Part shown: in pieces, positions 1 to 64,000 of the stretch
Position numbering within the stretch: position 1 is the first letter of the stretch
Layout of the letters: the number at the start of each line of letters is the position of its first letter
Assembly: GCA_910587225.1 (NCBI GenBank)
Contig: CAJULT010000003.1
Coordinates: forward strand, 13,855-77,854
DNA from: an uncultured Christensenellaceae bacterium
GTDB taxonomy: Bacteria > Bacillota > Clostridia > Christensenellales > UBA1242
Reading direction: 5' to 3'
Length of the DNA stretch: 64,000 bases
Program-made: the position numbers and the translations under genes
Notes under the pieces: generated by a model
Told to the model about the DNA's origin: nothing
Database searches by the model: none
The model's input: the letters and a program-made list of their open reading frames with translations, nothing else

Positions 1-3000
1 TTACATCTTCGCCTTTGGCGTTAGTAACTTTAAGTTCAAGCACGAGCTCACTTGCGTCGTATGGTCTAGGCGCACCTTCTGCCTCGTCTGGAGTGCGAAC
101 AACTGCTGTAAAGGTGTAACCTTTTCCATTAATTATATCGTACACGGTTGAAGTTTCAATTGAATCAATGTTTGCGGTGTGGTTCATGCCAGTGTAGAAA
201 CCTTTACCAGATACATTGATAATAATAGGATGAGCGTCGATTGTAACATTATTTCTAAGAATATACTTGCCAGTTGCATCACTACCTGCCCAACCAGTAA
301 AGTTGTCAAGGCTTGCATCTTCTACGAAATATCTTCTTGCGCTGTATCCACTACCAATGTTAAATACATCACCAGTTATTACAAAACGTTCCGAATTTTC
401 AAGCTCAGCGCCAAAAGTTACAGCATTTGTATTATCAGTGCTGCCATCAGCATTATACATAAAGTATACAGTGCCGTAGTCGTTTCCATTTGCTGCAACA
501 AATTCGCTTGTGCCTGTGTAATAAGTCTTTAAAACCTCGTCCTTGATTACAAGTTGGTTTTTCTTAATTGTAACATTTACTTCGTCTGAAAGTACTTTGT
601 ACTCAGCAGTAGAGTCAGTTAAAGGAGAACTTCCAGCTTGCAGTACTACAACATATACATAAGTGCCGCTATCTTTTACATTTTTCAATGTTAAGATATT
701 TCCCTCGCAAACTGGAGTTTCAAGGTCGTTCTTGTTTGCCCAGTAAGCCTTGACAACCTTGTCACCGTTTTCAAGAGTGTTACCTGCCACAATTTCAATG
801 CCTTCGCTCTTGCCATATTTAGTAAAGTCGCTTGAAAGTGTTGCGGTAGCAAAAGTTTGATCCTGTCCAATATAGTAAACATCGTACTCTGTTTCGTCAA
901 CGCTAGCGGTAACATAAGCTGCCTCGTCGCGTGTCCATATTGCAACAACAGTTACTCCGTCTACTGAAACGCTTGTTGGAGCGTAAACATTATATTTAAG
1001 TACGTCGTCTACAAGCTCTGCATAGATTGTGTTATGGTTGTCTTTGTTAACCCACTTAGCAATCTTATAGCCAGGTCTTGTAAGGTCAAAGTTTGCAAGT
1101 GCGCTTGCTTCATCGCCATAAGCAACTTCAACATAATATCTTCCATCCTCAGCTTCAATAGCACCCTCAGGCTTGAAGATTTCGTATCCCACATAGCTTA
1201 TATAGAATTTATATATATTAGGAGTATACTTAGTATCAATAGTAAGAGCAGTAGCAGTATTATCGTAATAGAAATCTCCATGAAGAAGAGAAGCTATGTT
1301 TGCATCTGTTAGGGCTATGGTAGTACCATTTGCCTTCTTGCTTTCATCCTTGCTGAAATAATCAAATGATGAAGCTGTATTTCCAACTTTTGACGCATCA
1401 AATGCTGCATCCCAAGTTTTAGTTTCTGAATTGTAGTTAAGATAATAGGTGTTATTTAAAAGAGTGATTGTGTCACCAACTTTAAAGGTTGACCAAGTTG
1501 TACTACCTTTGTCAGCAGTGATAACTACGCTGTATGTAATCTTATTCCAATCAGCAGGGTTAAAGTCAACTGAAAGCGCGTTTGCGCCGCCATAAACATC
1601 GCCCCACTTTGCGTCATATTGGAAAGTGCCAGTAGAAGAAAATTCTCTATCGCTATCTTTCCAAGCCCAATTGTTAAATCCGTTGTAACCAATCTTTTGG
1701 TAAAGACCAGCTTTGTTGATGTCAAGAGCTGCAAGTGCTTCGCTTTCGGCGTCATCATCCAATGCATATCTTGCCAATTTTTCCTGTTCGTGATAATATG
1801 TTTCAGTAGTAGCAATGCTGCCATCTTTTACTGAAACAGTGCCATACTCGTCTTCACCTTCCGCAAAATTAATGGTAATTGTCTTTTGCTTAATCACAGG
1901 TTGAACAATAATTTCAGTGATTTCGCTGCCTTCATTTGCAAGTAATGCAAGTACATTTGAGTTGTTTACAATTTCGCTAAGACTAGTCCCGCCTGAAAGG
2001 ATAACTACCTTTCCGTTTTGCAAATACCAGCCTGCTAGATAGTACCCAGTTGCAATATTAATATTTTTTACATCGCTAGACATGGTATAAGTTACTGTTT
2101 TCCCAGATGCAGTTGCACCTGATGACGTGTAACCAGTGTCCACAAGCCCGCTTACTGCGTCTTCTTTTTGTCCATAATATTGGTCATTTCCGTTAAGAGA
2201 AGTTACATAACCAGTATTATCTACAACAAAATTTGCTTTCTTAGTCACATACTTTATTACAAGAGTGCTATCAACTGCACCAAAAGTAACTGTGAATGTA
2301 TCAGCAAATGTATCAACATTATCCCCGAAATTATCTTCTTTTGAAGGTTTTAAATCCTCGGTAGCACCATAAACAAGTGCAGGTTCATTGCCCTCAGATT
2401 GATCTATGAGCAAATATTTAGCAAGATCTAAATTTTTGTTTATAGTCAGCGTTGCTTTGTCGTTTGGTCTATACTGTCCTTCTGGTGAAACTGTAATTTC
2501 GCCAAAGAAGCCTTTGTTGTCACTTGTGCTATTAAACCCGTCTTTGTTTGAGAATAGCAACTCTCCATCTACATAAACTTCATAGTTAAGAGAGTAAACT
2601 TGAGCAATAGCTTTAAATTTCACCTCATATCTATAACCTCTAGCAGCTGCAGAAGTTTGATCTTTAATTTCAAGAGGGAAGCTGAAAATACGTCTTCCTT
2701 GATCCTTATTAGTACTCTCGTCCACTGTGAAAGTGATTGTTTTGCTTTCTATTTCATCGCCAGCTTCATTATAATCATATCTGGTTACTGTAAGTGCATT
2801 AAATCTATAATATCCATTTTGAAGCATTGAAACATAAGCATATCCGCCTTCAAGGCTTGCTGTAACAGTTTTAGAAGCTGTTGTACTATCTGCATATGCA
2901 TTGTTGTATTTTGCAGCAACACTTGCAAGCTCGTCTGTAGACTCAAAACCACCGTAAGTATCATGTTCAACACTTAAATCAATGTTATATGTAAGAGTGG

Positions 3001-4291
3001 TAGCCCTAACGCAAATCACAGGTGCTTCACTGTTCGCTACTAAGCTGTATGCCTCAAATCTGTAACCATAGTGATATTGATGTCCATTAATTAAATCTTC
3101 CGGTCTATCCATTGGTGTGCCTTTAAGTGTGCTAGCATCCCATTCTTTAAGACCTGTTGCATAGTATGTCACAACATACATATCGTTTTCTTGCTCTGCA
3201 GTCGCCTTAATTATCAAATGGCTTTGAACTTTAACATTTGCATATCCATTTTCAACCGCAACCGCTTGTCCGTTCATTGTAATATTCCAGTTTACATTTT
3301 CGCCATCTATTTTAAGCGCAATATCTTGACGGCTAAACACTAAGAATATATCACCATGTCCTACAACATAGTCAAGCGTAATAGTATAGTTGTAAGTACC
3401 TGTAGCCGCGCCATTAGTTCTAGTTACAGTATACTTTGTAGGATTATATGTATCATAATATCCGTTTTGGAATACTGGATATACTCCCGCCTCTGCATTT
3501 GCAGGAAGAGAGGTAGTAACATCACGTCCAGTTGTTCCGTTCCCCACAAAGCCATAACCAAGATTTAAAGTAAAGGAAATCGTAATAGTATTAGCACCAT
3601 TATGTTGTGCAGTAGCCGAATAGTCATAATCGTTTGAAACAGGAACGGTCTCCTCATTAATAGTATTGTTTACGATATTGGTCTTTGTTCCTTTATACTC
3701 AACAGAAGTACCATTATCAATTACACTGAAATTGCTAATTGCATTATCTACAACAAACTTGTCTGTTCCGCTTGCACGAAGTTTGATATTTGAACTTGTG
3801 TAGTTGTTTGCAGTCCATTTAGTGTAAATGGTATAAGATGCCGCATCTGATTCAGTCACTGCTCTGTTGTAAGATGGCACGCTGCCATAAGCCACGCTGC
3901 CATAGCCATCCCCCATAAAATTTGGAAGAGGGATTGTAAAGCCTGCATCCATGTATAAACCTGCAAGGGTATAACCTGTACGAGTAAGATTGAATAGCGC
4001 TTTCACGTCCTCAATGGACATATCGTTGCCGCAATTTTTCCAGTCAGTTCTCTTAGTAGGGTCGCCATAACCATAATCTACAACAACCTTATAATTCTTT
4101 GTAGCCCAAGTAAAATTACATAGGTAACCTGAAACAAGACCACTTGAGCTAAACGAAAAGCCCTCCTTTACAACGAAAGCGCCACCCTCTGCGTTCATTG
4201 CGTACGCACGAGAGTGAAGTTGAGCGCCATAGTTTGGAATGTTAGGAGCAGCAACATATGTACCCGAGCTATTTACAAGGTAGCCATAGTT
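1..4291 (-). CDS. Giant cell-surface repeat protein, distal portion (in frame with 4292-5197 across one TGA; 3' end lies beyond the window edge)
   Basis: The minus-strand frame with codons at 2-4, 5-7 ... stays open in every stretch I hand-translated (4291-3781, 2003-2053, 2-58). It is missing from the ORF track only because it never reaches a stop inside the window; the minus ORFs listed here are all in another frame. It contains Listeria-Bacteroides-repeat-like signatures: RTGYTLAGLY and YTIYTKWTANNYT around 3790-4000, and GYYLAGWYLQNGK at 2012-2050. Confidence 0.75.
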
Positions 4292-5197
4292 TCAAACTGC
4301 AGTACCTAAAGCCGTCTTAGAAGTGTACTTATAAGCAGCTCCGCCATTTAAGTTGTATTGTACAGCGTAACCCTGCGCGCTTGCAGACCCGCTACCAACT
4401 GTTAAAGTACCAGCTATTGCGGATTCGGTAGTGTAATGTGCAGTCTTGCCATCACGGCTCCCACCGCGATAAATTTTAGTTGTGCTATCAACAGTTCCAA
4501 TGCCGTTTCCACCAGCAGTGTTGTAGCAGTTTATTATGTACGCTCCCGTCGTCTTTCCAGCCAACACACCAAAGTTGTTTGTAGCAACACTTGAATTGTT
4601 AACCACGTCGCCTACCGTCAAGTCATAAATAATGGCAGAGCCGCATGCGCCAAAAAGTCCCGCAACTCCACTCGCACCATTATAGATTGACTCATCTATA
4701 AGTCGAATACTTTTAATTGTGTGCTTGTTTCCGTTAAATACACCTTTGAAAGTAGTAGTACTATTCCCTATTGGCGTCCATAATGAAGAGGAAAGGTCAA
4801 TGTCTTGAGTTAGCTCATATTTGCCGCTCACATAGGTTGGATTTCCAACCATTACCATATACGACAAAAACGCCAAGTCATCGGCGCTCTTAATTTGATA
4901 ATAGCCATTTTCCGTGTTGACATTCAAGCTTGTTGAAGCGAGTGTGTCTGCATTGCCAAACTTAGACACCCAGTTATTCCCGCCGCTCACAACCACATCA
5001 GCCTCGGTTGGAATTTCCGTCTTCGCTTGGGTTGGCGCTTCACTTACGCTTTCATCGGCAAAAGCCTGCACTACACGCGTTGATGTGTCAGCACCCAAAC
5101 TAGCATCTCCTTTTAGTGATGGAATAAGACAGCCAACGCCTCCCGCAAGAAGCATAGCCGCCATACAATAAAGCCCTTTGAAAAATTTCCTCTTCAT
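4292..5197 (-). CDS. N-terminal part of the same surface protein: signal peptide plus GLUG-like beta-helix module, ending at an in-frame TGA
   Basis: 301-aa ORF. N-terminus MKRKFFKGLYCMAAMLLAGGVGC is signal-peptide-like. Motifs VAGLFGACG and FGVLAGKTTGAYIINCYN resemble GLUG/beta-helix repeats. The C-terminal residues YAVQYNLNGGAAYKY open a repeat unit that is cut by the TGA at 4292-4294. Confidence 0.8.
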   Translation of the reverse strand: MKRKFFKGLYCMAAMLLAGGVGCLIPSLKGDASLGADTSTRVVQAFADESVSEAPTQAKTEIPTEADVVVSGGNNWVSKFGNADTLASTSLNVNTENGYYQIKSADDLAFLSYMVMVGNPTYVSGKYELTQDIDLSSSLWTPIGNSTTTFKGVFNGNKHTIKSIRLIDESIYNGASGVAGLFGACGSAIIYDLTVGDVVNNSSVATNNFGVLAGKTTGAYIINCYNTAGGNGIGTVDSTTKIYRGGSRDGKTAHYTTESAIAGTLTVGSGSASAQGYAVQYNLNGGAAYKYTSKTALGTAV

Positions 5198-5524
5198 TGA
5201 AATTCTCCTTTTTGAAATTTAGCCAAAAATACCCTCTTTGACTTATGATTAATTATATAATAATCAGCTCGACAAAAACAAACAAAATAAGTCAAATTTA
5301 TTGTTTTTAAAAAATATATTTTTAATCTTAAAAAATCGAATTAAAAAATATTTTTTCAGCATTTTTAAATAATTATTTTTAAATTCATTTTTTGAGATTA
5401 AAATTTTAAAAATTATGCATATTTTTTTAATTTTTTTAGCATTTTTTATTATTTTTTCATTAATTAATTTTAAAATAAAAAAATAATACTCAAAAATTGA
5501 GTGTTATTTGATTTTGTAAAACAA

Positions 5525-5553
5525 TTGACTTAAAACCTAAAAAGCCTTATAAT
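5525..5553 (+). promoter_or_regulatory. Sigma-A-type promoter of trpS
   Basis: TTGACT (5525-5530), 17-nt spacer, TATAAT (5548-5553), about 35 nt before the ATG. SD AAGAGGAA lies just upstream of 5589. Confidence 0.6.
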
Positions 5554-5588
5554 GAAAATATAAAACTTTAAAAAGAGGAAAATTTTTT

Positions 5589-6641
5589 ATGGCAGAAACT
5601 ATTCTTTCAGGCATCAGACCAACCGGAAATTTGCATTTAGGACACTACTGCGGCGCGATATCTCAGCTTGTTGAACTTCAAAATAAAGGAAGCTACGACA
5701 ACTTTTTTGTTATGATTGCGGATGCACAAGCGCTTACAGACAACGCAAAGAATGTTGACAAAGTTAAAAATAATGTTATTCAAGTTGCTATAGATTTAAT
5801 AAGTGCAGGCATAGATCCAAATAAAGTTACCATATTTATTCAGTCACAAGTTCCCCAGCTGCACGAAATGACCGACTATTTTTTAAATCTTGTTACCCTA
5901 TCTCGCCTAAAACGCAACCCGACTGTTAAAGAGGAATTAAAGCAACGAGGCTTTGAAAACAGCCTACCTGTCGGCTTTTTAACCTATCCGGTAAGCCAAG
6001 CAGCCGATATTTTGGCGTTTTCTACCACATTAGTACCTGCCGGAGATGACCAAAATCCAATGCTTGAGCAGTGCCGCGAAATTGTTCACACTTTTAATTC
6101 TACTTACGCTTCAATATTTACTATGCCTAAAATTATGCTCCCTTCTAGCAAAACCCAAGCGCGCCTTCCAGGACTTGACGGAAAACTCAAAATGAGCAAG
6201 TCAGCAGGAAACGGAATAAATCTTTGCGATGACGAGGCAACAGTAAAACAAAAAATAATGAATGCCTATACCGATCCAAATCATATTAAAGTATCAGATC
6301 CCGGTCAAATAGAAGGAAATGTCGTATTTACCTATCTCGATGTATTTTGCAAGGATGAGCATTTCGCGAAATATTTGCCCGACTATAAAAACCTTGCCGA
6401 GCTTAAAGAACACTATCGCCGCGGCGGACTTGGTGATGTAAAAGTTAAAATATTTTTAAATAACATTCTACAAGAACTTCTCACACCTATCCGCGCAAAA
6501 AGAGCGGAGCTTGAAAATAATATTGATAATGTATACGATATGCTTTTTGAAAACGGAAAGAAAATGCGCAAAATAGCACAGGCAAAAATAGAACAAATGC
6601 ATGATGCAATGGGAATAAATTATTTAAAATATAGAAAATAA
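5589..6641 (+). CDS. trpS: Tryptophan--tRNA ligase
   Basis: 350 aa. Class I synthetase motifs TGNLHLGH (HIGH-type) and KMSKS are present, and the length and N-terminus are typical of TrpRS. Confidence 0.95.
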   Translation: MAETILSGIRPTGNLHLGHYCGAISQLVELQNKGSYDNFFVMIADAQALTDNAKNVDKVKNNVIQVAIDLISAGIDPNKVTIFIQSQVPQLHEMTDYFLNLVTLSRLKRNPTVKEELKQRGFENSLPVGFLTYPVSQAADILAFSTTLVPAGDDQNPMLEQCREIVHTFNSTYASIFTMPKIMLPSSKTQARLPGLDGKLKMSKSAGNGINLCDDEATVKQKIMNAYTDPNHIKVSDPGQIEGNVVFTYLDVFCKDEHFAKYLPDYKNLAELKEHYRRGGLGDVKVKIFLNNILQELLTPIRAKRAELENNIDNVYDMLFENGKKMRKIAQAKIEQMHDAMGINYLKYRK

Positions 6642-6789
6642 ATAAAAAAATATTAAAAAATACGCAAAAAAATAAATAAATTGCGTATTTTTTATTGATT
6701 TTAATTAAATTTATTTAAATTATTTTTATAAAAAATAATTATAATTTTTGACGGAATTTTTTCGCTCTAAAAATTAGCCGAAATTCCAC

Positions 6790-6819
6790 TTGACAGAAGC
6801 GCTAAAAAAATGCTAAAAT
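6790..6819 (+). promoter_or_regulatory. Promoter of tRNA-Gly
   Basis: TTGACA (6790-6795), 18-nt spacer, extended -10 TGcTAAAAT (6811-6819). The tRNA 5' end is about 10 nt downstream. Confidence 0.6.
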
Positions 6820-6828
6820 AAGGCATAT

Positions 6829-6903
6829 GCGAAAGTGGCCTAGTGGTATGGCATCAGCTTCCCAAGCTGAGGATCGCGGGTTCGAATCCCGTCTTTCGCT
6901 CCA
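6829..6903 (+). tRNA. tRNA-Gly (anticodon CCC)
   Basis: 75-nt cloverleaf. Acceptor GCGAAAG/CTTTCGC; anticodon stem TCAGC/GCTGA with loop TTCCCAA; T-arm GCGGG-TTCGAAT-CCCGT; encoded CCA. Confidence 0.9.
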
Positions 6904-6908
6904 TGCAA

Positions 6909-6937
6909 AATACGTGCCTTACGCACGTATTTTTTTA
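6909..6937. terminator. Rho-independent terminator (tRNA-Gly; also faces the convergent radC-like gene)
   Basis: 9-bp stem AATACGTGC (6909-6917) / GCACGTATT (6923-6931), 5-nt loop, then a T-run. Confidence 0.75.
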
Positions 6938-7651
6938 TTATCTCTCATCCGAAGTAAAGAACCTATCCATTCTTCCACTCTCAATGCTGTATATGCCGTC
7001 TATGCCCACTACATAGTGATCCATAAAACGCACACCTAGTGACTGAAAGAGGAATTTAATGTTGGTCGTTGCTTCTAAGTCTTGTTGGGATGGTTTTGCA
7101 CGACCTCCTGGATGATTGTGTACTAGAAATACAAAGGCTGGATTGGTAGCATTGATAAACTTTGTTATCTCCCTTTGGCTTATTCCTACCATACTTATGC
7201 TACCTTTGGCTAGTAGTCTTGCGGAGATTAATCTGAAACCTATATCTAAGGCGACTATGTACAGCTCTTCTGTTATCTTTATTCTTACGAGGTCTTCTAC
7301 AAAATCTAGAAGATCTATTGTATCATTCAGACATGGTCTTTCTTCATACGTGCTTTGCATGTAGTAATCAAATATCTCAGGAAATTTAGTTATCAGCGCT
7401 GCTGCGCGTTTACCTATTCCCCTTACCATCATCATGTCTTGGGGATCAGCGTTAAACACTCCGGCTACATTGCCATATCTGTCAAGTAGCCGATGTGCTA
7501 ACGGATTAGTATCACCTCTGGGAAAAACATACGTTAGGATAAACTCTAATGCTTGAACTTTACTTACATTACTAAGCCCTGCATTATCAACTAGCTCCAA
7601 AAGCCTTCCTCTATGCCCTTCATGTATGTTCTTCTCATCTGTGTATTTCAT
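6938..7651 (-). CDS. radC: RadC-like JAB-domain protein
   Basis: HNHPGG...PSQQD JAB/MPN motif and an N-terminal HhH-like region. The start is set at MKYTDEK (ATG 7651) because AAGGAGA lies 6-7 nt upstream; the track ORF begins slightly earlier. Confidence 0.85.
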   Translation of the reverse strand: MKYTDEKNIHEGHRGRLLELVDNAGLSNVSKVQALEFILTYVFPRGDTNPLAHRLLDRYGNVAGVFNADPQDMMMVRGIGKRAAALITKFPEIFDYYMQSTYEERPCLNDTIDLLDFVEDLVRIKITEELYIVALDIGFRLISARLLAKGSISMVGISQREITKFINATNPAFVFLVHNHPGGRAKPSQQDLEATTNIKFLFQSLGVRFMDHYVVGIDGIYSIESGRMDRFFTSDER

Positions 7652-7704
7652 TTGTTTTCTCCTTTTGTGCAAATATTATAGCATGCGAACATCAAATTAT
7701 AAAA

Positions 7705-7732
7705 TAAAAAACAGGGCTTTCGCCCTGCTTTT

Positions 7733-7734
<2 letters not shown>
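7705..7734. terminator. Bidirectional hairpin terminator after the collagen-like gene
   Basis: CAGGGC (7712-7717) tttc GCCCTG (7722-7727), flanked by an A-run and a T-run. Confidence 0.7.
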
Positions 7735-9886
<2,152 letters not shown>

Positions 9887-9937
9887 AAAAATATGATATG
9901 CAGGCAAAAATATTTTCGACTTTTTTCGAATTGGGTA

Positions 9938-9966
9938 TTGACAATTATCGCTAGTCATGGTATCAT
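9938..9966 (+). promoter_or_regulatory. Promoter of the 69-aa ORF
   Basis: TTGACA (9938-9943), 17-nt spacer, TATCAT (9961-9966). Two TTCGA(C/A) boxes sit at 9915-9921 and 9925-9931, just upstream of the -35. Confidence 0.55.
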
Positions 9967-9998
9967 AATTTCACACTAAAAAACGGAGGAGAAAAGTA

Positions 9999-10208
9999 AT
10001 GGACGATATGTTTGAAATGGAAGGGTACTCAACAATTGTTGCTAAACCAATGCGTATTGGAATGGGTAAAACAGTTCGATTAAATACAAAGTACAATGAG
10101 TACGAACTACGTCGCGAGTCTGATCCTAATCGTAGAAGAGTCCCACATGCGAAGCGCAATGTTAAGGCTCTTGCCGCAAAGGAACAGGATGCTCAATGCG
10201 AAGATTAA
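9999..10208 (+). CDS. Small basic hypothetical protein (69 aa)
   Basis: Strong SD GGAGGA 9 nt upstream of the ATG, its own promoter, and a terminator directly downstream. I do not recognise the family. Confidence 0.55.
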   Translation: MDDMFEMEGYSTIVAKPMRIGMGKTVRLNTKYNEYELRRESDPNRRRVPHAKRNVKALAAKEQDAQCED

Positions 10209-10221
10209 TGTTAAATAAAAT

Positions 10222-10246
10222 ATAGCGCACTTTAGCGCTATTTTTT
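10222..10246. terminator. Hairpin terminator shared by convergent small ORFs
   Basis: ATAGCGC (10222-10228) / GCGCTAT (10235-10241), then a T-run. Confidence 0.7.
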
Positions 10247-10432
10247 ATTGTCTTTTTGACACCTTCGTTGAGTTTCTATCAGCCCTATATTTGAGGAAAG
10301 TGCGGCAAAAAAGGTGCGGAGAGTGCAAAGCTCCCCCATGGTCGCATTTTTAGATAGCGATATGGCAAGGCTTGACGCAAAAGCGGCAAGTTCTTCCGCG
10401 CATATGTCGCAAACTGATCCCTTCTTTTCCAT
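10238..10432 (-). CDS. Small Cys-containing helical hypothetical protein (64 aa counted from MEKKGSVC)
   Basis: The helical pattern CAEELAAFASSLAISLSKNATMGEL...FFAALSSNIGLIETQRR resembles small conserved clostridial proteins of unknown function. No SD is visible and the start is uncertain. Confidence 0.4.
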   Translation of the reverse strand: MEKKGSVCDICAEELAAFASSLAISLSKNATMGELCTLRTFFAALSSNIGLIETQRRCQKDNKK

Positions 10433-10502
10433 ATTAATATTTACGCAAATAGCTATATTTTTGATAGTGTTTTCCCGCAAAATCCACCGTCCGCGCATTC
10501 AC

Positions 10503-10531
10503 TTGACAATTATTTTTGTTTATGTTAATAT
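10503..10531 (+). promoter_or_regulatory. Promoter firing into the ORF-free structured region
   Basis: TTGACA (10503-10508), 17-nt spacer, extended -10 TGtTAATAT (10523-10531). Confidence 0.6.
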
Positions 10532-10537
10532 AATACT

Positions 10538-11113
10538 ATCACGAAGGTGCAGTATTCTAGTCAACTAGTGCGAATGAGAATGCCGAAATAAGCATTGATG
10601 GCACAACTATGAAGTTCGTGGTGCTGGCTTTGGTTGCCCAAATCGGGGCTGGTACTGGGAGTTAAGATTTTTGGGTGGCGAGTAATGGCATACACGCTTA
10701 AGCCCAATTATCGCGGAGACCCAAGTGGGTAAAGAAAATATGAAGGCATATCTATTTATCGCTTGGATGAGAAACCTGCAATGTGGCGAAAGTTGCGTGC
10801 AGTGTAGCCTGCTTTGAGTGGATTGTTTGGAATAGAGCGTAAATCAATATTTATCCAAAGTACACGGAAGATATTCGGTTGCTCTTGAAATTACGTCCGC
10901 AAAATAAAGATAAGTTCGTACGATGTTGTTAAGGAAATCTTCTAGACTGTTTGCGTGAGCGAGATACTATGGGGATTATAGTGTGGTCTAAGTGGCGATT
11001 CGGTGCAAGTTCTGCGTAAAGGGAAACCGCTCTGCTGGTAACGGAAGAGTGCAGAATTGGGAAATCCAACCGAACCTATGCCGCAAGGTTTACTCATAGT
11101 ATTGCCTTCGTAA
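10538..11113 (+). ncRNA. Large structured ncRNA, candidate OLE RNA
   Basis: About 520 nt (10569-11089) has no ORF of 60 aa or more on either strand, yet the region is visibly more G+C-rich than true spacers. It has a dedicated promoter. A terminal helix can form between ACGAAGGTG (10541-10549) and 11103-11111 (..TGCCTTCGT). Local hairpins include ACTAT/ATAGT (10966-10982), TTGG-gaaat-CCAA (11057-11069) and AACCT/AGGTT (11073-11090). It lies immediately upstream of a small 4-TM protein gene. Confidence 0.55.
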
Positions 11114-11144
11114 ATTAAAATTAAAGCTTTGTGCTAAAATATAT

Positions 11145-11702
11145 ATGAAAGAAAAACAGAAAAAAACTAAACATTCTAACGCTTGGATATGGCCTATAAA
11201 GATTTTTATAATTGCCATAGTTCTTTCTTTGTCGTTCAGCATAGTAAGTGAGTTAGCTTTAACCGGCGCACATATTGCTGTGGCGATTGTAGTAATACTC
11301 GTCTTTATTGGAATAAGCATCGTGTTTGATATGCTTGGACTTGCGGTAGCTTCAAGTGACCTCAATCATTTTACTGCTATGGCAGCGAGAAAAGTCAAAG
11401 GCAGTAAGCAGGCAATAGCCCTTAACAAAAATGCTGACAAAGTATCTTCGGTTTGCGCTGACGTTATCGGTGACGTATGCGGAATATTGGCTGGTGCAGC
11501 TGGCGCGAGTATAGTTGCCAAGATTGCACTAGCAGCAAATGGTGATTTCATATCAATATTAATCGCCTCTTCAATTTCGGCAGCAATCGCCGGACTAACG
11601 ATATTTGGTAAGGCAAGTTTAAAGCGATATGCAATCAAACACGGAAATGAAATCACCTTAAAACTTGCTAAGTTTATCAATTTCTTTACTAGGAAAGATT
11701 AA
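11145..11702 (+). CDS. Small four-TM membrane protein, candidate OLE-associated protein A (OapA-like)
   Basis: 185 aa (about 20 kDa) with four hydrophobic helices, positioned directly after the structured RNA, as published for oapA. Confidence 0.6.
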   Translation: MKEKQKKTKHSNAWIWPIKIFIIAIVLSLSFSIVSELALTGAHIAVAIVVILVFIGISIVFDMLGLAVASSDLNHFTAMAARKVKGSKQAIALNKNADKVSSVCADVIGDVCGILAGAAGASIVAKIALAANGDFISILIASSISAAIAGLTIFGKASLKRYAIKHGNEITLKLAKFINFFTRKD

Positions 11703-11723
11703 AAAACTGTTTTTCAATTAAAA

Positions 11724-11749
11724 AAGCGGAGTTCTACTTCCGCTTTTTT
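11724..11749. terminator. Bidirectional terminator (OapA-like gene / gltX)
   Basis: AAGCGGA (11724-11730) / TCCGCTT (11739-11745), with a T-run after and an A-run before. Confidence 0.75.
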
Positions 11750-11750
11750 G

Positions 11751-13376
11751 TTATGCATTTTTAAGCCTTTCTATAATTTCCTTTTCGCCCATGATTGTCA
11801 TAAGCTCATAGATGTCTGGTGAAATCTTTTGCCCCGTTAGCGCCACTCGCAAATGTTCGCAAGCTTTCGCCATATCCCCTTTAAATGCCTCTGGGTTTGC
11901 TTTATACGCCTTTCTATCTGTTGCGTAACCAAGTTTTTCGGCAGTTTCTTTCACGTAGCCATACCATTCATCCTTATCTTTTGGCATTTTAAAGTTTTTA
12001 AGGTATGTTTCTACAAATTCATGATACTGCTCCGCATTATCTATTTCCTTATCGGTTGGGCGAGTAAACATATATTTAAAGTGGTCTTCAATCATGCTCC
12101 ACATGTATATATCTTTACGAGGTTTCAATCCCCCACGATCGATCGAGCAAACCTTAATTGCATAATCCTTATTTTCTTCAAGATATTTAGCAAGAGCAGG
12201 TTTAAATTCTTTTGCCCATTTAAGCCACTCGTCGTAAACCTCTTCGGCGGTCATTTTAGCTATGATATTTTTAGAAATATCGTTGAGTTTAACAATATCA
12301 AATACCGGAGCGCCAGTTGTAATATCATTGATACCGAAATTAAATTCTCGCCAAGACTTATCAGGATTTTGCGCTCTCCAAATTTCAAAGCCGGAATTGA
12401 TAAGGTTTAATAGATATTCGAGTACCGCATCAGTCGGATATCCCATTTCAAAATAGTAAAGCATTTTAAATTCAGGGTCATAACGCTTTGAGATTTTACG
12501 ACGATTCCCGTTTTCTCCAAGCTTGCATATCTTTGGGTTATGGCAATATGCAGTCGGCTTAAAACCAAGTGCGTCAAATATTTCAAGGTGAACAGGAGTT
12601 GAGGCAATATACTCTTCCCCGCGCACAACAACAGTTGTTCCCATTAGCGTATCATCAACCGCATGCGCAAATGGATATGGAGGAATACCATCATTCTTCA
12701 AAAGAACCACGTCCTTAGCATTCGCTTTTGCTTCAATATCACCTTTTATAAGGTCATGAAATTTAATTCTTTGAGAGCCGTCATTTTTTGTTCGCAATCT
12801 AATTGCAAACTTATCACCATTGTCAAGGTGAGCCTTAACCTGCTCCATTGTCAAATCGCGGCATGGGTCAAATTCAGTTTCGTCATTTTCTAAGAATTTT
12901 GTTTTGCGCTCTTCAAGTATTTCTTCCAAACTTTCTGTTTTTTTGCAAAAACATGGGAAAGCGCGCCCTCTTGATACTAGGTCTTTTGCGAATGCTTTAT
13001 AAATATTCCCTCTTTGAGATTGCACATAAGGTCCGTAAGCACCTATATCTTTGCCATCAAGTGTTTGATATTCGTTAATTTTAATATTAAAACGATTTAG
13101 AATATCAAAAATAAACTCTCTTGCGCCTTCCACCTCGCGTTTAGCGTCGGTATCTTCCAGTCTTAAAAAGAAAACCCCATTTGAAGCTTGGCAAAGAGAA
13201 TAAGAAATAAATGCCTGAAAGAAGTTTCCAATATGCATAAAGCCTGTCGGACTTGGTGCGAAACGAGAAACAACCTCGCCATTATTTAAATTGCGAGGTG
13301 GATATTTTTTTAATATATCTTGTACTGTTAGCTTAACATCTGGATATAGCATATCCGCAAGTTTTTGATAATCCAT
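11751..13376 (-). CDS. gltX: Glutamate--tRNA ligase (long form)
   Basis: 541 aa. Motifs RFAPSPTGFMHIGN (HIGH) and KISKR (KMSKS). SD AGGAGA is upstream. Confidence 0.9.
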   Translation of the reverse strand: MDYQKLADMLYPDVKLTVQDILKKYPPRNLNNGEVVSRFAPSPTGFMHIGNFFQAFISYSLCQASNGVFFLRLEDTDAKREVEGAREFIFDILNRFNIKINEYQTLDGKDIGAYGPYVQSQRGNIYKAFAKDLVSRGRAFPCFCKKTESLEEILEERKTKFLENDETEFDPCRDLTMEQVKAHLDNGDKFAIRLRTKNDGSQRIKFHDLIKGDIEAKANAKDVVLLKNDGIPPYPFAHAVDDTLMGTTVVVRGEEYIASTPVHLEIFDALGFKPTAYCHNPKICKLGENGNRRKISKRYDPEFKMLYYFEMGYPTDAVLEYLLNLINSGFEIWRAQNPDKSWREFNFGINDITTGAPVFDIVKLNDISKNIIAKMTAEEVYDEWLKWAKEFKPALAKYLEENKDYAIKVCSIDRGGLKPRKDIYMWSMIEDHFKYMFTRPTDKEIDNAEQYHEFVETYLKNFKMPKDKDEWYGYVKETAEKLGYATDRKAYKANPEAFKGDMAKACEHLRVALTGQKISPDIYELMTIMGEKEIIERLKNA

Positions 13377-13384
13377 GTTTTCTC

Positions 13385-14443
13385 CTAATTAAAATATGCG
13401 TAAATGTAATCGGTAAAAGCTGGCAAATATACATTGTAATAATCTTGAATTTCGCCATAATAGCCTGCTACATTTGCGTTATTTTTCTGATATTCGGCAA
13501 TTTTGCATTCATACTTTGTATAAAAATCTCTAAACGAAAAGTTTCTAAAAGCTTCATTTATCAAAGGTTTTTCACTTGCAAGAAGGTTAATTTTGTTTAA
13601 AATATCAGAAACCTTTGTATTGTTATATACTTCTTTTCCTTCTACTACGGTTGGGTAAGAAGCAAGATAGTTAGAGTCCCAATCTCTATTAACAAAGCGT
13701 GATATCAGCTCGGACAGATTTTGCTTTTGCTGATTTATAAAGTTAACAAATTCAATATTTTCTACTGTACCTTTCAGCTCATAGTCGCGTGAGCCTAGTT
13801 CTCTTGCAAGAAGGTTATAATATTCCTGTCCGACCTTTAACGAAACGTAATCGCTTATAACGCTATTATCTGCCTTGGTCACAGCAGTAGTTACAAGTCC
13901 TTGATATTTATTGAACACCTTTACTTCAATCTCAGCAAGACTTTCTGCGAGATCATAAGCAGATCCGATAAAATCATGAGCTGCCACCCTAAAAGTTTGA
14001 AGTGCGCCCGCTTTGATATCAGCATTGGTAAAACTAACATATCTATCGTACTCGGTTGAGAGTCTATAATAATTGGTAGAAAATTTATATAAATCTTTTT
14101 CAAAATTGTTTACAGCACCTTTGCCTTCACCTGAAAGCTTAATGCTAGCTAATTTATCAAGGTCGCCTTGGTAGTCAGTTATAAAAGTCATTGGGATAAC
14201 TAAAAGTTTATTATAATATCCATAGTTGCCGCTATTTTCATAAAACGGTCTAAGCGCAAAATTGGTAATAGCGCCGTCTATATTATCACTGACAAACATG
14301 CTATCGCTACCCATGTCAAAAATAAGAGAGTCAAGCTTATCATACTTCATAGTGTTTTCACTGCCTTTGTCGCAGGCGAACATACTAACGCTGCAAACAC
14401 ACAAAAGCAAAGCAAAAACTATTTTCATAAATTTATTTTTCAT
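13385..14443 (-). CDS. Hypothetical lipoprotein
   Basis: 352 aa with signal peptide and lipobox (..SVSMFAC). Its ATG overlaps the stop of the upstream gene (ATGA). Confidence 0.7.
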   Translation of the reverse strand: MKNKFMKIVFALLLCVCSVSMFACDKGSENTMKYDKLDSLIFDMGSDSMFVSDNIDGAITNFALRPFYENSGNYGYYNKLLVIPMTFITDYQGDLDKLASIKLSGEGKGAVNNFEKDLYKFSTNYYRLSTEYDRYVSFTNADIKAGALQTFRVAAHDFIGSAYDLAESLAEIEVKVFNKYQGLVTTAVTKADNSVISDYVSLKVGQEYYNLLARELGSRDYELKGTVENIEFVNFINQQKQNLSELISRFVNRDWDSNYLASYPTVVEGKEVYNNTKVSDILNKINLLASEKPLINEAFRNFSFRDFYTKYECKIAEYQKNNANVAGYYGEIQDYYNVYLPAFTDYIYAYFN

Positions 14444-15336
14444 GCGCCAAGCCCTCCTCTAAGATATACTTTAACCACATTGTTAAGTAGGTCGGTAGAG
14501 TCTGCATTTATCTTTGAATAATTGAAGCCAGACGCGCTAGATTTAGCAATTACAGCCTCAAAGTTTTTAAGATTATATATCTTTAAAAATTCGTTAAGCT
14601 TTTTAGTCCCCGATTGCAAATTCTCAGAAAGGTGATATTTACTAATAGGGCTAGAACCATTCATGTAAGCATTCACAAAAAGTTCAGCATTGGTGATTAC
14701 ATGTGTCTTTTCTACGTTAAGTTGTGATAGATAATCACAAGAAGTGCTTAGCACAACCTTTGCAAAATCATTGTTCGCAATTTTAGAAGGCATGCAGGCA
14801 GTATAAATATTTGCTAGCCCCTTTAATGCGCCATTAAAATTATTGACATAAACTTCAAATTTTTCTTTGAAGCGCACCCACGCAGGATTAACGAAAGTTG
14901 GGTCAGCTCCCGTATATTCGCTTACCTGTTTTAGCACGCTACGCATTTCTGTTTCAGCCTTTCGCGCACCGTCAAACCCGTCAAGTACAGTAAAGTAGTT
15001 GTTTTGATAGGTTTTATTGTCCTCAGCAAATACAAGCTTTTCGTTATAGAAAGAGGTCATTTTACTATACAAAGCTATAATTCTGCTTGCATTATTGATT
15101 TCAAGAGAGTACTGAGCGCTTGTAGAGCTAAGCTTAACTTTAAATGAATCAAACTTTGCCTTATCATCCTTGTTTGATAGGAACATTGACTGCTGCATAT
15201 CTCTCGTTGCGTCAGTTACTTTGGAAACTTTTTTAGGGATGCACAATATTACTGTCACAACTATTGCAGCCGCAAGCGCCAGCACCGCAAGCACAATAAG
15301 CCATTTCTTACCTCTGGTCATCTTCTTTTTTGCCAT
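14440..15336 (-). CDS. Hypothetical membrane-anchored protein
   Basis: 298 aa with a single N-terminal TM helix (WLIVLAVLALAAAIVVTVIL). SD GGAGGGG. Ends in TGA, overlapping the next start. Confidence 0.7.
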   Translation of the reverse strand: MAKKKMTRGKKWLIVLAVLALAAAIVVTVILCIPKKVSKVTDATRDMQQSMFLSNKDDKAKFDSFKVKLSSTSAQYSLEINNASRIIALYSKMTSFYNEKLVFAEDNKTYQNNYFTVLDGFDGARKAETEMRSVLKQVSEYTGADPTFVNPAWVRFKEKFEVYVNNFNGALKGLANIYTACMPSKIANNDFAKVVLSTSCDYLSQLNVEKTHVITNAELFVNAYMNGSSPISKYHLSENLQSGTKKLNEFLKIYNLKNFEAVIAKSSASGFNYSKINADSTDLLNNVVKVYLRGGLGA

Positions 15337-15344
15337 AGCCCCTC

Positions 15345-16781
15345 CTAATCATCAAATACATCAACATTAACTTCGTCAAGCGCAACTTCGCCGCCTTCTG
15401 GTTTTACAGCAGGTTTTGCAGGCGCACTTTTTGGCATTGCTACCCGCTCACCAAGATTTGCAAATGTTGTGTACTCTCCTATCCAGCGAAGTTTAACAGT
15501 TCCTGTTCTTCCGCGTCTGTGTTTAGCCAAAATAAGCTCAACTGTGCCGGGCTCTTCAGGCTGCTCAACATCGTTGTATTTTTCAGGGTTGTATAGGAAG
15601 AGAACGATATCCGCATCCTGCTCAATCGCACCTGAGTCACGAAGGTCGGAAAGCATAGGTCTATGGTCGCCCGTTCTCGACTCAACGCTACGTGAAAGCT
15701 GAGAAAGTGCAATGATAGGAACATTCAGCTCCTTAGCCGCAATTTTAAGTGTTCTTGAAATTTCACTTACTTCAAGCTGTCTATTTTCGTTTCGTGAGTT
15801 CCCGCTTGACATAAGCTGAATATAGTCCACCATAATTAAATCAATGTTTTCTTTTGCCTTTAATCTTCTACACTTCGAAAGAATGTCTGCTGGCGTCGTC
15901 ATACTGGAATCATCAACGTAAATTCCGCTTTGTTCAAGCTTCTTTGTAGCAGTCCAAATTCTCTGCCACTCCTCAGGGGTCATTGTTCCGTTAAGCGCCT
16001 TCGCCATGTTAACTTTTGCTACCGAGCATATTGCCCTTTGCATAAGCTGCTCGCGGGACATTTCAAGTGAGAACACCGCACATTTTCTTCCTTCGTTTAG
16101 TGCAGCATTTGTGATAATATTCATAGCAAATGAGGTTTTACCAACACCCGGTCTTGCAGCAAGCAAAACAAGGTCACTGTTTTGAAGTCCATTTGTAATA
16201 GCATCAAAATCTTTAAAGCCAGTTGGAATACCAGTTATAGATGACGGGTCCTTTGCAATTTGGTCAAAAGACGCAATAACCTTTGAAATCGCACCATTAG
16301 GCTTGCCCACATGTTCGAGAGCTGAACGCTCCTGCTTTTCAGCAATGTCAAAGATAACCTTTTCTCCGTATTGAAGCGCTTTATCTTTATCCTCTTCCTC
16401 ATAGGCGCGTTCGATAATGTCCTGTCCGCTTTTGATAAGCTTTCTTCGCACTGATGCGCCTTTTACAATATCACAATAGTATTTAAAGTTGGCAGCTGAT
16501 GGAACAGCATTTGTAAGGAAGGTAATATATTCAATTCCGCCCGCTTTTTCAAGCGTCTTATCTTTTTCAAGTTGGTCAGCAAGAGTTACAAAATCTACAG
16601 GCACGCTTCTTTGATAAATCTTCTGCATAGAAGCATAAATAAGCTGGTGAGAGTTTGAATAAAAGTCATCTCCGCCTATCATGCCTAAAATATCAACTTG
16701 CGCCTGCGAGTCAATCAAAATACAGCCAAGCACTGCCTGCTCAGCTTCAATGTTTTGTGGCATAATTTTGTACTCAGCCAT
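15345..16781 (-). CDS. dnaB: Replicative DNA helicase DnaB
   Basis: 478 aa. N-terminal PQNIEAEQAVLG and Walker A ARPGVGKTSF. SD AGGAGGA. Confidence 0.95.
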   Translation of the reverse strand: MAEYKIMPQNIEAEQAVLGCILIDSQAQVDILGMIGGDDFYSNSHQLIYASMQKIYQRSVPVDFVTLADQLEKDKTLEKAGGIEYITFLTNAVPSAANFKYYCDIVKGASVRRKLIKSGQDIIERAYEEEDKDKALQYGEKVIFDIAEKQERSALEHVGKPNGAISKVIASFDQIAKDPSSITGIPTGFKDFDAITNGLQNSDLVLLAARPGVGKTSFAMNIITNAALNEGRKCAVFSLEMSREQLMQRAICSVAKVNMAKALNGTMTPEEWQRIWTATKKLEQSGIYVDDSSMTTPADILSKCRRLKAKENIDLIMVDYIQLMSSGNSRNENRQLEVSEISRTLKIAAKELNVPIIALSQLSRSVESRTGDHRPMLSDLRDSGAIEQDADIVLFLYNPEKYNDVEQPEEPGTVELILAKHRRGRTGTVKLRWIGEYTTFANLGERVAMPKSAPAKPAVKPEGGEVALDEVNVDVFDD

Positions 16782-16790
16782 AACTTCCTC

Positions 16791-17051
16791 CTAGTGCGTA
16801 AAAGGGTCGCGATTCTTTTCTTTTTCCGCTTTTGCCGCCTTCTTTTTATCAATATTAGCACAAATTGCCAAAAACGGCAAGTAGAATATGCCCCCTATCA
16901 CAATAATAATAAAACCATTAAGTACAGGATGCACTCCTGCCTTAATAAGCCCGTAACAAATGCACAAGGCAATAACGAAATAGACGCCTATAAAAATCAA
17001 TAGGCGTTTATACTGCTTTTTTAAATCTTTCCCCTCTTTTGGTGCAATCAT
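16791..17051 (-). CDS. Small two-TM membrane protein
   Basis: 86 aa with two hydrophobic helices. Its start overlaps the typA stop (TAATG). Confidence 0.55.
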   Translation of the reverse strand: MIAPKEGKDLKKQYKRLLIFIGVYFVIALCICYGLIKAGVHPVLNGFIIIVIGGIFYLPFLAICANIDKKKAAKAEKEKNRDPFTH

Positions 17052-18883
17052 TAAACCTCTCCTCGCATTATTTTTCCGCGTTCACGCAGTCTCATATTGT
17101 GGTCAAGGATAATTTTTCTAATTCTCATACTCTTTGGCGTAACTTCAAGTATTTCATCATCCGCCAAAAATTCAATAGCATCTTCTAGGCTAAGTTTTCT
17201 TGGTGGAGTAAGTCTAAGCGCGTCATCACTTCCAGATGCACGGCAGTTTGAAAGGTGTTTTTTCTTACAAACATTGACTACGATGTCGTCACCCTTAGGG
17301 TTCTGTCCTACCACCATTCCTGCGTATACTGGCACGCCAGCGCCGATAAATAGGTCGCCTCGCTCCTGCGCGTTAAATAGTCCATACACAATAGCTTCTC
17401 CGCTTTCATGCGCAATAAGTGAGCCATATTCACGGCGGTTAATTTCCCCCTTCCATGGCTGATATTCATAGAAGATCGAGTTGATAACGCCCTCACCTCT
17501 TGTATCAGTCAAAAGTTCACTCTTGTAACCGAAAAGTCCACGAGAAGGAATTGTAAACTCCATTTTCATACGATTGCCATGAGGTGTCATGCCAACAAGT
17601 TCACCCTTGCGGATTCCCATTTTTTGCATAACAATGCCTTGGCAATCTGTAGGCACGTCTAGATAAAGTCTATCAATAGGCTCACACTTAACCCCGTCAA
17701 TCATTTTAATAAGTACTTTTGGCATACTAACCTGAAATTCAAAGCCATCACGTCGCATATTTTCAATTAAGATAGAAAGGTGCATTTCCCCTCTTCCGCA
17801 AACTTTAAATGTGTCAGCTGTATCACCATCACTTACTTTAAGGGATAGGTCTTTAACTGCTTCCTTGTAAAGTCTGTCACGAATGTGACGAGTTGTAACA
17901 AACTTGCCTTCCTTACCAGCCAAAGGACTGTCATTTACCATAAAGGTCATTTCAACGCTAGGCTCAGCGATTTTAACAAACTCAATAGGCTCAATAGCGT
18001 CAGGTGCGCAAATTGTGTCTCCGATTTGCACCTCTTCAAGTCCCGCAATGCAGGCAATCTCGCCAATAGGAACGCTGTCAACAGCAACTCTCTTTACCCC
18101 TTCAAATACGAAAAGACTTACAACTTTGCTTCGTACAAGTTTGCTAGGGTCATGGTAGTTGCAAAGGGTAACCGCTTGCCCAACTTGAAGTGAACCGCGA
18201 GTTAGTTTGCCCACCGCAAGTTTTCCTACATAGTCGTTATGTTCAGCAGAGGAAACAAGCATCTGCATTGCACCTTTGTCATCTCCTTCAGGCGCTGGGA
18301 TATAACTTGTAATAGTTTCAAAAAGAGGTTTCATATCAACGCCTTTTTGATTTTTATCAGTAGAAGCAATTCCCTGTCTTGCTGATACAAAAACAAATGG
18401 AGAGTTAAGCTGCTCTTCATCGGCGTCAAGCTCTAAAAATAATTCAAGTACTTCATCTATTACTTCGCTAATGCGCGCGTCGGCTCTGTCAATTTTGTTA
18501 ACTACAACAATTACTTTAAGTTTTAACGCAAGCGCCCGTTCAAGCACAAATCTAGTTTGAGGCATTGGTCCTTCGTATGCGTCTACCACGAGTAGAACGC
18601 CGTCCACCATTTTAAGTACGCGTTCAACCTCGCCACCGAAGTCAGCGTGTCCCGGAGTGTCTATAATGTTGATTTTTGTGTCATTATAAAGGCAGGAGCA
18701 GTTCTTAGAAAGAATTGTGATTCCCCTTTCTCTTTCAAGCGCGTTTGAGTCCATAACGCGATCGCTTACGACTTGATTATCACGAAAAACACTACCCTGT
18801 TTTAAGAGCGCGTCGACAAGTGAAGTTTTACCATGGTCTACGTGTGCAATAATAGCAATATTTCTAATTTTTTCGTTTTTCAT
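17051..18883 (-). CDS. typA: Translational GTPase TypA/BipA
   Basis: 610 aa. G1 motif AHVDHGKTS and EF-G-like domain order. Confidence 0.95.
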
Positions 18884-18965
18884 CTTTGTATATCCTTTTG
18901 AACCTTTTTATTTTACCACAATAAATAGTAAAATTCAACAAAGATTAAAAAGATTTTAAAAATAA

Positions 18966-18990
18966 TATAAAAAAAGAGGCATCGCCTCTT
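18966..18990 (-). terminator. Terminator ending the giant-lipoprotein operon
   Basis: AGAGGC (18975-18980) atc GCCTCT (18984-18989). A T-run follows on the minus strand. Confidence 0.6.
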
Positions 18991-19030
18991 TCTATTTTTT
19001 CCTTAGTTTTCACTTTCTGCCAAAATTTGT

Positions 19031-19408
19031 TTATCCCTCAGCCTCAGCAAAAACTTCTGGTGATAAAACTTTGTCATTCCCGTAAACGCAAACAGGTGTA
19101 TTATTTGCATTTAAAACTATGCATCCGCCTTCGCTAACATATCTATATAGATTTGAACTTTCGCCGTATCTGTTTGTGATTTCTTCAAGAGATAACATTT
19201 TGCCAATTATGTAATGCTGAAAGCCGATTGTTGTTTCTCGACACAATTTTTTCCCTTTAAAAGAAGTTGTTTCATACGCCTTTGAATAAGTATCAATTGC
19301 AAGTGCATTTTTGGGAATCTGAAAGTCTTCGAAATTGCTACTATAGACCTCTCTAATTTCTTCTTTTTGTTCGCTGTAAAATATCTTTACAAAATTTTTA
19401 ATTATCAT
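19031..19408 (-). CDS. Hypothetical protein (125 aa)
   Basis: ORF with SD GGAGAGG, closely following the upstream gene. No recognisable motifs. Confidence 0.6.
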   Translation of the reverse strand: MIIKNFVKIFYSEQKEEIREVYSSNFEDFQIPKNALAIDTYSKAYETTSFKGKKLCRETTIGFQHYIIGKMLSLEEITNRYGESSNLYRYVSEGGCIVLNANNTPVCVYGNDKVLSPEVFAEAEG

Positions 19409-19423
19409 TTGCGCCTCTCCAGT

Positions 19424-20050
19424 TTACTCATCTTCATCACTGTCACAAAATAGCGTTTTCATGCTCAATCCTGAAACTCGCTGCTTTTCTATTTCAAGAT
19501 TGTTTATATCATTTTCACAATGCTTAATTTGCTCTTGCAAACTATTAATTCGGACTATTAAATGTCTTTCTTTTTCTTCTTGACAATTATTGAATTGGCT
19601 TTGAAACTCGCAAGACATATCAGCAACATTTTCAACTAAAAAGTCCATCCACTTTTTTGTTATATCTTTAATGGTCTGTTGAGGATTGTTTGGGCATTTT
19701 TCTTCGGGGGAATCTATTGCGTTCTTTATACTGTACGAAACAGTATACCCTGTTCCCAAGAAACTGCCCCATACCTGCAAAACTTGTTTTGACATGTTAA
19801 CCTCGTAGTACCGTTCATTGCCGCCATAAAAACTCAAATCAACCCTGTCTTTTTCACGAGGATAATAATGCACTGTAAGACTGAATCCCTTAAAAACAAA
19901 TCGTCTACATGTACCACTCCTGTCTATCTTAGGACATTCTTCTTGAAGTTTAGGCAGCCGAGCCCCCTTCGGCAATGCAAGTTCAGGCAGCGTATCTATT
20001 AAAAATAGAATTAACTTTTTCGGCTCGATTTCACTAATATAATCAACCAT
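19424..20050 (-). CDS. Hypothetical protein with C-terminal coiled-coil (208 aa)
   Basis: ORF with SD AAGGAGA and a heptad-like C-terminus (LQEQIKHCENDINNLEIEKQ). Confidence 0.6.
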   Translation of the reverse strand: MVDYISEIEPKKLILFLIDTLPELALPKGARLPKLQEECPKIDRSGTCRRFVFKGFSLTVHYYPREKDRVDLSFYGGNERYYEVNMSKQVLQVWGSFLGTGYTVSYSIKNAIDSPEEKCPNNPQQTIKDITKKWMDFLVENVADMSCEFQSQFNNCQEEKERHLIVRINSLQEQIKHCENDINNLEIEKQRVSGLSMKTLFCDSDEDE

Positions 20051-20077
20051 GATTTCTCCTTTGCTAACCTAATCTTA

Positions 20078-20917
20078 TCACACCTTACCGCTCTTGTCAA
20101 TACTAGTTTTTTTCTTGCGGTTGATGATTAAAATTGCTGCGCCTAGCCCCGCAAGGCAGACAAGAGTAAAGGTAAGATACCATAGTCCTCTATTTGCAAC
20201 ACTTGTGTAAAGGGAGATATTTTGCCCCTCTAAATTCTTCTTCATCCATGTGTGATGATACAGCCCGTTTGCATCTTGAAACTTATATTCGCTATCGCTT
20301 TTAAGATAACTTGACGAAGTGGCATAGTCGTATACATAGTCGGGCGCATACTCCATCTCTATATTACAAGTTTTGAGCGCATCCTCATAGGCGGCTTTAT
20401 AGCGCTCCCCCACCTTTTGCCCCGACGAAAGAGTAGCAGCGAATGGAAACTGCCCGTTTGAAGATGAGGTAATCATAAAACCATAATGCACATCGTCCTT
20501 TTCTTCTTCATTAGAGGGATGATAGTAGCTCCACACTTCGCTGGTCTGGTAAATTATATTAAAACCTACGCAATCAGTTTTTTCGTGATAACCAGTTTTG
20601 CTTATGATAAGCCCTTTTCCTATTGCGTACTCAGGCTTGGGATTTTGATTATAGGCGAGCAAAAAACTTATCACAAATTCATCGTGAAAGGTTTGTACAT
20701 TCTTGGTAAGTTGACTTTTAAAGTCTTCTATTTTATCGCCATGTCCGCTATTTTTAAGTTTGCTACTACCCACCGAAAAGAAAAGGGACTGTGTTATGCT
20801 TTGCCCGCTTTCCACCGACAAAAGTATAAACTCATTTGATGCAGGCAGTTTGGCGGGCTGAATAAAAAATATACAGCATGAAAGCGCCATAAAAATTAAG
20901 AGAGCAACTTTTTTCAT
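20078..20917 (-). CDS. Secreted protein with C-terminal TM anchor (279 aa)
   Basis: N-terminal signal sequence and a C-terminal helix LTFTLVCLAGLGAAILII followed by a basic tail. It starts 35 nt downstream of the giant gene. Confidence 0.65.
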   Translation of the reverse strand: MKKVALLIFMALSCCIFFIQPAKLPASNEFILLSVESGQSITQSLFFSVGSSKLKNSGHGDKIEDFKSQLTKNVQTFHDEFVISFLLAYNQNPKPEYAIGKGLIISKTGYHEKTDCVGFNIIYQTSEVWSYYHPSNEEEKDDVHYGFMITSSSNGQFPFAATLSSGQKVGERYKAAYEDALKTCNIEMEYAPDYVYDYATSSSYLKSDSEYKFQDANGLYHHTWMKKNLEGQNISLYTSVANRGLWYLTFTLVCLAGLGAAILIINRKKKTSIDKSGKV

Positions 20918-20952
20918 ACTGTATATTATTAATTATATATTTTAAATATAAC

Positions 20953-23900
20953 CTATTTAAGTTCCACCTTGTAGCTTTCGCCAGTTTTGGTAATTACCAA
21001 ACTATGTCCATCCCCGCAAGAGATTGTTCTTTCAGAAATGGTGTTTGTAAGACCGCTGATGCCTTGACCAGAATAGCAGAGGTTATTGCTGCCCGAGGGG
21101 CTTCTTGTGGCGTCGCCTGCAAATTTTATGCCGCTTGCTTCAACATTGCCGTTTATTCTTCCCGCAATAAGAATATATGCAATTCCCCCTAGGTAAACTT
21201 TCCCATTTGTACTTGTACATTCAGGCGCTATATTATTGTAGTTGTAAGACAATAACCCATCATAATTACGTACCACAATACCCGCTAAATAGTAAGTAGC
21301 TGCTCCACCAGAAGCTAAGATTTTGCCGTTATTGCCACTTTCAACAATTCTGCTTGAGCTTCCTATGTTGTTAATTGCAATTCCTGCAACTCTGTAATAG
21401 TAATTTGCTCTAGCGGATTGAATGTTTATATTCGCTCTATTTTCACAGTGAATAATCCTGCCGCCGCCCATGTTGGAAACTACAAAGCCGCCGAAGCTAA
21501 GGTTGTAATTAGAACTTGGTCTTATTTGAATGCTACCCTCATTTACGCAGCTGTCGATAATGCCGCTATTTACTGCAACAAGTCCGCCAATAGCCACGTC
21601 GCGCGCTCCACTGACTGACATGTTCATAGACTGCCCAGTTATTGTCACATTAGAAATATTTCCATAGTTTTTAAGAGCAAGTCCGCCTGCCAAAAGGTTT
21701 CCTTCAACGCTTAAATTGTAGTTTACATTTAACTTAAGTTTTTTTATCGAGCCGCCTTTGCCAATCTCTTTAAATAGCGCAGCAAGCTTCGTGTAATTAA
21801 TAGTAATCTGACCAGTCTTATCAATCTCGCTATAGAAAGTGAGGTTTTCGCTGACTTCTTTATCGTTTACTATAATGGATATTGCGCTTGACAAGTTCAC
21901 GGTTATCGTCTGCCCATTAGCATCGTACTGTCCATAGAAAGTACCATTAAATGCGAAGCCATTTACATCAAATTCAAGGTTTTCTGTTTGTTTGAAATGG
22001 TACTCTGCCAAGTTGCGAACTGCCATATTGTTAAATTGCTCTTCACTCGCAATTAGATAAGGATTGTCAACTGTGCCGTCACCAGCTTCAAACAATTTGT
22101 ATTCTATGTATCCGTCTGGTGCAGTCCAAGAAATAGGCTCTTTCGAGTAAAGGCTGTTTGCATTCTTTCTTACATAAACCTGAGCAGAAATAATCTTACC
22201 CATCCTTCTCGGTTGATAGAAATTGTTTGTGGTTTCGCTAGTTTCAATAATCTCAATTATCTTGCCATTATCATCATAAATGAAATTGCCGTCGTCATCA
22301 CACTTGCCATAAGTCACCTTTACTTTGTAACCAGGTATGTCGCCTTCCTTCTTTTCGCCTTCCCATGGAGTCCAGTTAAATCTATATTCTTCTGTCGACC
22401 AAGAAACAGTTGCCTCTTCTTGCCATGATGGAGCAGGGAGCGTAAAGTCTTCTGTGTTGCCTTTAATCACCATAAAGGTTTGATAGCTTTGACTAGGCAT
22501 TACATCAAATATCAATTTTAGCGAAGTGTAGCCCTCTGGAATATAGATGGTAGTTCCTTCATTAGTAATTTTGTCACCTCTAAACACTAGTTTGAAATTA
22601 CTATGTTGCTTGCTATTTTTATCATAAGATTCTACAAAATCACTTGTAAGTGTAATCTCTTCTCCATCTTTGTTATAGAACGCGATTACTTGCAATTTTA
22701 CATTGTAATATTCAGTTGAGCGAAGTATCTGTTTGTTTTCCAAAAGTTTAGTGATATCAATTGTATAACCTTCATCAGTTTCAATCATATCAAAGTCATC
22801 GCCTGTAACACTTGGTGCTTTATACACCTCTTGACTTTCGCCAAATTTTACAGCAACAAGGTCACTCTTAATCTGATCACTTTCACAAGCATACATTTTA
22901 ATTCTATAAGGGTTTGGAGAATATTCAAGACCTATAGCTTCAAAGGTGTTTCCATTTTGCTCACCTTCGATAATATTTCCCTTCTCATCTACAAAGCCAA
23001 ATTTAGTATTTGCAGTTGTATCATAATCCCATACGATAACACCTTGATTATTTACAGTTACATTTGTAGGCGAAGCCGTCTTTGTGATAGCTTTGCTTTC
23101 AATATAACTACTTGCAAGGACATAACTACCATTTTCGTATCTGCAAACTGCGGAGTTTATAGCTTCCTCAGTCAAAGCTGTGCCAGTTGGAACTGCAAGT
23201 GCACGAACTTTAAATTTGTACTCTGCATTAGGGAATCTTGAAACAATCTGAGCTGTATCAAGCTCTGCTTTAGTAGTTAAAAACTTTTCGGTAACTTCGG
23301 CAGTGCTACTATCTTGAACGTTTTTACTATTATCATGTTCAACGGTCACCTCATAAACGATCTGCCCGTTTACACTTGCGGCATTTGTTGCTTCGTCCCA
23401 TGAAACAATACCGTTATTAAGGGTAACAGCCCCGCTAAGTTTTAACATTGCAGCAGGCACAGTTTCCACTGCGGAAGAAAGTATTATGTATGGTTTCTCT
23501 CCCGCCATCACTTTAGTAAATGTCGCCTCTTGGTCAACATTAAGAGTAAGCTCCTCGCCGCTGATTGTAAGCTTAATTCCATTTGGCAGGAGGGTCGTCG
23601 AAGCGTCTTCTCGCACTTGTGTACCAATACTTGAAATGTAAAACTCTGTTGCAGTTGTTTCTGTCTTTCTATAGTCTGCATCTTCAGCCGTGCCACCTGC
23701 AACATAAGTCATGGTTTTGACTTTATTCATGCTCGGCGAAATATAACTATCTCCGTCTGCTTTATCATTGGATACTTTAAATCTATAATCATCGCCATAA
23801 TCCAAATCTAGTTGGTTTGCTTTGATAGTAAATTTGTTTCCAGCAGCGCTTACTTCAACGTTTTTATTTTTATAAATGTTTTGAATTAAGATATTATCGC

Positions 23901-26900
23901 TATCAATGCGCATGCTTGCTTGGCTCAATCCGCCCTTAATAGAAAGGATAACATAATGATAATAACCACTATCTATTAAATTAAGCCATGCATTGCCATT
24001 TTTATCAGGGCTTAAATCTTTAGGCTTTTCAGTCTCCTTTTCCTTGCGGTAACGCACTTGTGTAACATGCCCATGCGCATTCCAAGAAATAATTCCATTA
24101 TCAAGGGTGAGCGTGTTTTTAATATCAAGGTATACAATTTCAACTTTGTTACTCTTTCCGTTAAGGTTATATTCATTGCCAACAGTATAGATGCTAAGCA
24201 TATAACTGTTTCCGCCAAAGTCTATGCACTTGTCTTGCTTACCATCATTATATGCGTGTGTTTTGAGATCTCGCATATTAAGTGTGAGTGAAAGCACTTT
24301 CCCGTCTTGTATATTTTGTGCAAGTTCTATTGGTTCGTTGAACACATGCCTATTATATATGATTCTACCTTTATTATCTTTATCTTGGATGAGGAAGCTA
24401 GTAATCAGATATTTATCATCCACCTTTTCCACGTTAAAGCAGTATAAGCTATTTTCCCCCTTCAAATGAAGTGTATATAAGTTCGCTGAAACGCGCTTGC
24501 CATTTTCCATAATATCAGTTAGAGTAAATGTCACATAATAATTATTTCTTGAATCTTTAGTATCACTTGAAAGAGTAATTGCCGGCGCTGACGGAAGATA
24601 AACATCATGGCCAAACACTTCCTTTCCATTAATTGTTAACGAGTTTGCCAGGGATTGATTTGAACTTACATTGTTATACCCCGTATATACAGTCTGCATT
24701 GCGGTAATCTTATAACTTCCAGCTGGAATCTGTTTACCAAAATCGTCAAACAATATTTCGTTATTTGCTATACCATTTGAATTCATCATTGCATTCAGAA
24801 TATTCATTACCTGATTCCAGTATGGTATCGTTCCATTTCCATCTAGTGCCGACATTAGCGCCTCTAAGCAATTTGTATCAGTGCCACTACTTGCCGATTG
24901 GAATGTCAAGGTAGAAAGGTCTGGCATAAGCTGTGCTGCATTTACTGTTGCAGTGTAAGTACCATTGCCCTCCGAACTAGTAAATGTGAGTTTAATTAGT
25001 GAGTATTCTATACTTCTCCCTGAGAAACTAAATGGGCTAGAGAAGTTGGTATTTCCGACCATGCTGTAGAAATTGGTAGTTCCATAAGAAGTTTTAATTG
25101 CGTTAAAGAAATCGCTGTTAATTACATCCTCGCGGCTAAACATTAGGTGTCCATTCTCTACTGTTAAAGTTGCTGGAGTTGCATACTTGGTTGTAAGGAA
25201 TTCGGTAGTTGGCTCTGACGCCAAGACAAGAGTATCATTAGAAACTGACACAACTTGAATGGAATAACTAAGCCCCGGAATAAGCTTATCATAAAGGTCG
25301 ATATTGGCTGCAGTAACATACTCATAACCTCTATCTACTTTCTCGTCATTTTCTGTGGTTGTGAAGTAAACATAATAGCCTGTTGCGTCGGTTGCTGACC
25401 ATGACAGTATGTTATTAGATAGGCGAAGATTATTAGTCTTATCTAATTTTCTAATCGTAAAGTTTGAATAAGACTGCATCCAAGTATCATCTTTAAAAGT
25501 GGTCTTTTCTACTTTTATTTGAGCGTCACATGCACCAATTGATTTAAAGAAATCGTTTACATTAATTGCATAACATTCTCTGTCAGCCTTAGTTTTTCGT
25601 ATTGTGTCAAAGTGATAACCATTTTCATCTTCAATCCAAAAACCATGCAGGCTAGATGGCTGAAAGCTTTGTTCATAATGTCCCTTTGTGCCATTAATAA
25701 GCACAGTATCGGCTGTTATTTTAATTCCTCTTGCGTTAGCGTCATAACCAATCACAATGTAGTCATCAGCCATATCTTTGCCACGCAAGTATTGCATTGT
25801 CTTATCTAAAGATGAAGTGTAATTAAATTTAAACTCTTTCAAAGGAGAATTTACATTTCCAACTTTAGCAACGCCTAATTTGAAACTTACACTTCCACTT
25901 ACGTTTATTTCAAATAAGCTTATAAATTCGCCCATTGAGTAAGTACGTACTCCATTTTCCTTTTTATCTGGAGTAAACTGTTTACTTTCATTATTGTAAG
26001 TTGCCCAGAATTCAAGTTCACCTTGTGTTTCTTGCTCTTCATAGAGGGTTATTTCAACTGTTCCATAATCGTTAATCTGAATGTCTGAAATACCTTTAAG
26101 TCTATAACCTTCCTTAATAGACACTATATCTCTTGATGCAAGTTTTTTGTCTGTACTGTCATAACCTATTACGCCGATATCATACATACCGCTTAAATCG
26201 CCAAACTTTTCACTTAAGTCAATAGTGGGCGAATCGGATGAGTCGTAAATTGTATGTCCACCGATTGTAATTTCGTAGAAGAATTCTTTTATAGCTGCGG
26301 CTGCATCAATAGTCAAGATTGCATCTGCTGATAAAGAAAGTCCATTTATATTTTCAAGTCTTTCAATAGTAACAAAACTATCATTTGATTTAATAGCATT
26401 TGTAGCCGCAACTTCAAACTTAACCTCAGTTTCAAGCTCTGTAAAGAAGGTTTTATCAAGGGTGAGAATGTATTTGCTGCCAACTTTTTCAAAGGTGTAG
26501 CCTGTTCCGCTTGCGCCAGCGTCAGTAAGTGCTACAAGTTTAGTGCCGCCAATTTCAACCTCAAAGGTAACTCCACTAAATGAGCTCCAATTGTCTAAGA
26601 TTTCAAATTTAACGCTTGCGTTACTTTTTCTAAGTGTTTCTCTCGAAGTTGTATCATCTTCAACTATAACTATGTTAACATCTTCAACTGCTTGAAGTTT
26701 TGATAGGCTTAACTGCTTGTCGCTTTGCGCCACTCCGTAATACCCAGTTCCGCTTGACAGTTGATAGTTTGCAATTTCTGTTATTATCTGAACCTCATAG
26801 TCACCTTCTCCAAGCCCGTAAAGAACCTGCGATGAAAGCAATAACTGCGTTTCTTGAATACCCGAAATTTTATCTACTTGAATATTGCCATTGTATATAA

Positions 26901-29900
26901 TGACACTATAAGTTAATCCCTCTCCGTTAAAGTCATCGGCAACATTATTCCATGTGATTTTATCTCCAGCAAGGCTAGGTGTAATAGTTTGATCTGCAAG
27001 ATCTTTAAAAGTAAAGCTTGCCAATTGGCTATCAAGATAATAATATTCTACTTCCTGTTGTACAATTTTTGTCACGCTTATAAGCTGCAAATTTACTTGC
27101 TCACCTAGATCAGCAACATTGAAAGATAAGAAACCGTTCACCTTATCAAATCCACTAGCCTCGTTGCCGTTTATGAGAACTTTGTCTATCTGGTTTGGAT
27201 TAGAAATTGTTATGCTTGCGTCTCCTGCTTGATTTACATTAAGTGAAGAAATAGGTGCAAGCTGAGAAACGATAATCACGTTTGAAGACGCAGACGAAAG
27301 ATAATGTGGATTGTTTGCAATTACCATGACTGTTCTAGGTCTAGTGAAATCAATATCTAGTTTATAAGAAACCATTCTCTTGCCACCAGTTTCAGTAACT
27401 GCAGAATAATCTTCTCTTACAACTTCGCCGTCAACATAAATTGTATAAGTTGTATTACCAAGGCTTCCAACTGCCTCCCAGTTGAGAGTTCTATCCTCTT
27501 TAGAGAAAGAAATTTGTGCCGAAACTAGGCTTTCAAGTGTAAGCTGGCTTTGTCCGTCTAAGGTATGCCCTTCAAGAGAAGGAAGATAATATGTATTTCC
27601 CTCGCTCTCATTTTTGTATGCCTTGATTTGAACTTTAACCGATACGCACTGCTCATAAGCTGAGGCGAACTCACTATCTTTTTCTAGCTGAGATTGAATG
27701 TACCCGTCTAAATCAAAAGTCTTAGCATCAAGATAGCGTTGAACCACATAGTTGCTCTCTCTTCCAACAACGGTTAATATTAAGCTGTAATTGTGTGTTA
27801 ATCCCGAGTAGCCATCTGTTGATTCATTAGGATCTACAAAGGTTAAAATGCCATTTTGATATTCAATGTTCGTCGGGCGAAGAAGTCTTTTGAAATTGTA
27901 GGAAAGCTGATCGCTATCTATATAGTAATTGTTGTCTTGGTCTGGCTTGGCTATGTAGGTTATCGAAAGCGAGAAATCGCTTGTAAAGCCCAGAAGAGAT
28001 AGTTTGCCGCCATTAAGCTCTAACTCTTGCCCATCCTTTTGTACCAATATTTTTAAAGCTTGTGAGTTTGCACTTACGCTGAGCACTTCATTTTTATCAA
28101 TCGTAATTTTAGGAGTTGCAAGTTTAGTAGCAACAATTTCACTTGCTGGCGACTTGGTGTGAATTTGCGCTTCTGCGTCAGATGCTACCGCCTCGACAGA
28201 AATGTTATAATCGCCCGCGCCTTTAAGCTGCCCGCCGATTGTGAAATCATAAGTTTTTTGTATGTTTCCATCTCTGTAAACATTGGCAACCTCTCTGCCA
28301 TCAATTTTGATAACATATTTGTATGTAAATTCATCCTCTGATTCGATAGTTAAAATTTTGCTGTCGCTATCAAATGAAAGGGTTGGCGCTGTCAGCGCTT
28401 TTGTAACAAAGTAAGGACCATCGCTAGGCAAATATTCAAAATAGCTATCCCCATCCACAAAATCGGCATCCAAATAGTTGTTGATTCCGCTTTCGGTCGC
28501 TCTGGTATAAATTTTTATGTAATAATAGCCAAAGTCGAGCTTTTCTTTGATTTTGGTATCTTGGGTAACTTCATGCGCTACAAGCTCTCCTAGTGTTCCG
28601 CCCTTAACAAAGTCTTTGTCAACTTTATAAATGTAATATTCATATTCACATTCCCCGCTTACACCTTCCCAAGCAAATAAGCCATTTTCTTGGTTTGCTG
28701 CCGCTTTAGAAACTGCATCTAGTATGGTTAAGGTTTTATTAACCCTAACTTCATTTGCCGCTCCATCCTTGCGATAAGCGGTAAGTGTAAGATTGTAAAC
28801 CTTTCCGTTCGGCTGACCAAGCCTGCCGATGTTAATTTGACCTTTTTCATCAGGCACAACCTCAGTTGTTTCGCCGTTGATTGTCAGTTTGTATTCTGCA
28901 TTTTCATCTTTTGCAAAAGTCAAAATGCTGTTGCCATCCGAGTCAAGACTATGGATAAGACTAGAAATAGTATCAAATAAATAGTACTGCCTTTTCTCAA
29001 CACGAGAGTTGAGAACTCTTGCCTGACCGTCAAGCTCCTTTAAAATATCATCATTTACAAAACAAGGAAGACTTGTCACATTTAGCGCCTGCTCACCTTT
29101 CTTGCCATCTAAGTCTAGCGGTAAGGATATGTGATTTCCCGATTTTGCAGTATTTAAGTATGCGGTCAGTCCGCCATATTCAATCTTATAATTTTCGCCA
29201 TATGAAGAAGGAATAAAGTCTATTTCAAGTTTTCCACTCTGTACACGATAGGTAAACTCTGGTTTTGGCAAAATCGCAAACACCTTAGTTGTCGCTCTGC
29301 TTTTGCTATAAAAATTGTCTTTGTAATAACCACCTTTCGCGCGAACATAGAATTCATAAGTGCCATAATCAAGTTCTGCAATATCCTCAATTTCAATTAT
29401 GCCGCTGTCGCCAGTTTTAAGGTTGACATACTTTACTAAATAACCAGTATTAGACTTGCTCCATGCCAGCTGTCCTGATGGAACGCCTACTGCGACTTCA
29501 TCTAGATTGTAATTGAACTCCACCGCACTAGGTTTTGTAACTGTTATGCTTTGGTAAGATGAGAACTTTTCTTTGGTAGGGTCAAATGCTTCTAGTTTAA
29601 TTTCAACTGACTGCCCGTCACCATAATTGGCGAAATCAAGGTCGACGCTATCGCCATTAAAGTTTGAATAAATTTCAACTCCGCCCACGCTAACTTTGTA
29701 TCTTGCCAAAGGATCTTTATCCCAACTGAGTGAAACGAGATTGTTGTCAAAATCTTCATCAACTGAGGCGTTAAAATTTGAGATTCTTTCCATTGCATAG
29801 TAACTTTCAAAAATGGTTATCTGCTTTGACGAATCAACATACTTGTTTCCGTTTGCCACAATGCTGATTTCCATTTCACCTTCGTGAGGAAGCTGAAATT

Positions 29901-30414
29901 GAATGGTAGTATCTTGCGGTCTTGATGGGGTTACTTCGGTTTGCTGGTTGTCGCAAATGACGGTATAGCTTGTCGGTCTTGTAATCTGATTTTCACCGGC
30001 CTCGTTTTCCACATACACAAATGGCGCATCCCAGTTTAAAAGGCCTCCTTCGCTAACCACAAAATTGGTTGGAGCATCAAAGACATGCTTTACTATAATC
30101 GGAGCGCTTGCCAAAGTCGAACCATTGTATTTAACTTGTACAAGCCCACGCCCACTTTGAACCCCCGCATAGCCGCCGTCTACTGATTTAAAAAGTTCAG
30201 GTTTAGTCACGCTAAAAGTCACATCTTCCTTTTTCACGTTTTTAAGACTGACGTAATCAAAAAAGTCTATTACCTCCTCGCTGACTTCATATTTGGAGAT
30301 AATAAATTCATCCTTTAAAAATTTTGCACTTGCGCTGCTGCCCTTTGTGCAGGCTGATAAAGTAAGGGTAAAAAGAAAGAGTGCCGCGGCAGCAAAAAAT
30401 ATTCTTCTTTTCAT
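20953..30414 (-). CDS. Giant surface lipoprotein (3,153 aa): many Ig/FN3-like modules plus C-terminal GLUG-like beta-helix
   Basis: Lipobox LTLSAC. Module boundaries recur with motifs such as LNWDAP, LSWDKD, LAWSKS, FAWEGV, LNWEAV, ITWNNV, LSWSAT, ISWNAH and VSWDEA. The C-terminal roughly 450 aa has repeated GG(L/F)V..N.G.I..C.N motifs. SD GAAGGA. Confidence 0.9.
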   Translation of the reverse strand: MKRRIFFAAAALFLFTLTLSACTKGSSASAKFLKDEFIISKYEVSEEVIDFFDYVSLKNVKKEDVTFSVTKPELFKSVDGGYAGVQSGRGLVQVKYNGSTLASAPIIVKHVFDAPTNFVVSEGGLLNWDAPFVYVENEAGENQITRPTSYTVICDNQQTEVTPSRPQDTTIQFQLPHEGEMEISIVANGNKYVDSSKQITIFESYYAMERISNFNASVDEDFDNNLVSLSWDKDPLARYKVSVGGVEIYSNFNGDSVDLDFANYGDGQSVEIKLEAFDPTKEKFSSYQSITVTKPSAVEFNYNLDEVAVGVPSGQLAWSKSNTGYLVKYVNLKTGDSGIIEIEDIAELDYGTYEFYVRAKGGYYKDNFYSKSRATTKVFAILPKPEFTYRVQSGKLEIDFIPSSYGENYKIEYGGLTAYLNTAKSGNHISLPLDLDGKKGEQALNVTSLPCFVNDDILKELDGQARVLNSRVEKRQYYLFDTISSLIHSLDSDGNSILTFAKDENAEYKLTINGETTEVVPDEKGQINIGRLGQPNGKVYNLTLTAYRKDGAANEVRVNKTLTILDAVSKAAANQENGLFAWEGVSGECEYEYYIYKVDKDFVKGGTLGELVAHEVTQDTKIKEKLDFGYYYIKIYTRATESGINNYLDADFVDGDSYFEYLPSDGPYFVTKALTAPTLSFDSDSKILTIESEDEFTYKYVIKIDGREVANVYRDGNIQKTYDFTIGGQLKGAGDYNISVEAVASDAEAQIHTKSPASEIVATKLATPKITIDKNEVLSVSANSQALKILVQKDGQELELNGGKLSLLGFTSDFSLSITYIAKPDQDNNYYIDSDQLSYNFKRLLRPTNIEYQNGILTFVDPNESTDGYSGLTHNYSLILTVVGRESNYVVQRYLDAKTFDLDGYIQSQLEKDSEFASAYEQCVSVKVQIKAYKNESEGNTYYLPSLEGHTLDGQSQLTLESLVSAQISFSKEDRTLNWEAVGSLGNTTYTIYVDGEVVREDYSAVTETGGKRMVSYKLDIDFTRPRTVMVIANNPHYLSSASSNVIIVSQLAPISSLNVNQAGDASITISNPNQIDKVLINGNEASGFDKVNGFLSFNVADLGEQVNLQLISVTKIVQQEVEYYYLDSQLASFTFKDLADQTITPSLAGDKITWNNVADDFNGEGLTYSVIIYNGNIQVDKISGIQETQLLLSSQVLYGLGEGDYEVQIITEIANYQLSSGTGYYGVAQSDKQLSLSKLQAVEDVNIVIVEDDTTSRETLRKSNASVKFEILDNWSSFSGVTFEVEIGGTKLVALTDAGASGTGYTFEKVGSKYILTLDKTFFTELETEVKFEVAATNAIKSNDSFVTIERLENINGLSLSADAILTIDAAAAIKEFFYEITIGGHTIYDSSDSPTIDLSEKFGDLSGMYDIGVIGYDSTDKKLASRDIVSIKEGYRLKGISDIQINDYGTVEITLYEEQETQGELEFWATYNNESKQFTPDKKENGVRTYSMGEFISLFEINVSGSVSFKLGVAKVGNVNSPLKEFKFNYTSSLDKTMQYLRGKDMADDYIVIGYDANARGIKITADTVLINGTKGHYEQSFQPSSLHGFWIEDENGYHFDTIRKTKADRECYAINVNDFFKSIGACDAQIKVEKTTFKDDTWMQSYSNFTIRKLDKTNNLRLSNNILSWSATDATGYYVYFTTTENDEKVDRGYEYVTAANIDLYDKLIPGLSYSIQVVSVSNDTLVLASEPTTEFLTTKYATPATLTVENGHLMFSREDVINSDFFNAIKTSYGTTNFYSMVGNTNFSSPFSFSGRSIEYSLIKLTFTSSEGNGTYTATVNAAQLMPDLSTLTFQSASSGTDTNCLEALMSALDGNGTIPYWNQVMNILNAMMNSNGIANNEILFDDFGKQIPAGSYKITAMQTVYTGYNNVSSNQSLANSLTINGKEVFGHDVYLPSAPAITLSSDTKDSRNNYYVTFTLTDIMENGKRVSANLYTLHLKGENSLYCFNVEKVDDKYLITSFLIQDKDNKGRIIYNRHVFNEPIELAQNIQDGKVLSLTLNMRDLKTHAYNDGKQDKCIDFGGNSYMLSIYTVGNEYNLNGKSNKVEIVYLDIKNTLTLDNGIISWNAHGHVTQVRYRKEKETEKPKDLSPDKNGNAWLNLIDSGYYHYVILSIKGGLSQASMRIDSDNILIQNIYKNKNVEVSAAGNKFTIKANQLDLDYGDDYRFKVSNDKADGDSYISPSMNKVKTMTYVAGGTAEDADYRKTETTATEFYISSIGTQVREDASTTLLPNGIKLTISGEELTLNVDQEATFTKVMAGEKPYIILSSAVETVPAAMLKLSGAVTLNNGIVSWDEATNAASVNGQIVYEVTVEHDNSKNVQDSSTAEVTEKFLTTKAELDTAQIVSRFPNAEYKFKVRALAVPTGTALTEEAINSAVCRYENGSYVLASSYIESKAITKTASPTNVTVNNQGVIVWDYDTTANTKFGFVDEKGNIIEGEQNGNTFEAIGLEYSPNPYRIKMYACESDQIKSDLVAVKFGESQEVYKAPSVTGDDFDMIETDEGYTIDITKLLENKQILRSTEYYNVKLQVIAFYNKDGEEITLTSDFVESYDKNSKQHSNFKLVFRGDKITNEGTTIYIPEGYTSLKLIFDVMPSQSYQTFMVIKGNTEDFTLPAPSWQEEATVSWSTEEYRFNWTPWEGEKKEGDIPGYKVKVTYGKCDDDGNFIYDDNGKIIEIIETSETTNNFYQPRRMGKIISAQVYVRKNANSLYSKEPISWTAPDGYIEYKLFEAGDGTVDNPYLIASEEQFNNMAVRNLAEYHFKQTENLEFDVNGFAFNGTFYGQYDANGQTITVNLSSAISIIVNDKEVSENLTFYSEIDKTGQITINYTKLAALFKEIGKGGSIKKLKLNVNYNLSVEGNLLAGGLALKNYGNISNVTITGQSMNMSVSGARDVAIGGLVAVNSGIIDSCVNEGSIQIRPSSNYNLSFGGFVVSNMGGGRIIHCENRANINIQSARANYYYRVAGIAINNIGSSSRIVESGNNGKILASGGAATYYLAGIVVRNYDGLLSYNYNNIAPECTSTNGKVYLGGIAYILIAGRINGNVEASGIKFAGDATRSPSGSNNLCYSGQGISGLTNTISERTISCGDGHSLVITKTGESYKVELK

Positions 30415-30652
30415 TTGTTTCCTTCTAACCTTATTTTACACTTTTAATTATTTTTTATCAAATAAATTTATTATAATATAAAATATTTTTAAATAAATAA
30501 AAGCCAAAATTTAATTCGGCTTTATTTAGTAATTTCGTTTTTTAATAATTAAATTTGCTACTTTCCTTTGTTTTTAAAGTGAAAAAATATATTAAATTCT
30601 AATTTTTTTCATATTTTTTTCTAATTTATTAATAATTTTTAATATTTTTTTG

Positions 30653-31480
30653 TTAATTATCTATTTTTAACCAACTAGGATATTTTTCAAAAATTTTATT
30701 TTCCAAATATTTGAGCGGCTCATCTAATTTTTTAAAACGCAAACTTACCGCATGCAACTTTTGGTATTTTTCTTTAAATTTCTTATTGTCTTCACCTCGT
30801 CCATACTTACCATCTCCAATTATTGGGTGTCCTAAATGGGCAAGGTGCGCTCTTATTTGGTGTGTTTTACCCGTACCTAAAACACACTCTACAATGCTAG
30901 ATGATGGGTTTGACTTTATCGTTTTAAATGTTGTTACAATCTCTTCATAACCTTTCCTAGGCTTATCACATACCTCGCAGTATGCCTTTTCAGAGTCCTT
31001 TTTAAGATAAGCTGTGTAAGCTTCCCCCTTGAAATTTGTCGAGCCAAACACCTCGGCAATATATTTCTTTTCAACTGTTCGCTCTTTAAACGCCTTTAAA
31101 AGTGCATTTTCGGCATTCTTGTTTTTTGACATAATCATAATGCCCGAAGTGTTTCGATCAAGTCTATGCACCGCCTTAAATCCGGTTAACTTTTCAAGGC
31201 TGTTTTCGCCCTGCACCTCAATGCCCGCCCGCTTATCAAGTACAAGCACATTGTCATCTTCATAAACTTTATCAAATCGCTCATCAAAAGATTCTTCGGC
31301 GTAATAAATGGTAATTTCGCTACCCGCTATAATATCAATATTTTCTCTTGTACGAGTTCCGTCAACGATTGCATCTTTATTGCGAAGTATTTTGTTTGCA
31401 TAATTGTATGAAAAACCCTGCTCCGCAATAAGCGCTGCAAGCTTCCCGTTTTTCTCGACTACAAAAGTTTTCTTTTTCAT
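30653..31480 (-). CDS. RluA-family pseudouridine synthase
   Basis: 275 aa. Catalytic HRLDRNTSG motif and GKTHQIRAH motif, with an S4-like N-terminus. Confidence 0.9.
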   Translation of the reverse strand: MKKKTFVVEKNGKLAALIAEQGFSYNYANKILRNKDAIVDGTRTRENIDIIAGSEITIYYAEESFDERFDKVYEDDNVLVLDKRAGIEVQGENSLEKLTGFKAVHRLDRNTSGIMIMSKNKNAENALLKAFKERTVEKKYIAEVFGSTNFKGEAYTAYLKKDSEKAYCEVCDKPRKGYEEIVTTFKTIKSNPSSSIVECVLGTGKTHQIRAHLAHLGHPIIGDGKYGRGEDNKKFKEKYQKLHAVSLRFKKLDEPLKYLENKIFEKYPSWLKIDN

Positions 31481-31561
31481 AGTTTTATTTTACAATAAAT
31501 TTAACCAAAAAACTATCATTTTTAAAGCAAATTTTGAATATTTTACTGTAAGGAGCAATTT

Positions 31562-31816
31562 ATGAACGAAAGTATTTTTATTGAGAACGATAACTCTATG
31601 ACTATTAAAGGCGCAAAAAAGGTGGTTTCCTCTACCCAAAATCAAGCTGTTGTCATGACAGGTTTAAACACGCTTGTAATAAGCGGATCGAACATAGAAG
31701 TAAAAAAATTAGACCTTGAAGGCGGAGAGGTTTGCCTTTCGGGTAAGTTTACCAATGTAAAAATTAGTACGGCAAGCGCGGGCAAAACTCCTCTTCTTAA
31801 AAGGATATTTAAGTAA
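31562..31816 (+). CDS. yabP: Sporulation protein YabP
   Basis: 84 aa. The YabP-like pattern (..MTIKGAKKVVSSTQ...LVISGSNIEVKKLDLEGGEVCLSG) is followed by a yabQ-like gene with a TAATG overlap. Confidence 0.8.
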   Translation: MNESIFIENDNSMTIKGAKKVVSSTQNQAVVMTGLNTLVISGSNIEVKKLDLEGGEVCLSGKFTNVKISTASAGKTPLLKRIFK

Positions 31817-32175
31817 TGCTCTATGAAACCCTTGCTCAGCCTCAAATCATATTCGCAATACTAGGCTGCTCAGTCGCTGGCAGCCTTCTTTTTGACCTTG
31901 CAAATGGGCTTACCTACCTATGCAACAACAATAAAATTGTAAGACAAGTTTTTTACTTTTTAGCTATGGCAGGCTCTCTTATCGGACTTTTTTATACCAA
32001 CCTTGCAGTAAACTTTGGCAGATCACGAATATATGTTCTCTGCATTTTCTTTGCAATTCTACTTTTAGAACAATTTACATTAGGAAAATTGTGGACAAAA
32101 CTTATAAAAAAGTGGTACAATAGGACAAAGGAGAGAAGGGCGCAAAATGGAAAAAGAAAACAGCGGCAAGCTTAA
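31816..32175 (+). CDS. yabQ: Spore cortex biosynthesis protein YabQ-like membrane protein
   Basis: 119 aa with three hydrophobic helices, in the conserved position after yabP. Confidence 0.7.
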   Translation: MLYETLAQPQIIFAILGCSVAGSLLFDLANGLTYLCNNNKIVRQVFYFLAMAGSLIGLFYTNLAVNFGRSRIYVLCIFFAILLLEQFTLGKLWTKLIKKWYNRTKERRAQNGKRKQRQA

Positions 32176-32326
32176 AAAAATTCTATACATCTTTTTGCTT
32201 GTTGCAGTAGTTGCAATCGCGATTGTAAGCACCATAGTGCTTAATATCAAAAAACGAGAACGCGACGATCTACAAGATAAAAACGACCAAATCCCTATCA
32301 TAACAATGAATTTAGAAAATTTTTGA
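32147..32326 (+). CDS. Small single-TM protein (59 aa), in the position of a DivIC/FtsB-like gene
   Basis: Hand-translated as MEKENSGKLKKILYIFLLVAVVAIAIVSTIVLNIKKRERDDLQDK... It falls below the track's 60-aa cutoff. SD AAGGAGAG is upstream, and it overlaps the yabQ 3' end. Confidence 0.4.
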   Translation: MEKENSGKLKKILYIFLLVAVVAIAIVSTIVLNIKKRERDDLQDKNDQIPIITMNLENF

Positions 32327-32343
32327 TTTTTGCCCTAAAATTA

Positions 32344-32372
32344 TTGACAAGCGCTGTTTAATTTGTTATTAT
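32344..32372 (+). promoter_or_regulatory. Promoter of the tRNA-Asn transcription unit
   Basis: TTGACA (32344-32349), 17-nt spacer, TGtTATTAT (32364-32372). Confidence 0.6.
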
Positions 32373-32397
32373 TAAGTGCAACAATTAAATGTTGTAT

Positions 32398-32502
32398 GCC
32401 TCAGTAGCTCAGTGGTGGGCAAGAGGCTGAACGCCAAGACCGCAAGGTCTGCGTACGGAGCAGAGCGGAGTTAAACCGATGAGGTTAACAGCCGAGTGCT
32501 CC
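32398..32502 (+). other. tRNA-Asn-derived leader: partial tRNA copy with a 38-nt insert, followed by a 20-nt perfect antisense copy of the tRNA body
   Basis: 32398-32418 is identical to tRNA-Asn positions 1-21. 32419-32456 is an insert carrying a GNRA hairpin (ACGC-ca-AGACC-GCAA-GGTCT-GCGT, 32431-32454). 32457-32482 is a degenerate D/anticodon-arm copy. 32483-32502 is the exact reverse complement of 32537-32556. Confidence 0.8.
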
Positions 32503-32517
32503 ATTAATTAAACTTGT

Positions 32518-32592
32518 GCCTCAGTAGCTCAGTGGTGGAGCACTCGGCTGTTAACCGATAGGCCGTAGGTTCGAATCCTACCTGAGGCGCCA
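32518..32592 (+). tRNA. tRNA-Asn (anticodon GTT)
   Basis: 75-nt cloverleaf. Acceptor GCCTCAG/CTGAGGC; D-arm GCTC-AGTGGTG-GAGC; anticodon loop CTGTTAA; T-arm GTAGG-TTCGAAT-CCTAC; encoded CCA. Confidence 0.9.
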
Positions 32593-32596
32593 AAAT

Positions 32597-32631
32597 AATC
32601 TTCCGTGAAAACTTTTCATGGAAGATTTTTA
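32597..32631 (+). terminator. Terminator after tRNA-Asn
   Basis: Long hairpin AATCTTCCGTGAAAA / TTTTCATGGAAGATT followed by a T-run. Confidence 0.75.
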
Positions 32632-32652
32632 TTCAACAGGAGAAGGTCGGTT

Positions 32653-32946
32653 ATGGAAACACTAGGCAATATTTTACTTATAATTGTATCTATTTGCACA
32701 TTTTTATCTTACTTTCCGCAAATTATCAAATGCTTGAAAACTAAAAAGGGTGAAGATTTAAGTATATGGTCTTGGGTTTTGTGGGTTGTAAGTTCATTGG
32801 CTTACACTCTTTACGCAATTTTATGTCAAGATACTGTTATGTTGATAGTAGAAACCTCTCTTGAATTATTGTTCTGTGTAATAATTCTTATTTGCGCAAT
32901 TGTTTTTAGAAAAAAGAAAAATGTTAAAATAGAAAGAGAGGCATAA
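32653..32946 (+). CDS. SemiSWEET / PQ-loop family membrane protein
   Basis: About 97 aa counted from METLGN (SD AGGAGAAGG). Three TM helices with an FPQ motif (LSYFPQIIKCLK). Confidence 0.75.
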   Translation: METLGNILLIIVSICTFLSYFPQIIKCLKTKKGEDLSIWSWVLWVVSSLAYTLYAILCQDTVMLIVETSLELLFCVIILICAIVFRKKKNVKIEREA

Positions 32947-32975
32947 TCCCCTACTATTTGGTCAATCATTAAAAT

Positions 32976-34169
32976 ATGGAATATGTAAAGGGGCAACCCT
33001 ATTTTTGTCAAGTTAAAGAGCCAATCAAAATGTATCCTTATCTTAATAAGGATATAAATTGCGACATCTTAATTGTCGGTGGCGGAATAGATGGTGCTAT
33101 TTTAAACTATTACTTATCAAAAGACTACGACGTAGTTTTAATAGACAAGTCAAGATTTGCAAGGTGCTGTACAAGCTGTGCTACGGTACTCCTTGAATAT
33201 CAGTTAGACGATTACGCCGAGGACTTACTGGATTTTATGAGTGAACAGGACATAGTCGCAACCTATCGAATGGGGCTTGATAGCATAAATTTAATTGAAA
33301 AATTTATAAAAGAAAAAGGGAATTTCTGCCACTTTAGAAAATTGCCTAGTTTTATGTACACTAACTCTATTTTCGGCATTTCAGCCATAGAAAACGAACA
33401 TGATTTTAGAATAAAGCATGATTTCCAATCTCAATTATTCACCGAGGATAATAACCCTTTCCCTTTTAAAATAAAAGCGGGAATATATAATGATGATGGC
33501 GGAGCAGAGTTCAATCCCTATTTGTTTGCCAAGCAAATGATAGAATCTGCGAGCAATCAACAAAAGCTTTACGAAAATACTGAGATTATAAATTTTAGTC
33601 AAAAGAGTGACCATATAGAAGCATATACAAGCTTTGGCGATAAAATTGTGTGCAATAAATTGATTTTAGTTACTGGTTTTAACTTTTCACTTATGAGAGA
33701 TAAAGAATTGTGCGAGCAAGTGGTTTCTTATACAATCGTGACAAAACCAATTAAACAAGATATAGGCATAAATTCATTAGTGCAAGATGATAAAGACCCC
33801 TACCATTATTTAAGAGTATTGCCAGACAATAGGATAATTTTCGGTGGCGAAGATACCAAATACAAGTTGAAACCAATCAACGATAAGCTTGCCGAAAATA
33901 AATATAATAAACTTTTAAAACAGTTAAAAGAAATGCTTCCAAGTATAAGCGAGCAAATAGAAATAGATTATAAGTTTTGTGGAGCATTTGGTTCGACTGA
34001 TAATAATTTAGGGCTTATAGGAAAAACAGAAAATCCTAATGTTTATTACTTTTTAAGCGCCGGCGCTAATGGGATTATAAATGCAATGTCCGGCTGTCAA
34101 ATTATTAAAGATTTGTTAGAAGGCAAAAACAATCCACTTGCCCATCTATTCTCCCCTTTGAGAAATTAA
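32976..34169 (+). CDS. FAD-dependent oxidoreductase (DAO-like)
   Basis: 397 aa. N-terminal dinucleotide-binding ILIVGGGIDGA. The start may instead be the internal MYPYLNK. Confidence 0.7.
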   Translation: MEYVKGQPYFCQVKEPIKMYPYLNKDINCDILIVGGGIDGAILNYYLSKDYDVVLIDKSRFARCCTSCATVLLEYQLDDYAEDLLDFMSEQDIVATYRMGLDSINLIEKFIKEKGNFCHFRKLPSFMYTNSIFGISAIENEHDFRIKHDFQSQLFTEDNNPFPFKIKAGIYNDDGGAEFNPYLFAKQMIESASNQQKLYENTEIINFSQKSDHIEAYTSFGDKIVCNKLILVTGFNFSLMRDKELCEQVVSYTIVTKPIKQDIGINSLVQDDKDPYHYLRVLPDNRIIFGGEDTKYKLKPINDKLAENKYNKLLKQLKEMLPSISEQIEIDYKFCGAFGSTDNNLGLIGKTENPNVYYFLSAGANGIINAMSGCQIIKDLLEGKNNPLAHLFSPLRN

Positions 34170-34194
34170 AAACCTGGGGAATATTTAACACTAT

Positions 34195-34226
34195 TAAAAA
34201 CTGAGAATGATGATTCTCAGTTTTTA
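34195..34226. terminator. Bidirectional terminator
   Basis: ACTGAGAAT (34200-34208) gatg ATTCTCAGT (34213-34221), flanked by A- and T-runs. Confidence 0.75.
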
Positions 34227-34230
34227 CTTT

Positions 34231-34869
34231 CTAAAGTATTTCTTTTATTTTCTTATAAACCATATCAGCTAAATTTTTGTGTGAAGCTTCTGTCAAATGA
34301 ACCCCATCAATTCCAGTTTCAAAATTTAAAGCAGACAAATAATGGCAACCATTTCTTTTCGCTGCCTCTCTAAAGTACTTTTCCAGTTGGACGCTTTTTC
34401 TTTCTGAAGTTTTATCATATTTTCCTTCAAAATTTGAATTTGCTAATTTACCATTGACTTTGACAGGCGTTATAATAAGAATTTGTAGGTTTGTTGAATT
34501 ATGTAAAACTCTTGATTTTATAGGTTTAATAATGTAATTTTCAAGCATGTCGCCAATTTCTTTTGATGACTTGTCATATCTTACTTTTACTTCATTTGTT
34601 CCTAGCATTACAACAATTATATCAAGTGGATCATGACTATCCAAGCAAGGTAGTAAGTAATCATAACCACTTCTACCTTCCTTGCCAGGTCTTGGATCAT
34701 TTGATAAAATTGTGCGAGAGTTTAACCCCTCTTCAATAACACAATAGTCATTGCCAAGGTTTCTTTGCAAAACTTGAGTCCAACGTTGATTTTCATCAAA
34801 TCTCTTATGGTCAGATCCCGAAATATAACCATATGTATTGCTATCGCCATAGCAAAGTATTCTTTTCAT
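34231..34869 (-). CDS. SGNH/GDSL-family hydrolase
   Basis: 212 aa. N-terminal block I (ILCYGDSNTYG) and a C-terminal DGVH block. SD AAGGAG. Confidence 0.8.
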   Translation of the reverse strand: MKRILCYGDSNTYGYISGSDHKRFDENQRWTQVLQRNLGNDYCVIEEGLNSRTILSNDPRPGKEGRSGYDYLLPCLDSHDPLDIIVVMLGTNEVKVRYDKSSKEIGDMLENYIIKPIKSRVLHNSTNLQILIITPVKVNGKLANSNFEGKYDKTSERKSVQLEKYFREAAKRNGCHYLSALNFETGIDGVHLTEASHKNLADMVYKKIKEIL

Positions 34870-34907
34870 TTATATATACTCCTTAGAATTTAATTATGTG
34901 GCATTTG

Positions 34908-36083
34908 TTATATTTCCCTGCTTCCGTTTACTCCGTCTTTAAACATGCAAGGAGATGGACATTTATAATCTGGGAAGGTACATCTTGAACCTTTTGCATA
35001 TAGTTTTAGTCGTTCTGCTTTTGGATGATGATTTGTTTCCAAAGCATCTATATATTTACTTAAAGTTGCATCAGTTTGATTGTTTATTTCAAGTTGAGCA
35101 AAAGTACACTTACGTTCTTTCATTTTTAAAATAAAGTTTTCATATGTGCCTTTTTCATCAATACTTACAAGCATTCCTTGAGGATACTGTTTAACTTGCG
35201 AATTGCAATCATTAAGCCATTTTTCAACCAGTTCCTTATGTTGAGAAAGAATAGGCGGAACATAAAATTCTGGCTTTGGCAAAAGATGCATGTTATAAGA
35301 TAGAGTTCGATGTCTGAGCGCTTGTGCAAGATGTTCAAAAGAACCTTTATAAGTCGTTGCATATACATCACCAAAGTATTCGGTTAACATAGGTTCATCA
35401 TCTCTAGTCATAAGTGAAAACTCTCTATTTTTATTATTTGCAGCAAGCATTTCATCAAGATAAGGCGTGCTTTCAAAACCATGCATCAAATCCTTCATAG
35501 CAGAAATTAGTTTTATTTCAAAATCTGTTTTGCCCTCTTTTGAAACAAATCTTTGCAGAAAATTATATAAAATGTTGAGCTGCCTATATGTAGTAGAATA
35601 TATCATAGGAGTTGGAGTAAAAACTGAAGTTAGGTATCGCGCATTTTCTTGTGCCAGCTTATGAATTCTCTTGTCGTCAAAAAATTTTGGATAAGAAGCT
35701 TGATATTTTTCTTTTATAAGTTTTGTAAAAATTTCAACCCAATTATCATAAAGAAGCTCACACTCGCTACTCATCGACATTTTGGTATATCTTGCTGATT
35801 TTTCACTTGTCGTGTACATCTTTTCATTATTAATAAACATTGCTAATATTTTTGGTATTCCATCTATAAATAGGCTTACCTGCTCATGATCATATACGCT
35901 GTGGTGTTGGTTTTGCTTGGTTTGAAGTACTCGCCTTTGAGTCTTTGCTGGGTCTTCATTTACAAGGTCTTCAAATGAGCCTGGCATATAGCAAATTCCA
36001 GCAGCCTTACCACTAAAATCGTCAAATTCTTCTTTTGCCGCTATGTAATTTATTTTAGTAGACGCTATAATTTTAACTTTCAT
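34908..36083 (-). CDS. Divergent, long ThyX-like (flavin-dependent thymidylate synthase family) protein
   Basis: 391 aa. Contains SEKSARY (compare the ThyX S..S.RY) near residue 95 and an RHRTLS motif near residue 257. SD GAGGGG. Divergently paired with glyA. Confidence 0.5.
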   Translation of the reverse strand: MKVKIIASTKINYIAAKEEFDDFSGKAAGICYMPGSFEDLVNEDPAKTQRRVLQTKQNQHHSVYDHEQVSLFIDGIPKILAMFINNEKMYTTSEKSARYTKMSMSSECELLYDNWVEIFTKLIKEKYQASYPKFFDDKRIHKLAQENARYLTSVFTPTPMIYSTTYRQLNILYNFLQRFVSKEGKTDFEIKLISAMKDLMHGFESTPYLDEMLAANNKNREFSLMTRDDEPMLTEYFGDVYATTYKGSFEHLAQALRHRTLSYNMHLLPKPEFYVPPILSQHKELVEKWLNDCNSQVKQYPQGMLVSIDEKGTYENFILKMKERKCTFAQLEINNQTDATLSKYIDALETNHHPKAERLKLYAKGSRCTFPDYKCPSPCMFKDGVNGSREI

Positions 36084-36177
36084 TTTCCCCTCACACTTTA
36101 AGTATACAATAAGAAGCTTTTACTGTCAAAATATTTGTCGAAATTGCGAAAATTATTTTTATTAAACTAGGTCTTTA

Positions 36178-36186
36178 TGGTAAAAT
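36178..36186 (+). promoter_or_regulatory. Extended -10 element of the glyA promoter
   Basis: TGgTAAAAT about 20 nt before the ATG. SD GGAGGG. Confidence 0.45.
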
Positions 36187-36205
36187 ACAAGCGGAGGGAT
36201 GAATA

Positions 36206-37444
36206 ATGAACCGATTAAAAGAAGTGGACATTGACGTATATAATGCCATCAAAAAAGAAGAAAAAAGACAGAAGGAATATATTGAACTTATCGCAAGTGA
36301 AAATATTGTTAGCAGCGCAGTTAAAGAGGCTGTGGGAAGCGTCCTTACTAACAAATACGCAGAAGGTTATCCGGGAAAACGATATTATTGCGGCTGCGAA
36401 AACGTGGACATTATTGAAAGCCTTGCAATAGAGCGAGCAAAAAAATTATTTGGTGCTGAGCATGCTAATGTTCAACCGCACTCTGGCGCAAGCGCAAACT
36501 TTGCGGTATTTGAAGCACTTTTAAAGCCGGGCGATACTGTACTAGGCATGTCCCTACCTGCGGGCGGACACCTTACACATGGAACTAAGGTAAATGTTTC
36601 AGGCAAGTTCTTTAACGCTATTAGTTACGGCGTAAACCCTGACAGCGAACAAATTGATTATGACCAGGTACAAAGGCTTGCTACTGAGCATAAACCGAAG
36701 CTAATCATAGCTGGGGCAAGTGCGTATCCGCGTAAAATTGATTTTAAAAGATTTAGAGAAATTGCTGACAGCGTTGGAGCTTACCTTATGGTTGACATGG
36801 CGCATATCGCTGGACTTGTAGCTGCGGGGCTACATGAAAACCCATGTAAGTATGCAGATATTGTTACCACAACCACACATAAAACCCTGCGCGGCCCAAG
36901 AGGAGGGCTAATTCTTTGCAAAGCGGAATACGCTAAAAAGATTGATAGCGCAGTCTTTCCAGGCACGCAAGGCGGCCCACTTGAACATATTATTGCAGGC
37001 AAGGCGGTAATGTTTAAGGAAGCGCTAAGTCCTAAGTTTAAAGAATATCAAAAACAAGTAATTAAAAATTGCAAGGTGCTAGGAGATGAACTTAAAAAGT
37101 ATGGGTTCCGACTAGTTGCGGGCGGAACAGACAATCACCTCATCCTTGTTGATCTCACTCCGTTTAATGCCACAGGCAAAGAAATATCTGAGCTTCTACA
37201 CAAGGCGCACATAACTACAAATAAAAACAGCATTCCAAACGAAACACTACCACCTACCGTTACTAGCGGTCTGCGACTTGGCACGCCTGCCGTTACCACA
37301 CTCGGCATGAAAGAGCCAGAAATGAAACTAATTGCCTCTCTCATATACAAGATTGTAACCGAAAGAGAGGCGGCAGTTAAAGAAGTTACGGCGCAGGTTA
37401 AGGCGCTCATGAAAAGATTTCCATTTTCAGGCGTTAACTCTTAA
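36206..37444 (+). CDS. glyA: Serine hydroxymethyltransferase
   Basis: 412 aa. The PLP-lysine block [14 protein letters not shown] is present and the protein is SHMT-like throughout. Confidence 0.95.
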
Positions 37445-37454
37445 AAATTATAAT

Positions 37455-37487
37455 AACTCACAGCAAAGCCGCTGTGAGTTTATTTAT
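37455..37487 (+). terminator. Terminator after glyA
   Basis: 10-bp stem AACTCACAGC (37455-37464) / GCTGTGAGTT (37471-37480), then a T-rich tail. Confidence 0.6.
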
Positions 37488-37522
37488 AGAATAAGTTTTG
37501 TATTTTTTCACATACTAAATGC

Positions 37523-38572
37523 ATGAAAAAGATATTATTTGCGTCGCTTGCGCTTCCGTTATTTTTAGTTCCCACTGCTGCACCTTGTATGGCAGAAGAA
37601 GTAGAGCTTATCAATTACCAGCTTTTTGATGAAAATGAAAATCTCTTAACCGAGCGGGTTGATATTGAAGTGGGAGATAAATTTATTGATAAAAACTTTA
37701 ACGAGTTTGAAGTTTATCTTGTAGACAAAACGCAGGGCAAAGCAAAAGCAAAATTTGTCCGCACCTATGAAAGACCTAAAATCTCAAAAAAAAGTGAAGT
37801 ATCACCCATTTCATCCAAACCTAAAAAGATAGCACTTTACATGACACACAACGATGAAAGCTATCTAATAGGCGATGGTTACGACAGTATTTATGGTGCT
37901 GGCGGAATTCATGATGTGGCAAAAGCCCTCAAAAGCGAACTTTCAAAAAAAGGAGTCAATGTAGAACTTAACGAAACGTTACATGTTCCCCACAATAGCA
38001 GCGCATACACTAGAAGTAACACTACTGCAAAAGCACTATTAAAAAACTCCCCTGACGCCATATTTGACATCCACAGGGACGGAACAAGCCGAAACTATTA
38101 CCTTGCCAATGTGAACGGCAAAGAGCGTAGCAAGGTGCGCATTGTACTAGGTCAATCCAATTCTAATAGCGCCGCAAACCTTCAATTCGCAATGTATCTT
38201 ATGAGTGTGGCAGAGATTGATTATCCATGGCTATTCCACGATATATACTGGGGCAAAGGGCATTATAATCAAGCCCTATCTAATAAGGCGCTACTTTTCG
38301 AAATGGGAACACATACTATCGAAAAAGACTATGTTTTAGAAACGACAACAGCGCTTGCAGACGTTATTAATACCTGCCTGTACGGGACAAAAGTTGATAA
38401 TGAAAACAATCTTATAGTCGGAGACAATAATGGTAACACAGTAAACGAAAACTTAAATACTCAAACAAATGTATTACCTATAATATTGATCCCATCCGCA
38501 CTAGGTGGAGCGGCAATTGTAGCTACAATAATCATCTCTTGCAAGAAGACGAAAAAATCAAAAAAGAAATAA
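37523..38572 (+). CDS. spoIIP: Stage II sporulation protein P (SpoIIP-family amidase)
   Basis: 349 aa with a signal/anchor. SpoIIP blocks YMTHNDESY and DIHRDG, plus a C-terminal TM and basic tail. Confidence 0.8.
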   Translation: MKKILFASLALPLFLVPTAAPCMAEEVELINYQLFDENENLLTERVDIEVGDKFIDKNFNEFEVYLVDKTQGKAKAKFVRTYERPKISKKSEVSPISSKPKKIALYMTHNDESYLIGDGYDSIYGAGGIHDVAKALKSELSKKGVNVELNETLHVPHNSSAYTRSNTTAKALLKNSPDAIFDIHRDGTSRNYYLANVNGKERSKVRIVLGQSNSNSAANLQFAMYLMSVAEIDYPWLFHDIYWGKGHYNQALSNKALLFEMGTHTIEKDYVLETTTALADVINTCLYGTKVDNENNLIVGDNNGNTVNENLNTQTNVLPIILIPSALGGAAIVATIIISCKKTKKSKKK

Positions 38573-38575
38573 AAA

Positions 38576-38600
38576 AGAAAGCGAACTTCGCTTTCTTTTT
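38576..38600. terminator. Bidirectional terminator
   Basis: AGAAAGCGAA / TTCGCTTTCT hairpin with A- and T-runs. Confidence 0.7.
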
Positions 38601-38634
38601 ATTATATAGTTAAACCAGCCCATACTTAATAGCT

Positions 38635-39774
38635 CTACTTAACATATTTTTTATATTCTTTCAAATACTCGGCTGCTGTGTCGTCCCAATTTTTAGGGAT
38701 CATCTGCTCTGCCTTGTCGCCCACCTCTTTGATTCTTTTCTTATTAGCAAGAAGCTCTATAATCTTATCAGCGAATATCTTGACATCATGTTCAACAATA
38801 AAGCCAGATACTTCGTTTTCTATGCGTTCACTGCTGCCAGTACCTTTCAAGGTAATTGATGGAGTGTGATTTAAAGCCGCCTCAACAATTGTAAGTGGGT
38901 CATTGTCAAATATGGAAGGGAATGGGAAAAGATCTGCCGCGCTATAAAGTGACCCTAGCAGTTTTTTATCGGTTATCTGCCCAGTAAAGATTACATTATC
39001 ACCAATGCCCTGCTTAGCGCAATAGTCTTTAAAATATTGGTCATCAAGACCATGCCCAACAAAAATCATTTTAAAATCAATTCCTGCCTCTTTTACAAGT
39101 TTTAAAGCATCGATTGTAAATTGAAGATTTTTAAATTTAACAATATGTCCTACATAAAGAAGAATGTTATCTTTTTCACTTAGTCCATATTTCTCATAGG
39201 CAAGTAGTTTGTTTTTATCCACATTTTCAACACGGGTAAAATTAGCGCCATTTTTTACAACATGCGCCTCACCATTATAGCCATATAACTTAATTTCATC
39301 TTTAAGGTCATGAGATACTAAATACACTCCTTGAACCTTTTTAAGTTTCTTACCCATGTTTTTTAGAAATGCATTGACAATAGTTTTTGACTTACAACTT
39401 CTCTCAAGTGCAGTTTTAAACTTTGTATGCACTGTCATAATAATTGGAACGTTATTCTTCTTTGCAAACTTAATTGCATATTTGGAAATAGGCATTGGAG
39501 TTTGGCAGTGAATAATGTCAGGCATAAATTCCTTAACCTGCTTTTTAAACTTTCCAGAAATTCCCGGCAAAGCACAAATATCATTATCACTTACTTTAAA
39601 GCTTTTAGTTCTAAAAACTTTAAATGGAAATTCGTCCTTATATTTCTTATTGTATGTAGGTGCGCAAACTGCCACCTCATGATGTTTTGCAAGAGCTGTT
39701 GCGAGCCCTAAAACAGCATTTTCAGTCCCACCAACGCCTGGCAAAAAACTATCAGTAAATATTGCTATTCTCAT
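38635..39774 (-). CDS. Glycosyltransferase family 4 (GT-B)
   Basis: 379 aa. N-terminal MRIAIFTDSFLPGVGGTE and a C-terminal E..VSGFIVE motif. SD AAGGAGA. Confidence 0.8.
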   Translation of the reverse strand: MRIAIFTDSFLPGVGGTENAVLGLATALAKHHEVAVCAPTYNKKYKDEFPFKVFRTKSFKVSDNDICALPGISGKFKKQVKEFMPDIIHCQTPMPISKYAIKFAKKNNVPIIMTVHTKFKTALERSCKSKTIVNAFLKNMGKKLKKVQGVYLVSHDLKDEIKLYGYNGEAHVVKNGANFTRVENVDKNKLLAYEKYGLSEKDNILLYVGHIVKFKNLQFTIDALKLVKEAGIDFKMIFVGHGLDDQYFKDYCAKQGIGDNVIFTGQITDKKLLGSLYSAADLFPFPSIFDNDPLTIVEAALNHTPSITLKGTGSSERIENEVSGFIVEHDVKIFADKIIELLANKKRIKEVGDKAEQMIPKNWDDTAAEYLKEYKKYVK

Positions 39775-39856
39775 GTTTATCTCCTTTTAGCAAGTATGAC
39801 CTTTTTAAAATTTATTGTCAAGTAAAAGACAGCAAAAAAGATGCCCATGGCATCTT

Positions 39857-40879
39857 TTAATAATTAACGTAAAGTAAAAACTGAGTAAAGTTAAACATTC
39901 CTATTACACAGATAATCGCCCCTACAACGCTGCAAAGCAGGTCGATCATTCCAAGCCAATTGCGAGTTTTAATAAACTTCTTGAAATTTAAGAACATATT
40001 TGCAAGACAAAGCGCCAAAACCACACCGAGAAGAATATAAGCAACTCTATGCCCAATCTCTAAATAAGGATAAACGCTTGCCTCTTGTCCAGGAACGATA
40101 TGTGTGTCAAGTAATTTTTTTACAATCCCTTTCATCGAATAAGTAAATACACCGACAAACAATCCCATAAAGCCTAGACCTAAATTGGTAGACGCTTTGA
40201 AATCTGCAAAACTTCCATGAGTTGATATAAACCCAAATGGAAGAAATAACAACAACGAGAATACAATGACGAGAATATTATGTTCAACCATGTTTGTGTA
40301 TGCGCCGATAGCACCATGCATCATTGTATGAGAATTTATCGTCATCCAAATAGTAATCGCTAAAAGCAGCGTGGTCAAAATACTGTTAATTATAAGGGAT
40401 TTTCTATCTTTTGAAACAAGAATAGAAAACATTGCATAAACCACTAGTCCCCATTGAAGAAGATTCAGGTAATAATATACATTCCAATATTGCGTCGCCC
40501 CTTTTCCCGCAAACAAAGAGACAAGAATTATTGAAAGAACTAAGCAAACGCCACTAAGTACAAGACCGATTATTTTTTCATATTTTAATAAGAAATTATA
40601 GATCTTATTAATAAATCCATTATTACAAATTGTTTTTTGTTCATACGCTTGCCCATCTTTTTTTGATGCCACCATATATATAATAAGATAGATAATGTTT
40701 ACTGCCATAAAGGCAAGCACACCAAATCCAAAACTAGTGATTAGGCGCAGTGCGGTATGGGTAAGCCCATTGGTAAGTTCTTGCACAAGATACAAAAAGC
40801 CCCCTACCAGCAATAAAATTGGTGTAAAAATTGTTAAATACTTTTTTATCTCTTGCAAAACTCGTAAACTTTTTTTCAT
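39857..40879 (-). CDS. Polytopic membrane protein, unknown function
   Basis: 340 aa with about 9 hydrophobic helices. Confidence 0.65.
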   Translation of the reverse strand: MKKSLRVLQEIKKYLTIFTPILLLVGGFLYLVQELTNGLTHTALRLITSFGFGVLAFMAVNIIYLIIYMVASKKDGQAYEQKTICNNGFINKIYNFLLKYEKIIGLVLSGVCLVLSIILVSLFAGKGATQYWNVYYYLNLLQWGLVVYAMFSILVSKDRKSLIINSILTTLLLAITIWMTINSHTMMHGAIGAYTNMVEHNILVIVFSLLLFLPFGFISTHGSFADFKASTNLGLGFMGLFVGVFTYSMKGIVKKLLDTHIVPGQEASVYPYLEIGHRVAYILLGVVLALCLANMFLNFKKFIKTRNWLGMIDLLCSVVGAIICVIGMFNFTQFLLYVNY

Positions 40880-40925
40880 TTTTTCCTCCGGTATAAAAAA
40901 GGCGACTAGCGCCTTTTTTTAATAT

Positions 40926-42719
40926 TTAAGCATTTTTATTAACAATATTTCCGTAAGTATCAATAGTAAAATTACCTACATTTTCTGTTGTTACTTCACT
41001 GCTATTTGCAATAAGCCATGCTTCATATGCTGTTTTATATTTTTCGCTAAGGGTTGGATTACTTTCCGTATATTTTTCCATCAATGCTTTATAAGTATTG
41101 CCTTGATTTAGAATTAAAGTTGTAAACTCTTGATTATCTCTATCCCAAACAAGAGTTCCATTGTCGTATCTTGTTTGCAGGTTACTCTCGTTAGCAAGAG
41201 TGCTTTTTCCTGAAAGCATTGCGAATTCAATTTGAATTGAAGCTTCATAACCTTTGTATGTTGAACTGCTAAGTCCACCAAGAACAAAATCATATCCAAG
41301 GTATGCAAAGTTTTCAGCTGCAACCCCGCCTGGCAGTATACCAACAAGTTTTCCTTCGCTATCATTTTTATAGAAAGAGTTTACCATATCAAACATAACC
41401 TGTGTTACATACTCGTTCGCCTCGCCAGAAACGCCACTTACATAAGTATAATTTCCGTCTTGCCAGTTTGCTCTAACATTTATAACTTCAGAAGGGTGTC
41501 CTTTATACAAGATATCATAAGTATCCCCGTATAATCTCAAAGTTAATTTAAGTTCGTACACATATTCCATGTACATATTTGCCGCGAAAAGCTTAGCTCC
41601 GTCTGAAAGACTTGTTGCAGTAAGAGCATTGTACATAATGTCATAGTCTTCCTTAGTCATGAAAACTTCCTTAAATGCCTCATCTAAATCATCATAATTT
41701 GAAACAAGTTGTGCTATATCTGTCATGTTAGCAACTTTTTCAGTTGATGAACTTTTTACACGAGTACCTATGAATACAAGTTTCTTGGAAGGAACAGTAG
41801 CATCTCCTACTTTCGTTCTTGTGAAGAGTTGGTCGGTTACCGCTCTATCAGCCCCAAACATAAGAGTGAGGTAATTTTCTTTTTGTGTTGCATTCAAGCT
41901 TTCAACATATTCACTGATAGATCTATAAGATATGTTAGCTTTCTCCACGCCTTCCATATCTTCAATACCAAACACTCCGTAAAGCTTGCTTCCTTTAAGA
42001 ACAGCATTTTTATCCAACTCATTTTTTAAGCCTGTCTTAGTTTGCATAATATAAGAAAACTGACCAAGACTTGCAAGAGCTAATGCGCTTTCGTGATTTT
42101 CAAGCACATAACCTTCTTGTCCATGACTATCACGAATGGTTTTTAATTGCGCTTTACAAGAATTAACTCTTTCTTGATAGGCAACATACGCAGGATCTTC
42201 AACTTCATCTGAAGCTTTTATGTTTTGCACATAATATTTGTAAGCATCGCTATAAGCGCCAGAACCATCTTCAACCATGACAAGTCTAAATTGGTCATCT
42301 TTTAGCCCAGCTTTAATTGCAGTTGCATAAATTGCCATAGCGCTATAATCTCTACAATAGATGGTAAACTTTGCTCGACTATCTCTGCCTTGAATTTGCT
42401 CAATAGCGCGACCAATTGCAGAATTCATTTGATTTACAATATCCGCATTTTCATTTTTGGTAGGATCAAATCCTAAGTTTTGAAATTGTGCTACGCTTCC
42501 AATACCTGAATAAGTCTTTCCTCTTTCAATAAAAGCGTAGGTATCATTTCCATTCTTAATACAATCTAGCGCTGCAATAACTGGCGGAATACTCGCCTGC
42601 GTTGCAACGATGTTGTACTCCTTTCCTTCTCCTCCATTGTTACAGCCGGTAAGTGCAACTCCGCAAGGAACTGCTGCGCATGCGAGTGCTAGCGCTGCGC
42701 CAATGATTTTTTTCTTCAT
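40926..42719 (-). CDS. Large hypothetical lipoprotein (597 aa)
   Basis: Signal peptide with lipobox VALTGC. SD GGAGAGGG. Confidence 0.75.
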   Translation of the reverse strand: MKKKIIGAALALACAAVPCGVALTGCNNGGEGKEYNIVATQASIPPVIAALDCIKNGNDTYAFIERGKTYSGIGSVAQFQNLGFDPTKNENADIVNQMNSAIGRAIEQIQGRDSRAKFTIYCRDYSAMAIYATAIKAGLKDDQFRLVMVEDGSGAYSDAYKYYVQNIKASDEVEDPAYVAYQERVNSCKAQLKTIRDSHGQEGYVLENHESALALASLGQFSYIMQTKTGLKNELDKNAVLKGSKLYGVFGIEDMEGVEKANISYRSISEYVESLNATQKENYLTLMFGADRAVTDQLFTRTKVGDATVPSKKLVFIGTRVKSSSTEKVANMTDIAQLVSNYDDLDEAFKEVFMTKEDYDIMYNALTATSLSDGAKLFAANMYMEYVYELKLTLRLYGDTYDILYKGHPSEVINVRANWQDGNYTYVSGVSGEANEYVTQVMFDMVNSFYKNDSEGKLVGILPGGVAAENFAYLGYDFVLGGLSSSTYKGYEASIQIEFAMLSGKSTLANESNLQTRYDNGTLVWDRDNQEFTTLILNQGNTYKALMEKYTESNPTLSEKYKTAYEAWLIANSSEVTTENVGNFTIDTYGNIVNKNA

Positions 42720-42763
42720 AAACCCTCTCCTTTTTTTATTTTGAATTTGTTTTATTCGTTATT

Positions 42764-42794
42764 AGTTTAGCAAATCCCCCCCCCCGTGCTGTCA
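42764..42794 (-). promoter_or_regulatory. Lipoprotein promoter with a G9 homopolymer in the spacer
   Basis: On the minus strand: TTGACA (42789-42794), a 19-nt spacer containing G9 (42776-42784), then TGcTAAACT (-10 at 42764-42769). Confidence 0.55.
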
Positions 42795-42965
42795 AGTAAA
42801 TCATGCTTATTTTAGAAAATTGTTTTGATTAAAAAATTAGTCATCTAAAAAAGCACTAATTCCCTTTATTTTCGGGGAAAGGAGGGTTTATAAACTATTA
42901 TAACCAGATTAAAAAATGCTCAAATCAAAAAAATTTATTATTTTTTCTCTTCCTGCCGAATATTG

Positions 42966-43727
42966 TCATGGTCTTTTTATAGGCCTTAAATCCTTCCTTG
43001 CCTTGATTACAAAATTATCAAATCTTTTTTGCAGAGCAATGGTTTCCAAAAGCTCACTCTTTTTCTTGTACTTTTGAATTTCAAACGGCATTGGCTTATC
43101 AAATTGAACGCCGGTAAAATCATAATTGAATCCGCCTATCTCATTCCAATAATGCATTGTGCTGTGAGCCTCGCTTGTCACCTTTTTTATTCTTCCTTTA
43201 AACTTGTCGTACATACAAATGCATATAATTGCACCATGCCCATAGAAAGCATTGTCCTCTCTCCAATTATCCCTGTCCTTTCCATAGCAAGTTTCTTCGC
43301 TGCAATACTTTTTAAACTTGAACGCTTCAAGATAAATCTTAGTACGCTTTAAAGCAACAATGGTTTGCTGATTAAAGAGATTTAATGGACTTTCGGGAAT
43401 CGGTATAACAAGATAGGTCTTCCCCTCAACCCTTGCAAAATATTCACTTTGGTTTGGCATTGGATTAAGCAAGTAATTTTTAAAGCTCTCATTCGCCTTG
43501 CCAAGTGCAATAATCAAATTGGCAGTATCTGAAAGCGAATTAATTAGTTCCACTTTTTTATCTACACCAAGCTCTGAAAGAAATTTTGCAAGAGAAATAT
43601 TAAAGCCGTGCAATTTTATCTGTTTTGCGTCTTCACCCTTAATTTCTATATCGGCTTTGCTTGCAGCAATAACCACCTCGCCGCAACCTGCCGAAAGCAT
43701 TACAATATCATTTTCAAGTTCTTTCAT
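42966..43727 (-). CDS. Hypothetical protein (253 aa counted from MKELEND)
   Basis: ORF with no recognisable motif. The start is set at ATG 43727, which lies 6 nt downstream of TGtTACAAT. Confidence 0.6.
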   Translation of the reverse strand: MKELENDIVMLSAGCGEVVIAASKADIEIKGEDAKQIKLHGFNISLAKFLSELGVDKKVELINSLSDTANLIIALGKANESFKNYLLNPMPNQSEYFARVEGKTYLVIPIPESPLNLFNQQTIVALKRTKIYLEAFKFKKYCSEETCYGKDRDNWREDNAFYGHGAIICICMYDKFKGRIKKVTSEAHSTMHYWNEIGGFNYDFTGVQFDKPMPFEIQKYKKKSELLETIALQKRFDNFVIKARKDLRPIKRP

Positions 43728-43965
43728 GACTTTATTGTAACACATATAAAGCAAATTACGCAATTATTTAGTAAAATTGATTAAAAATTTTTTACTATTT
43801 GTTACGCTTTTCCCATATATTAGCTTAAAAGAGGACGATTTTAGATTCTAAGAGAAAAAATATATCGCGCGTTTTTAGTTGTCTTTTATTCAAATATTTG
43901 TTAATATAGTAAGACAAAGCATAACAAAACAATCAATATGTCCAAATTCAAGGAGGAAATTTTAA

Positions 43966-44793
43966 ATGATAAAAATTTTTGTAGATACTGGAAGCAGCAT
44001 TAAACAAGAAGAAAAAAATAACTATGATATAGAGCTTATTCCCCTTCTATACCGCATGGGAGAAGAGGAGTATCAGGACGGAATAGACCTTACAATAGAT
44101 GAGTTTTATAACAAACTTATAGGTGAGAAACTTTTCCCAAAAACCTCACTTCCAGAACTCGAAAAATTAAAAGAACAGGTAACAAAATGCACAGACGAGG
44201 GAGATGACGTTATCATTATTACCATCTCATCAAAGATTTCGGGAACAAATAACGCTATCAAGCTCATGTTTGAAGATAATGACAAAGTTCATGTAATCGA
44301 CTCTATGCTTGCCGTCGGAGGGATGAGGCTTATAGTTGAAGAGATCAACAAATATCGCGACCAAAGCATTCAAACAATTTTGGAAAAAGTTGATGCTCTC
44401 ATTCCTAGAATAAGAGTACTTGCAATTCCTGAAACGCTTGACTACCTTTTCAAAGGTGGACGTCTCTCTAAACTTGAATGGTTGGTAGGAAGCCTTCTCA
44501 ACATTAAGCCTATCATCACCTTTGTAGATGGAAATGTTAAAGTTGACGCTAAGAAGATTGGGCTTGCAAACTCTATGAAATATATCGCAGGCGAACTAAA
44601 CCGTGAGGCAGATCCAAGCTACCACATTATTCCTTCATACACCTACAAAGATAATAATCTTAAAAAGCTCATTGCACTTACAAATAAATCGCTTTATAGA
44701 TCAATGACTGAGTTTGACAACCTTGATCCAGTTATTGCATGTCACTGGGGTCCAAACGCATTTGGATTCATCTATGTAAAAAAGGAGAACTAG
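43966..44793 (+). CDS. DegV family fatty-acid-binding protein (FakB-like)
   Basis: 275 aa with a DegV-like N-terminus (IKIFVDTGSSI) and GGRLSK motif. SD AAGGAGGA. Confidence 0.85.
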   Translation: MIKIFVDTGSSIKQEEKNNYDIELIPLLYRMGEEEYQDGIDLTIDEFYNKLIGEKLFPKTSLPELEKLKEQVTKCTDEGDDVIIITISSKISGTNNAIKLMFEDNDKVHVIDSMLAVGGMRLIVEEINKYRDQSIQTILEKVDALIPRIRVLAIPETLDYLFKGGRLSKLEWLVGSLLNIKPIITFVDGNVKVDAKKIGLANSMKYIAGELNREADPSYHIIPSYTYKDNNLKKLIALTNKSLYRSMTEFDNLDPVIACHWGPNAFGFIYVKKEN

Positions 44794-44797
44794 ACAA

Positions 44798-45664
44798 ATG
44801 AAGACCGTCAAGATTATCACTGACTCCAACTCGGGCATTTCCCAAGCGGAAGCTGAAAAACTGGGCATAATCGTTATCCCAATGCCATTTACTATTAACG
44901 ACCAAGAATATTTAGAAGAAATTTCAATCTCGCAACAACAGTTTTATGAGTTTTTAAGCCAAGATGCCGAAGTTAAAACCAGCCAACCTTCAAAATTCTA
45001 TTTGGAAGAGCTGTGGAAAAAAACTCTTAAAACTTGCGATGAAATAGTGTACATACCTATGTCTAGCGGTCTAAGCGCCACCTGCGAAAATGCCAAAATT
45101 TATGCTCAAAAGTTTGAGGGAAAAGTTCAGGTTGTGGACAACCTTAGAATTTCAGTTACTCAAAAGGAAAGCGTAATGCAGGCGATAAAACTAGTAAGCG
45201 AAGGCAAGGACGCAGTTGCTGTTAGAGCGCAACTAGAACGCACAAAAGATGTTGCCTCTATTTACATAATGCTATCAGTTTTAAAATATTTGAAAAAGGG
45301 TGGAAGAATTTCCCCTACTGCTGCGGCGCTTGGTGACATGTTTAAGCTTAAACCTATACTTTATAGTCGCGGCGGAAGCTTTGAAAAGTTTGCTGTGGCA
45401 TTCTCACTTGGACAAGCTAAACAAAAAATGCTGGCGCAGATAGAAACCGAGCTTAACAGCGAGTTTAAAAACTATTATGAAAGCGGACATATGGCGGTTT
45501 CAGTAGCGCACACTTGCAACGCCTTTGAAGCAGAGAAATTTAAAGAAGAAATTATTGCAAAATTCCCTAAACTTAAATTCCATTACGTTGACGCACTTTC
45601 ACTTAGCGTAAGTTGTCATATCGGACCTGGCTCTCTTGCCGTTGCTCTTGCATTATGCGATTAA
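44798..45664 (+). CDS. DegV family fatty-acid-binding protein (FakB-like)
   Basis: 288 aa. Motifs VKIITDSNSGIS and KKGGRISP. Tandem with the previous paralog. Confidence 0.85.
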   Translation: MKTVKIITDSNSGISQAEAEKLGIIVIPMPFTINDQEYLEEISISQQQFYEFLSQDAEVKTSQPSKFYLEELWKKTLKTCDEIVYIPMSSGLSATCENAKIYAQKFEGKVQVVDNLRISVTQKESVMQAIKLVSEGKDAVAVRAQLERTKDVASIYIMLSVLKYLKKGGRISPTAAALGDMFKLKPILYSRGGSFEKFAVAFSLGQAKQKMLAQIETELNSEFKNYYESGHMAVSVAHTCNAFEAEKFKEEIIAKFPKLKFHYVDALSLSVSCHIGPGSLAVALALCD

Positions 45665-45667
45665 AAA

Positions 45668-45693
45668 ACTCACCCTTTGGTGAGTTTTTTTTT
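45668..45693. terminator. Bidirectional terminator
   Basis: ACTCACC (45668-45674) cttt GGTGAGT (45679-45685), then T9. Confidence 0.8.
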
Positions 45694-46342
45694 ATTTTGC
45701 AAGCAAATAACTTTTATCTATCAAATCAAAAATAACTTTATTTTTCAACCGTCCGTCAAGAGGAATAGTTATCCAGCTTTTTTTGTTCATATGGTAGCCG
45801 GGCAGTATGTTTACTCCATCAACTACACTTAAATCATTATTTCGTATATCAATTACTTCCAGTTTTTCATTACCTTCAAAGCCAAGTTTATTCTTGGCAA
45901 CAGTTAAAATTGCACCAAACCACTTGCCGCCATCCACTCTGCGCCAAATCGCGTTTTCGGGGAACTTTTCCCAAAGATATTCAAGCTGGCAGTTGTATTT
46001 TTTATTTACGTAATCAATTATTTCAAGTGCTTGTTCACTTTGAAAAATGCACTTTTTGAAACAAGCGGAAATAATTTTGTCCATTAGCGTTTCGCACTTT
46101 GCATTAATCTCTCCGATAAAACCGCCCTGCGCATCTTTAACATAGAATAGTGACCACCGCTCGCCTGTTTCACTTTCTAAAACATCAATGCTTAAACTAT
46201 CTTCACTGACCGACACCTTTGCTTCAAACTCGTCGTCTAGTATTTGCGTAAATTCATACTTCGAACCTAAATCCACAAAGCCAAAAGATTGAAGCTTATC
46301 AAACTCACATTTATAATGTTTGTATTTATTTAAATCAATCAT
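45692..46342 (-). CDS. MmcQ/YjbR-family protein with N-terminal extra domain
   Basis: The C-terminal half (WFGAILTV...PGYHMNKKSWITIPLDG) is YjbR-like. The start is set at MIDLNKY (SD AGAGAGG). Confidence 0.65.
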   Translation of the reverse strand: MIDLNKYKHYKCEFDKLQSFGFVDLGSKYEFTQILDDEFEAKVSVSEDSLSIDVLESETGERWSLFYVKDAQGGFIGEINAKCETLMDKIISACFKKCIFQSEQALEIIDYVNKKYNCQLEYLWEKFPENAIWRRVDGGKWFGAILTVAKNKLGFEGNEKLEVIDIRNNDLSVVDGVNILPGYHMNKKSWITIPLDGRLKNKVIFDLIDKSYLLAK

Positions 46343-46445
46343 AACAACCTCTCTTTCTAAGTATATCACAACTTAATATTTTTTGATAGCATATGTATAG
46401 TTAATTTATTTTTCGTTAAACATTTAAGCATTACGGGAGGTAAAT

Positions 46446-47681
46446 ATGAATCCGTTTGAACAAAAATCGGGCAAGGTGGAAGACTATTTTCTAAATTGGG
46501 ACCAAATGTATCCAAAAGCTTATGACAAAAATAAAGTTTCACCATACACAAAAGTTAGAATAATTCTCATGAATGGAACTGAGTTTGAGTCCAACTGGTT
46601 TTTACATCAGTTTGCAAGAAACTGCAATGACAACAACCTAAGGCGCGAAATTGCACTTGTTCGCAATCAAGAACAGCAGCAACAAAAGCGTATTAGCTGC
46701 CTCAAACCTATCAATGAAAATATGCTTGAAGAAACTATTGCCTACGAGCAGCTTGCCATTGACCTAACAGCAATTTTAGCTCAAAATGAAAAAGATGCGA
46801 CCGCCAAAGCAGCGCTCGACTTTGCTCTGCTTGAAGATTTTGACCATTTATATAGGTTTGCTAACCTACTCAAAATGGACTACGGCATTGACGCAGATGT
46901 CATGGTAGGAAAGTATACCGAAATTATGCCGGGCAGACCTACAATAAATGAACATCGCTACCCTATAGACAACGTTCGCGCTCACATGAACGCTAAAAAG
47001 GCAGACGGCTATACCAAGCTTGTTGGCGGCATAATCACAGCTGCCGAGCAGCAGACTATGAACTTTTATATGAATATGGCACAAATGTACAAAAACCACT
47101 TGGGCAGAAAACTTTTTAGTGAAATCGCCATGGTGGAAGAGGAACATGTTACTCAATATGAAAGCTTAAAAGACCCTAACTGCAGCTGGCTTGAACAATG
47201 GGTTATGCATGAGTATACCGAGTGTTATCTCTACTACTCCTGCATGGAAGATGAGAGTGACGAGTATATCAAAAACATCTGGAAAGAGCATTTTGAAATG
47301 GAAGTCGCTCACCTCAAACGCGCAACCGAGCTTCTTGAAAAATATGAGAACAAGAAAGCTAAAGATGTTATTCCAAAGCCAGCTTTTCCACAACTTTTAA
47401 AGTTCGGCGAAAACAAAAAGTATATTCGCGAGGTTTTAAAAACTGTGGGTTATACTTCGGTGAAAGAAAAATATGTTCCTGCCAGCGAGCTTGCTCCTGA
47501 TTTTAGATTCTTTACTCACCTTAAACATACCAATATTAAACCTGAAAAAGTGGCAAGTCACCTTGTTATCGAAAAGTATATCAAAAAGTTTGGCAAAGAT
47601 TACCGCTATGAAGATGCTAAACATCCTATTAAAGAACTTCAAGACCGTAAACATGACAATGTCACCGCGGGGACAAAATAA
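46446..47681 (+). CDS. Ferritin-like / di-iron-carboxylate-type protein, function unknown
   Basis: 411 aa. E..H pairs (MVEEEH, EMEVAH) suggest a ferritin-like four-helix bundle. SD GGGAGG. Confidence 0.45.
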   Translation: MNPFEQKSGKVEDYFLNWDQMYPKAYDKNKVSPYTKVRIILMNGTEFESNWFLHQFARNCNDNNLRREIALVRNQEQQQQKRISCLKPINENMLEETIAYEQLAIDLTAILAQNEKDATAKAALDFALLEDFDHLYRFANLLKMDYGIDADVMVGKYTEIMPGRPTINEHRYPIDNVRAHMNAKKADGYTKLVGGIITAAEQQTMNFYMNMAQMYKNHLGRKLFSEIAMVEEEHVTQYESLKDPNCSWLEQWVMHEYTECYLYYSCMEDESDEYIKNIWKEHFEMEVAHLKRATELLEKYENKKAKDVIPKPAFPQLLKFGENKKYIREVLKTVGYTSVKEKYVPASELAPDFRFFTHLKHTNIKPEKVASHLVIEKYIKKFGKDYRYEDAKHPIKELQDRKHDNVTAGTK

Positions 47682-47691
47682 AAGCGAGTTA

Positions 47692-48915
47692 TTACTCGCT
47701 TTTTTCAACCGCCTGTAATTTCGTTTTAAGTACAATCCTATTGTTGTTTGCTTTGAATTTTACCAATCTTATTATTACAAAAGCAGTTATTGCAAGAATT
47801 GTTTCTGTTATCTGCCCTATCCCAGTACAGAACGCTGATAGTAAAAAGGTCGAAATGAGAAACCTTACTGCCTGTCCAAATAGGTTAAGAATTGAACTAA
47901 GGGTGGCAGAATATTCAAGTTGAATATAAGCTGCATAAATGGTGTAAATCGGATTTAGTATCATATCAAGAGCGTCAAAGGATAGGTACAAAAGCAATAG
48001 CTCCAAACGCACATTATATATGCTGAATAGTGAGAATGCCATAGCGAAAATCGAAAGTAGTAAAACTGAAATATAAATGTATGACTGCCTAAACAATTTC
48101 TTATAATCATCTCTCCCCTTAGCAATATCAACTTCTACAACTGTATCCATAGCGCCAGTCATATCCCATTGAATATCACAGCATAATATTGATAAATTTA
48201 GCGCTGCCATGTATTGCTCACCCATTGCAAAAGCGTTCTGCAAGCCAAAAAGATAGGAAAGCATCATCAGCGTATAGCTTGTGATTTGTGCCGCTTGATA
48301 TCTAAAATTTCTATATAGCTTTAAATCAAATTTAAACTTTGGGAAATTCTTAACATACAAAACAATTAAATATACAAGCACAGGAACAATGGATAATAGT
48401 AGCCCCAAATAGATGTTAATGTTTTTAAATATAAGCACGCCTACAATTAAGCAAACAAAAGCGGTTAAGTTTAGTAGCGCCATGTGAATTGTGGCTTTTG
48501 ATTCTCTATCTTCGTAATACCATTTCTGAGCCAGAAAGTATAGATACATTTGTAAGGTCATAAAAATTATCGCATATATTACATAAGGCTTATACAACTG
48601 CACATCTAGTCCGTAAAAAATAAGGTACTTATCAACAAGGATAATAGGAATTAACATAATAATAGTTGAAAATATAAGCCCCCAAAAAAGAGAATTTCCA
48701 ACTGCGTTTTCATCTTTTTCCTTTTCTTTGCGGATATTCGCACCAACGCCAAAAAAGTAAATCATCACCCACATAGCGCATTGAAGGGAATATGTAATGG
48801 AAAAAACATTGGCAATACGACTATCGCCCACGATGATAGCAAGTAGTAGCCAACTTATAATAGGAGTAATTGAACAGACTAATATTCCGCCGCCTATTTT
48901 AAAATATCTTTTCAT
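47692..48915 (-). CDS. Polytopic membrane protein (about 12 TM, flippase/exporter-like)
   Basis: 407 aa, hydrophobic throughout. No SD; a consensus promoter abuts the ATG. Confidence 0.6.
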   Translation of the reverse strand: MKRYFKIGGGILVCSITPIISWLLLAIIVGDSRIANVFSITYSLQCAMWVMIYFFGVGANIRKEKEKDENAVGNSLFWGLIFSTIIMLIPIILVDKYLIFYGLDVQLYKPYVIYAIIFMTLQMYLYFLAQKWYYEDRESKATIHMALLNLTAFVCLIVGVLIFKNINIYLGLLLSIVPVLVYLIVLYVKNFPKFKFDLKLYRNFRYQAAQITSYTLMMLSYLFGLQNAFAMGEQYMAALNLSILCCDIQWDMTGAMDTVVEVDIAKGRDDYKKLFRQSYIYISVLLLSIFAMAFSLFSIYNVRLELLLLYLSFDALDMILNPIYTIYAAYIQLEYSATLSSILNLFGQAVRFLISTFLLSAFCTGIGQITETILAITAFVIIRLVKFKANNNRIVLKTKLQAVEKSE

Positions 48916-48922
48916 AACGTCA

Positions 48923-48951
48923 ATTATATTTTCTTATGCGATATTTGTCAA
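48923..48951 (-). promoter_or_regulatory. Consensus promoter placed for a leaderless transcript
   Basis: On the minus strand: TTGACA (48946-48951), 17-nt spacer, TATAAT (48923-48928), then 7 nt to ATG (48915). Confidence 0.6.
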
Positions 48952-48977
48952 ATCAACAAAGAAAAAAGCCCTATAAA

Positions 48978-51014
48978 TTAGGACTTTTTATTTGGTTTGT
49001 ATTTTAACGCACGCAAGCTATTTAATATTGCAAGTAGTGTTACTCCCACATCAGCAAAAACAGCTGCAAGCATGCCAGTCACGCCACAAGCACCAAGCAC
49101 AAGAAAAACTAATTTCACAAGCGCTGAAACGCCAATGTTTTCCCATACTATCTTACGGGTATACTTTGAAATCTTGATTGCCGACACGACTTTTTCAGGA
49201 TTGTCATCGACAAGAACGATATCGGAAGCCTCCTTGCTTGCACTATTGCCCGCAAGCCCCATGCTTATACCTACATTTGCAAGGCTTAGCGCGGGCGCGT
49301 CATTAAGTCCGTCGCCTACATACCCTACACAGTTTCCTTTTCTTTTTTGATACTCTTCAATATAAGCAAATTTATCCTGAGGCAAAAGCGAATGCTTCAA
49401 CTCATCAACTTGGACAAGCTGTGCGACTTTCTTAGCGCTCTGCTCATTGTCACCAGTAAGCATTACCGATTTGACGTTCATGGCTCTAAGTCCTTCGCAA
49501 GCACTAAGAGCAGTCTGCTTAACTTCATCGCTGAGAGTTATTTGCCCAATAAGTTTTTCTTCTTCAAAAACTTCAACAACGGTGTTTTTAAGATTTTTTG
49601 TTTTTCTTCCAACAAAATATGCTTTCTTTTTATAAACAAAAGACACTCCCTCGCCTGCTTTTTCGCTGAATGAATTTACTTTTCCAAGTTTTTTAAGATT
49701 TGCTTTTGTAATCGCTACTCCTAAAGGATGAATTGAATACTGCTCTCCAAGCGCAGCAAGATATAAAATGTCCTCTTGCGATTTTTTCTTATCAAAACTT
49801 TCTATCTTTTCAATTTTAAATTTGCCAGTGGTGAGAGTTCCAGTTTTGTCAAACGCAACTAAGTTCACCTTCGCACATGCATCAAGTATTGCCGAGCCTT
49901 TAATCAAAATCCCATGTTTTGATGCATTACCAAGCCCAGAAAAATATGATAAGGGAACTGATATTGCAAACGCACAAGGACATGACACAACAAGGAAGAT
50001 AAGCCCGCGATAAAGCGCTTCGGAAAACTGCCCTGTCACTGCCCATACAATACCCCATACGCTCAAAGCAAGGATGATTACACCAAGCGTATACCACTTG
50101 GTAATTTTTGAAATGGTGGTTTCAGTTTTTGATTTTTTATCTTGCGCAAGCTCCATTAAGTCTAGTATTTTAGATGCTGTACTTTCGGAATACTTCTTGG
50201 TTGTTCGGATTTTAATAACACCATCCAAGTTTATACACCCTGACATCACTTCATCGCCGCACCTAACCCTCTCAGGCAAGCTTTCACCTGTTAAACTTTG
50301 TTTATCTAAGGAAGCCTCTCCTTCAATAATTATACCATCCAGTGCTATTTTCTCACCCGCTTTCACTATAATAACTTGCCCTACTTCCACCTCGCTCGGC
50401 GAAACTCTTTTTTCGTTTTCACCATCAACCAAAACAGCATATTCAGGTTGCAGCGATGAAAGTGCTGCAATAGATCTTCGAGACTTTTCAACCGCAAGCC
50501 CTTCCAAAAGTTTTCCGATAGAATACAGAGCAACCACCATAAGCGCCTCCATATGTTCGCCTATCGCAGCTGCGCCAACAACTGAAATCGTTATTAAAAG
50601 GTTTTCATTAATCACGCCCTTAAACAATAATCTAACTGCTTTATAATAGGTTTTATACCCCATCATAAGCGCACTCACTACAAACAGCGACCAAAATAGC
50701 CATGTTGGCATCTTAATAAACAGTACACAAAGCCCCACACCTATGCCTAAAATAAGTAAAGCAAGGTCAATAAAAAACTTTGCATTGACTGACGCCTTTT
50801 TTATTCCTATATCTTTAACAATAGCATTAGGTTCTATTTGTTTAGTAAGGCTAACAATTTCTTTCGCTTTATCTTCTTCACTTTCATAAGATAGACGCGA
50901 TTTCAAAAAGTCTATCTGTGCATTACATACACCAGATATTTTATTTATCTCACCCTCTAACGCTTTTGCACAGTTTGGACAATCCAAGCCTTCAATTTTC
51001 AGCTGTCTTTTCAT
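48978..51014 (-). CDS. cadA: Heavy-metal (Cd/Zn/Co-type) P1B-ATPase
   Basis: 678 aa. N-terminal HMA domain with CPNC, then TM CPC, DKTGTLT and GDGLNDAPAL. Confidence 0.9.
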   Translation of the reverse strand: MKRQLKIEGLDCPNCAKALEGEINKISGVCNAQIDFLKSRLSYESEEDKAKEIVSLTKQIEPNAIVKDIGIKKASVNAKFFIDLALLILGIGVGLCVLFIKMPTWLFWSLFVVSALMMGYKTYYKAVRLLFKGVINENLLITISVVGAAAIGEHMEALMVVALYSIGKLLEGLAVEKSRRSIAALSSLQPEYAVLVDGENEKRVSPSEVEVGQVIIVKAGEKIALDGIIIEGEASLDKQSLTGESLPERVRCGDEVMSGCINLDGVIKIRTTKKYSESTASKILDLMELAQDKKSKTETTISKITKWYTLGVIILALSVWGIVWAVTGQFSEALYRGLIFLVVSCPCAFAISVPLSYFSGLGNASKHGILIKGSAILDACAKVNLVAFDKTGTLTTGKFKIEKIESFDKKKSQEDILYLAALGEQYSIHPLGVAITKANLKKLGKVNSFSEKAGEGVSFVYKKKAYFVGRKTKNLKNTVVEVFEEEKLIGQITLSDEVKQTALSACEGLRAMNVKSVMLTGDNEQSAKKVAQLVQVDELKHSLLPQDKFAYIEEYQKRKGNCVGYVGDGLNDAPALSLANVGISMGLAGNSASKEASDIVLVDDNPEKVVSAIKISKYTRKIVWENIGVSALVKLVFLVLGACGVTGMLAAVFADVGVTLLAILNSLRALKYKPNKKS

Positions 51015-51379
51015 TTTTGCCCCTCACGCACATGCTCTAACGTGATTTCAAACACCTGACGCACGTGTTTATCAGCAAGAGAGTAGAAAACCTCTTTCCC
51101 CTCTTTGCGACTTTTGATAAGCTGCATTTCTTTTAGGTTTTTAAGCTGATGAGATACTGCAGACTTTGTCATATTTAAAATAGCAGATATGTCACACACA
51201 CATAAATCACCGTTATCTAAAAGATTGATTATTTTCACTCTAGTGCTGTCCGCCATAGCCTTATAAAAATCGGCAATAGAAATCAGCGTGTCATCATCAA
51301 GCATTTCTTTCTTTGCATTATCCACCATGTCGCCATGTATAATATTGCAGTCGCAACCGCGACAAGAACAACTTCCCAT
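51011..51379 (-). CDS. cadC: ArsR/SmtB-family metalloregulator (CadC-like)
   Basis: 122 aa. Contains the ELCVCDI-type motif (DLCVCDI) and a wHTH. It has an ATGA overlap with the ATPase gene. SD GGAGGA. Confidence 0.85.
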   Translation of the reverse strand: MGSCSCRGCDCNIIHGDMVDNAKKEMLDDDTLISIADFYKAMADSTRVKIINLLDNGDLCVCDISAILNMTKSAVSHQLKNLKEMQLIKSRKEGKEVFYSLADKHVRQVFEITLEHVREGQK

Positions 51380-51396
51380 AATTTTCCTCCATTATT

Positions 51397-51416
51397 AGTT
51401 GAATATTTATTCAACT
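51397..51416. promoter_or_regulatory. Candidate CadC operator (perfect 9-2-9 inverted repeat)
   Basis: AGTTGAATA tt TATTCAACT, 18 nt upstream of the cadC start. ArsR/SmtB operators are TTCA/TGAA-containing inverted repeats with a 2-bp centre. Confidence 0.6.
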
Positions 51417-51508
51417 GTTATAAGTATATTCATAACATCATCCTTTGTCAACAAAAATTTCAAAGTTTTTATATTTTCTTTTTCCCTTTTCTAAACATAC
51501 ATATATCT

Positions 51509-52357
51509 ATGAAAGAATTACAATCTAAAGAGTTTTTAATAAGCGACCTTACTACATATAAAAATATTGGCAGCGTTAAATGCGTATACTGCCCGTCAAG
51601 CCAAGCTCAGCTCAAAGAACTTGTTTTTAAACTTGAACAAGAGAATACAAAATTTTTAGTTATAGGCAAGGGCAGCAATCTGCTTATTTCTCCCAAAACA
51701 AAAACTGCTATCATATCCACTAAGAACCTTAAAAGTTTCACTAGGTTTAATGGCTCTACCCTTACAGCCTCCGCATCTTGCACCCTATCGCAACTATATA
51801 TGTTATGCAAAAATCAAGGACTTTCAGGCTTTGAAAAATTAGCGCTCATTCCCGGGAGCTTGGGCGGCGCACTCAAAATGAACGCCTCCTGCTTTGGCGA
51901 CAGCATTTATGATCATCTAATTGAAGTTAAAGTTTTACATAATGGCAAAATTTCTCGCATTAAAAGGGACGCTATTCAAACTGAATATCGCCATGCCAAC
52001 ATAGAGGGAATTATACTTTCCGCAAAATTCAGCCTTGCGCCAAAATCAGAAAAAGAAATCAATGACACTTTTACCTTCTGCCTTCAAAAGAGATTAGCCT
52101 CTCAGCCGCAAGGATTTAGCTGTGGTAGCGTATTTAAAAATCCTGCTAGCGATTATGCAGGCAGGTTACTTGAAGAGTGCGGGTTAAAAGGTAAGCGAAT
52201 AGGAAAAGCGCAGGTATCTGAAAAGCATGCAAACTTTATTATAAACCTCGGCGGCGCTACCTTTGAAGATATAAAAAAACTGATTGAACTATGTCAATCA
52301 GCCGTTTATGAACATTTTAATATTCAACTTGAAACTGAAGTCAAAATTATTGAATGA
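51509..52357 (+). CDS. murB: UDP-N-acetylenolpyruvoylglucosamine reductase
   Basis: 282 aa counted from MKELQSKEF. It has an FAD-binding N-terminal half and the C-terminal GSVFKNP and SEKHANFIIN blocks. The track ORF's 5' extension overlaps cadC and its promoter. Confidence 0.85.
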   Translation: MKELQSKEFLISDLTTYKNIGSVKCVYCPSSQAQLKELVFKLEQENTKFLVIGKGSNLLISPKTKTAIISTKNLKSFTRFNGSTLTASASCTLSQLYMLCKNQGLSGFEKLALIPGSLGGALKMNASCFGDSIYDHLIEVKVLHNGKISRIKRDAIQTEYRHANIEGIILSAKFSLAPKSEKEINDTFTFCLQKRLASQPQGFSCGSVFKNPASDYAGRLLEECGLKGKRIGKAQVSEKHANFIINLGGATFEDIKKLIELCQSAVYEHFNIQLETEVKIIE

Positions 52358-52820
52358 ATTTAAGTTCTCTTTTCCACTCCTCAATATCAAATCGTGGGTT
52401 TGCGGAACTTGTAGAGGACAAGCATATTATTTGTACATCAGACCTTAAAGCATCTTTTAAAAGGTTAAAGGCAGCCTTGCCATTACATATAATCTTTTCC
52501 ACCTTTGTATTTGGTGGCAATAGAAAATCTATGCTTGCAACTTTATAGTTCGACTTGATTAAGCTCTCATCTGCCGAACCTATTATATCGCTTTCCAATA
52601 TAGCATCATAAAGCGCTATATGATTTTTATGCAAAAATCGTTTCTTTTCTTCTATGTTGTCATCTATTTCTTCCTCAAAGCAGATAGACAGCATCTTCCA
52701 AAATCTATTTTGCTTGTTCCCATAATAGAACCCTTGCTCCCTACTTTTCACACTAGGAAAGCTGCCAACTATAAGCACCCGACTTGCGCTATCATAAACC
52801 GGTTCAAAGCCTTGAAACAT
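52347..52820 (-). CDS. UDG-superfamily DNA glycosylase (family 6 / hypoxanthine-DNA glycosylase-like)
   Basis: Motif LIVGSFPSVKSREQGFYYGNKQNRFW. The start is probably MFQGFEP (52820); an alternative ATG at 52838 overlaps the galE stop. Confidence 0.7.
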   Translation of the reverse strand: MFQGFEPVYDSASRVLIVGSFPSVKSREQGFYYGNKQNRFWKMLSICFEEEIDDNIEEKKRFLHKNHIALYDAILESDIIGSADESLIKSNYKVASIDFLLPPNTKVEKIICNGKAAFNLLKDALRSDVQIICLSSTSSANPRFDIEEWKRELKFIQ

Positions 52821-52837
52821 TTCCACACCTTTCTCCA

Positions 52838-53857
52838 TTATTTACCAGAAAATCCGTTTGGATTGTTTGATTGCCAATTCCAAGAGTCCTTGCACATACG
52901 TTTAATATCATATTTGGCCTTCCAGCCAAGTTCTTTTTTAGCTTTGTCGGCGCTTGCATAACAGGTATCAATATCTCCCGCGCGACGAGGCTTAATTGAA
53001 TAAGGGATTTTAATCTTGTTCGCTTTTTCGAAATTTGTAACTACATCTAATACGCTATAACCTTTCCCTGTACCAAGATTGTATACGCTAAGCCCGCTGC
53101 CTTTTTTGAGTTTTTTAAGAGCAAGCAAATGTCCTTTTGCAAGGTCAACCACATGAATATAGTCACGCACTCCTGTGCCGTCATGTGTCTTGTAATCATT
53201 TCCAAACACCCCAAGCTCTTCACGCTTGCCGACAGCCACCTGCGTAATGTATGGCATAAGGTTGTTAGGTATGCCATTTGGCTCTTCTCCGATAAGCCCG
53301 CTTGGATGAGCGCCGATAGGATTGAAGTAACGAAGCAGCACCACATTCCACTCTTTATCCGCTGCCTGCATGTCTGCCATAATTTGTTCAAGCATCCATT
53401 TTGTCCAGCCATAAGGGTTGCTGCACATCCCCTTTGGACACTCCTCGGTAATTGGTACAAAAGCAGGATTGCCATAAACAGTAGCTGAGGATGAGAAGAT
53501 TATGTTCTTCACATTATACTTAGTCATCACCCCAAGCAAAGTAAGCGTTCCTGTAATATTGTTCTCATAATACATCCAAGGCTTAGCAACAGACTCGCCG
53601 ACCGCTTTAAGCCCAGCAAAGTGAATCACCGCCTCTATATTTTCATTTTTAAAAACCTTTTCAAGCGCTGCTTTATTTCTAATATCAGCTTTGTAAAACT
53701 TTACCTGCTTGCCTGTAATCATTTTGATTCTCTCAAGCACAAGCTCGCTCGAATTTGATAGGTTGTCAAGTGCGACCACGTCATGCCCAGCCTCTAAAAG
53801 CTCAACAATGGTGTGGCTACCTATATATCCTGTTCCTCCAGTTACTAAAATTTTCAT
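52838..53857 (-). CDS. galE: UDP-glucose 4-epimerase
   Basis: Motifs [15 protein letters not shown] and YGWTK (YxxxK). SD AAGGAGG precedes ATG 53857. Confidence 0.9.
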
Positions 53858-53933
53858 AAAATCCTCCTTTCTCATATTCTACTAAATTAAAAAAATAAAG
53901 TAAACAAAAAACAGGCGTCGCCTGTTTTTGTTT

Positions 53934-54557
53934 TTAGCATTTTGTAATAGTGAACACAATATCAGTTCCATTTTGTGAGATAACTACCTCAAAACCCGGA
54001 TACTGAAATTCGCTTTCCATTTCCTTCATCTCTTCATAACTACCATATTCTAACAATTGCGAGTCTAGTGTAAGCACACGACACCCTTCACCTTCCGTTT
54101 CTACAAAATTAGAAGCCGTTGCCGAAGAAACCGACTCTGCCATGTCATATATATTTTGTATTGCGTCAGTATAGTCTACCTCTATCGGTTTATTATCTTC
54201 TGGCGGTGGTGGCACAGGTTTACTATCCTCTTCTCTTTTATCTGTGATAACTATTTGAGTTAAATTATCTTTCTCTATAACTTCATAACTGAAATTTTTG
54301 CTTGCAAAGAAGTCATCTAAACTAACTGCTAAAAAATCGCTATCGTGAATCTTAGCTGAGTCCATAGATATAGTAGCACTATTTTCTTCAAATGTTGTTG
54401 TAAAAGTTGTATCGCTTTCTACGTGACCATCAACTATCAACATACTTTCAACTTCATCTACTATTTCTTTAAATCTATTTTCTTTTGGCATGCAGCCAGT
54501 AAGTGCTATTATTAAACATGATAAAAGACTTATTAATGCCAACGATAACTTTTTCAT
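53934..54557 (-). CDS. Hypothetical lipoprotein (207 aa)
   Basis: Lipobox IALTGC and a proline-rich linker PVPPPPEDNKP. Confidence 0.7.
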   Translation of the reverse strand: MKKLSLALISLLSCLIIALTGCMPKENRFKEIVDEVESMLIVDGHVESDTTFTTTFEENSATISMDSAKIHDSDFLAVSLDDFFASKNFSYEVIEKDNLTQIVITDKREEDSKPVPPPPEDNKPIEVDYTDAIQNIYDMAESVSSATASNFVETEGEGCRVLTLDSQLLEYGSYEEMKEMESEFQYPGFEVVISQNGTDIVFTITKC

Positions 54558-54721
54558 AAATACTCCTTTTTGACGATTTAAAGAGTATCATTTTATTTCG
54601 ACATTAACAAATCTTTTTCGACCATTTTTTTGCTTTTCTTAACATTTCTTAATCTTTTTTCGCTTTTTGACGCACTTATGACGGCAAATTAAGGCAACCT
54701 ATGAGTTTTCAGGTAATTTTT

Positions 54722-55474
54722 TTAAGCTTTATTAATAAACTCACATAAGACATTATTAAACCTTTTGTAATGCACAGGTGGAATATTATGTTTCGCCTTC
54801 TTCCATATTTCCACCCTGCAATTCTTATTACACTGACCAAGAAGAGTAACTGAACGTTTCACCTCTTCTCCTTCTTTCTCGCCTGCTATGGCAAGCATTG
54901 GAATTTCGGTATTAGCAAAACCCTTTATGGTTTCAAAACAAATTTTATTATCAACTGAGTTTATGATGGTTTCTTCTTGAACATTTTGCATTTGCCCCAC
55001 AAACTCTTTGCGCTGTTTAGCTGGAAGCCCGTTCATAAGCCCAATGATTTTACATAAATTCTTATTTTTCATCGTTTTCAATTGTTTCAAAGTTTGCCTC
55101 TGGCATAGCTGCAAAACATTCTCATCTTTCAAAATAAGCGGACTTACTATAATTGCACCGTTTAACAAAGAGGAATATTCTGCCACAATTTTACAAGCGA
55201 GCTGCGCCCCCAAAGAAAAACCAACCAAGGTCACCTTTTGATTAAAACTTCGTATTAATTCAATTATCTGCGCAACCGCTTTTTCGGCTTCAAAAACAGA
55301 CTCGGTATTATTGCCATAACCCATAATGTGAGGAACAATAATTTGATACCTGTCCGAAAGTAGATACTGCCTACCAAAAGTATGCACGAAAAAAGCCCCG
55401 TGTAAAAACACGATTATAGGTTTATCTTCATCGCCGTATTTTTCATAACACATCAGTTTATTTTTATTTTCCAT
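54722..55474 (-). CDS. Alpha/beta hydrolase
   Basis: 250 aa. HG oxyanion motif (FLHGAF) and nucleophile elbow GFSLGA. Confidence 0.8.
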   Translation of the reverse strand: MENKNKLMCYEKYGDEDKPIIVFLHGAFFVHTFGRQYLLSDRYQIIVPHIMGYGNNTESVFEAEKAVAQIIELIRSFNQKVTLVGFSLGAQLACKIVAEYSSLLNGAIIVSPLILKDENVLQLCQRQTLKQLKTMKNKNLCKIIGLMNGLPAKQRKEFVGQMQNVQEETIINSVDNKICFETIKGFANTEIPMLAIAGEKEGEEVKRSVTLLGQCNKNCRVEIWKKAKHNIPPVHYKRFNNVLCEFINKA

Positions 55475-55546
55475 AAAAATATTATAGCAAAATATTATTT
55501 TAAAATCAACTTAGCAAACATAGTCACAAACAATTCAGTTTTATTG

Positions 55547-55930
55547 TTAAGCTATTTCGCTCTTCCATAGCCCATGCAAGTTGCAATATTCGTATACAGC
55601 TTTTAATTTTTGCTCGCCTATGTAGATTTTAACTTTTGGCGACATGCCGGGAAGTAAACTTACAATAGAGTAGCCCTTGTCTGTTTCCGCCACTATAAAA
55701 TTAATGTAATGAGCCTCTTCCATAGGATGAGCAATACTGCCAACATTAACTTCAATTATGTCATTATTTACAGTAACAATAGGTAAATGTTTCTCGGTAG
55801 AGGCTTCTAAAGTATTTGCCTTTATTTCTTCCATTTTTACGCCACAACAAAAAACTGGGACATTTTTTTCAACCAATTTAACAACGACATTGCCACAATG
55901 CTGGCATTTAAAAAATTTTAATTCTTTCAT
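55547..55930 (-). CDS. dfx: Desulfoferrodoxin (superoxide reductase)
   Basis: 127 aa counted from MKELKFFKCQHCG (SD AGGAGA). Has the Cys-rich desulforedoxin-like N-terminal region (CQHCG...FCCG) and the HPMEEAHYI...CNLHGLW centre II. Confidence 0.9.
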   Translation of the reverse strand: MKELKFFKCQHCGNVVVKLVEKNVPVFCCGVKMEEIKANTLEASTEKHLPIVTVNNDIIEVNVGSIAHPMEEAHYINFIVAETDKGYSIVSLLPGMSPKVKIYIGEQKLKAVYEYCNLHGLWKSEIA

Positions 55931-55976
55931 AAATTTTCTCCTCATATCTAAATTTGTTTTAAGGGTTAACCAACTT

Positions 55977-56774
55977 TCAGTCATCATATAATTCGATTTC
56001 ATAATTGTCGGGATCAATCTTGTAATGTGATTTTTCATAGTTGTAAAGCTTTTCCAAATTCTGATACATGACTTGACTATCATTGCATTCAATGCAAGTT
56101 GTATACAGTTTAACAAAATTAGTGTCAGGCTTTAAGTTTCCCGTAGCTTTTCCAACATATCTATCATAATATTTTGAATCGGTATACACTTTATACGCTT
56201 TTACAAAAGGTATATCAGCTTCTCCCGATCGTTTTGAATGAAGACGTCTAATCATTTCAAGAATGTTGTAATAAACCATATTAAATTCTTTCCCGTTTCT
56301 ATCCAAAATGTTTCTTAAACTTGCCATCCTATTTGAAATTTGAACTATTTGTAAATCATAATTTGTTTTAGGCGATTTATGGTTTTCTGTATAAAACGTG
56401 TTATCAGCATTTAAAATATTTTTTACGAAATCGCATCTGTCATACAGAATTATTCCATTTTGATTTAGTGCAATATGAGATGGGCAGTTACTATGAGTGA
56501 ATTTAACCGCATCTGATAAAAATTTCTCTATAGGCTTAATAAAGTATTCTATTTTTTGCCCTTCAACATGTTTAACTCCCCTAATAGTTTTATCGGCGTA
56601 ATTTAAAAGAATAAGAACATCAACATCAGAGTTTTTGTCTATGTAACCTGTCGTAGAACTACCATACACAACAACTCCCAACAAATTATCTTTATCTAAA
56701 ATGTTTGGATAAATTTGCTCTTCTAAAAATTTTAATACAATTTGTTTAATTTTTGGATTCAACTCTTTTTCCAT
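55977..56774 (-). CDS. Nucleotidyltransferase-domain protein (aminoglycoside/lincosamide NTase-like)
   Basis: 265 aa. Pol-beta-type motif VVYGSSTTGYIDKNSDVDVLILL plus a helical C-terminal domain. Confidence 0.65.
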   Translation of the reverse strand: MEKELNPKIKQIVLKFLEEQIYPNILDKDNLLGVVVYGSSTTGYIDKNSDVDVLILLNYADKTIRGVKHVEGQKIEYFIKPIEKFLSDAVKFTHSNCPSHIALNQNGIILYDRCDFVKNILNADNTFYTENHKSPKTNYDLQIVQISNRMASLRNILDRNGKEFNMVYYNILEMIRRLHSKRSGEADIPFVKAYKVYTDSKYYDRYVGKATGNLKPDTNFVKLYTTCIECNDSQVMYQNLEKLYNYEKSHYKIDPDNYEIELYDD

Positions 56775-56834
56775 ACCAACTCCAATTATATTATACCTCT
56801 TTTTGAATAGAAAACAAGACCTTATTTTAATAAA

Positions 56835-57443
56835 TTAAAGCTTTTTCATGAGTATATTATAATCAACAATAATCTTCTCTGAATCTTGAAAATGTTTCAA
56901 TGTCTTATCGGCATTCTGTTTCCCAGTTTTGCAAAAGAATGGTTGATTTGATAAACTTATAAAATCTTGTTTGTCTACGGGCTTTTCATATTTGCAATAA
57001 ATTTCAAATCCGCTATTTTCACAAGATTTAATGCTGGCAATATTATTTTTGTGCACTTTTGCAAAAGCCCATTTATACCCATCTTTTTTTATCTTGTCTA
57101 ATAGATAACAAACCATTTCTTGCATAATTTTATTTCCACGATAATCTGTATGTACAATATTAAAAGCTATTTCAACAAGTTTTGTTAAATCGCAATCTTT
57201 AGGAAATTCAATTTTATCTAACAATTTACCGCATTTGTAATCTAAAGAACTTACACCTACTAATTTTTCATCAATAAATGCCCCTATTATGTAAAATCTC
57301 GGATTAGCTATTATTCCGGCTACATTTTCAGCATCATATGGCATAGGAGTAAACCATTCCAAATTGCCAAGATTAGAATACATATTTACAATTAAATTAC
57401 AAAATTGCTCAGCATCCTTTATTTCAAGTTTTCTAATTTCCAT
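56835..57443 (-). CDS. GNAT-family N-acetyltransferase
   Basis: 202 aa. Acetyl-CoA motif A-like VHTDYRGNKIMQEM. Confidence 0.75.
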   Translation of the reverse strand: MEIRKLEIKDAEQFCNLIVNMYSNLGNLEWFTPMPYDAENVAGIIANPRFYIIGAFIDEKLVGVSSLDYKCGKLLDKIEFPKDCDLTKLVEIAFNIVHTDYRGNKIMQEMVCYLLDKIKKDGYKWAFAKVHKNNIASIKSCENSGFEIYCKYEKPVDKQDFISLSNQPFFCKTGKQNADKTLKHFQDSEKIIVDYNILMKKL

Positions 57444-57530
57444 ACTTCCCCCTAGCTAGATTATACTACTAAACAAAAAAGTTTCCAATCGTTACTTAAC
57501 AAAAAATAAGCTTTATCACTTTCATTAAAA

Positions 57531-58082
57531 TTATATATAGCTTTTTAAATTTTCAAATATCGGAATATTTTCTTTATAGCCTTTTGGATTCAAAGGACTT
57601 GGATGATAAATCGGGATAAGCAAATATTGTTTATTGCACATTATAACATCAAAGTTTTTACCAACATAATCTGCAAACTTTTTTATCTTTGTTTTTAATA
57701 ATGCTTGCGTGGGGTGTAAACCCATTGTTATTATAATTTTGCATGGTAGTAAATTTAACTGCTCTTCAAGGATAGGCAGACAGTTTTGAGAACATTTTTC
57801 TAGTTTCTTTCTATCTTCGATAATGCACTTGCAGCATTCTGTAAAATAAATATCAGAAATTGAAAGCCCAATATTGTTTAATAGTTTTTCCAACACTCTT
57901 CCACTGCCCTGCAATTTACCAGTGGTATTGTAGAAAGCTTTTTTAGAATTTATCCAACCATCTTTTGCAGGACTTTCACCAATAAAGATAAAAGGTGTTG
58001 TTCCAAGCTGAACACTATTTTCTATCAACTTGGGCAACGAACCACACTTATTGCAAAGTTCAATTTTTGTATTTATTTCCAT
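57531..58082 (-). CDS. Uracil-DNA glycosylase superfamily protein (family 4/5-like)
   Basis: 183 aa. N-terminal C..C, GESPAKDG (compare GEAPG) and C-terminal HPSPLN. Confidence 0.65.
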   Translation of the reverse strand: MEINTKIELCNKCGSLPKLIENSVQLGTTPFIFIGESPAKDGWINSKKAFYNTTGKLQGSGRVLEKLLNNIGLSISDIYFTECCKCIIEDRKKLEKCSQNCLPILEEQLNLLPCKIIITMGLHPTQALLKTKIKKFADYVGKNFDVIMCNKQYLLIPIYHPSPLNPKGYKENIPIFENLKSYI

Positions 58083-58151
58083 GCTTTATATTCTATCATA
58101 AATATTGAATTTTTGTATCACTATTTAAATAAAAAAATCAAATTTGTCACA

Positions 58152-58175
58152 GAGACAAATTTGAAACTAATGTTG
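58152..58175. repeat. 24-nt direct repeat, copy 1
   Basis: GAGACAAATTTGAAACTAATGTTG, identical to 59064-59087. Confidence 0.9.
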
Positions 58176-58224
58176 TCTTTATTTACACAAATATTTATTT
58201 AGTTAACATTCTCAATTGATAGAT

Positions 58225-58998
58225 TTATAAATTGCAATTAAGTTCTTCTTCAAGCGGAAACTCAAACCTAACACTTGAGCCCTCTCCGTTTTTTAAATCT
58301 GCAATATATTTAGTGGCATAAGGAAGAAGCTTTTCTAAAGCATCTATAGGTAGTGTAACAAAAATATGTCCGTTTTCATCTTGTGAATCGGCAATGAAAT
58401 ATACAGTGCCTTGTGATTTACTTTCCCACATCAAGTTAATAATGTGAGATTTGTTGTTCATTAAACCTTTAACAATTTCGATTTTATATTCGCAATCGGA
58501 ATTCTTTTTCAAAGTTTTAATGCTTGCCATTTTATCTTGTAGCATCTTAAAAAATGCTTCTCTGGTGTCATCAATTTTTCTCCAATCTTTCACCGCTCCC
58601 TTAAACTCAAAGGAAAGCAATAGTTCGTTTTTATTATTTATATTATTTCTACAATTAATCTCAACATCATCAACATATTCTTCTTTAATTTGTTTAATTA
58701 AGGTTATCAAATCTTGACTAAGCATATTCCTAGCAATAATTGTCACATAGGGTACACAATTTTTGGTTGCCTGAGAATGTGCTTCCTTTGGATTGCTATG
58801 TCCACCACAACAAGCAATAGTGTCAATACCTCGTGACCACAAAGAAAGCAAAAGATTTTTTAATGCGATAGATCTTTCGCTAAACCCTTCTGCAAGCATA
58901 TCAAGATTTTTTGGGTTTTTAGTTTTTACTGTATCAAACATTTTTAAGTCACTAAATCTTCCATCGTTAAGTTGCATCTCTAATAATTCACTTATCAT
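58225..58998 (-). CDS. Hypothetical protein (257 aa)
   Basis: ORF bracketed by the 24-nt direct repeats. No recognisable motifs. Confidence 0.6.
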   Translation of the reverse strand: MISELLEMQLNDGRFSDLKMFDTVKTKNPKNLDMLAEGFSERSIALKNLLLSLWSRGIDTIACCGGHSNPKEAHSQATKNCVPYVTIIARNMLSQDLITLIKQIKEEYVDDVEINCRNNINNKNELLLSFEFKGAVKDWRKIDDTREAFFKMLQDKMASIKTLKKNSDCEYKIEIVKGLMNNKSHIINLMWESKSQGTVYFIADSQDENGHIFVTLPIDALEKLLPYATKYIADLKNGEGSSVRFEFPLEEELNCNL

Positions 58999-59063
58999 CT
59001 TTTTTCTCCCTTATAAGTATATCACAAAATAAAAAAGTTTCAAACCGTTTTGCCAAAGTAGGC

Positions 59064-59087
59064 GAGACAAATTTGAAACTAATGTTG
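59064..59087. repeat. 24-nt direct repeat, copy 2 (overlaps the last 2 nt of tRNA-Ser)
   Basis: Identical to 58152-58175 and abuts the CCA end of the tRNA. Confidence 0.9.
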
Positions 59088-59174
59088 GCGGAGAGAAAGG
59101 GATTCGAACCCCTGGAAGCTGTTAACTTCAACGGTTTTCAAGACCGCCGCTTTCGACCGCTCAGCCATCTCTCC
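59086..59174 (-). tRNA. tRNA-Ser (anticodon TGA)
   Basis: The reverse complement reads GGAGAGATGGCTGAGCGGTCGAAAGCGGCGGTCTTGAAAACCGT..(long variable arm)..GGGGTTCGAATCCCTTTCTCTCCGCCA. Anticodon loop is CTTGAAA; length 89 nt. Confidence 0.9.
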
Positions 59175-59256
59175 ATTTAAAAATAGGCACATGATTAATC
59201 ATGCAAGCCTATTATACACAATACTTTTATTTTTTTCAAGCGTTTTTTAAAATTTT

Positions 59257-59676
59257 TTAGCTTTCTTTTGGTTTATCTTTATCAGCGCCGCTTTCGCCAT
59301 CTTCGCTAAACTTAGCTCGCGTCTCTCTGGCTATCTTATCCGACAAGATTGAAATCAGCTCTCCATTAGTCAACTTATATGCCGCATTACAAATTTCTAT
59401 ACCAAAAATGCGGTTTAAGTTTTGTAGTGAATCCCTATTATATGCAACCTCAATTGCATGACGGATACTTCTCTCCACTACCGAAGCCGTTGCATCATAC
59501 ATCTCTCCAACAAGTGGATAAAGTCTGGCAGTCATCTTATCTAAGAGTGACTGGTCTTTCACCGCCTCCATAATAGCAAACCTTAAAAATCTGAAACCTT
59601 GCACGTTGCTTGGAATGCCAAGTTCAAGCATCATATTAGTTGTTTGTGTTTCGACAAATATTTCTTTTTTATTCAT
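59257..59676 (-). CDS. Stand-alone Spo0A C-terminal (DNA-binding effector) domain protein
   Basis: 139 aa. FRFLRFAIMEAV...LYPLVGEMYDATASVVERSIRHAIEVAYNR matches the Spo0A_C signature (..TASRVERAIRHAIEVAW..). There is no receiver domain. SD AGGAGGA. Confidence 0.8.
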   Translation of the reverse strand: MNKKEIFVETQTTNMMLELGIPSNVQGFRFLRFAIMEAVKDQSLLDKMTARLYPLVGEMYDATASVVERSIRHAIEVAYNRDSLQNLNRIFGIEICNAAYKLTNGELISILSDKIARETRAKFSEDGESGADKDKPKES

Positions 59677-59886
59677 AATTCCTCCTATGACGGAAATAAT
59701 TCTACAACATATACGATTATTTGTAAAGCGTTTTTCGCAAATTATTTAAAAAATTTTTGATTTTTGAAAAATTATTTACAAAATTCGACGTTCCCCGAAC
59801 TTTTTCGACCTTTTTAGAACATGAAGCGCTTTTAGCTTATGAAATTTGCGGCCTTTGAACAAAAATAAAAGCGGGTTGAAACCCGC

Positions 59887-60735
59887 TTAGTTAGCAAAAA
59901 ATGCAACTGCTATAGCACCCGGCCCAGCATGAGTACCTATCGTACTTCCTATAAGATAAGCTGGAACAGTTTCGGTATTCCCCTCCCAAAGTCCTTTGCT
60001 ATCTTCAAGATACTTTTGTAAAAGCTCATCACTGAGCCCAGAATATGCTACCGCAAAAGGCATGCTAAAATCAATTCCTCCACTTTTTTGCACAAGCTGA
60101 ATTAAAAGGTTGTTTCCTTTTTTAGATCCAATAGCTTTACCTATTAATTTAACCTCGCCATCTTCTATACTTATGACAGGTTTAACATTAAGCAGACCTC
60201 CCGCAATTGCTGTAAGCGTTGATATTCGTCCACCCTTTTGTAGATACTTTAAAGTATTGACAAGTGCAAGAAGTTTGATTTTATCCTTTTGGTTATTTAA
60301 GAGCTTAGCAATCTCTTCAACCGACTTACCCTCTTTTGCTAAGGATATGGCATATTGAATTAAAATTCGCTCACCAATGGTAACATTCTTGCTATCTACG
60401 ACTACCACATTATTTCCATATTTTTTTGCTGCTGCTTTTGCCGAGTTGTAAGTTCCGCTAAGTTTAGAAGACATAGTGATGCATAACACCTGTTTCCCTT
60501 CCTTTACCAATTTATCAAATACTTCATCAAATCTATATTCGTTAATTTGGCTAGTTTTTGGAAACTCATCCGTTTCTACTAGTTTTTCAAAAAACTCTCT
60601 AGAGTTCAGTGTCACTCCGTCCAAATATTGTTCTTCCCCGAAAGTAATCTCCATAGGAATCATTATAAGCCCTAATTTGTCAGCCTCTTGTTTATTTATA
60701 TCGCTCGCTGAATCGATAACAATTTGCAATTTCAT
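59887..60735 (-). CDS. DegV family fatty-acid-binding protein (FakB-like)
   Basis: 282 aa. Motifs LQIVIDSASDI and QKGGRIS. Confidence 0.85.
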   Translation of the reverse strand: MKLQIVIDSASDINKQEADKLGLIMIPMEITFGEEQYLDGVTLNSREFFEKLVETDEFPKTSQINEYRFDEVFDKLVKEGKQVLCITMSSKLSGTYNSAKAAAKKYGNNVVVVDSKNVTIGERILIQYAISLAKEGKSVEEIAKLLNNQKDKIKLLALVNTLKYLQKGGRISTLTAIAGGLLNVKPVISIEDGEVKLIGKAIGSKKGNNLLIQLVQKSGGIDFSMPFAVAYSGLSDELLQKYLEDSKGLWEGNTETVPAYLIGSTIGTHAGPGAIAVAFFAN

Positions 60736-60860
60736 ATTTTCTCCTTTTAACTAGCGTGATTATATCAAATATCAAAAACTTTGTCAACGGTTTTTTAATA
60801 TCTTATGAATAAGTGTTGTTTAACTTGACAGATTATCTTTAAATATGATATATTTTTAAT

Positions 60861-61352
60861 ATGGAAACTAATAAACAGCAAGTGCAAAGCACAATTAAGA
60901 ATTTTAAATTGCCAAGTTTTTCTCAGCTGCCAAGTATGGGATTATTTTTGGAACAAACTGTAAAATATATAAACTCCGCTCTTGCGCCTTTAGAGCTTTT
61001 TCAGATTACACCAGCGATGATTAGCAATTATGTCAAGATGAATATTATTTCTTCGACAACAGGAAAAACCTATAACAGGGAACAGATTGCTTATCTTATA
61101 TATATAACTATATTTAAAAATGTTATATCCTTAAATGAAATTACTGCAATGTTTGAACTTCAAAAGCAGGAGTATTCAATTGAGGTTGCCTACGATTATC
61201 TAGTTATGGAACTTGATAATGCCCTTCAATATGTTTTTGAAAATAAAAAAAGTTTAAGTTATGTAGGCGGCCCTTTGACTGAGCCTAAGAAGCTGTTAAA
61301 AAACGCGATACTTTCTTTGGCTTACAAAATTTATGTGGTTAAATATCTTTAA
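60861..61352 (+). CDS. DUF1836-like protein (commonly paired with degV)
   Basis: 163 aa. Pattern LPSMGLFLEQTVKYIN...ITPAMISNYVKMNII. Divergent from degV. The promoter sits 6 nt from the ATG and no SD is present. Confidence 0.6.
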   Translation: METNKQQVQSTIKNFKLPSFSQLPSMGLFLEQTVKYINSALAPLELFQITPAMISNYVKMNIISSTTGKTYNREQIAYLIYITIFKNVISLNEITAMFELQKQEYSIEVAYDYLVMELDNALQYVFENKKSLSYVGGPLTEPKKLLKNAILSLAYKIYVVKYL

Positions 61353-61528
61353 GAGGGGCTACCCTCTTTTTTTATTTCATGGTTATTTTTAAATTAAAAT
61401 TATTTTGAAATTTTGTATTATAATGTTATATTATGTCTATGAAAACGAAACGCGAAAAGAAAGACAATATTTTAAAACGCTAGGCAGTTTTATGTCAGCC
61501 CGATAAAAAACTTTGGTTTTTTCAAACC

Positions 61529-63115
61529 TTGACGTATATTATATACGCAGCCCTTTATGCTTCAATGACTATTTTCGCAGCCAAGCTAATTGACTGCCTT
61601 TATAATCAGGATTGGACAGGCGCGTTCATTTGGCTGGGTGTAGAGTTCGCAGATATTCTATTGCGAAACATATTTTACCATATTGAATGGATTATCTATA
61701 ACAAGCATTATGGCATAATGCGCAAAAACATCACAGGTAAAATTTACGATAAAATTTTAAGAATAGATGATAAAACTCTTAAAAAGTTTTCCCCTGAAAA
61801 GATTATAAATATCGCCCAAAACAACCTTTCCAACGCCTGCGAATTTAGCGATTACATATCAGGCATTATGTCTTACATGGTTCAAATCGGCATAGCCGTT
61901 GTTGCAATCTTCTCAGCAAATATTTATGCTGGGCTCGCCGTATCTGCACTGTGCCTTGTCAATTTCTTTGTTTATAACGCTCTCAATAAGAAAATGGGCA
62001 AAGCCCTCAGAGGACGCCATGAAGCCAAAGATAAAAGTTATCAAGACCTCAACCGCATTATTGAAGGCAAGGGCGTTATACACGAAATGGGAGCAAAAGA
62101 AAAATACAAAGAAATTTTACTGGGCGATATTGACATATTCAATAAACAATATACCAAGTATTACGTAACCCAGTCTTTCAGAGATAATGTATATTTCATT
62201 ATTTGGAATTTGGTGGTTTATGCTATCACTGCAGTACTTATCTTCCTTCTTTCAAAAGACGCTTTTGACATTGCGCTCTATCTTATCGTCGTACCTTATC
62301 TATCAAGTTGTACCGAGAAATTTAACACCCTCTACACCAAACTTGGCGGCATAGAACTTATGCGTGTTGATGTTGACCGAATTAACATGATCTTATCGCT
62401 CAGCGACAAAGAAATGATACAATACGGAAACATTAATACAATGACGGAAGGTTATAACCTTGGCTTAATTGATGTAAGCAAAGAGTATGAAAATGTTAAA
62501 CTTTCCAACGTGAACATTTCTTTTAAAATGCATTCGATAAACATTATCAAAGGCGAGCGAAGCTGTGGCAAGCGAGCAATATTTGATATGCTCCGCCGCC
62601 GCACAAAGCCAGACAATGGAACAGTGCTTCTTGACAACCTCAATCTTTACGATTACAGCGAAAAGACCTTTAAAAATCATATTGATTACTGTGCCGCCAA
62701 TCCTATTTTTGTAAACGGAACAGTAAAAGAAAACTTACTACTCGCAAACAAAGATTTTAGCTTTATAGAAAAGCAGGTTGAAGAACTTGGACTTGATAAA
62801 GTTATTTCTTCCCTGCCAGCAGGTTACGATACTTTGGTAAGCGATATAAAGAATGAAGAAACCAGATTTTGGATTGGGCTTATCAGAGCCACCCTATCAA
62901 AATGCAAGGTGCTTATGATTTACGAATATCCTGAACGGGTAAGCAAAAACTTCCAAGCTATGCTTGAAAAAATAGTCGCCTCCAGCGAACCTGATAAGCG
63001 AACTCTAATTCTCTTCACCCACAAAGACGAATATGACTATCTTGCAGATGCCATTTATGAAATCAAAGACGGCAAGGTTAAACAACAAGTTAAAAAAACT
63101 AAAAAGCAAGTTTAA
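61529..63115 (+). CDS. ABC exporter half-transporter (TMD-NBD fusion) with degenerate ATPase motifs; N-terminus interrupted by an in-frame TAG
   Basis: Six-helix TMD followed by an NBD with Walker A GERSCGKR, no Q-loop Gln, signature replaced by IKNEE, and Walker B VLMIYE. The frame continues upstream through TAG 61481-61483 to ATG 61433. Confidence 0.65.
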   Translation: MTYIIYAALYASMTIFAAKLIDCLYNQDWTGAFIWLGVEFADILLRNIFYHIEWIIYNKHYGIMRKNITGKIYDKILRIDDKTLKKFSPEKIINIAQNNLSNACEFSDYISGIMSYMVQIGIAVVAIFSANIYAGLAVSALCLVNFFVYNALNKKMGKALRGRHEAKDKSYQDLNRIIEGKGVIHEMGAKEKYKEILLGDIDIFNKQYTKYYVTQSFRDNVYFIIWNLVVYAITAVLIFLLSKDAFDIALYLIVVPYLSSCTEKFNTLYTKLGGIELMRVDVDRINMILSLSDKEMIQYGNINTMTEGYNLGLIDVSKEYENVKLSNVNISFKMHSINIIKGERSCGKRAIFDMLRRRTKPDNGTVLLDNLNLYDYSEKTFKNHIDYCAANPIFVNGTVKENLLLANKDFSFIEKQVEELGLDKVISSLPAGYDTLVSDIKNEETRFWIGLIRATLSKCKVLMIYEYPERVSKNFQAMLEKIVASSEPDKRTLILFTHKDEYDYLADAIYEIKDGKVKQQVKKTKKQV

Positions 63116-63124
63116 CAAAACAAG

Positions 63125-63152
63125 TTGACTTTTTATAATTTTGGTATATAAT
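63125..63152 (+). promoter_or_regulatory. Promoter of the ABC-F leader
   Basis: TTGACT (63125-63130), 16-nt spacer, TATAAT (63147-63152). Confidence 0.55.
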
Positions 63153-63183
63153 AATCATATATTAAAAAAGGAGAACAGGAAAA

Positions 63184-63213
63184 ATGAGCAATTTGAAATT
63201 AAGAGAAGTTTAA
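63184..63213 (+). CDS. Leader peptide MSNLKLREV (9 aa) of the ABC-F attenuator
   Basis: Strong SD AAGGAGAA 10 nt upstream. It stops 7 nt before the first leader hairpin. Confidence 0.5.
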   Translation: MSNLKLREV

Positions 63214-63310
63214 TGCCCGCATAAAACTGATAACTGGTTTTATGTGATGGATTCTTTCGTGCATATAAAACCGGTGGTGCTTAATTTCAAAGCAATTTTT
63301 TTGAATATAG

Positions 63311-63334
63311 ATCCGCCGCCTTGGTGGATTTTTT
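63311..63334 (+). terminator. Attenuator terminator in the ABC-F leader
   Basis: ATCCGCC (63311-63317) / GGTGGAT (63323-63329) with one G-U pair, then T6, about 50 nt before the ABC-F ATG. Confidence 0.6.
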
Positions 63335-63385
63335 ATATCTTTCAAGCTTTATATGCCTCAGTTATTTAAATTTGGAGGTAGTTAT

Positions 63386-64000
63386 ATGTTTATAAAATTA
63401 AATAATGTAAGCAAAAGTTTTGGAGATAAAGATCTTTTTGAAAATGTCAACCTTGATTTTTATCAGGGTATATATGGGGTTATTGGCGAGAATGGGACAG
63501 GGAAGACTACATTACTTAACCTTATTTCCAAACACGAATATTGCGATACAGGCGATATAAAAGTCAGTGGCAAACTTGCCTATCTAACTCAACTTGAAGC
63601 AAACAAAAATGAAAGCCCATTGTCATACGGGGAAAGATTACAAGTTCAAATTGATAAAATATTAAATTCAGGCGCAGATATACTTCTACTCGATGAGCCA
63701 ACAAATCACTTAGATGTTGAAAAGCAACAAGCTTTAATAGTTAAACTGCTTTCCTTTAATGGACTTGTGATAATCGTTTCGCATGATGTAAACTTTCTAA
63801 GACAGACCGCCGATCATATTGTTGAAATTGAAAATAAAAAAGTGCAAGTCTATAATTGTGGCTACGATGACTATAAAGAAATAAAGCGTATAAACAAGCA
63901 ATCGCAATGGAATGAATATAACAAAGCACAAAAACAGGAGCAAGCTTTAAATAAACAAATTCGCGAAATTACTAATTGGGCAAACGAGGCAAATGCTTAT
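63386..64000 (+). CDS. ABC-F family ATPase (antibiotic-resistance/ribosome-protection type), 3' end beyond the window
   Basis: Hand-translated as MFIKLNNVSKSFGDKDLF...GENGTGKTT (Walker A), LSYGERLQV (signature), LLLDEPTNHLD (Walker B), then a Q/K-rich linker. No TMD. SD GGAGG. Confidence 0.8.
   Translation, partial: MFIKLNNVSKSFGDKDLFENVNLDFYQGIYGVIGENGTGKTTLLNLISKHEYCDTGDIKVSGKLAYLTQLEANKNESPLSYGERLQVQIDKILNSGADILLLDEPTNHLDVEKQQALIVKLLSFNGLVIIVSHDVNFLRQTADHIVEIENKKVQVYNCGYDDYKEIKRINKQSQWNEYNKAQKQEQALNKQIREITNWANEANAY

What the first reader, a model, noticed from the sequence alone, without database searches (positions are those of the whole stretch)
1..5197. One in-frame TGA splits a surface-protein gene of more than 1,730 codons, inside a repeat unit
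ORF 4292-5197 (signal peptide plus GLUG-like beta-helix) stops at TGA 4292-4294. The same frame then reads on without a stop in every stretch I translated, down to the window edge: ...YAVQYNLNGGAAYKYTSKTALGTAV*NYGYLVNSSGTYVAAPNIPNYGAQ... The stop falls in the middle of a Listeria-Bacteroides-type repeat, not at a domain boundary. The next in-frame ATG is 32 codons downstream and has no SD. TGA is a normal stop elsewhere in this window (murB at 52355-52357; the ATGA overlap at 14440-14443), so genome-wide recoding is unlikely. Three options remain: a recent nonsense allele (an on/off or truncated-isoform variant of an adhesin), leaky readthrough giving a short secreted form and a long form, or a base-call error.
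Basis: seen in the sequence. Interest (0 to 1): 0.55.

Follow-up and report, generated by a model that had tools for sequence, protein, structure and literature searches.

The report
Private nonsense SNP in giant surface-protein gene
A single G-to-T base change, seen only in this assembly, puts a TGA stop at codon 302 of a roughly 6,300-codon surface-protein gene that is intact in three near-identical assemblies, so it is an ordinary knockout allele or a consensus error, not recoding.

Summary
On the minus strand, the frame from ATG 5197 to the window edge (1,732 codons) has exactly one stop, TGA at 4294-4292. Three other assemblies of the same near-clonal organism (99.5-100% identical) read GGA (Gly) there. 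Two of them call one gene of 6,305-6,306 aa; the third contig is cut inside it. A distant syntenic orthologue (2,497 aa) aligns colinearly across the site. So this is one gene, hit by a single coding-strand G>T substitution private to this assembly.

Against the best reference contig, only three substitutions and one poly-C length difference separate about 61 kb. The stop is the only coding difference in the gene.

Recoding, selenocysteine, programmed readthrough and classical phase variation all fail their tests. TGA ends other genes normally, and no other split ORF exists. There is no stable RNA structure after the stop and no repeat tract at the site.

What remains is a real recent null allele (about 0.55) or a consensus or base-call error (about 0.35). 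Only reads can separate them.

One detail is not supported. Codon 302 lies about 65 residues before the first detectable Listeria-Bacteroides-type unit, not inside one. The finding is ordinary and of low interest.

The parts
1..5197 (-). First 1,732 codons of a giant secreted or surface protein gene. The intact allele in sister assemblies is 6,305-6,306 codons and runs beyond the window edge.
   Evidence: Translation has one stop only. L002 and L003 gene calls give 6,306 and 6,305 aa, starting at the same ATG, 392 nt from trpS. Identical to L002 and L003 over 1-5197 except at position 4294.
4292..4294 (-). In-frame TGA at codon 302. The variant base is window position 4294: A on the + strand, T on the coding strand. 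Other assemblies have C/G there, giving GGA (Gly).
   Evidence: Alignment A1 differs at one column among 123. L002, L003 and L004 all read GGA. The site is unique in the window.
4292..5197 (-). Truncated ORF of 301 aa plus the stop. It holds an N-terminal hydrophobic signal-like segment, a low-confidence linker, a folded beta-helix-type domain and an unstructured tail.
   Evidence: AlphaFold pLDDT is 80-95 for residues about 90-230 and below 50 for 1-88 and 256-301. The signal peptide is judged by eye only.
4508..4930 (-). N-terminal GLUG / IgA1-protease-like beta-helix domain (residues about 90-230). This is the only part widely shared with other proteins.
   Evidence: Hits P0002-P0030 cover only 6-10% of the query. 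tblastn matches fall at residues 95-242. It aligns with the GLUG-bearing region of P0029. Foldseek top hit is 3n6z, followed by other beta-helix and beta-solenoid folds (SRRP adhesin, pectate lyases, tailspikes) among weak matches.
3800..4105 (-). First detectable, degenerate Listeria-Bacteroides (Flg_new)-like unit, residues 365-466. It begins about 65 residues downstream of the stop.
   Evidence: Local alignment to the Pfam-verified Flg_new unit of the same protein (L002 residues 3126-3197) scores 65 against 29 +/- 6 for shuffles, 0 of 300.
4196..4198 (-). Next in-frame ATG, 32 codons after the stop, with no Shine-Dalgarno sequence. Any restart product would lack the signal peptide.
5205..5210 (-). 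Ribosome-binding site AAGGAG, 7 nt upstream of ATG 5197.
5198..5588 (.). Very AT-rich divergent intergenic region between the giant gene and trpS. It is the local hotspot of differences between assemblies (5278, 5432, 5438, 5454, 5481) and a place where short-read contigs break.
   Evidence: A sigma-70-like promoter for trpS lies at 5525-5553. No Rfam family, including T-box, reaches its gathering score here.
5589..6641 (+). trpS (tryptophan--tRNA ligase). It is the divergent neighbour used as the syntenic anchor to fetch sister assemblies.
   Evidence: TIGR00233 at 1.9e-71. The exact protein is found on 10 contigs. The arrangement is the same next to orthologue P0001.

Best explanation
The locus is one gene for a giant secreted or surface protein of about 6,306 codons. 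It has an N-terminal signal-like segment, a GLUG/IgA1-protease-like beta-helix domain, then thousands of residues of beta-rich modules that include Listeria-Bacteroides repeats. In this assembly alone, a single coding-strand G>T transversion turned Gly302 (GGA) into TGA.

Most likely this is a real, very recent nonsense allele in the strain or population behind this assembly. Inferred consequences:
- Translation ends after 301 residues, releasing at most a short secreted fragment carrying only the beta-helix domain.
- The remaining roughly 18 kb is untranslated and probably subject to transcriptional polarity.
- Restarting at the ATG 32 codons downstream would be inefficient, and the product would lack a signal peptide.
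- The surface protein is therefore effectively lost, apart from generic UGA leakiness of a few percent at most.

The change is not programmed. It is an ordinary loss-of-function polymorphism in a very large mutational target, and a single back-mutation could reverse it.
For: - One stop in 1,732 codons.
- L002 (GCA_948915875.1), L003 (ERZ28569892) and L004 (ERZ28571691) all read GGA, with every flanking base identical.
- L002 and L003 call a single gene of 6,306 and 6,305 aa.
- Orthologue P0001 (2,497 aa) aligns colinearly over query residues 3-630 and sits in the same divergent arrangement with a class Ib tRNA ligase gene.
- Window versus GCA_948915875.1 over about 61 kb: only 4294, 5438, 5481 and one poly-C length difference, plus a stretch at window 56712-56769 that did not align.
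- Several other assemblies are 100% identical to the window over 8-20 kb. Consensus errors in this set are therefore rare, and a substitution in normal-complexity, unique sequence is more likely a true variant.
- A second private nonsense SNP (TAT>TAA) in another gene of another assembly, L020, shows that such alleles turn up in this population.
- Published surveys report in-frame stops as common, short-lived population polymorphisms in bacteria (PMC7918605).
Against: - No reads are available, so the base cannot be verified.
- The T allele appears in no other assembly on record. An exact look-up of the 301-aa product found nothing, and a JGI metagenome scan of the site found nothing.
- G>T / C>A is the classic oxidative-damage artefact class (my own knowledge).
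- The change is a shift at the boundary between two short base runs (TTGG>TTTG). The window's other private differences sit in or beside homopolymers (T7 at 5438, a poly-C run of 10 versus 9 at about 42776). That pattern is also typical of consensus errors.
Confidence: 0.55

Rival explanations
1. Consensus or base-call error. The organism behind this assembly actually has GGA like its sister assemblies, and the T was introduced by low coverage, oxidative G>T damage, polishing or a strain-mixture artefact. On this reading there is nothing biological here.
For: - The allele is private: the only three other fetched assemblies covering the site read GGA, and the 301-aa product is not on record anywhere.
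- It is the only coding difference in 5.2 kb of otherwise identical sequence.
- All three window-private differences touch homopolymer runs or their boundaries.
- These metagenome assemblies do carry artefacts. N-gaps split giant gene 2 and dnaB into false gene pairs.
- G>T / C>A substitutions are 2.3 times more likely than average to create a stop in this gene: 10.1% against 4.4%.
Against: Assemblies of this clone agree perfectly with the window over tens of kilobases. The per-base error rate is therefore very low. The site is unique, normal-complexity sequence. Substitution errors rarely win a consensus at normal depth (my own knowledge).
Confidence: 0.35
2. Functional leaky readthrough. The TGA is real and tolerated or selected because near-cognate tRNA-Trp reads through it at a few percent. 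That would give a short secreted beta-helix fragment plus a low dose of the full-length protein, acting as an expression-dampening allele.
For: - UGA is the leakiest stop. About 6% readthrough of a TGA reporter was reported in wild-type Bacillus subtilis (Karow et al. 1998, as cited in PMC7918605).
- In-frame stops have been proposed to act as expression regulators (PMC7918605).
- Bacterial tRNA-Trp variants with 4-bp anticodon stems can read UGA (PMC13092985).
- The base after the stop is A (TGA-A). From my own knowledge of E. coli data, that is a relatively weak termination context.
Against: - The stop is not conserved. Conspecific assemblies have GGA, and the distant orthologue has a sense codon.
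- There is no stable RNA structure downstream (z = 0.59).
- No other interrupted gene occurs in 64 kb.
- Readthrough would insert Trp where Gly is encoded.
- No tRNA-Trp gene lies in the window to inspect.
Confidence: 0.07
3. Recoding of TGA, either genome-wide reassignment (to Trp or Gly) or site-specific selenocysteine insertion.
For: Only the bare fact that the reading frame stays open for more than 1,430 codons after the TGA, and that the ancestral codon is Gly, which TGA encodes in genetic code 25.
Against: - TGA terminates six other long ORFs. These include murB and a 4-nt ATGA gene overlap, with ends matching gene calls in sister assemblies.
- Sister assemblies of the same clone have GGA, not TGA.
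- The aligned residue is Gly or Arg, not Cys or Sec.
- There is no SECIS-like stable hairpin.
- The organism is a spore-forming Firmicute (SpoIIP, YabP and Spo0A_C domain hits, OLE RNA), not a lineage known for reassignment.
Confidence: 0.01
4. Classical phase variation: a reversible on/off switch of the adhesin through a simple-sequence repeat or an invertible promoter.
For: - Differences between assemblies cluster at this gene's 5' end and its upstream region. All three substitutions separating the window from L002 fall within 1.2 kb of about 61 kb compared.
- Contigs break in the intergenic region.
- Elsewhere in the window, a poly-C tract upstream of another gene varies in length between assemblies.
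Against: The stop arises from a point substitution, not a repeat-length change, and there is no repeat tract at the site. The intergenic region shows only low-complexity AT-rich pseudo-repeats, with no well-matched arms that stand out from that AT-rich background as an invertible element would need. Those polymorphisms are shared out among several assemblies rather than tied to the TGA allele.
Confidence: 0.02

Closest known systems
Nonsense polymorphisms and young pseudogenes in bacterial populations (in-frame stops as short-lived SNPs; Belinky et al. 2021, PMC7918605)
   Same: A single in-frame stop in an otherwise intact, orthologue-supported ORF. [quoted passage not shown]
   Different: It is not shared by any second genome. 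It therefore fails the cross-genome conservation criterion that paper used to exclude sequencing errors and to argue for function.
Giant Firmicute surface proteins built from Listeria-Bacteroides (Flg_new, PF09479) repeats with GLUG / IgA1-protease-like beta-helix heads
   Same: The intact allele carries Flg_new above the Pfam threshold (32.7 bits against a cut-off of 27). The N-terminal domain is homologous to the GLUG-bearing region of P0029 and has a beta-helix-like predicted fold.
   Different: Most of the 6,306 residues match no Pfam or NCBIfam model. No wall anchor was seen, because the C-terminus lies outside every sequence I could fetch. No M26 peptidase catalytic domain was detected.
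Leaky UGA termination in Bacillus subtilis (catA86-TGA reporter, about 6% readthrough; Karow et al. 1998 as cited in PMC7918605)
   Same: The stop is UGA in a Firmicute, so some Trp-inserting readthrough is plausible.
   Different: Nothing here indicates selection for it or enhancement of it. The stop is private to one assembly.

Membership tests
Nonsense (null) allele or young pseudogene of an intact gene | Orthologues and conspecific alleles carry one uninterrupted ORF across the site | tested here: met
   L002 has 6,306 aa and L003 has 6,305 aa as single genes. L004 is open through the site. All three read GGA. P0001 aligns colinearly over residues 3-630.
Nonsense (null) allele or young pseudogene of an intact gene | The stop is truly present in the DNA of the organism, supported by reads | not testable with these tools
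   No reads are available. The T allele is absent from all other assemblies on record.
Programmed or functional stop-codon readthrough | The in-frame stop is conserved in orthologues or in other genomes | tested here: not met
   The three conspecific assemblies have GGA, and the distant orthologue has a sense codon.
Programmed or functional stop-codon readthrough | A stimulatory downstream RNA structure or special context | tested here: not met
   The 96 nt around and after the stop fold at -16.6 kcal/mol, z = 0.59 against shuffles.
Programmed or functional stop-codon readthrough | A suppressor or unusual tRNA-Trp (UCA anticodon or 4-bp anticodon stem) in the genome | not testable with these tools
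   Only tRNA-Gly(CCC), Asn(GTT) and Ser(TGA) lie in the window. The rest of the genome is not available.
Genome-wide TGA reassignment (genetic codes 4 and 25) | TGA is not used as a terminator, and many in-frame TGAs occur in genes | tested here: not met
   Six other long ORFs end in TGA at ends matching gene calls in sister assemblies. This is the only TGA with at least 100 open codons on both sides.
Selenocysteine insertion | A SECIS hairpin just after the UGA, and Cys or Sec at the homologous position | tested here: not met
   No significant structure. The homologous residue is Gly in conspecifics and Arg in P0001.
Phase-variable contingency locus | A simple-sequence repeat at the switching site, or an inverted-repeat-flanked invertible promoter | tested here: not met
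   The change is a point substitution in unique sequence. The intergenic region holds only AT-rich low-complexity repeats.
Listeria-Bacteroides repeat (Flg_new, PF09479) protein | A Pfam Flg_new match above the gathering score | tested here: met
   In the intact allele from L002, the match is at residues 3126-3197, E = 8e-8, 32.7 bits against a cut-off of 27. That lies outside the window. Nothing reaches threshold within the window's 1,732 codons.
   Residues 275-366 against the bona fide unit score 30, against 29 +/- 5.6 for shuffles. The first significant unit is residues 365-466.
GLUG-motif / IgA1-protease-like beta-helix domain | A Pfam Glug (PF07581) match on the protein itself | tested here: not met
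   No hit even at E<=10.
GLUG-motif / IgA1-protease-like beta-helix domain | Homology or fold similarity to GLUG-bearing domains | tested here: inconclusive
   BLASTP gives 1e-9 to 1e-12 against P0029, whose Glug motif (residues 92-117) aligns with window residues about 205-227. Foldseek's best hit is 3n6z at E = 1.5e-3 with TM 0.32, from a model with mean pLDDT 57.5.

The most novel reading that the evidence does not exclude
The TGA is real and is kept in part of the population as a dosage or on-off allele of the giant surface protein. Generic Firmicute UGA leakiness, or an unusual tRNA-Trp, would supply a few percent of full-length protein. Most product would be a free secreted beta-helix fragment. 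This would be a natural example of the 'in-frame stop as expression regulator' idea, in a 6,300-codon adhesin.
Probability: 0.05. Interest if true: 0.4.

Novelty: already known. Interest (0 to 1): 0.13.

Why it matters
It matters little beyond annotation. If the base is real, this strain has lost a giant surface protein of about 6,300 residues through one point mutation. That is a small data point on how quickly very large adhesin genes decay or are switched off in near-clonal bacterial populations. If the base is an error, the lesson is practical. A single consensus error turns a 19-kb gene into an apparent pseudogene. In the sister assemblies, 10-N scaffold gaps likewise create false gene splits, including in dnaB. 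Either way, the locus should be annotated as one gene with an internal stop, not as two genes and not as recoding.

Tried and rejected
- Pfam and NCBIfam on both halves and on a 241-aa stretch spanning the stop: no usable hits.
- Exact look-up of the 301-aa product, to find other carriers of the T allele: none on record.
- A 5.8-billion-protein search with the joined protein returned only distant relatives. The best was P0001 at 29% identity. The near-identical 6,306-aa protein was not returned, although it exists in the contig index.
- The genome-contig scan found only N-terminal-domain relatives in Ruminococcus, Faecousia and other MAGs.
- A cluster look-up gave no names.
- A JGI metagenome scan for the site with either allele: 0 hits.
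- A literature search for the accession numbers: 0 papers.
- I suspected recurrent disruption of giant surface genes, because giant gene 2 is called as two genes in L018 and L020, and dnaB is split in L026. All three splits are caused by 10-N scaffold gaps, so I rejected the idea.
- I looked for an invertible promoter in 5198-5588 and found only AT-rich low-complexity repeats.
Only the 301-aa product could be modelled, so the domain context of codon 302 rests on sequence tests alone.
- No T-box or other Rfam family lies upstream of trpS at gathering threshold.


Full report
**Observation.** On the minus strand an ORF starts at ATG 5197-5195, preceded by AAGGAG at 5210-5205. It runs 301 codons to TGA at 4294-4292. 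Translating the same frame from 5197 to position 1 gives 1,732 codons with that single stop. The next in-frame ATG is 32 codons downstream (4198-4196). It has no Shine-Dalgarno sequence, and no in-frame GTG or TTG lies before it. TGA is a normal terminator here. Six other ORFs of at least 150 codons end in TGA, including murB (end 52355-52357) and the ATGA overlap at 14440-14443, and those ends agree with gene calls in sister assemblies. This is the only TGA in the window with at least 100 open codons on both sides. The core observation is exact.

**One gene or two.** A search of 5.8 billion proteins with the joined sequence returned few relatives. The best was P0001 (2,497 aa, GCA_054281395.1). 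BLASTP aligns it colinearly with query residues 3-630, straight through position 302. It also sits in the same divergent arrangement next to a class Ib tRNA ligase gene. The window's neighbour at 5589-6641 is trpS (TIGR00233, 1.9e-71).

An exact look-up of that TrpRS protein returned contigs of essentially the same organism. In GCA_948915875.1 (L002) and ERZ28569892 (L003), the gene starting at the equivalent ATG is called as a single ORF of 6,306 and 6,305 aa. In ERZ28571691 (L004) it is open as far as the contig goes. So the locus is one gene, and the window holds only its first 27%.

**The variant.** I aligned 123 nt around the stop from the window, L002, L003 and L004. Every column is identical except one: the window has TGA where all three others have GGA, Gly. 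On the + strand this is C>A at 4294. The site is unique in the window, and only these three fetched loci cover it.

**How close are the genomes.** I walked along the window with exact look-ups of dnaB, the second giant gene and a P-type ATPase. That allowed a comparison of window 1-61062 with the same GCA_948915875.1 contig.
- The only differences are 4294, 5438 and 5481 (the last two in the AT-rich intergenic region upstream of the giant gene) and a 1-nt poly-C length difference near 42776. In addition, a stretch at window 56712-56769 did not align to the reference contig; I did not inspect it.
- Several other assemblies are 100% identical to the window over 8-20 kb: L019, L021, L025, L027 and L031-L033.
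- This is therefore a near-clonal population sampled many times. The TGA is private to the window and is the only coding difference seen in this gene.
- At 5438 the window also differs from all four assemblies that cover the site (L002, L003, L004, L006).
- The intergenic region 5198-5588 is generally polymorphic. Short-read contigs end there, and L004 has an N-gap there.

**Tests of non-trivial mechanisms.**
- Genome-wide recoding is excluded by normal TGA terminators and by the absence of any other interrupted gene.
- Selenocysteine is excluded. The ancestral residue is Gly (Arg in P0001), and the RNA after the stop is no more stable than shuffles (z = 0.59).
- Programmed or selected readthrough lacks its key signature, which is conservation of the stop across genomes. 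PMC7918605 used that criterion to set aside sequencing errors.
- Generic UGA leakiness may still give traces of full-length protein with Trp at position 302. About 6% was reported for a B. subtilis reporter, cited in PMC7918605. That is background, not design. No tRNA-Trp gene lies in the window, so I could not check for the 4-bp anticodon-stem variant described in PMC13092985.
- Classical phase variation is not supported. The change is a point substitution in unique sequence, and the upstream region holds only AT-rich low-complexity repeats.
- An apparent pattern of recurrent disruption of giant genes in sister assemblies turned out to be 10-N scaffold gaps.

**Real allele or error.** Both remain possible, and only reads can decide.

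For a real allele:
- The assemblies otherwise agree base for base over tens of kilobases.
- The site is normal-complexity and unique.
- Another assembly (L020) has its own private nonsense SNP, TAT>TAA in a 298-aa gene. Young deleterious alleles therefore do surface in this population.

For an error:
- The allele appears nowhere else on record.
- G>T is an artefact-prone substitution class (my own knowledge).
- The change is a shift at the boundary between two short base runs (TTGG>TTTG).
- The window's other private differences also sit at homopolymers.

In this gene, 4.4% of all possible substitutions create a stop, and 10.1% of G>T / C>A substitutions do. A nonsense hit is mildly unlikely under either reading. 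But the finding was selected because it is a stop, so this carries no weight. My estimates are real nonsense allele 0.55, consensus error 0.35, and functional readthrough or anything else 0.10.

**What the protein is.**
- The N-terminus has a basic and then hydrophobic signal-like segment (judged by eye).
- An AlphaFold model of the 301-aa product folds residues about 90-230 with pLDDT 80-95. It leaves residues 1-88 and 256-301 unstructured.
- The best PDB match is a putative IgA1 protease from Bacteroides ovatus (3n6z, E = 1.5e-3). After it come other beta-helix and beta-solenoid proteins (a Lactobacillus SRRP adhesin, pectate lyases, phage tailspikes) among weak and unrelated matches.
- Pfam Glug does not hit the protein itself. 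It hits homologue P0029 exactly where P0029 aligns to window residues about 205-227. 'GLUG-like beta-helix' is therefore reasonable but indirect.
- Bona fide Flg_new repeats exist in the intact protein, at residues 3126-3197, far outside the window.
- The segment containing codon 302 (residues 275-366) shows no significant similarity to such a unit. The following segment (residues 365-466) does. The stop therefore lies between the beta-helix head and the first recognisable repeat, inside conserved coding sequence but not demonstrably inside a Listeria-Bacteroides unit.

**Consequences if real (inferred).** The cell would make a secreted 301-residue fragment with the beta-helix head and a floppy tail. 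The downstream 18 kb would go untranslated, probably with polarity. There would be no efficient restart, and any restart product would lack a signal peptide. The result is a functional null that one back-mutation could reverse.

**Organism.** It is unnamed. SpoIIP, YabP and Spo0A_C domain hits, thyX, desulfoferrodoxin, murB and a full-length OLE RNA point to an anaerobic endospore-forming Firmicute with 37% GC.

**Verdict.** The evidence reduces it to an ordinary private nonsense SNP or a consensus error in a giant surface-protein gene. It is neither novel nor surprising, and interest is low.

Noticed in passing
window 10528-11124 (+): A full-length OLE (Ornate Large Extremophilic) RNA: RF01071, 355.7 bits, model positions 1-616 of 616. 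A 185-aa gene with no NCBIfam hit follows at 11145-11702 and partly overlaps its 3' end.
   Followed up: partly
window about 42777-42786 (poly-C on the + strand, poly-G on the - strand): The homopolymer tract is 10 C in the window but 9 C in three other assemblies (L028, L029, L030). It lies about 60 nt upstream of the ATG of a 597-aa gene with no Pfam or NCBIfam hit (40926-42719, - strand). This may be slipped-strand phase variation of a promoter, or a homopolymer assembly error.
   Followed up: partly
window 20953-30414 (-): A second giant ORF of 3,153 aa has no Pfam or NCBIfam hit at all. It is conserved exactly in at least nine contigs of the clone.
   Followed up: partly
L018 (window-equivalent 23913), L020 (22655-22760), L026 (16113-16122): Ten-N scaffold gaps in sister assemblies make gene callers split giant gene 2 and the essential dnaB into two 'genes' each. 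These splits are assembly artefacts, not real disruptions.
   Followed up: yes
L020, window-equivalent 14848 (298-aa gene 14440-15336, - strand): Another assembly (ERZ28571691) carries its own private nonsense SNP, TAT>TAA at codon 163. Its gene call is split into 162 + 117 aa.
   Followed up: partly
window 5198-5588: The intergenic region between the giant gene and trpS is extremely AT-rich and homopolymer-rich. It holds 5 of the 19 substitutions seen among the assemblies in the first ~27 kb of the window. Several Logan contigs end there, and L004 has an N-gap there. No T-box leader was detected upstream of trpS at the Rfam gathering score.
   Followed up: partly
window 30653-40918 and 58225-59745 (gene calls read from L024 and L028): Pfam domain hits typical of sporulation proteins (SpoIIP, YabP, Spo0A C-terminal domain) occur together with thyX, desulfoferrodoxin and glycosyltransferases. 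This indicates an anaerobic endospore-forming Firmicute. The species is rare in public data, with only about 4-13 contigs per protein.
   Followed up: no

Follow-up and report, generated by a model that had tools for sequence, protein, structure and literature searches.

The 64,000-nt window, that is, the whole stretch of DNA that was analysed, carries an ole-oapA module, an identification that we regard as virtually certain. The element is a clear copy of the described OLE RNA together with the gene of its membrane anchor, oapA; it is already known and is not new in kind. Among the structured RNAs of bacteria that still have no known biochemical function, OLE is, to our knowledge, one of the largest. 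The original prediction had proposed, from the letters alone, either an OLE RNA/OapA pair or a new large ncRNA at this place. The first proposal is borne out by an RF01071 score of 355.7 bits, by OapA homology, by synteny and by covariation, while the second gives way to the full-length match to a known family, and the OLE class is, as that guess shows, recognisable from raw sequence. The locus is built by the following elements:

10503-10531, + strand: sigma-70-type promoter of ole-oapA (-35 TTGACA at 10503-10508, 17-nt spacer, TG at 10523-10524, TAATAT at 10526-10531)
10528-11124, + strand: OLE RNA, as matched by RF01071, with a structured core from 10541 (P1 5′ strand) to 11111 (P1 3′ strand)
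11112-11144, + strand: OLE-oapA spacer, 33 nt, A/U-rich, with no terminator, Shine-Dalgarno sequence (SD) or stable fold
11145-11702, + strand: oapA, 185 aa, 19.5 kDa, pI 9.9, with a BLASTP match to Clostridium acetobutylicum OapA
11719-11750, either strand: intrinsic terminator hairpin between an A-run and a U-run (-14.7 kcal/mol, z -3.81)

The Rfam OLE model RF01071, which has a gathering score of 50 bits, is matched over its full length (1-616 of 616) with E 6.9e-101, and the match is reproduced on the sub-region with E 1.7e-102. Identity to the upper-case consensus positions of the model reaches 200 of 245 (about 82%), and 129 of the 149 model pairs are canonical in the window copy. The RNA has 597 nt as aligned to the model and 574 nt from the predicted transcription start, near 10538, to the end of P1 at 11111, in agreement with the size of roughly 575 nt first estimated. 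Size and ornate structure alone fit several classes, and they are all that could be said for another large RNA (ROOL, GOLLD, raiA) or for a new class resembling OLE. The comparison with these three families, which had been proposed as a check, is covered by a permissive Rfam scan of 10200-11800 (E up to 1), in which no credible family besides OLE is found and ROOL, GOLLD and raiA are absent. The remaining matches, STnc50, STnc430, CsrC and mir-60 (E 0.24-0.58), are below their gathering scores and sit over terminators, and are regarded as noise. A different RNA class is thus exceedingly improbable.

The region 10569-11089 had been described as free of ORFs and richer in G+C than the real spacers. 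Both statements hold, since no ORF of at least 60 aa is found there on either strand (the largest has 51 aa) and G+C is 0.40-0.475 across 10500-11100 versus 0.31-0.35 in the flanking spacers; GC skew is strongly positive across 10500-11100. A decayed protein-coding gene, whose residual conservation would mimic an RNA, has nothing in its favour except this absence of an intact ORF. The substitutions of the region are compensatory in helices and not codon-like, the covariance model matches with E 7e-101, and the same ORF-free region is kept across 77 loci, so we give the decayed gene practically no credence. Nothing that was found contradicts the assignment to the OLE family.

Among 80 related genome loci, 77 carry an OLE homologue on the oapA strand and immediately ahead of the gene; two of the three exceptions have no DNA upstream. 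Structure counts were made over 73 homologues and 174 pairs in 26 helices, and covariation was measured as cell counts with slid-partner and shuffle controls. Across the 73 homologues, 84.8% of cells are paired, versus 41-46% with the partners slid, and changes on both sides, the covariation that the original prediction had suggested looking for, occur at 130 of the 174 pairs. The covariation score is 0.378 against at most 0.141 in the controls, and none of 500 shuffles reaches the observed structure values. The OLE structure therefore shows strong covariation across the 73 loci, P1 included. The stem names used here are assigned from text descriptions in the literature, and the closing stems with the first hairpin are the following:

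10541-10548, + strand: P1 5′ strand, ACGAAGGU, which pairs with 11104-11111 and closes the whole RNA
11104-11111, + strand: P1 3′ strand, GCCUUCGU, partner of 10541-10548
10556-10560, + strand: P2 5′ strand, which pairs with 10942-10946 (100% paired)
10562-10565, + strand: P3 5′ strand, which pairs with 10925-10928 (96.9% paired)
10568-10575, + strand: P3.1 5′ strand, which pairs with 10914-10921 (71.3% paired)
10579-10596, + strand: P4-type hairpin with the A-rich loop CCGAAAUAAG (98.6% paired, four of four pairs covary)

P1 has 96.9% of its cells paired in the 73 homologues and both-sided changes at six of its eight pairs. A closing pairing of nine pairs (10541-10549 with 11103-11111) had been predicted, of which the eight pairs between 10541-10548 and 11104-11111 are retained; the ninth, 10549/11103, was dropped, since the family model has 11103 paired within P12. 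In P2, the pair U10556/A10946 becomes C/G in 21 sequences. P3 and P3.1 together have 12 bp, which matches the stem that was proposed to span the membrane (PMC12265935), recent cryo-EM work having placed OLE itself across the membrane as a proposal. The cryo-EM models show the A-rich loop of P4 as a contact of the dimer (PMC12265935). The model match and the covariation support the published multi-stem OLE fold, in which P1 and P2 are the closing stems, the 12-bp P3/P3.1 stem runs into a P4-P9 domain, and P10-P14.1 make up the second domain.

The part of the first domain that follows P4 is made of these elements:

10607-10612, + strand: 5′ half of a candidate OapC k-turn, with C10607, a 3-nt bulge UAU, G10611 and A10612; the partner strand is A10664, A10665 and G10666
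10615-10661, + strand: P5/P5.1 long hairpin, loop UGCC at 10635-10638 (97.1% paired)
10666-10712, + strand: P6/P6.1 hairpin, loop AUGGCA at 10685-10690 (helices 7-8 of the covariation set)
10720-10767, + strand: P7 hairpin, present and covarying
10776-10802, + strand: P8 hairpin, GAAA-closed, present and covarying
10811-10910, + strand: P9 long arm, terminal loop with the palindrome GUAC at 10860-10863 (helices 13-18)

The k-turn that flanks P5 binds OapC (PMC9723947). The core of the candidate k-turn, with the C10607-G10666 pair, the 3-nt bulge, and G10611 and A10612 opposite A10664 and A10665, is invariant in the 73 homologues, while its second C-helix pair, in the register inferred from the text description, is A-A here. 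UGCC in the P5.1 loop can pair with GGCA (10687-10690) of the P6.1 loop, both are invariant in the 73 homologues, and these two loops make intermolecular kissing contacts in the solved structures' description (PMC12265935). The palindrome in the P9 loop is GUAC in 37 homologues, GGCC in 19 and GCGC in 9, and switching of the L9.3 palindrome has been reported (PMC12286853); GUAC would be suited to a symmetric loop-loop contact of two OLE molecules. Dimer contact elements are thus present, in the complementarity of L5.1 and L6.1 and in the palindrome of the P9 loop. The solved RNAs of C. acetobutylicum and Clostridium botulinum suggest, by homology, that two OLE copies should pair; they would touch through the A-rich loop of P4, the kissing loops of P5.1 and P6.1 (UGCC/GGCA) and the GUAC loop of P9.

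The 3′ part of the RNA comprises two small hairpins, which flank the 3′ strand of P2, and a domain that extends from 10963 to 11103:

10931-10941 and 10951-10962, + strand: two small hairpins on either side of the P2 3′ strand CUAGA at 10942-10946 (helices 19-20)
10963-10973 with 11093-11103, + strand: P12
10982-10986 with 11081-11085, + strand: P12.1
10999-11004 with 11069-11074, + strand: P12.2
11005-11007, + strand: site of the absent P13, a local end in the RF01071 alignment (21 model positions versus 2 nt)
11008-11015 with 11051-11058, + strand: P14
11029-11050, + strand: P14.1, GNRA loop GUAA at 11038-11041
11059-11067, + strand: mini-hairpin GG-GAAAU-CC within the 3′ domain

Helices 21-26, which make up this domain, are 87.7-100% paired in the 73 homologues and mostly covarying. 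Three local hairpins had been named here from the letters, of which one stands. The hairpin at 11057-11069 is 90.8% paired and has both-sided changes at three pairs, which gives it modest support because these changes occur in just 8 cells. The hairpin at 10966-10982 is 63.6% paired and has no both-sided change, and that at 11073-11090 is invariant; both also overlap P12, P12.1 and P12.2, long-range helices backed by covariation, and both were rejected.

The P13 hairpin, with its GNRA tetraloop and single-nucleotide bulge, is the primary OapB site (PMC7936274). It is also absent in 70 of the 73 homologues, and the remaining three have a hairpin at this site with a non-GNRA loop. Without P13, the OLE RNAs of the host lineage probably make no use of the primary OapB contact. 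The protein partners may also differ from the Halalkalibacterium halodurans model, because P13 is absent and the second C-helix pair of the candidate k-turn would be A-A. In a search for OapB and OapC, the small ORFs of the window yielded no KOW or L7Ae domain, and a tblastn search of the window with C. acetobutylicum OapC had no significant match (best E 0.32).

The gene that follows had been predicted to encode a four-TM protein of about 20 kDa and to start about 30 nt downstream of the RNA. It starts 33 nt after P1, and its product has 19.5 kDa and four hydrophobic helices. The suspected OapA homology is confirmed by BLASTP, in which the 185-aa protein aligns with C. acetobutylicum OapA over 170 aa at 35% identity (E 2e-29); the C. 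acetobutylicum sequence was taken from Supplementary Table 4 of PMC12286853. NCBIfam, which has no OapA model, gave a single match with E 0.009 that is attributed to chance. The protein has four hydropathy peaks, and the TM helices predicted by AlphaFold2 (mean pLDDT 78.8) lie at about 15-39, 44-70, 97-130 and 135-165. The DxxxD motif, an OapA feature absent from CNNM domains (PMC11332333), is D106-V-I-G-D110; DVIGD shows no variation, and each of 31 homologues has both D106 and D110. Basic clusters are found at the N-terminus, in the loop 65-105 (six K/R) and in the tail 158-185 (seven K/R), and R82, K83, K85 and K88 are nearly invariant. The five top Foldseek matches, 7M1T_A, 7M1T_B, 7M1U, 7CFF and 7CFG, are CorB/CorC TM domains, with probabilities of 0.91-1.00 and a TM-score of about 0.5 to 7M1T, 7M1U and 7CFG and of 0.40 to 7CFF; 7M1U is the same structural match that was published for H. 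halodurans OapA (PMC11332333). The 185-aa protein is an OapA, with a predicted CNNM/CorB-like fold. Membership in the PF01595 transporter family was rejected, as the score of 24.6 bits is under the 28.4 cut-off and no CBS-pair or CorC domain is present.

The promoter predicted at 10503-10531 as near-consensus has 10 of 12 matches and the extended -10 TG, and most of 72 related loci show the arrangement TTGACA-17-TGnTAATAT/TATAAT, placed 9-12 nt ahead of P1. From this extended -10 promoter, transcription would start about 3 nt before P1, giving one transcript with the OLE RNA of about 574 nt, the 33-nt spacer and the oapA coding region, which would end at the 11719-11750 terminator. None of 200 shuffles folds as well as this terminator, which, by its sequence, can serve both oapA on the + strand and the convergent gltX-like gene on the - strand. 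The genes that flank ole-oapA lie on the opposite strand. With a promoter of their own, a terminator after oapA and opposite-strand neighbours, ole and oapA thus have the appearance of an independent unit of two genes.

The spacer folds with -3.6 kcal/mol (z -0.36). No SD is found at the start of oapA, as had been noted before, and the gene of close relatives likewise lacks one. By comparison, a motif of the GGAGG, AGGAG, GGAG, GAGG or AGGA type is present at 28 of 46 ORF starts that were checked in the window. Since oapA has no SD, some RNA-dependent control of its translation is conceivable, and this, with the apparently single transcript, the 33-nt spacer and no terminator between the two genes, is what would be expected if the structured region were mainly a cis-acting 5′ leader, a riboswitch or translational operator that controls oapA and has no job of its own. 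We consider this very unlikely. OLE binds OapA, is an abundant RNA and is needed for the stress phenotypes of H. halodurans (PMC12265935), where it sits inside a polycistronic cluster, and some 570 nt with about 25 helices and conserved intermolecular contacts far exceed the needs of a leader. In more distant relatives the OLE-oapA gap extends to hundreds of nt and SD-like motifs appear, the long gaps being approximate as these oapA starts were set by a crude first-start rule. A tentative reading, which we think doubtful, is that the Onthoplasma-type locus is a pared-down, self-contained OLE system with one promoter, a P13-less RNA that dispenses with the primary OapB contact, and an SD-less oapA; translation of this gene might rely on the RNA ahead of it or on a small hairpin conserved in the spacer. 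If this is true, the lineage would define the minimal functional OLE RNP and point to RNA-coupled expression of the anchor protein of OLE.

The host belongs to an uncultured lineage of gut Clostridia close to Candidatus Onthoplasma. Identical oapA genes are found in GCA_949037005.1 and several metagenome assemblies, relatives are Candidatus Onthoplasma and uncultured Clostridia MAGs, and NCBI puts the nearest named relatives (Candidatus Onthoplasma) in Christensenellales, so the host belongs to the anaerobic or extremophilic Bacillota in which OLE is found. The window also encodes Spo0A_C and BclA-like spore genes.

The biology of the OLE family is described in PMC12265935, PMC11332333, PMC7936274, PMC9723947 and PMC12286853. 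Membrane localisation, RNP formation, high abundance and stress phenotypes are known only from H. halodurans and surrogate hosts (PMC12265935), and the stresses in H. halodurans are cold, short-chain alcohols, excess Mg2+ and poor carbon sources. OapA binds OLE co-operatively and is needed for its membrane localisation (Block et al. 2011, as cited in PMC12265935). By homology, the OapA encoded here would bind OLE as a dimer and hold the RNA at the cell membrane, and the resulting ole/OapA ribonucleoprotein would help the cell to cope with stress; membrane localisation, dimerisation and stress function are all carried over from other species.

The OapA of this locus shares with known OapA proteins the size of about 20 kDa, four TM helices, DxxxD, the basic, putatively cytoplasmic clusters, the sub-threshold PF01595 score and the CorB-like predicted fold, with no notable difference apart from the SD-less start. 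The CNNM/CorB/CorC/MpfA Mg2+ transporters (PF01595) have a similar predicted TM fold and weak sequence similarity. In contrast to CNNM/CorB proteins, OapA stops at the end of its TM domain, with no CBS or CorC domains; it has one TM helix more than CorB (four versus three) and carries DxxxD, which is missing from CNNM domains.

With the full-length OLE RNAs of H. halodurans, C. acetobutylicum and C. botulinum, the RNA shares covarying P1-P12.2, P14 and P14.1, complementary L5.1/L6.1 loops, a palindromic P9 loop, oapA directly downstream and an anaerobic Bacillota host. It differs from them in that P13 is replaced, with 2 nt for 21 model positions, and in that the P9 palindrome is GUAC and not GGCC as in the full-length type. 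While ole of H. halodurans lies in a long polycistronic cluster, here it stands apart with oapA alone, between a promoter and a terminator that belong to the pair. We class the element as OLE but keep it out of the H. halodurans-type subtype, whose P13 hairpin it lacks. It is not OLE variant 2 (RF39 type, no P7/P8), because P7 (10720-10767) and P8 (10776-10802) are both present and covarying. Variant 1, as described by Fernando and Breaker (2024, PMC11332333), is most common in the uncultured gut order TANB77, in lineages largely without OapB and OapC. It shares with the present RNA the origin from uncultured gut Clostridia and the lack of the OapB-binding nucleotides at the P13 end, but its P7, P8 and P9 are described as shortened, while the stems of the window copy align to the full model without large deletions. 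An assignment to variant 1, compared by text description, is tentative. The locus is a clean and compact example from an uncultured gut lineage, in which promoter and terminator are both clear and P13 is absent, and its main use is as a comparative data point on the dispensable parts of the OLE RNP.

The only RNA family besides tRNA that a whole-window Rfam 15 scan detects is OLE (RF01071), a large membrane-associated bacterial non-coding RNA. The match, at 10528-11124 of the forward strand, reaches 355.7 bits (gathering score 50; E 6.9e-101) and spans model positions 1-616 untruncated. Of the upper-case, highly conserved positions of the OLE consensus, 200/245 are identical in the window, and 129 of the 149 model base pairs are canonical. 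A permissive Rfam scan of 10200-11800 gives no ROOL, GOLLD or raiA, its extra matches being sub-threshold noise over terminators. The covariance model supports the original prediction, which proposed an OLE RNA followed by the gene for its membrane anchor protein, OapA. The gene and the three tRNA genes, which account for all remaining Rfam matches in the window, are:

6829-6900, forward strand, tRNA gene (Rfam match)
11145-11702, forward strand, oapA, encoding 185 aa (19.5 kDa, pI 9.9) with four hydrophobic segments
32518-32589, forward strand, tRNA gene (Rfam match)
59089-59174, reverse strand, tRNA gene (Rfam match)

The composition of the RNA region had been read correctly: 10569-11089 has no ORF of at least 60 aa on either strand (maximum 51 aa), and G+C content is 0.40-0.475 in the RNA region against 0.31-0.35 in adjacent spacers. 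Its GC skew is strongly positive.

To describe the fold, the Rfam consensus was projected on the window, the stems P1, P2, P3 and P3.1, which are unpaired in the Rfam model, were added, and stem names were assigned from the text descriptions of the papers. Pairs were counted on an alignment of 73 OLE homologues, in which 84.8% of cells are paired, a share that drops to 41-46% in controls whose 3' partners are shifted by 1-3 columns. Both-sided changes occur at 130 of the 174 pairs. The structure has a covariation score of 0.378 (at most 0.141 in the shifted controls), and none of 500 shuffles reaches the observed structure values. The helix expected to close the domain, P1 (10541-10548 with 11104-11111), is 96.9% paired and covaries at six of eight pairs. 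P3 (4 bp) and P3.1 (8 bp) sum to 12 bp, the length given in the literature for the proposed membrane-crossing stem (PMC12265935). Among three local hairpins also proposed, the one at 11057-11069 has modest support, while those at 10966-10982 and 11073-11090 overlap covarying long-range helices and are not retained.

The predicted four-TM protein is borne out by AlphaFold2, which places four TM helices at residues 15-39, 44-70, 97-130 and 135-165 (mean pLDDT 78.8, pTM 0.69). The protein is homologous to Clostridium acetobutylicum OapA (Kretsch et al., Supplementary Table 4, PMC12286853), with 35% of 170 aligned residues identical (E 2e-29), and contains the OapA-specific DxxxD motif as D106-V-I-G-D110, where both aspartates are invariant in 31 homologues. 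Its match to the CNNM family (PF01595) stays below threshold, at 24.6 bits for a Pfam cut-off of 28.4, a behaviour of OapA described by Fernando and Breaker (PMC11332333). The top five PDB matches of the model in Foldseek are CorB and CorC transmembrane domains (7M1T_A, 7M1T_B, 7M1U, 7CFF and 7CFG), and 7M1U is the published top match for H. halodurans OapA (PMC11332333). By homology, OapA dimers would bind the OLE RNA and keep it at the membrane.

An identical OapA is found in GCA_949037005.1 and several metagenome assemblies; its neighbours there are also the same wherever contigs reach far enough. Scanning one genome per species gave 80 related oapA loci, the closest 80% identical, nearly all from uncultured Clostridia MAGs; the nearest named ones are Candidatus Onthoplasma (Christensenellales per NCBI). 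Rfam scans of 20 loci place OLE (330-408 bits) directly 5' of oapA in 19, and nhmmer finds a same-strand homologue upstream in 77/80. Two of the other three have no upstream DNA, and the third, L044 (1-5552 of CAKVMH010000003.1, a Hadza gut Clostridia MAG), has no OLE within 2.5 kb upstream of oapA and is the sole real exception to this order. In L044 a 409-aa ORF ends about 150 nt upstream of oapA, which has its own TATAAT and AAAGG motif.

The near-consensus promoter predicted 5' of the RNA is present, with TTGACA at 10503-10508, a 17-nt spacer and TG-n-TAATAT at 10523-10531. In most relatives TTGACA-17-TGnTAATAT/TATAAT lies 9-12 nt 5' of P1, and this conserved position predicts that transcription begins near 10538, some 3 nt 5' of P1. 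In four loci (L019, L024, L030 and L040) the conserved TTGACA/TAATAT promoter is about 30 nt further upstream, giving a longer 5' leader. The 33-nt spacer between OLE and oapA has no terminator and no stable fold, and a strong hairpin set between A and U runs follows oapA at 11719-11750 (-14.7 kcal/mol, z -3.8). The flanking genes lie on the opposite strand; the upstream one encodes a PALP-family (pyridoxal-phosphate-dependent) enzyme and the downstream one a gltX-like tRNA synthetase of class I, Glu/Gln type. With this promoter, no internal terminator, the 3' hairpin and such flanks, ole-oapA has the appearance of an autonomous bicistron, about 1.2 kb long. As proposed, oapA lacks a Shine-Dalgarno sequence (none in 11112-11147; present at 28 of 46 ORF starts checked), and so do close relatives whose spacers measure 31-38 nt. 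In close relatives a small hairpin precedes the oapA ATG by about 10 nt, and its arms vary yet stay complementary (ATGC/GCAT, AGCU/AGCU, UGUG/CACA); the window version is AGC/GCU only, at about 11131-11141. The spacer between the PALP gene and the promoter (9959-10502) contains a palindromic terminator-like hairpin (10222-10241) and two small ORFs, 9999-10208 (forward, 69 aa) and 10238-10498 (reverse, 86 aa), which have no family match and are annotated as genes in some public contigs.

Cryo-EM structures describe an OLE homodimer held by A-rich P4 loops, P5.1-P6.1 kissing loops and a symmetric P9 loop contact (PMC12265935, PMC12286853). In the window, UGCC (10635-10638) faces GGCA (10687-10690), both invariant in the clade, and the P9 terminal loop has the palindrome GUAC (10860-10863). 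Among the 73 homologues (columns 381-400 of alignment A2) this tetranucleotide is GUAC in 37, GGCC in 19, GCGC in 9 and ACGU in 2, and such switching between palindromes is the pattern expected of an intermolecular self-pairing loop. These palindromes extend the GGCC/GAUC/AGCU set of Kretsch et al., and two OLE RNAs may pair here as well. Family membership of RNA and protein, covarying fold, conserved promoter, synteny and dimer-contact sequences are all observed. As in known systems, the OLE-OapA particle could support stress adaptation.

Other genes concern the host. A 385-aa exosporium-protein-like product (7733-8890, reverse) combines collagen triple-helix repeats with a BclA C-terminal domain; its repeat region reaches a local G+C of 56-62%, against about 40% in the window, and yields a spurious long ORF on the opposite strand (8076-8924). 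A 139-aa ORF (59257-59676, reverse) matches only the Spo0A C-terminal DNA-binding domain (PF08769, E 1.6e-29) and has no receiver domain within the same ORF. Together these two genes suggest a spore-forming host, in agreement with the published correlation of OLE with sporulation. At 20953-30414 (reverse) lies a very long ORF, of 3153 aa.

The RNA belongs to an already known class that a standard Rfam scan detects, and its single notable departure has been described before. Between the P12.2 5' strand and P14, the Rfam alignment skips 21 model positions, replaced by 2 nt; this segment is the P13 hairpin. In H. halodurans OLE, the P13 GNRA loop and bulge are the primary binding site of the partner protein OapB (PMC7936274), whereas the window copy lacks P13, as do 70/73 relatives. 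L053 (2270-2300), L059 and L071 have a hairpin there, with the non-GNRA loops UUGUUU, CAUAA and AUAAAA (A2 columns 567-591). The window does keep the weak secondary OapB site, the GNRA loop of P14.1, as GUAA (11038-11041). Since P7, P8 and P9 show no obvious shortening, the copy is named a P13-less form, and variant 1 status is not asserted. Loss of the P13 OapB-binding nucleotides is frequent in the published variant 1 OLE RNAs, which are common in uncultured gut Clostridia and whose lineages are largely without OapB and OapC (Fernando and Breaker, PMC11332333).

Follow-up and report, generated by a model that had tools for sequence, protein, structure and literature searches.

The region at positions 32398–32517 of the 64,000-nucleotide stretch of DNA analysed here (the window) is best explained as a conserved, structured 5′ leader of the tRNA-Asn precursor, approximately 120 bases long, which consists of scrambled tRNA fragments and is absent from Rfam. 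It is an undescribed, conserved tRNA-derived leader motif whose function, judged from folding models together with the sequences, is probably cis-regulatory. We hold with good confidence that the leader is a selected, structured RNA. Our preferred reading of its role, a cis-acting bistable folding switch on the maturation of tRNA-Asn, is advanced tentatively; the switching and its regulatory consequence are what we infer from modelled folds.

Repeats of tRNA-Asn upstream of its gene

The features of the locus, all on the forward (+) strand, are as follows.

32344–32372, +: sigma-70-like promoter TTGACA-17-TATTAT, TG-extended (consensus scan, 11/12)
32381–32395, +: small hairpin ACAAU...GUUGU near the predicted transcript start (minimum free energy (MFE) fold)
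32397–32418, +: direct-repeat copy of tRNA-Asn positions −1 to 21 (100% identical to 32517–32538)
32423–32438, +: invariant block GAGGCTGAACGCCAAG, containing the P1 3′ strand (32423–32427), a UGA linker and the start of P2 (identical in four of four species)
32431–32454, +: hairpin P2, ACGC-CA-AGACC-GCAA-GGTCT-GCGT (nine pairs, 100% paired in four species)
32457–32482, +: block c, a degenerate sense copy of tRNA positions ~17–46 and the P3 5′ strand (sequence reading)
32483–32503, +: block d, antisense of tRNA positions 19–39, the P3 3′ strand and alternative partner of the tRNA body (100% complementary to 32536–32556)
32504–32517, +: unstructured, A/U-rich spacer next to the tRNA, presumably the leader context for RNase P (unpaired in folds)
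32518–32592, +: tRNA-Asn (GTT), CCA encoded (ARAGORN; Rfam RF00005, 72.5 bits)
32597–32627, +: intrinsic-terminator-like hairpin, a 14-pair stem followed by TTTTATT (consensus match)

A repeat finder returned two matches between the leader and the tRNA: a direct repeat of 22 nt (32397–32418 and 32517–32538, 100% identity) and an inverted repeat of 21 nt (32483–32503 and 32536–32556, 100% complementary). The original prediction, made from the letters alone, had claimed a 21-nt copy of the tRNA 5′ end and a 20-nt perfect antisense copy of its middle; both are real, and each is one nucleotide longer than claimed, the direct copy by inclusion of the preceding T. The hairpin with a GNRA loop at 32431–32454 and the degenerate anticodon-arm copy at 32457–32482, with the loop AGTTAAA, also read as that prediction had described them. 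With up to three mismatches allowed, the 20/21-mers of the two repeats have only two sites each in the 64-kb window, and dinucleotide shuffles expect 0.00 occurrences of either block; neither repeat is expected by chance. The 3′ part of the tRNA, sought in the window as its last 25 nt, has a single occurrence and thus no duplicate, and no comparable repeats accompany the window's other two tRNA genes (tRNA-Gly and tRNA-Ser). In the upstream region, ARAGORN and Rfam found no second tRNA, their only match being 32518–32592. The upstream copy was rejected as a tRNA gene or pseudogene: it has no T arm, its D arm is damaged, its anticodon arm is degenerate, and of the acceptor the 5′ strand is present.

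The leader and tRNA-Asn are presumably transcribed as one unit, because a promoter-like site lies upstream and a terminator-like hairpin occurs only after the tRNA; both calls are consensus matches only. No terminator was found in a scan of the promoter-to-tRNA interval, and tRNA-Asn is the sole gene between the leader and the terminator. The −35 and −10 hexamers of the promoter are kept in two related lineages (L024 and L026, described below). A 13-codon open reading frame starting at 32389 was discarded, as it has no ribosome-binding site and its ATG is missing in relatives. The G·U pairs of the leader fit an RNA of the + strand only; as the conserved promoter does likewise, a reading of the leader on the minus strand was set aside. 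An assembly artefact is ruled out, given that positions 32300–32660 are identical in four independent assemblies of the window species (L014–L017).

Upstream of tRNA-Asn lie a divergent gene for an RluA-type pseudouridine synthase and then a cluster of yabP, yabQ and a gene for a small protein; downstream are genes for a PQ-loop protein and a DAO-type oxidoreductase, and other neighbours encode a GDSL lipase, ThyX and SHMT. Among the genes within ~5 kb of tRNA-Asn there is no integrase or transposase.

Relatives with and without the leader

The leader also precedes tRNA-Asn in three further species-level lineages of gut Clostridia, namely L024/L025, L026 and L029. In L024/L025 and L026, the gene order is giant protein, RluA, YabP, YabQ, 59-amino-acid protein, leader and tRNA-Asn. 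L029, a more distant lineage obtained in a pattern scan of metagenome contigs with the conserved block, shares the yabP–yabQ neighbourhood, and its leader element lies ~165 nt downstream of the promoter. The proteins of the carriers are 57–59% (RluA), 65–68% (YabP) and 36–50% (YabQ) identical to those of the window, and L024 and L026 are sisters, with 84–88% protein identity. Carrier loci were found by way of YabP, and synteny is kept on the YabP side; in relatives found through the downstream DAO oxidoreductase, tRNA-Asn is not next to that gene. L027, which encodes a YabP homologue (P0129), has no tRNA at the site, and the contigs of two others (P0122 and P0126) end short of it and so permit no comparison.

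Two sets of relatives have tRNA-Asn with no leader. In L150–L157, the tRNA is identical to that of L029 and the promoter region is closely similar, and ~166 nt including the leader are missing; the ends of this indel do not coincide with the repeats. In L159–L161, a promoter and a short flank stand directly before tRNA-Asn, and they resemble those that precede the leader copy in the window, the sequence directly before the tRNA of L159 being similar to the window promoter and 5′ flank. In neither set is absence of the leader accompanied by a change in the tRNA. The simplest history, drawn from few taxa, would be that the leader was gained in a common ancestor of the window species, L024/L026 and L029/L150 and was later lost in the L150 lineage. 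That loss, and the absence from L159–L161, mark the leader as dispensable and not essential.

Searches beyond these loci added no further copies. A covariance model of the leader (R1) recovered only the known copies from 38 sources. Permissive searches of Rfam 15 assigned no family, the matches being chance-level hits to microRNA hairpin models that arise from the long inverted repeat, and the leaders of L024 and L026 had no match in Rfam. No phage or plasmid record was matched in blastn searches with the part of the leader that is not tRNA-derived. A loose pattern scan of viral contigs (L030–L109) gave noise only, the match in L033 being a coding region, and stricter patterns gave nothing or chance coding matches. 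A metagenome match (L028) was rejected as a chance hit inside a GC-rich coding region.

Structure and conservation of the leader

Folded alone, the leader forms three hairpins in the window species, L026 and L029. In the first (P1), the initial five nucleotides of the acceptor-strand copy (32398–32402, GCCUC) pair with GAGGC and enclose the remainder of the copy, a D arm that is intact in L024/L026, damaged in the window and deleted in L029. The P1 pairs are kept in all four species, two C–G pairs having become U·G in L024. The 3′ strand of P1 falls within the 16-nt block GAGGCTGAACGCCAAG, which occurs once in the window and is invariant across the four species; conserved as well is TTAAACCGA..GGTTAAC..CCGAG. 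At the site of the small hairpin at 32381–32395, L024 and L026 have a longer palindrome, ACAATTAA..TTAATTGT.

The second hairpin (P2) is the previously noted GNRA hairpin extended by ACGC/GCGU. Its inner stem has a different sequence in each species (AGACC/GGUCU, AGGAC/GUCCU, AGAAC/GUUCU and AGGGC/GCCCU), with two pairs changed on both sides (A–U/G–C and C–G/A–U/G–C), and its loops differ as well (GCAA, GCUA, UUUA and GAUA).

In the third hairpin (P3), block c pairs with block d in the MFE fold of the isolated leader. Within block c, GGAGC and GCGGARTTAAACCGA are conserved in the four species. One pair of the P3 closing helix is A–U in the window, G·U in L024/L026 and G–C in L029; the closing helix of L024 and L026 contains a tandem G·A/A·G, and L026 has an additional hairpin of 41 nt inserted on the c side. 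In the pseudo-anticodon loop, GUU occurs in two lineages only, and L024 and L026 have AUU. An RNAalifold consensus proposes a partly different fold, so P1 and P3 are less certain than P2. In that consensus, d prefers a long-range partner, the first tRNA-derived module, which leaves the fold of the leader not settled, and c forms a small alternative hairpin (AYGGAGC..GCGGARU) that carries one C–G to U–A double change and is predicted to be barely stable.

The four elements of the original prediction (5′ copy, 38-nt insert, degenerate arm copy and antisense strand) are therefore right as anatomy and wrong as independent parts: the 5′ copy supplies a strand of P1, the 38-nt insert is P2, and c and d are the two sides of P3.

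Identity among the leaders of the four species is 79–91%, higher than in any of 200 shuffles, whose maximum was 0.77. Identities fall to shuffle level in the spacer that separates leader and tRNA and in the 80 nt on the 3′ side of the tRNA. This level of leader identity, in spite of neighbouring proteins that are only 36–68% identical and flanks that are randomised, is likely to reflect selection on the leader. In the four-sequence alignment, 94% of the pair cells of the three-hairpin structure are standard pairs, versus 26–37% when partners are slid by one to three columns. The comparison comprises four species-level lineages, two of them sisters (L024 and L026), so the covariation amounts to few substitution events; in a shuffle control, 168 of 500 shuffles reached the observed count of pairs changed on both sides, which makes this count only moderately convincing. 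Within this small sample, sequence and secondary structure are conserved across species, with compensatory changes in P2 and in the P3 closing helix. On conservation of the antisense block, a check proposed with the original prediction, the block is present in L024, L026 and L029, and two related lineages are without the element. A recent neutral rearrangement, the outcome that would have refuted the prediction, is disfavoured, in that the element and its base-pair covariation extend to lineages in which RluA, YabP and YabQ are 36–68% identical to those of the window.

Block d and its two partners

Block d reads GGTTAAC-A-GCCGAGTGCTCC in the window, GGTTAAC-TA-GCCGAGTGC in L024, GGTTAAC-AC-GCCGAGTGC in L026 and GGTTAAC-CA-ACCGAGCGCTC in L029. 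The perfect complementarity that the original prediction emphasised is found in the window species only, as a 21-mer; in the three relatives, d forms 17–19 pairs with the tRNA and leaves a 1-nt bulge. Block d is ancestral, though imperfect in relatives. Positions 17–45 of the tRNA are identical in all carriers, which puts the pairing of d with the tRNA beyond the reach of covariation.

Predicted duplex energies for d with the tRNA are −43.5, −36.1, −36.1 and −28.9 kcal/mol in the four species, versus −14.5 to −20.4 kcal/mol for d with c; in the window, the two values are −43.5 and −20.4 kcal/mol. The tRNA is the strongest predicted partner of d in every species, and pairing of c with d is also possible in every species. 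One substitution distinguishes the two pairings: after a T-to-C change in d of L029, the base still pairs with c but no longer with A26 of the tRNA. This change favours c/d and breaks d:tRNA, and as such speaks against d:tRNA as the pairing under selection. The same can be said of the different partner, the first tRNA-derived module, that RNAalifold assigns to d.

Competing folds of the precursor

The MFE fold of the precursor (32380–32635) has z = −7.8 versus shuffles. It contains the duplex of d with the tRNA and an intact T arm, and the single 3′ acceptor strand is taken by the upstream acceptor copy. Two points of the original prediction, that the antisense duplex and the cloverleaf are mutually exclusive and that the upstream copy could compete for the only 3′ acceptor strand, are borne out by this fold. 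Compared with the arrangement in which the three leader hairpins coexist with the cloverleaf (state A), the rearranged fold (state B) is more stable by 19.0, 14.8, 15.3 and 4.8 kcal/mol across the four species. These figures leave out tertiary contacts, modifications, proteins and real kinetics, and the 4.8 kcal/mol advantage in L029 is no larger than what the omitted tertiary contacts and modifications might contribute.

Folding of successive prefixes, as a stand-in for the growing transcript, moves d from c to the tRNA once ~30 nt of the tRNA are present, a change of partner that precedes the possible formation of the anticodon or acceptor stems. The barrier to direct refolding from A to B is 22–35 kcal/mol along a heuristic direct path. 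Block d may never act once the cloverleaf has formed.

Origin of the leader and a model for switching

With reference to the tRNA, the modules of the leader run in the order positions −1 to 26; UGAGGC(U), similar to the 3′ acceptor strand or else to the 5′ strand of the anticodon stem; P2; a diverged copy of ~17–47 (c); and the reverse complement of 19–40 (d). In L029, copy c extends across the variable region (CCGATAGGTCG) and the antisense block follows at once, an arrangement that would result from fold-back copying at the variable loop. The leader appears to have arisen by partial tandem and inverted duplication of tRNA-Asn and then to have been kept. The boundaries of the direct repeat vary by lineage, from −1 to +21 in the window to about −4 to +26 in L026 and −12 to +9 in L029, where the repeat reaches 12 nt into a tRNA flank that we regard as functionless. 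These lineage-specific boundaries, the 12 nt of flank in L029 included, point to continuing recombination between the leader copy and the tRNA. In L024, the acceptor copy is decaying.

The switch that we tentatively favour would have two outcomes. In state A, P3 would hold d by means of c, the tRNA would fold into its cloverleaf, and RNase P would release mature tRNA-Asn and a free leader. In state B, d would quit its weaker partner c and pair instead with the D/anticodon region of the tRNA as this emerges; the thermodynamic model then assigns the only 3′ acceptor strand to the upstream acceptor copy. The product would be a long molecule unable to become tRNA-Asn; in the window species, its duplex of at least 21 bp might be a substrate of RNase III. 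How precursors divide between the two states would determine how much tRNA-Asn is made. The choice would fall during transcription, and elongation speed, RNase P capacity or a bound factor could shift it.

Alternative explanations

The leader could also act as a molecule in its own right. Co-transcribed with tRNA-Asn and freed by the RNase P cut at the tRNA 5′ end, it might be a stable small RNA that works in trans on mRNAs, small RNAs, tRNA-Asn precursors or a tRNA-binding protein, in the manner of sRNA sponges derived from spacer fragments, its resemblance to the tRNA being a relic of origin or put to use in mimicry. Three compact hairpins followed by an unstructured A/U-rich spacer would make a stable product once RNase P has cut. 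The parts that are not tRNA-derived are conserved and covarying (P2 and the invariant GAGGCUGAACGCCAAG block), the substitution in d of L029 preserves the internal P3 helix at the expense of tRNA pairing, and the distance of ~165 nt from promoter to element in that lineage means that the element need not be the 5′ end of the transcript. We nevertheless consider a small RNA unlikely. No target is evident, d is sequestered in P3, mimicry of the anticodon sits poorly with a pseudo-anticodon loop that is GUU in two lineages and AUU in L024/L026, and the near-perfect complementarity of d to the tRNA, while c has diverged, is left unexplained.

A neutral or nearly neutral relic would account for several of the same observations. 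On that explanation, a tandem and fold-back duplication persists harmlessly because the cloverleaf forms first, and the conserved look results from gene conversion against the tRNA. The lineage-specific boundaries of the direct repeat resemble recombination tracts more than a fixed functional unit; the perfect 21-nt antisense occurs in one species; the window has a damaged D-arm copy and L029 none, and the acceptor copy is degrading in L024; L150–L157 and L159–L161 lack the leader and have unchanged tRNAs; and the A-to-B barrier of 22–35 kcal/mol is high. Gene conversion could likewise produce the identity of the 5′ copy to the tRNA, but it cannot account for an invariant block of non-tRNA sequence, for a P2 stem compensated across four different sequences or for conserved internal-loop nucleotides in c that differ from the tRNA. 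Moreover, with neighbouring proteins at 36–68% identity, unconstrained DNA is randomised, as in the spacer and the 3′ flank. A relic is in our judgement quite improbable. Transfer RNA genes, that for tRNA-Asn included, are common integration sites. A direct repeat that flanks a 99-nt insert, together with the presence of the leader in L029 and its absence from L150, might suggest the scar of an integrative element that had used tRNA-Asn for attachment (an attL/attR remnant), or else the trace left by a small mobile element that duplicated its target site. What is duplicated here is the 5′ and not the 3′ portion of the tRNA, integrase and transposase genes are absent within ~5 kb, and the flanking genes are the same in relatives, all in agreement with the original prediction that this is no simple integration scar. 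The repeat boundaries vary, which those of a fixed target duplication would not; each locus has a single copy of the block, and the window and the 38 sources have no other; phage, plasmid and viral-contig homologues were absent from the searches; and the ends of the L029/L150 indel do not match the repeats. An integration scar, already largely refuted by these sequence comparisons, is highly implausible. Our preferred reading is still the folding switch in cis.

Relation to known systems

Bacterial tRNA levels are thought to be set mainly by promoters and decay, and the leaders of tRNA precursors are usually seen as disposable. To our knowledge, no natural cis-regulatory leader of this kind is known for a bacterial tRNA. 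In overall character, the leader would work most like an RNA switch in a 5′ leader.

Among natural switches, it recalls the T-box (RF00230), a structured 5′ leader of Firmicutes that carries a codon-like complement to an anticodon and forms mutually exclusive helices; the GGUUAAC of the leader contains the Asn codon AAC. T-boxes, however, sense tRNA in trans and control genes for aminoacyl-tRNA synthetases or amino-acid metabolism by a terminator/antiterminator with the T-box sequence. In our case the gene downstream is the tRNA itself, the complementarity spans 17–21 nt of the D and anticodon arms instead of the 3–4 nt of a T-box, and the leader has no terminator. RF00230 had no match at E values up to 10 in 32300–32660 or up to 5 in L024/L026. 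A T-box riboswitch was rejected for want of an RF00230 match, of a terminator in the leader and of a downstream gene for a synthetase, amino-acid biosynthesis or a transporter.

For a small RNA, the closest natural precedent is found in tRNA-spacer fragments, conserved by-products of tRNA precursor processing with a role of their own; the 3′ external transcribed spacer of the Escherichia coli glyW-cysT-leuZ transcript, for example, acts as an sRNA sponge. Known fragments of this type are short, little structured and not tRNA-derived, and they pair with Hfq-dependent sRNAs, whereas the present one would be a three-hairpin RNA built from tRNA pieces. Attachment sites of integrases also place a direct repeat of a partial tRNA beside an intact gene. 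There, it is the 3′ part that is repeated, kilobases of mobile DNA lie between the copies, and an integrase accompanies them; the leader instead repeats the 5′ part 120 nt upstream together with an inverted middle, is conserved across genera and has no mobile genes. In the split tRNA genes of archaea (Nanoarchaeum), an added leader sequence pairs with its complement to direct folding or assembly of the tRNA precursor. That pairing acts in trans between two half-genes and promotes formation of the tRNA, and the added sequence is removed by the splicing endonuclease, whereas the complement described here is bacterial, lies in cis and competes with the cloverleaf.

The closest engineered analogue is a synthetic RNase P riboswitch, in which the 5′ leader of a tRNA precursor has alternative structures that allow or block processing by RNase P (PMC7897497). 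That device is designed, depends on theophylline and sequesters only the single-stranded leader beside the cleavage site (PMC7897497); the natural leader, for which no ligand is known, would tie up the tRNA body and acceptor strand. A natural leader antisense to its own tRNA was not found in the open-access literature.

In its fullest form, the proposal is that of a natural RNA switch governing tRNA maturation. With a leader of tRNA pieces that includes an anti-tRNA strand and a spare acceptor strand, the nascent transcript would choose between the processable cloverleaf and a long tRNA-like fold that is a dead end or differently functional. Through that choice, how much tRNA-Asn is supplied would depend on transcription speed, on RNase P capacity or on another factor. 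As a whole this is a possibility about which we remain somewhat doubtful. If true, such a conserved leader, antisense to the very tRNA that it precedes, would add a new level of control, acting on one tRNA species, and would be a natural counterpart of engineered RNase P riboswitches. The leader also illustrates clearly how a structured RNA can be assembled from parts of a tRNA gene that were duplicated, inverted and put to new use. Modest as its function may prove, it is an undescribed RNA motif in poorly studied gut Clostridia, and covariance model R1 can be used to trace it.

Additional elements in the leader region

Additional elements of the tRNA-derived leader and its surroundings are present in two related leader-bearing loci, L024 and L026, which belong to sister lineages:

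L026 4926-4966: extra 41-nt hairpin (CCCUGAAA...UUUUAGGG), inserted in the side of the leader formed by the degenerate sense copy of the tRNA
L024 4832-4853 and L026 4831-4853 (compare window 32381-32395): palindrome ACAATTAA(N)TTAATTGT

Among the species compared, the extra hairpin is confined to L026. In the leader-bearing species of group A, the palindrome follows directly after the −10 hexamer and could act as a 5′ stabilizing hairpin or as an operator for a DNA-binding protein.

A conserved stretch of ~95 nt, downstream of the promoter and ahead of the leader or tRNA, is common to leader-bearing L029 and the leaderless loci L150-L157:

L029 about 700-800 (minus strand) and L150 about 4000-4090: ~95-nt stretch, including CTCCCTCCC and a hairpin TTGCGATTAGCC..GGCTTTTCGCAA

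Because a strong ribosome-binding site (GGGAGGGAG) can be read on its opposite strand, this stretch may be the 5′ region of the divergent CvpA-like gene rather than part of the tRNA leader. In addition, two short-read contigs are interrupted within the tRNA-Asn gene, which lies at the start of contig L018 and at the end of contig L156; this may be an assembly effect of the repeats or of multiple tRNA copies.

Other features of the window

Elsewhere, the window contains the following features:

10528-11124, plus strand: OLE (ornate, large, extremophilic) RNA over its full length, scoring 355.7 bits (gathering score, 50)
20953-30414, minus strand: giant open reading frame, 3153 aa in length, its N-terminus signal-peptide/lipoprotein-like

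The presence of OLE RNA fits an anaerobic Firmicute. No Pfam match is on record for the giant open reading frame; its homologues, of 2200-3700 aa, adjoin the RluA gene at the equivalent position in all relatives.

Stem pairs of tRNA-Asn

The first anticodon-stem pair of tRNA-Asn, positions 27/43 (window 32544 and 32560), is a C·U mismatch in all six sequences compared, and is flagged as non-standard in the Rfam alignment. In the acceptor stem, position 69 (window 32579) forms U4-A69 in the window tRNA, whereas its relatives have U4·G69. As a result of this substitution, the 3′ acceptor strand CUGAGGC of the window tRNA matches the GAGGC strand of leader hairpin P1, which is invariant in all species. 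A69 may be a further sign that leader and tRNA have exchanged sequence.

In L159, the leaderless tRNA-Asn (5745-5819) carries U1-A72, whereas the leader-bearing tRNAs, including that of the window (32518-32592), carry G1-C72. Near the L159 gene lie genes for an AspRS/AsnRS-type synthetase, gatC and a gatA-like amidase (L159 1-1723). U1-A72 is the feature on which GatCAB relies when Asn-tRNA is made by the tRNA-dependent route. Given this use and the different first pairs, lineages with U1-A72 and those with G1-C72 may differ in the route by which tRNA-Asn is charged.
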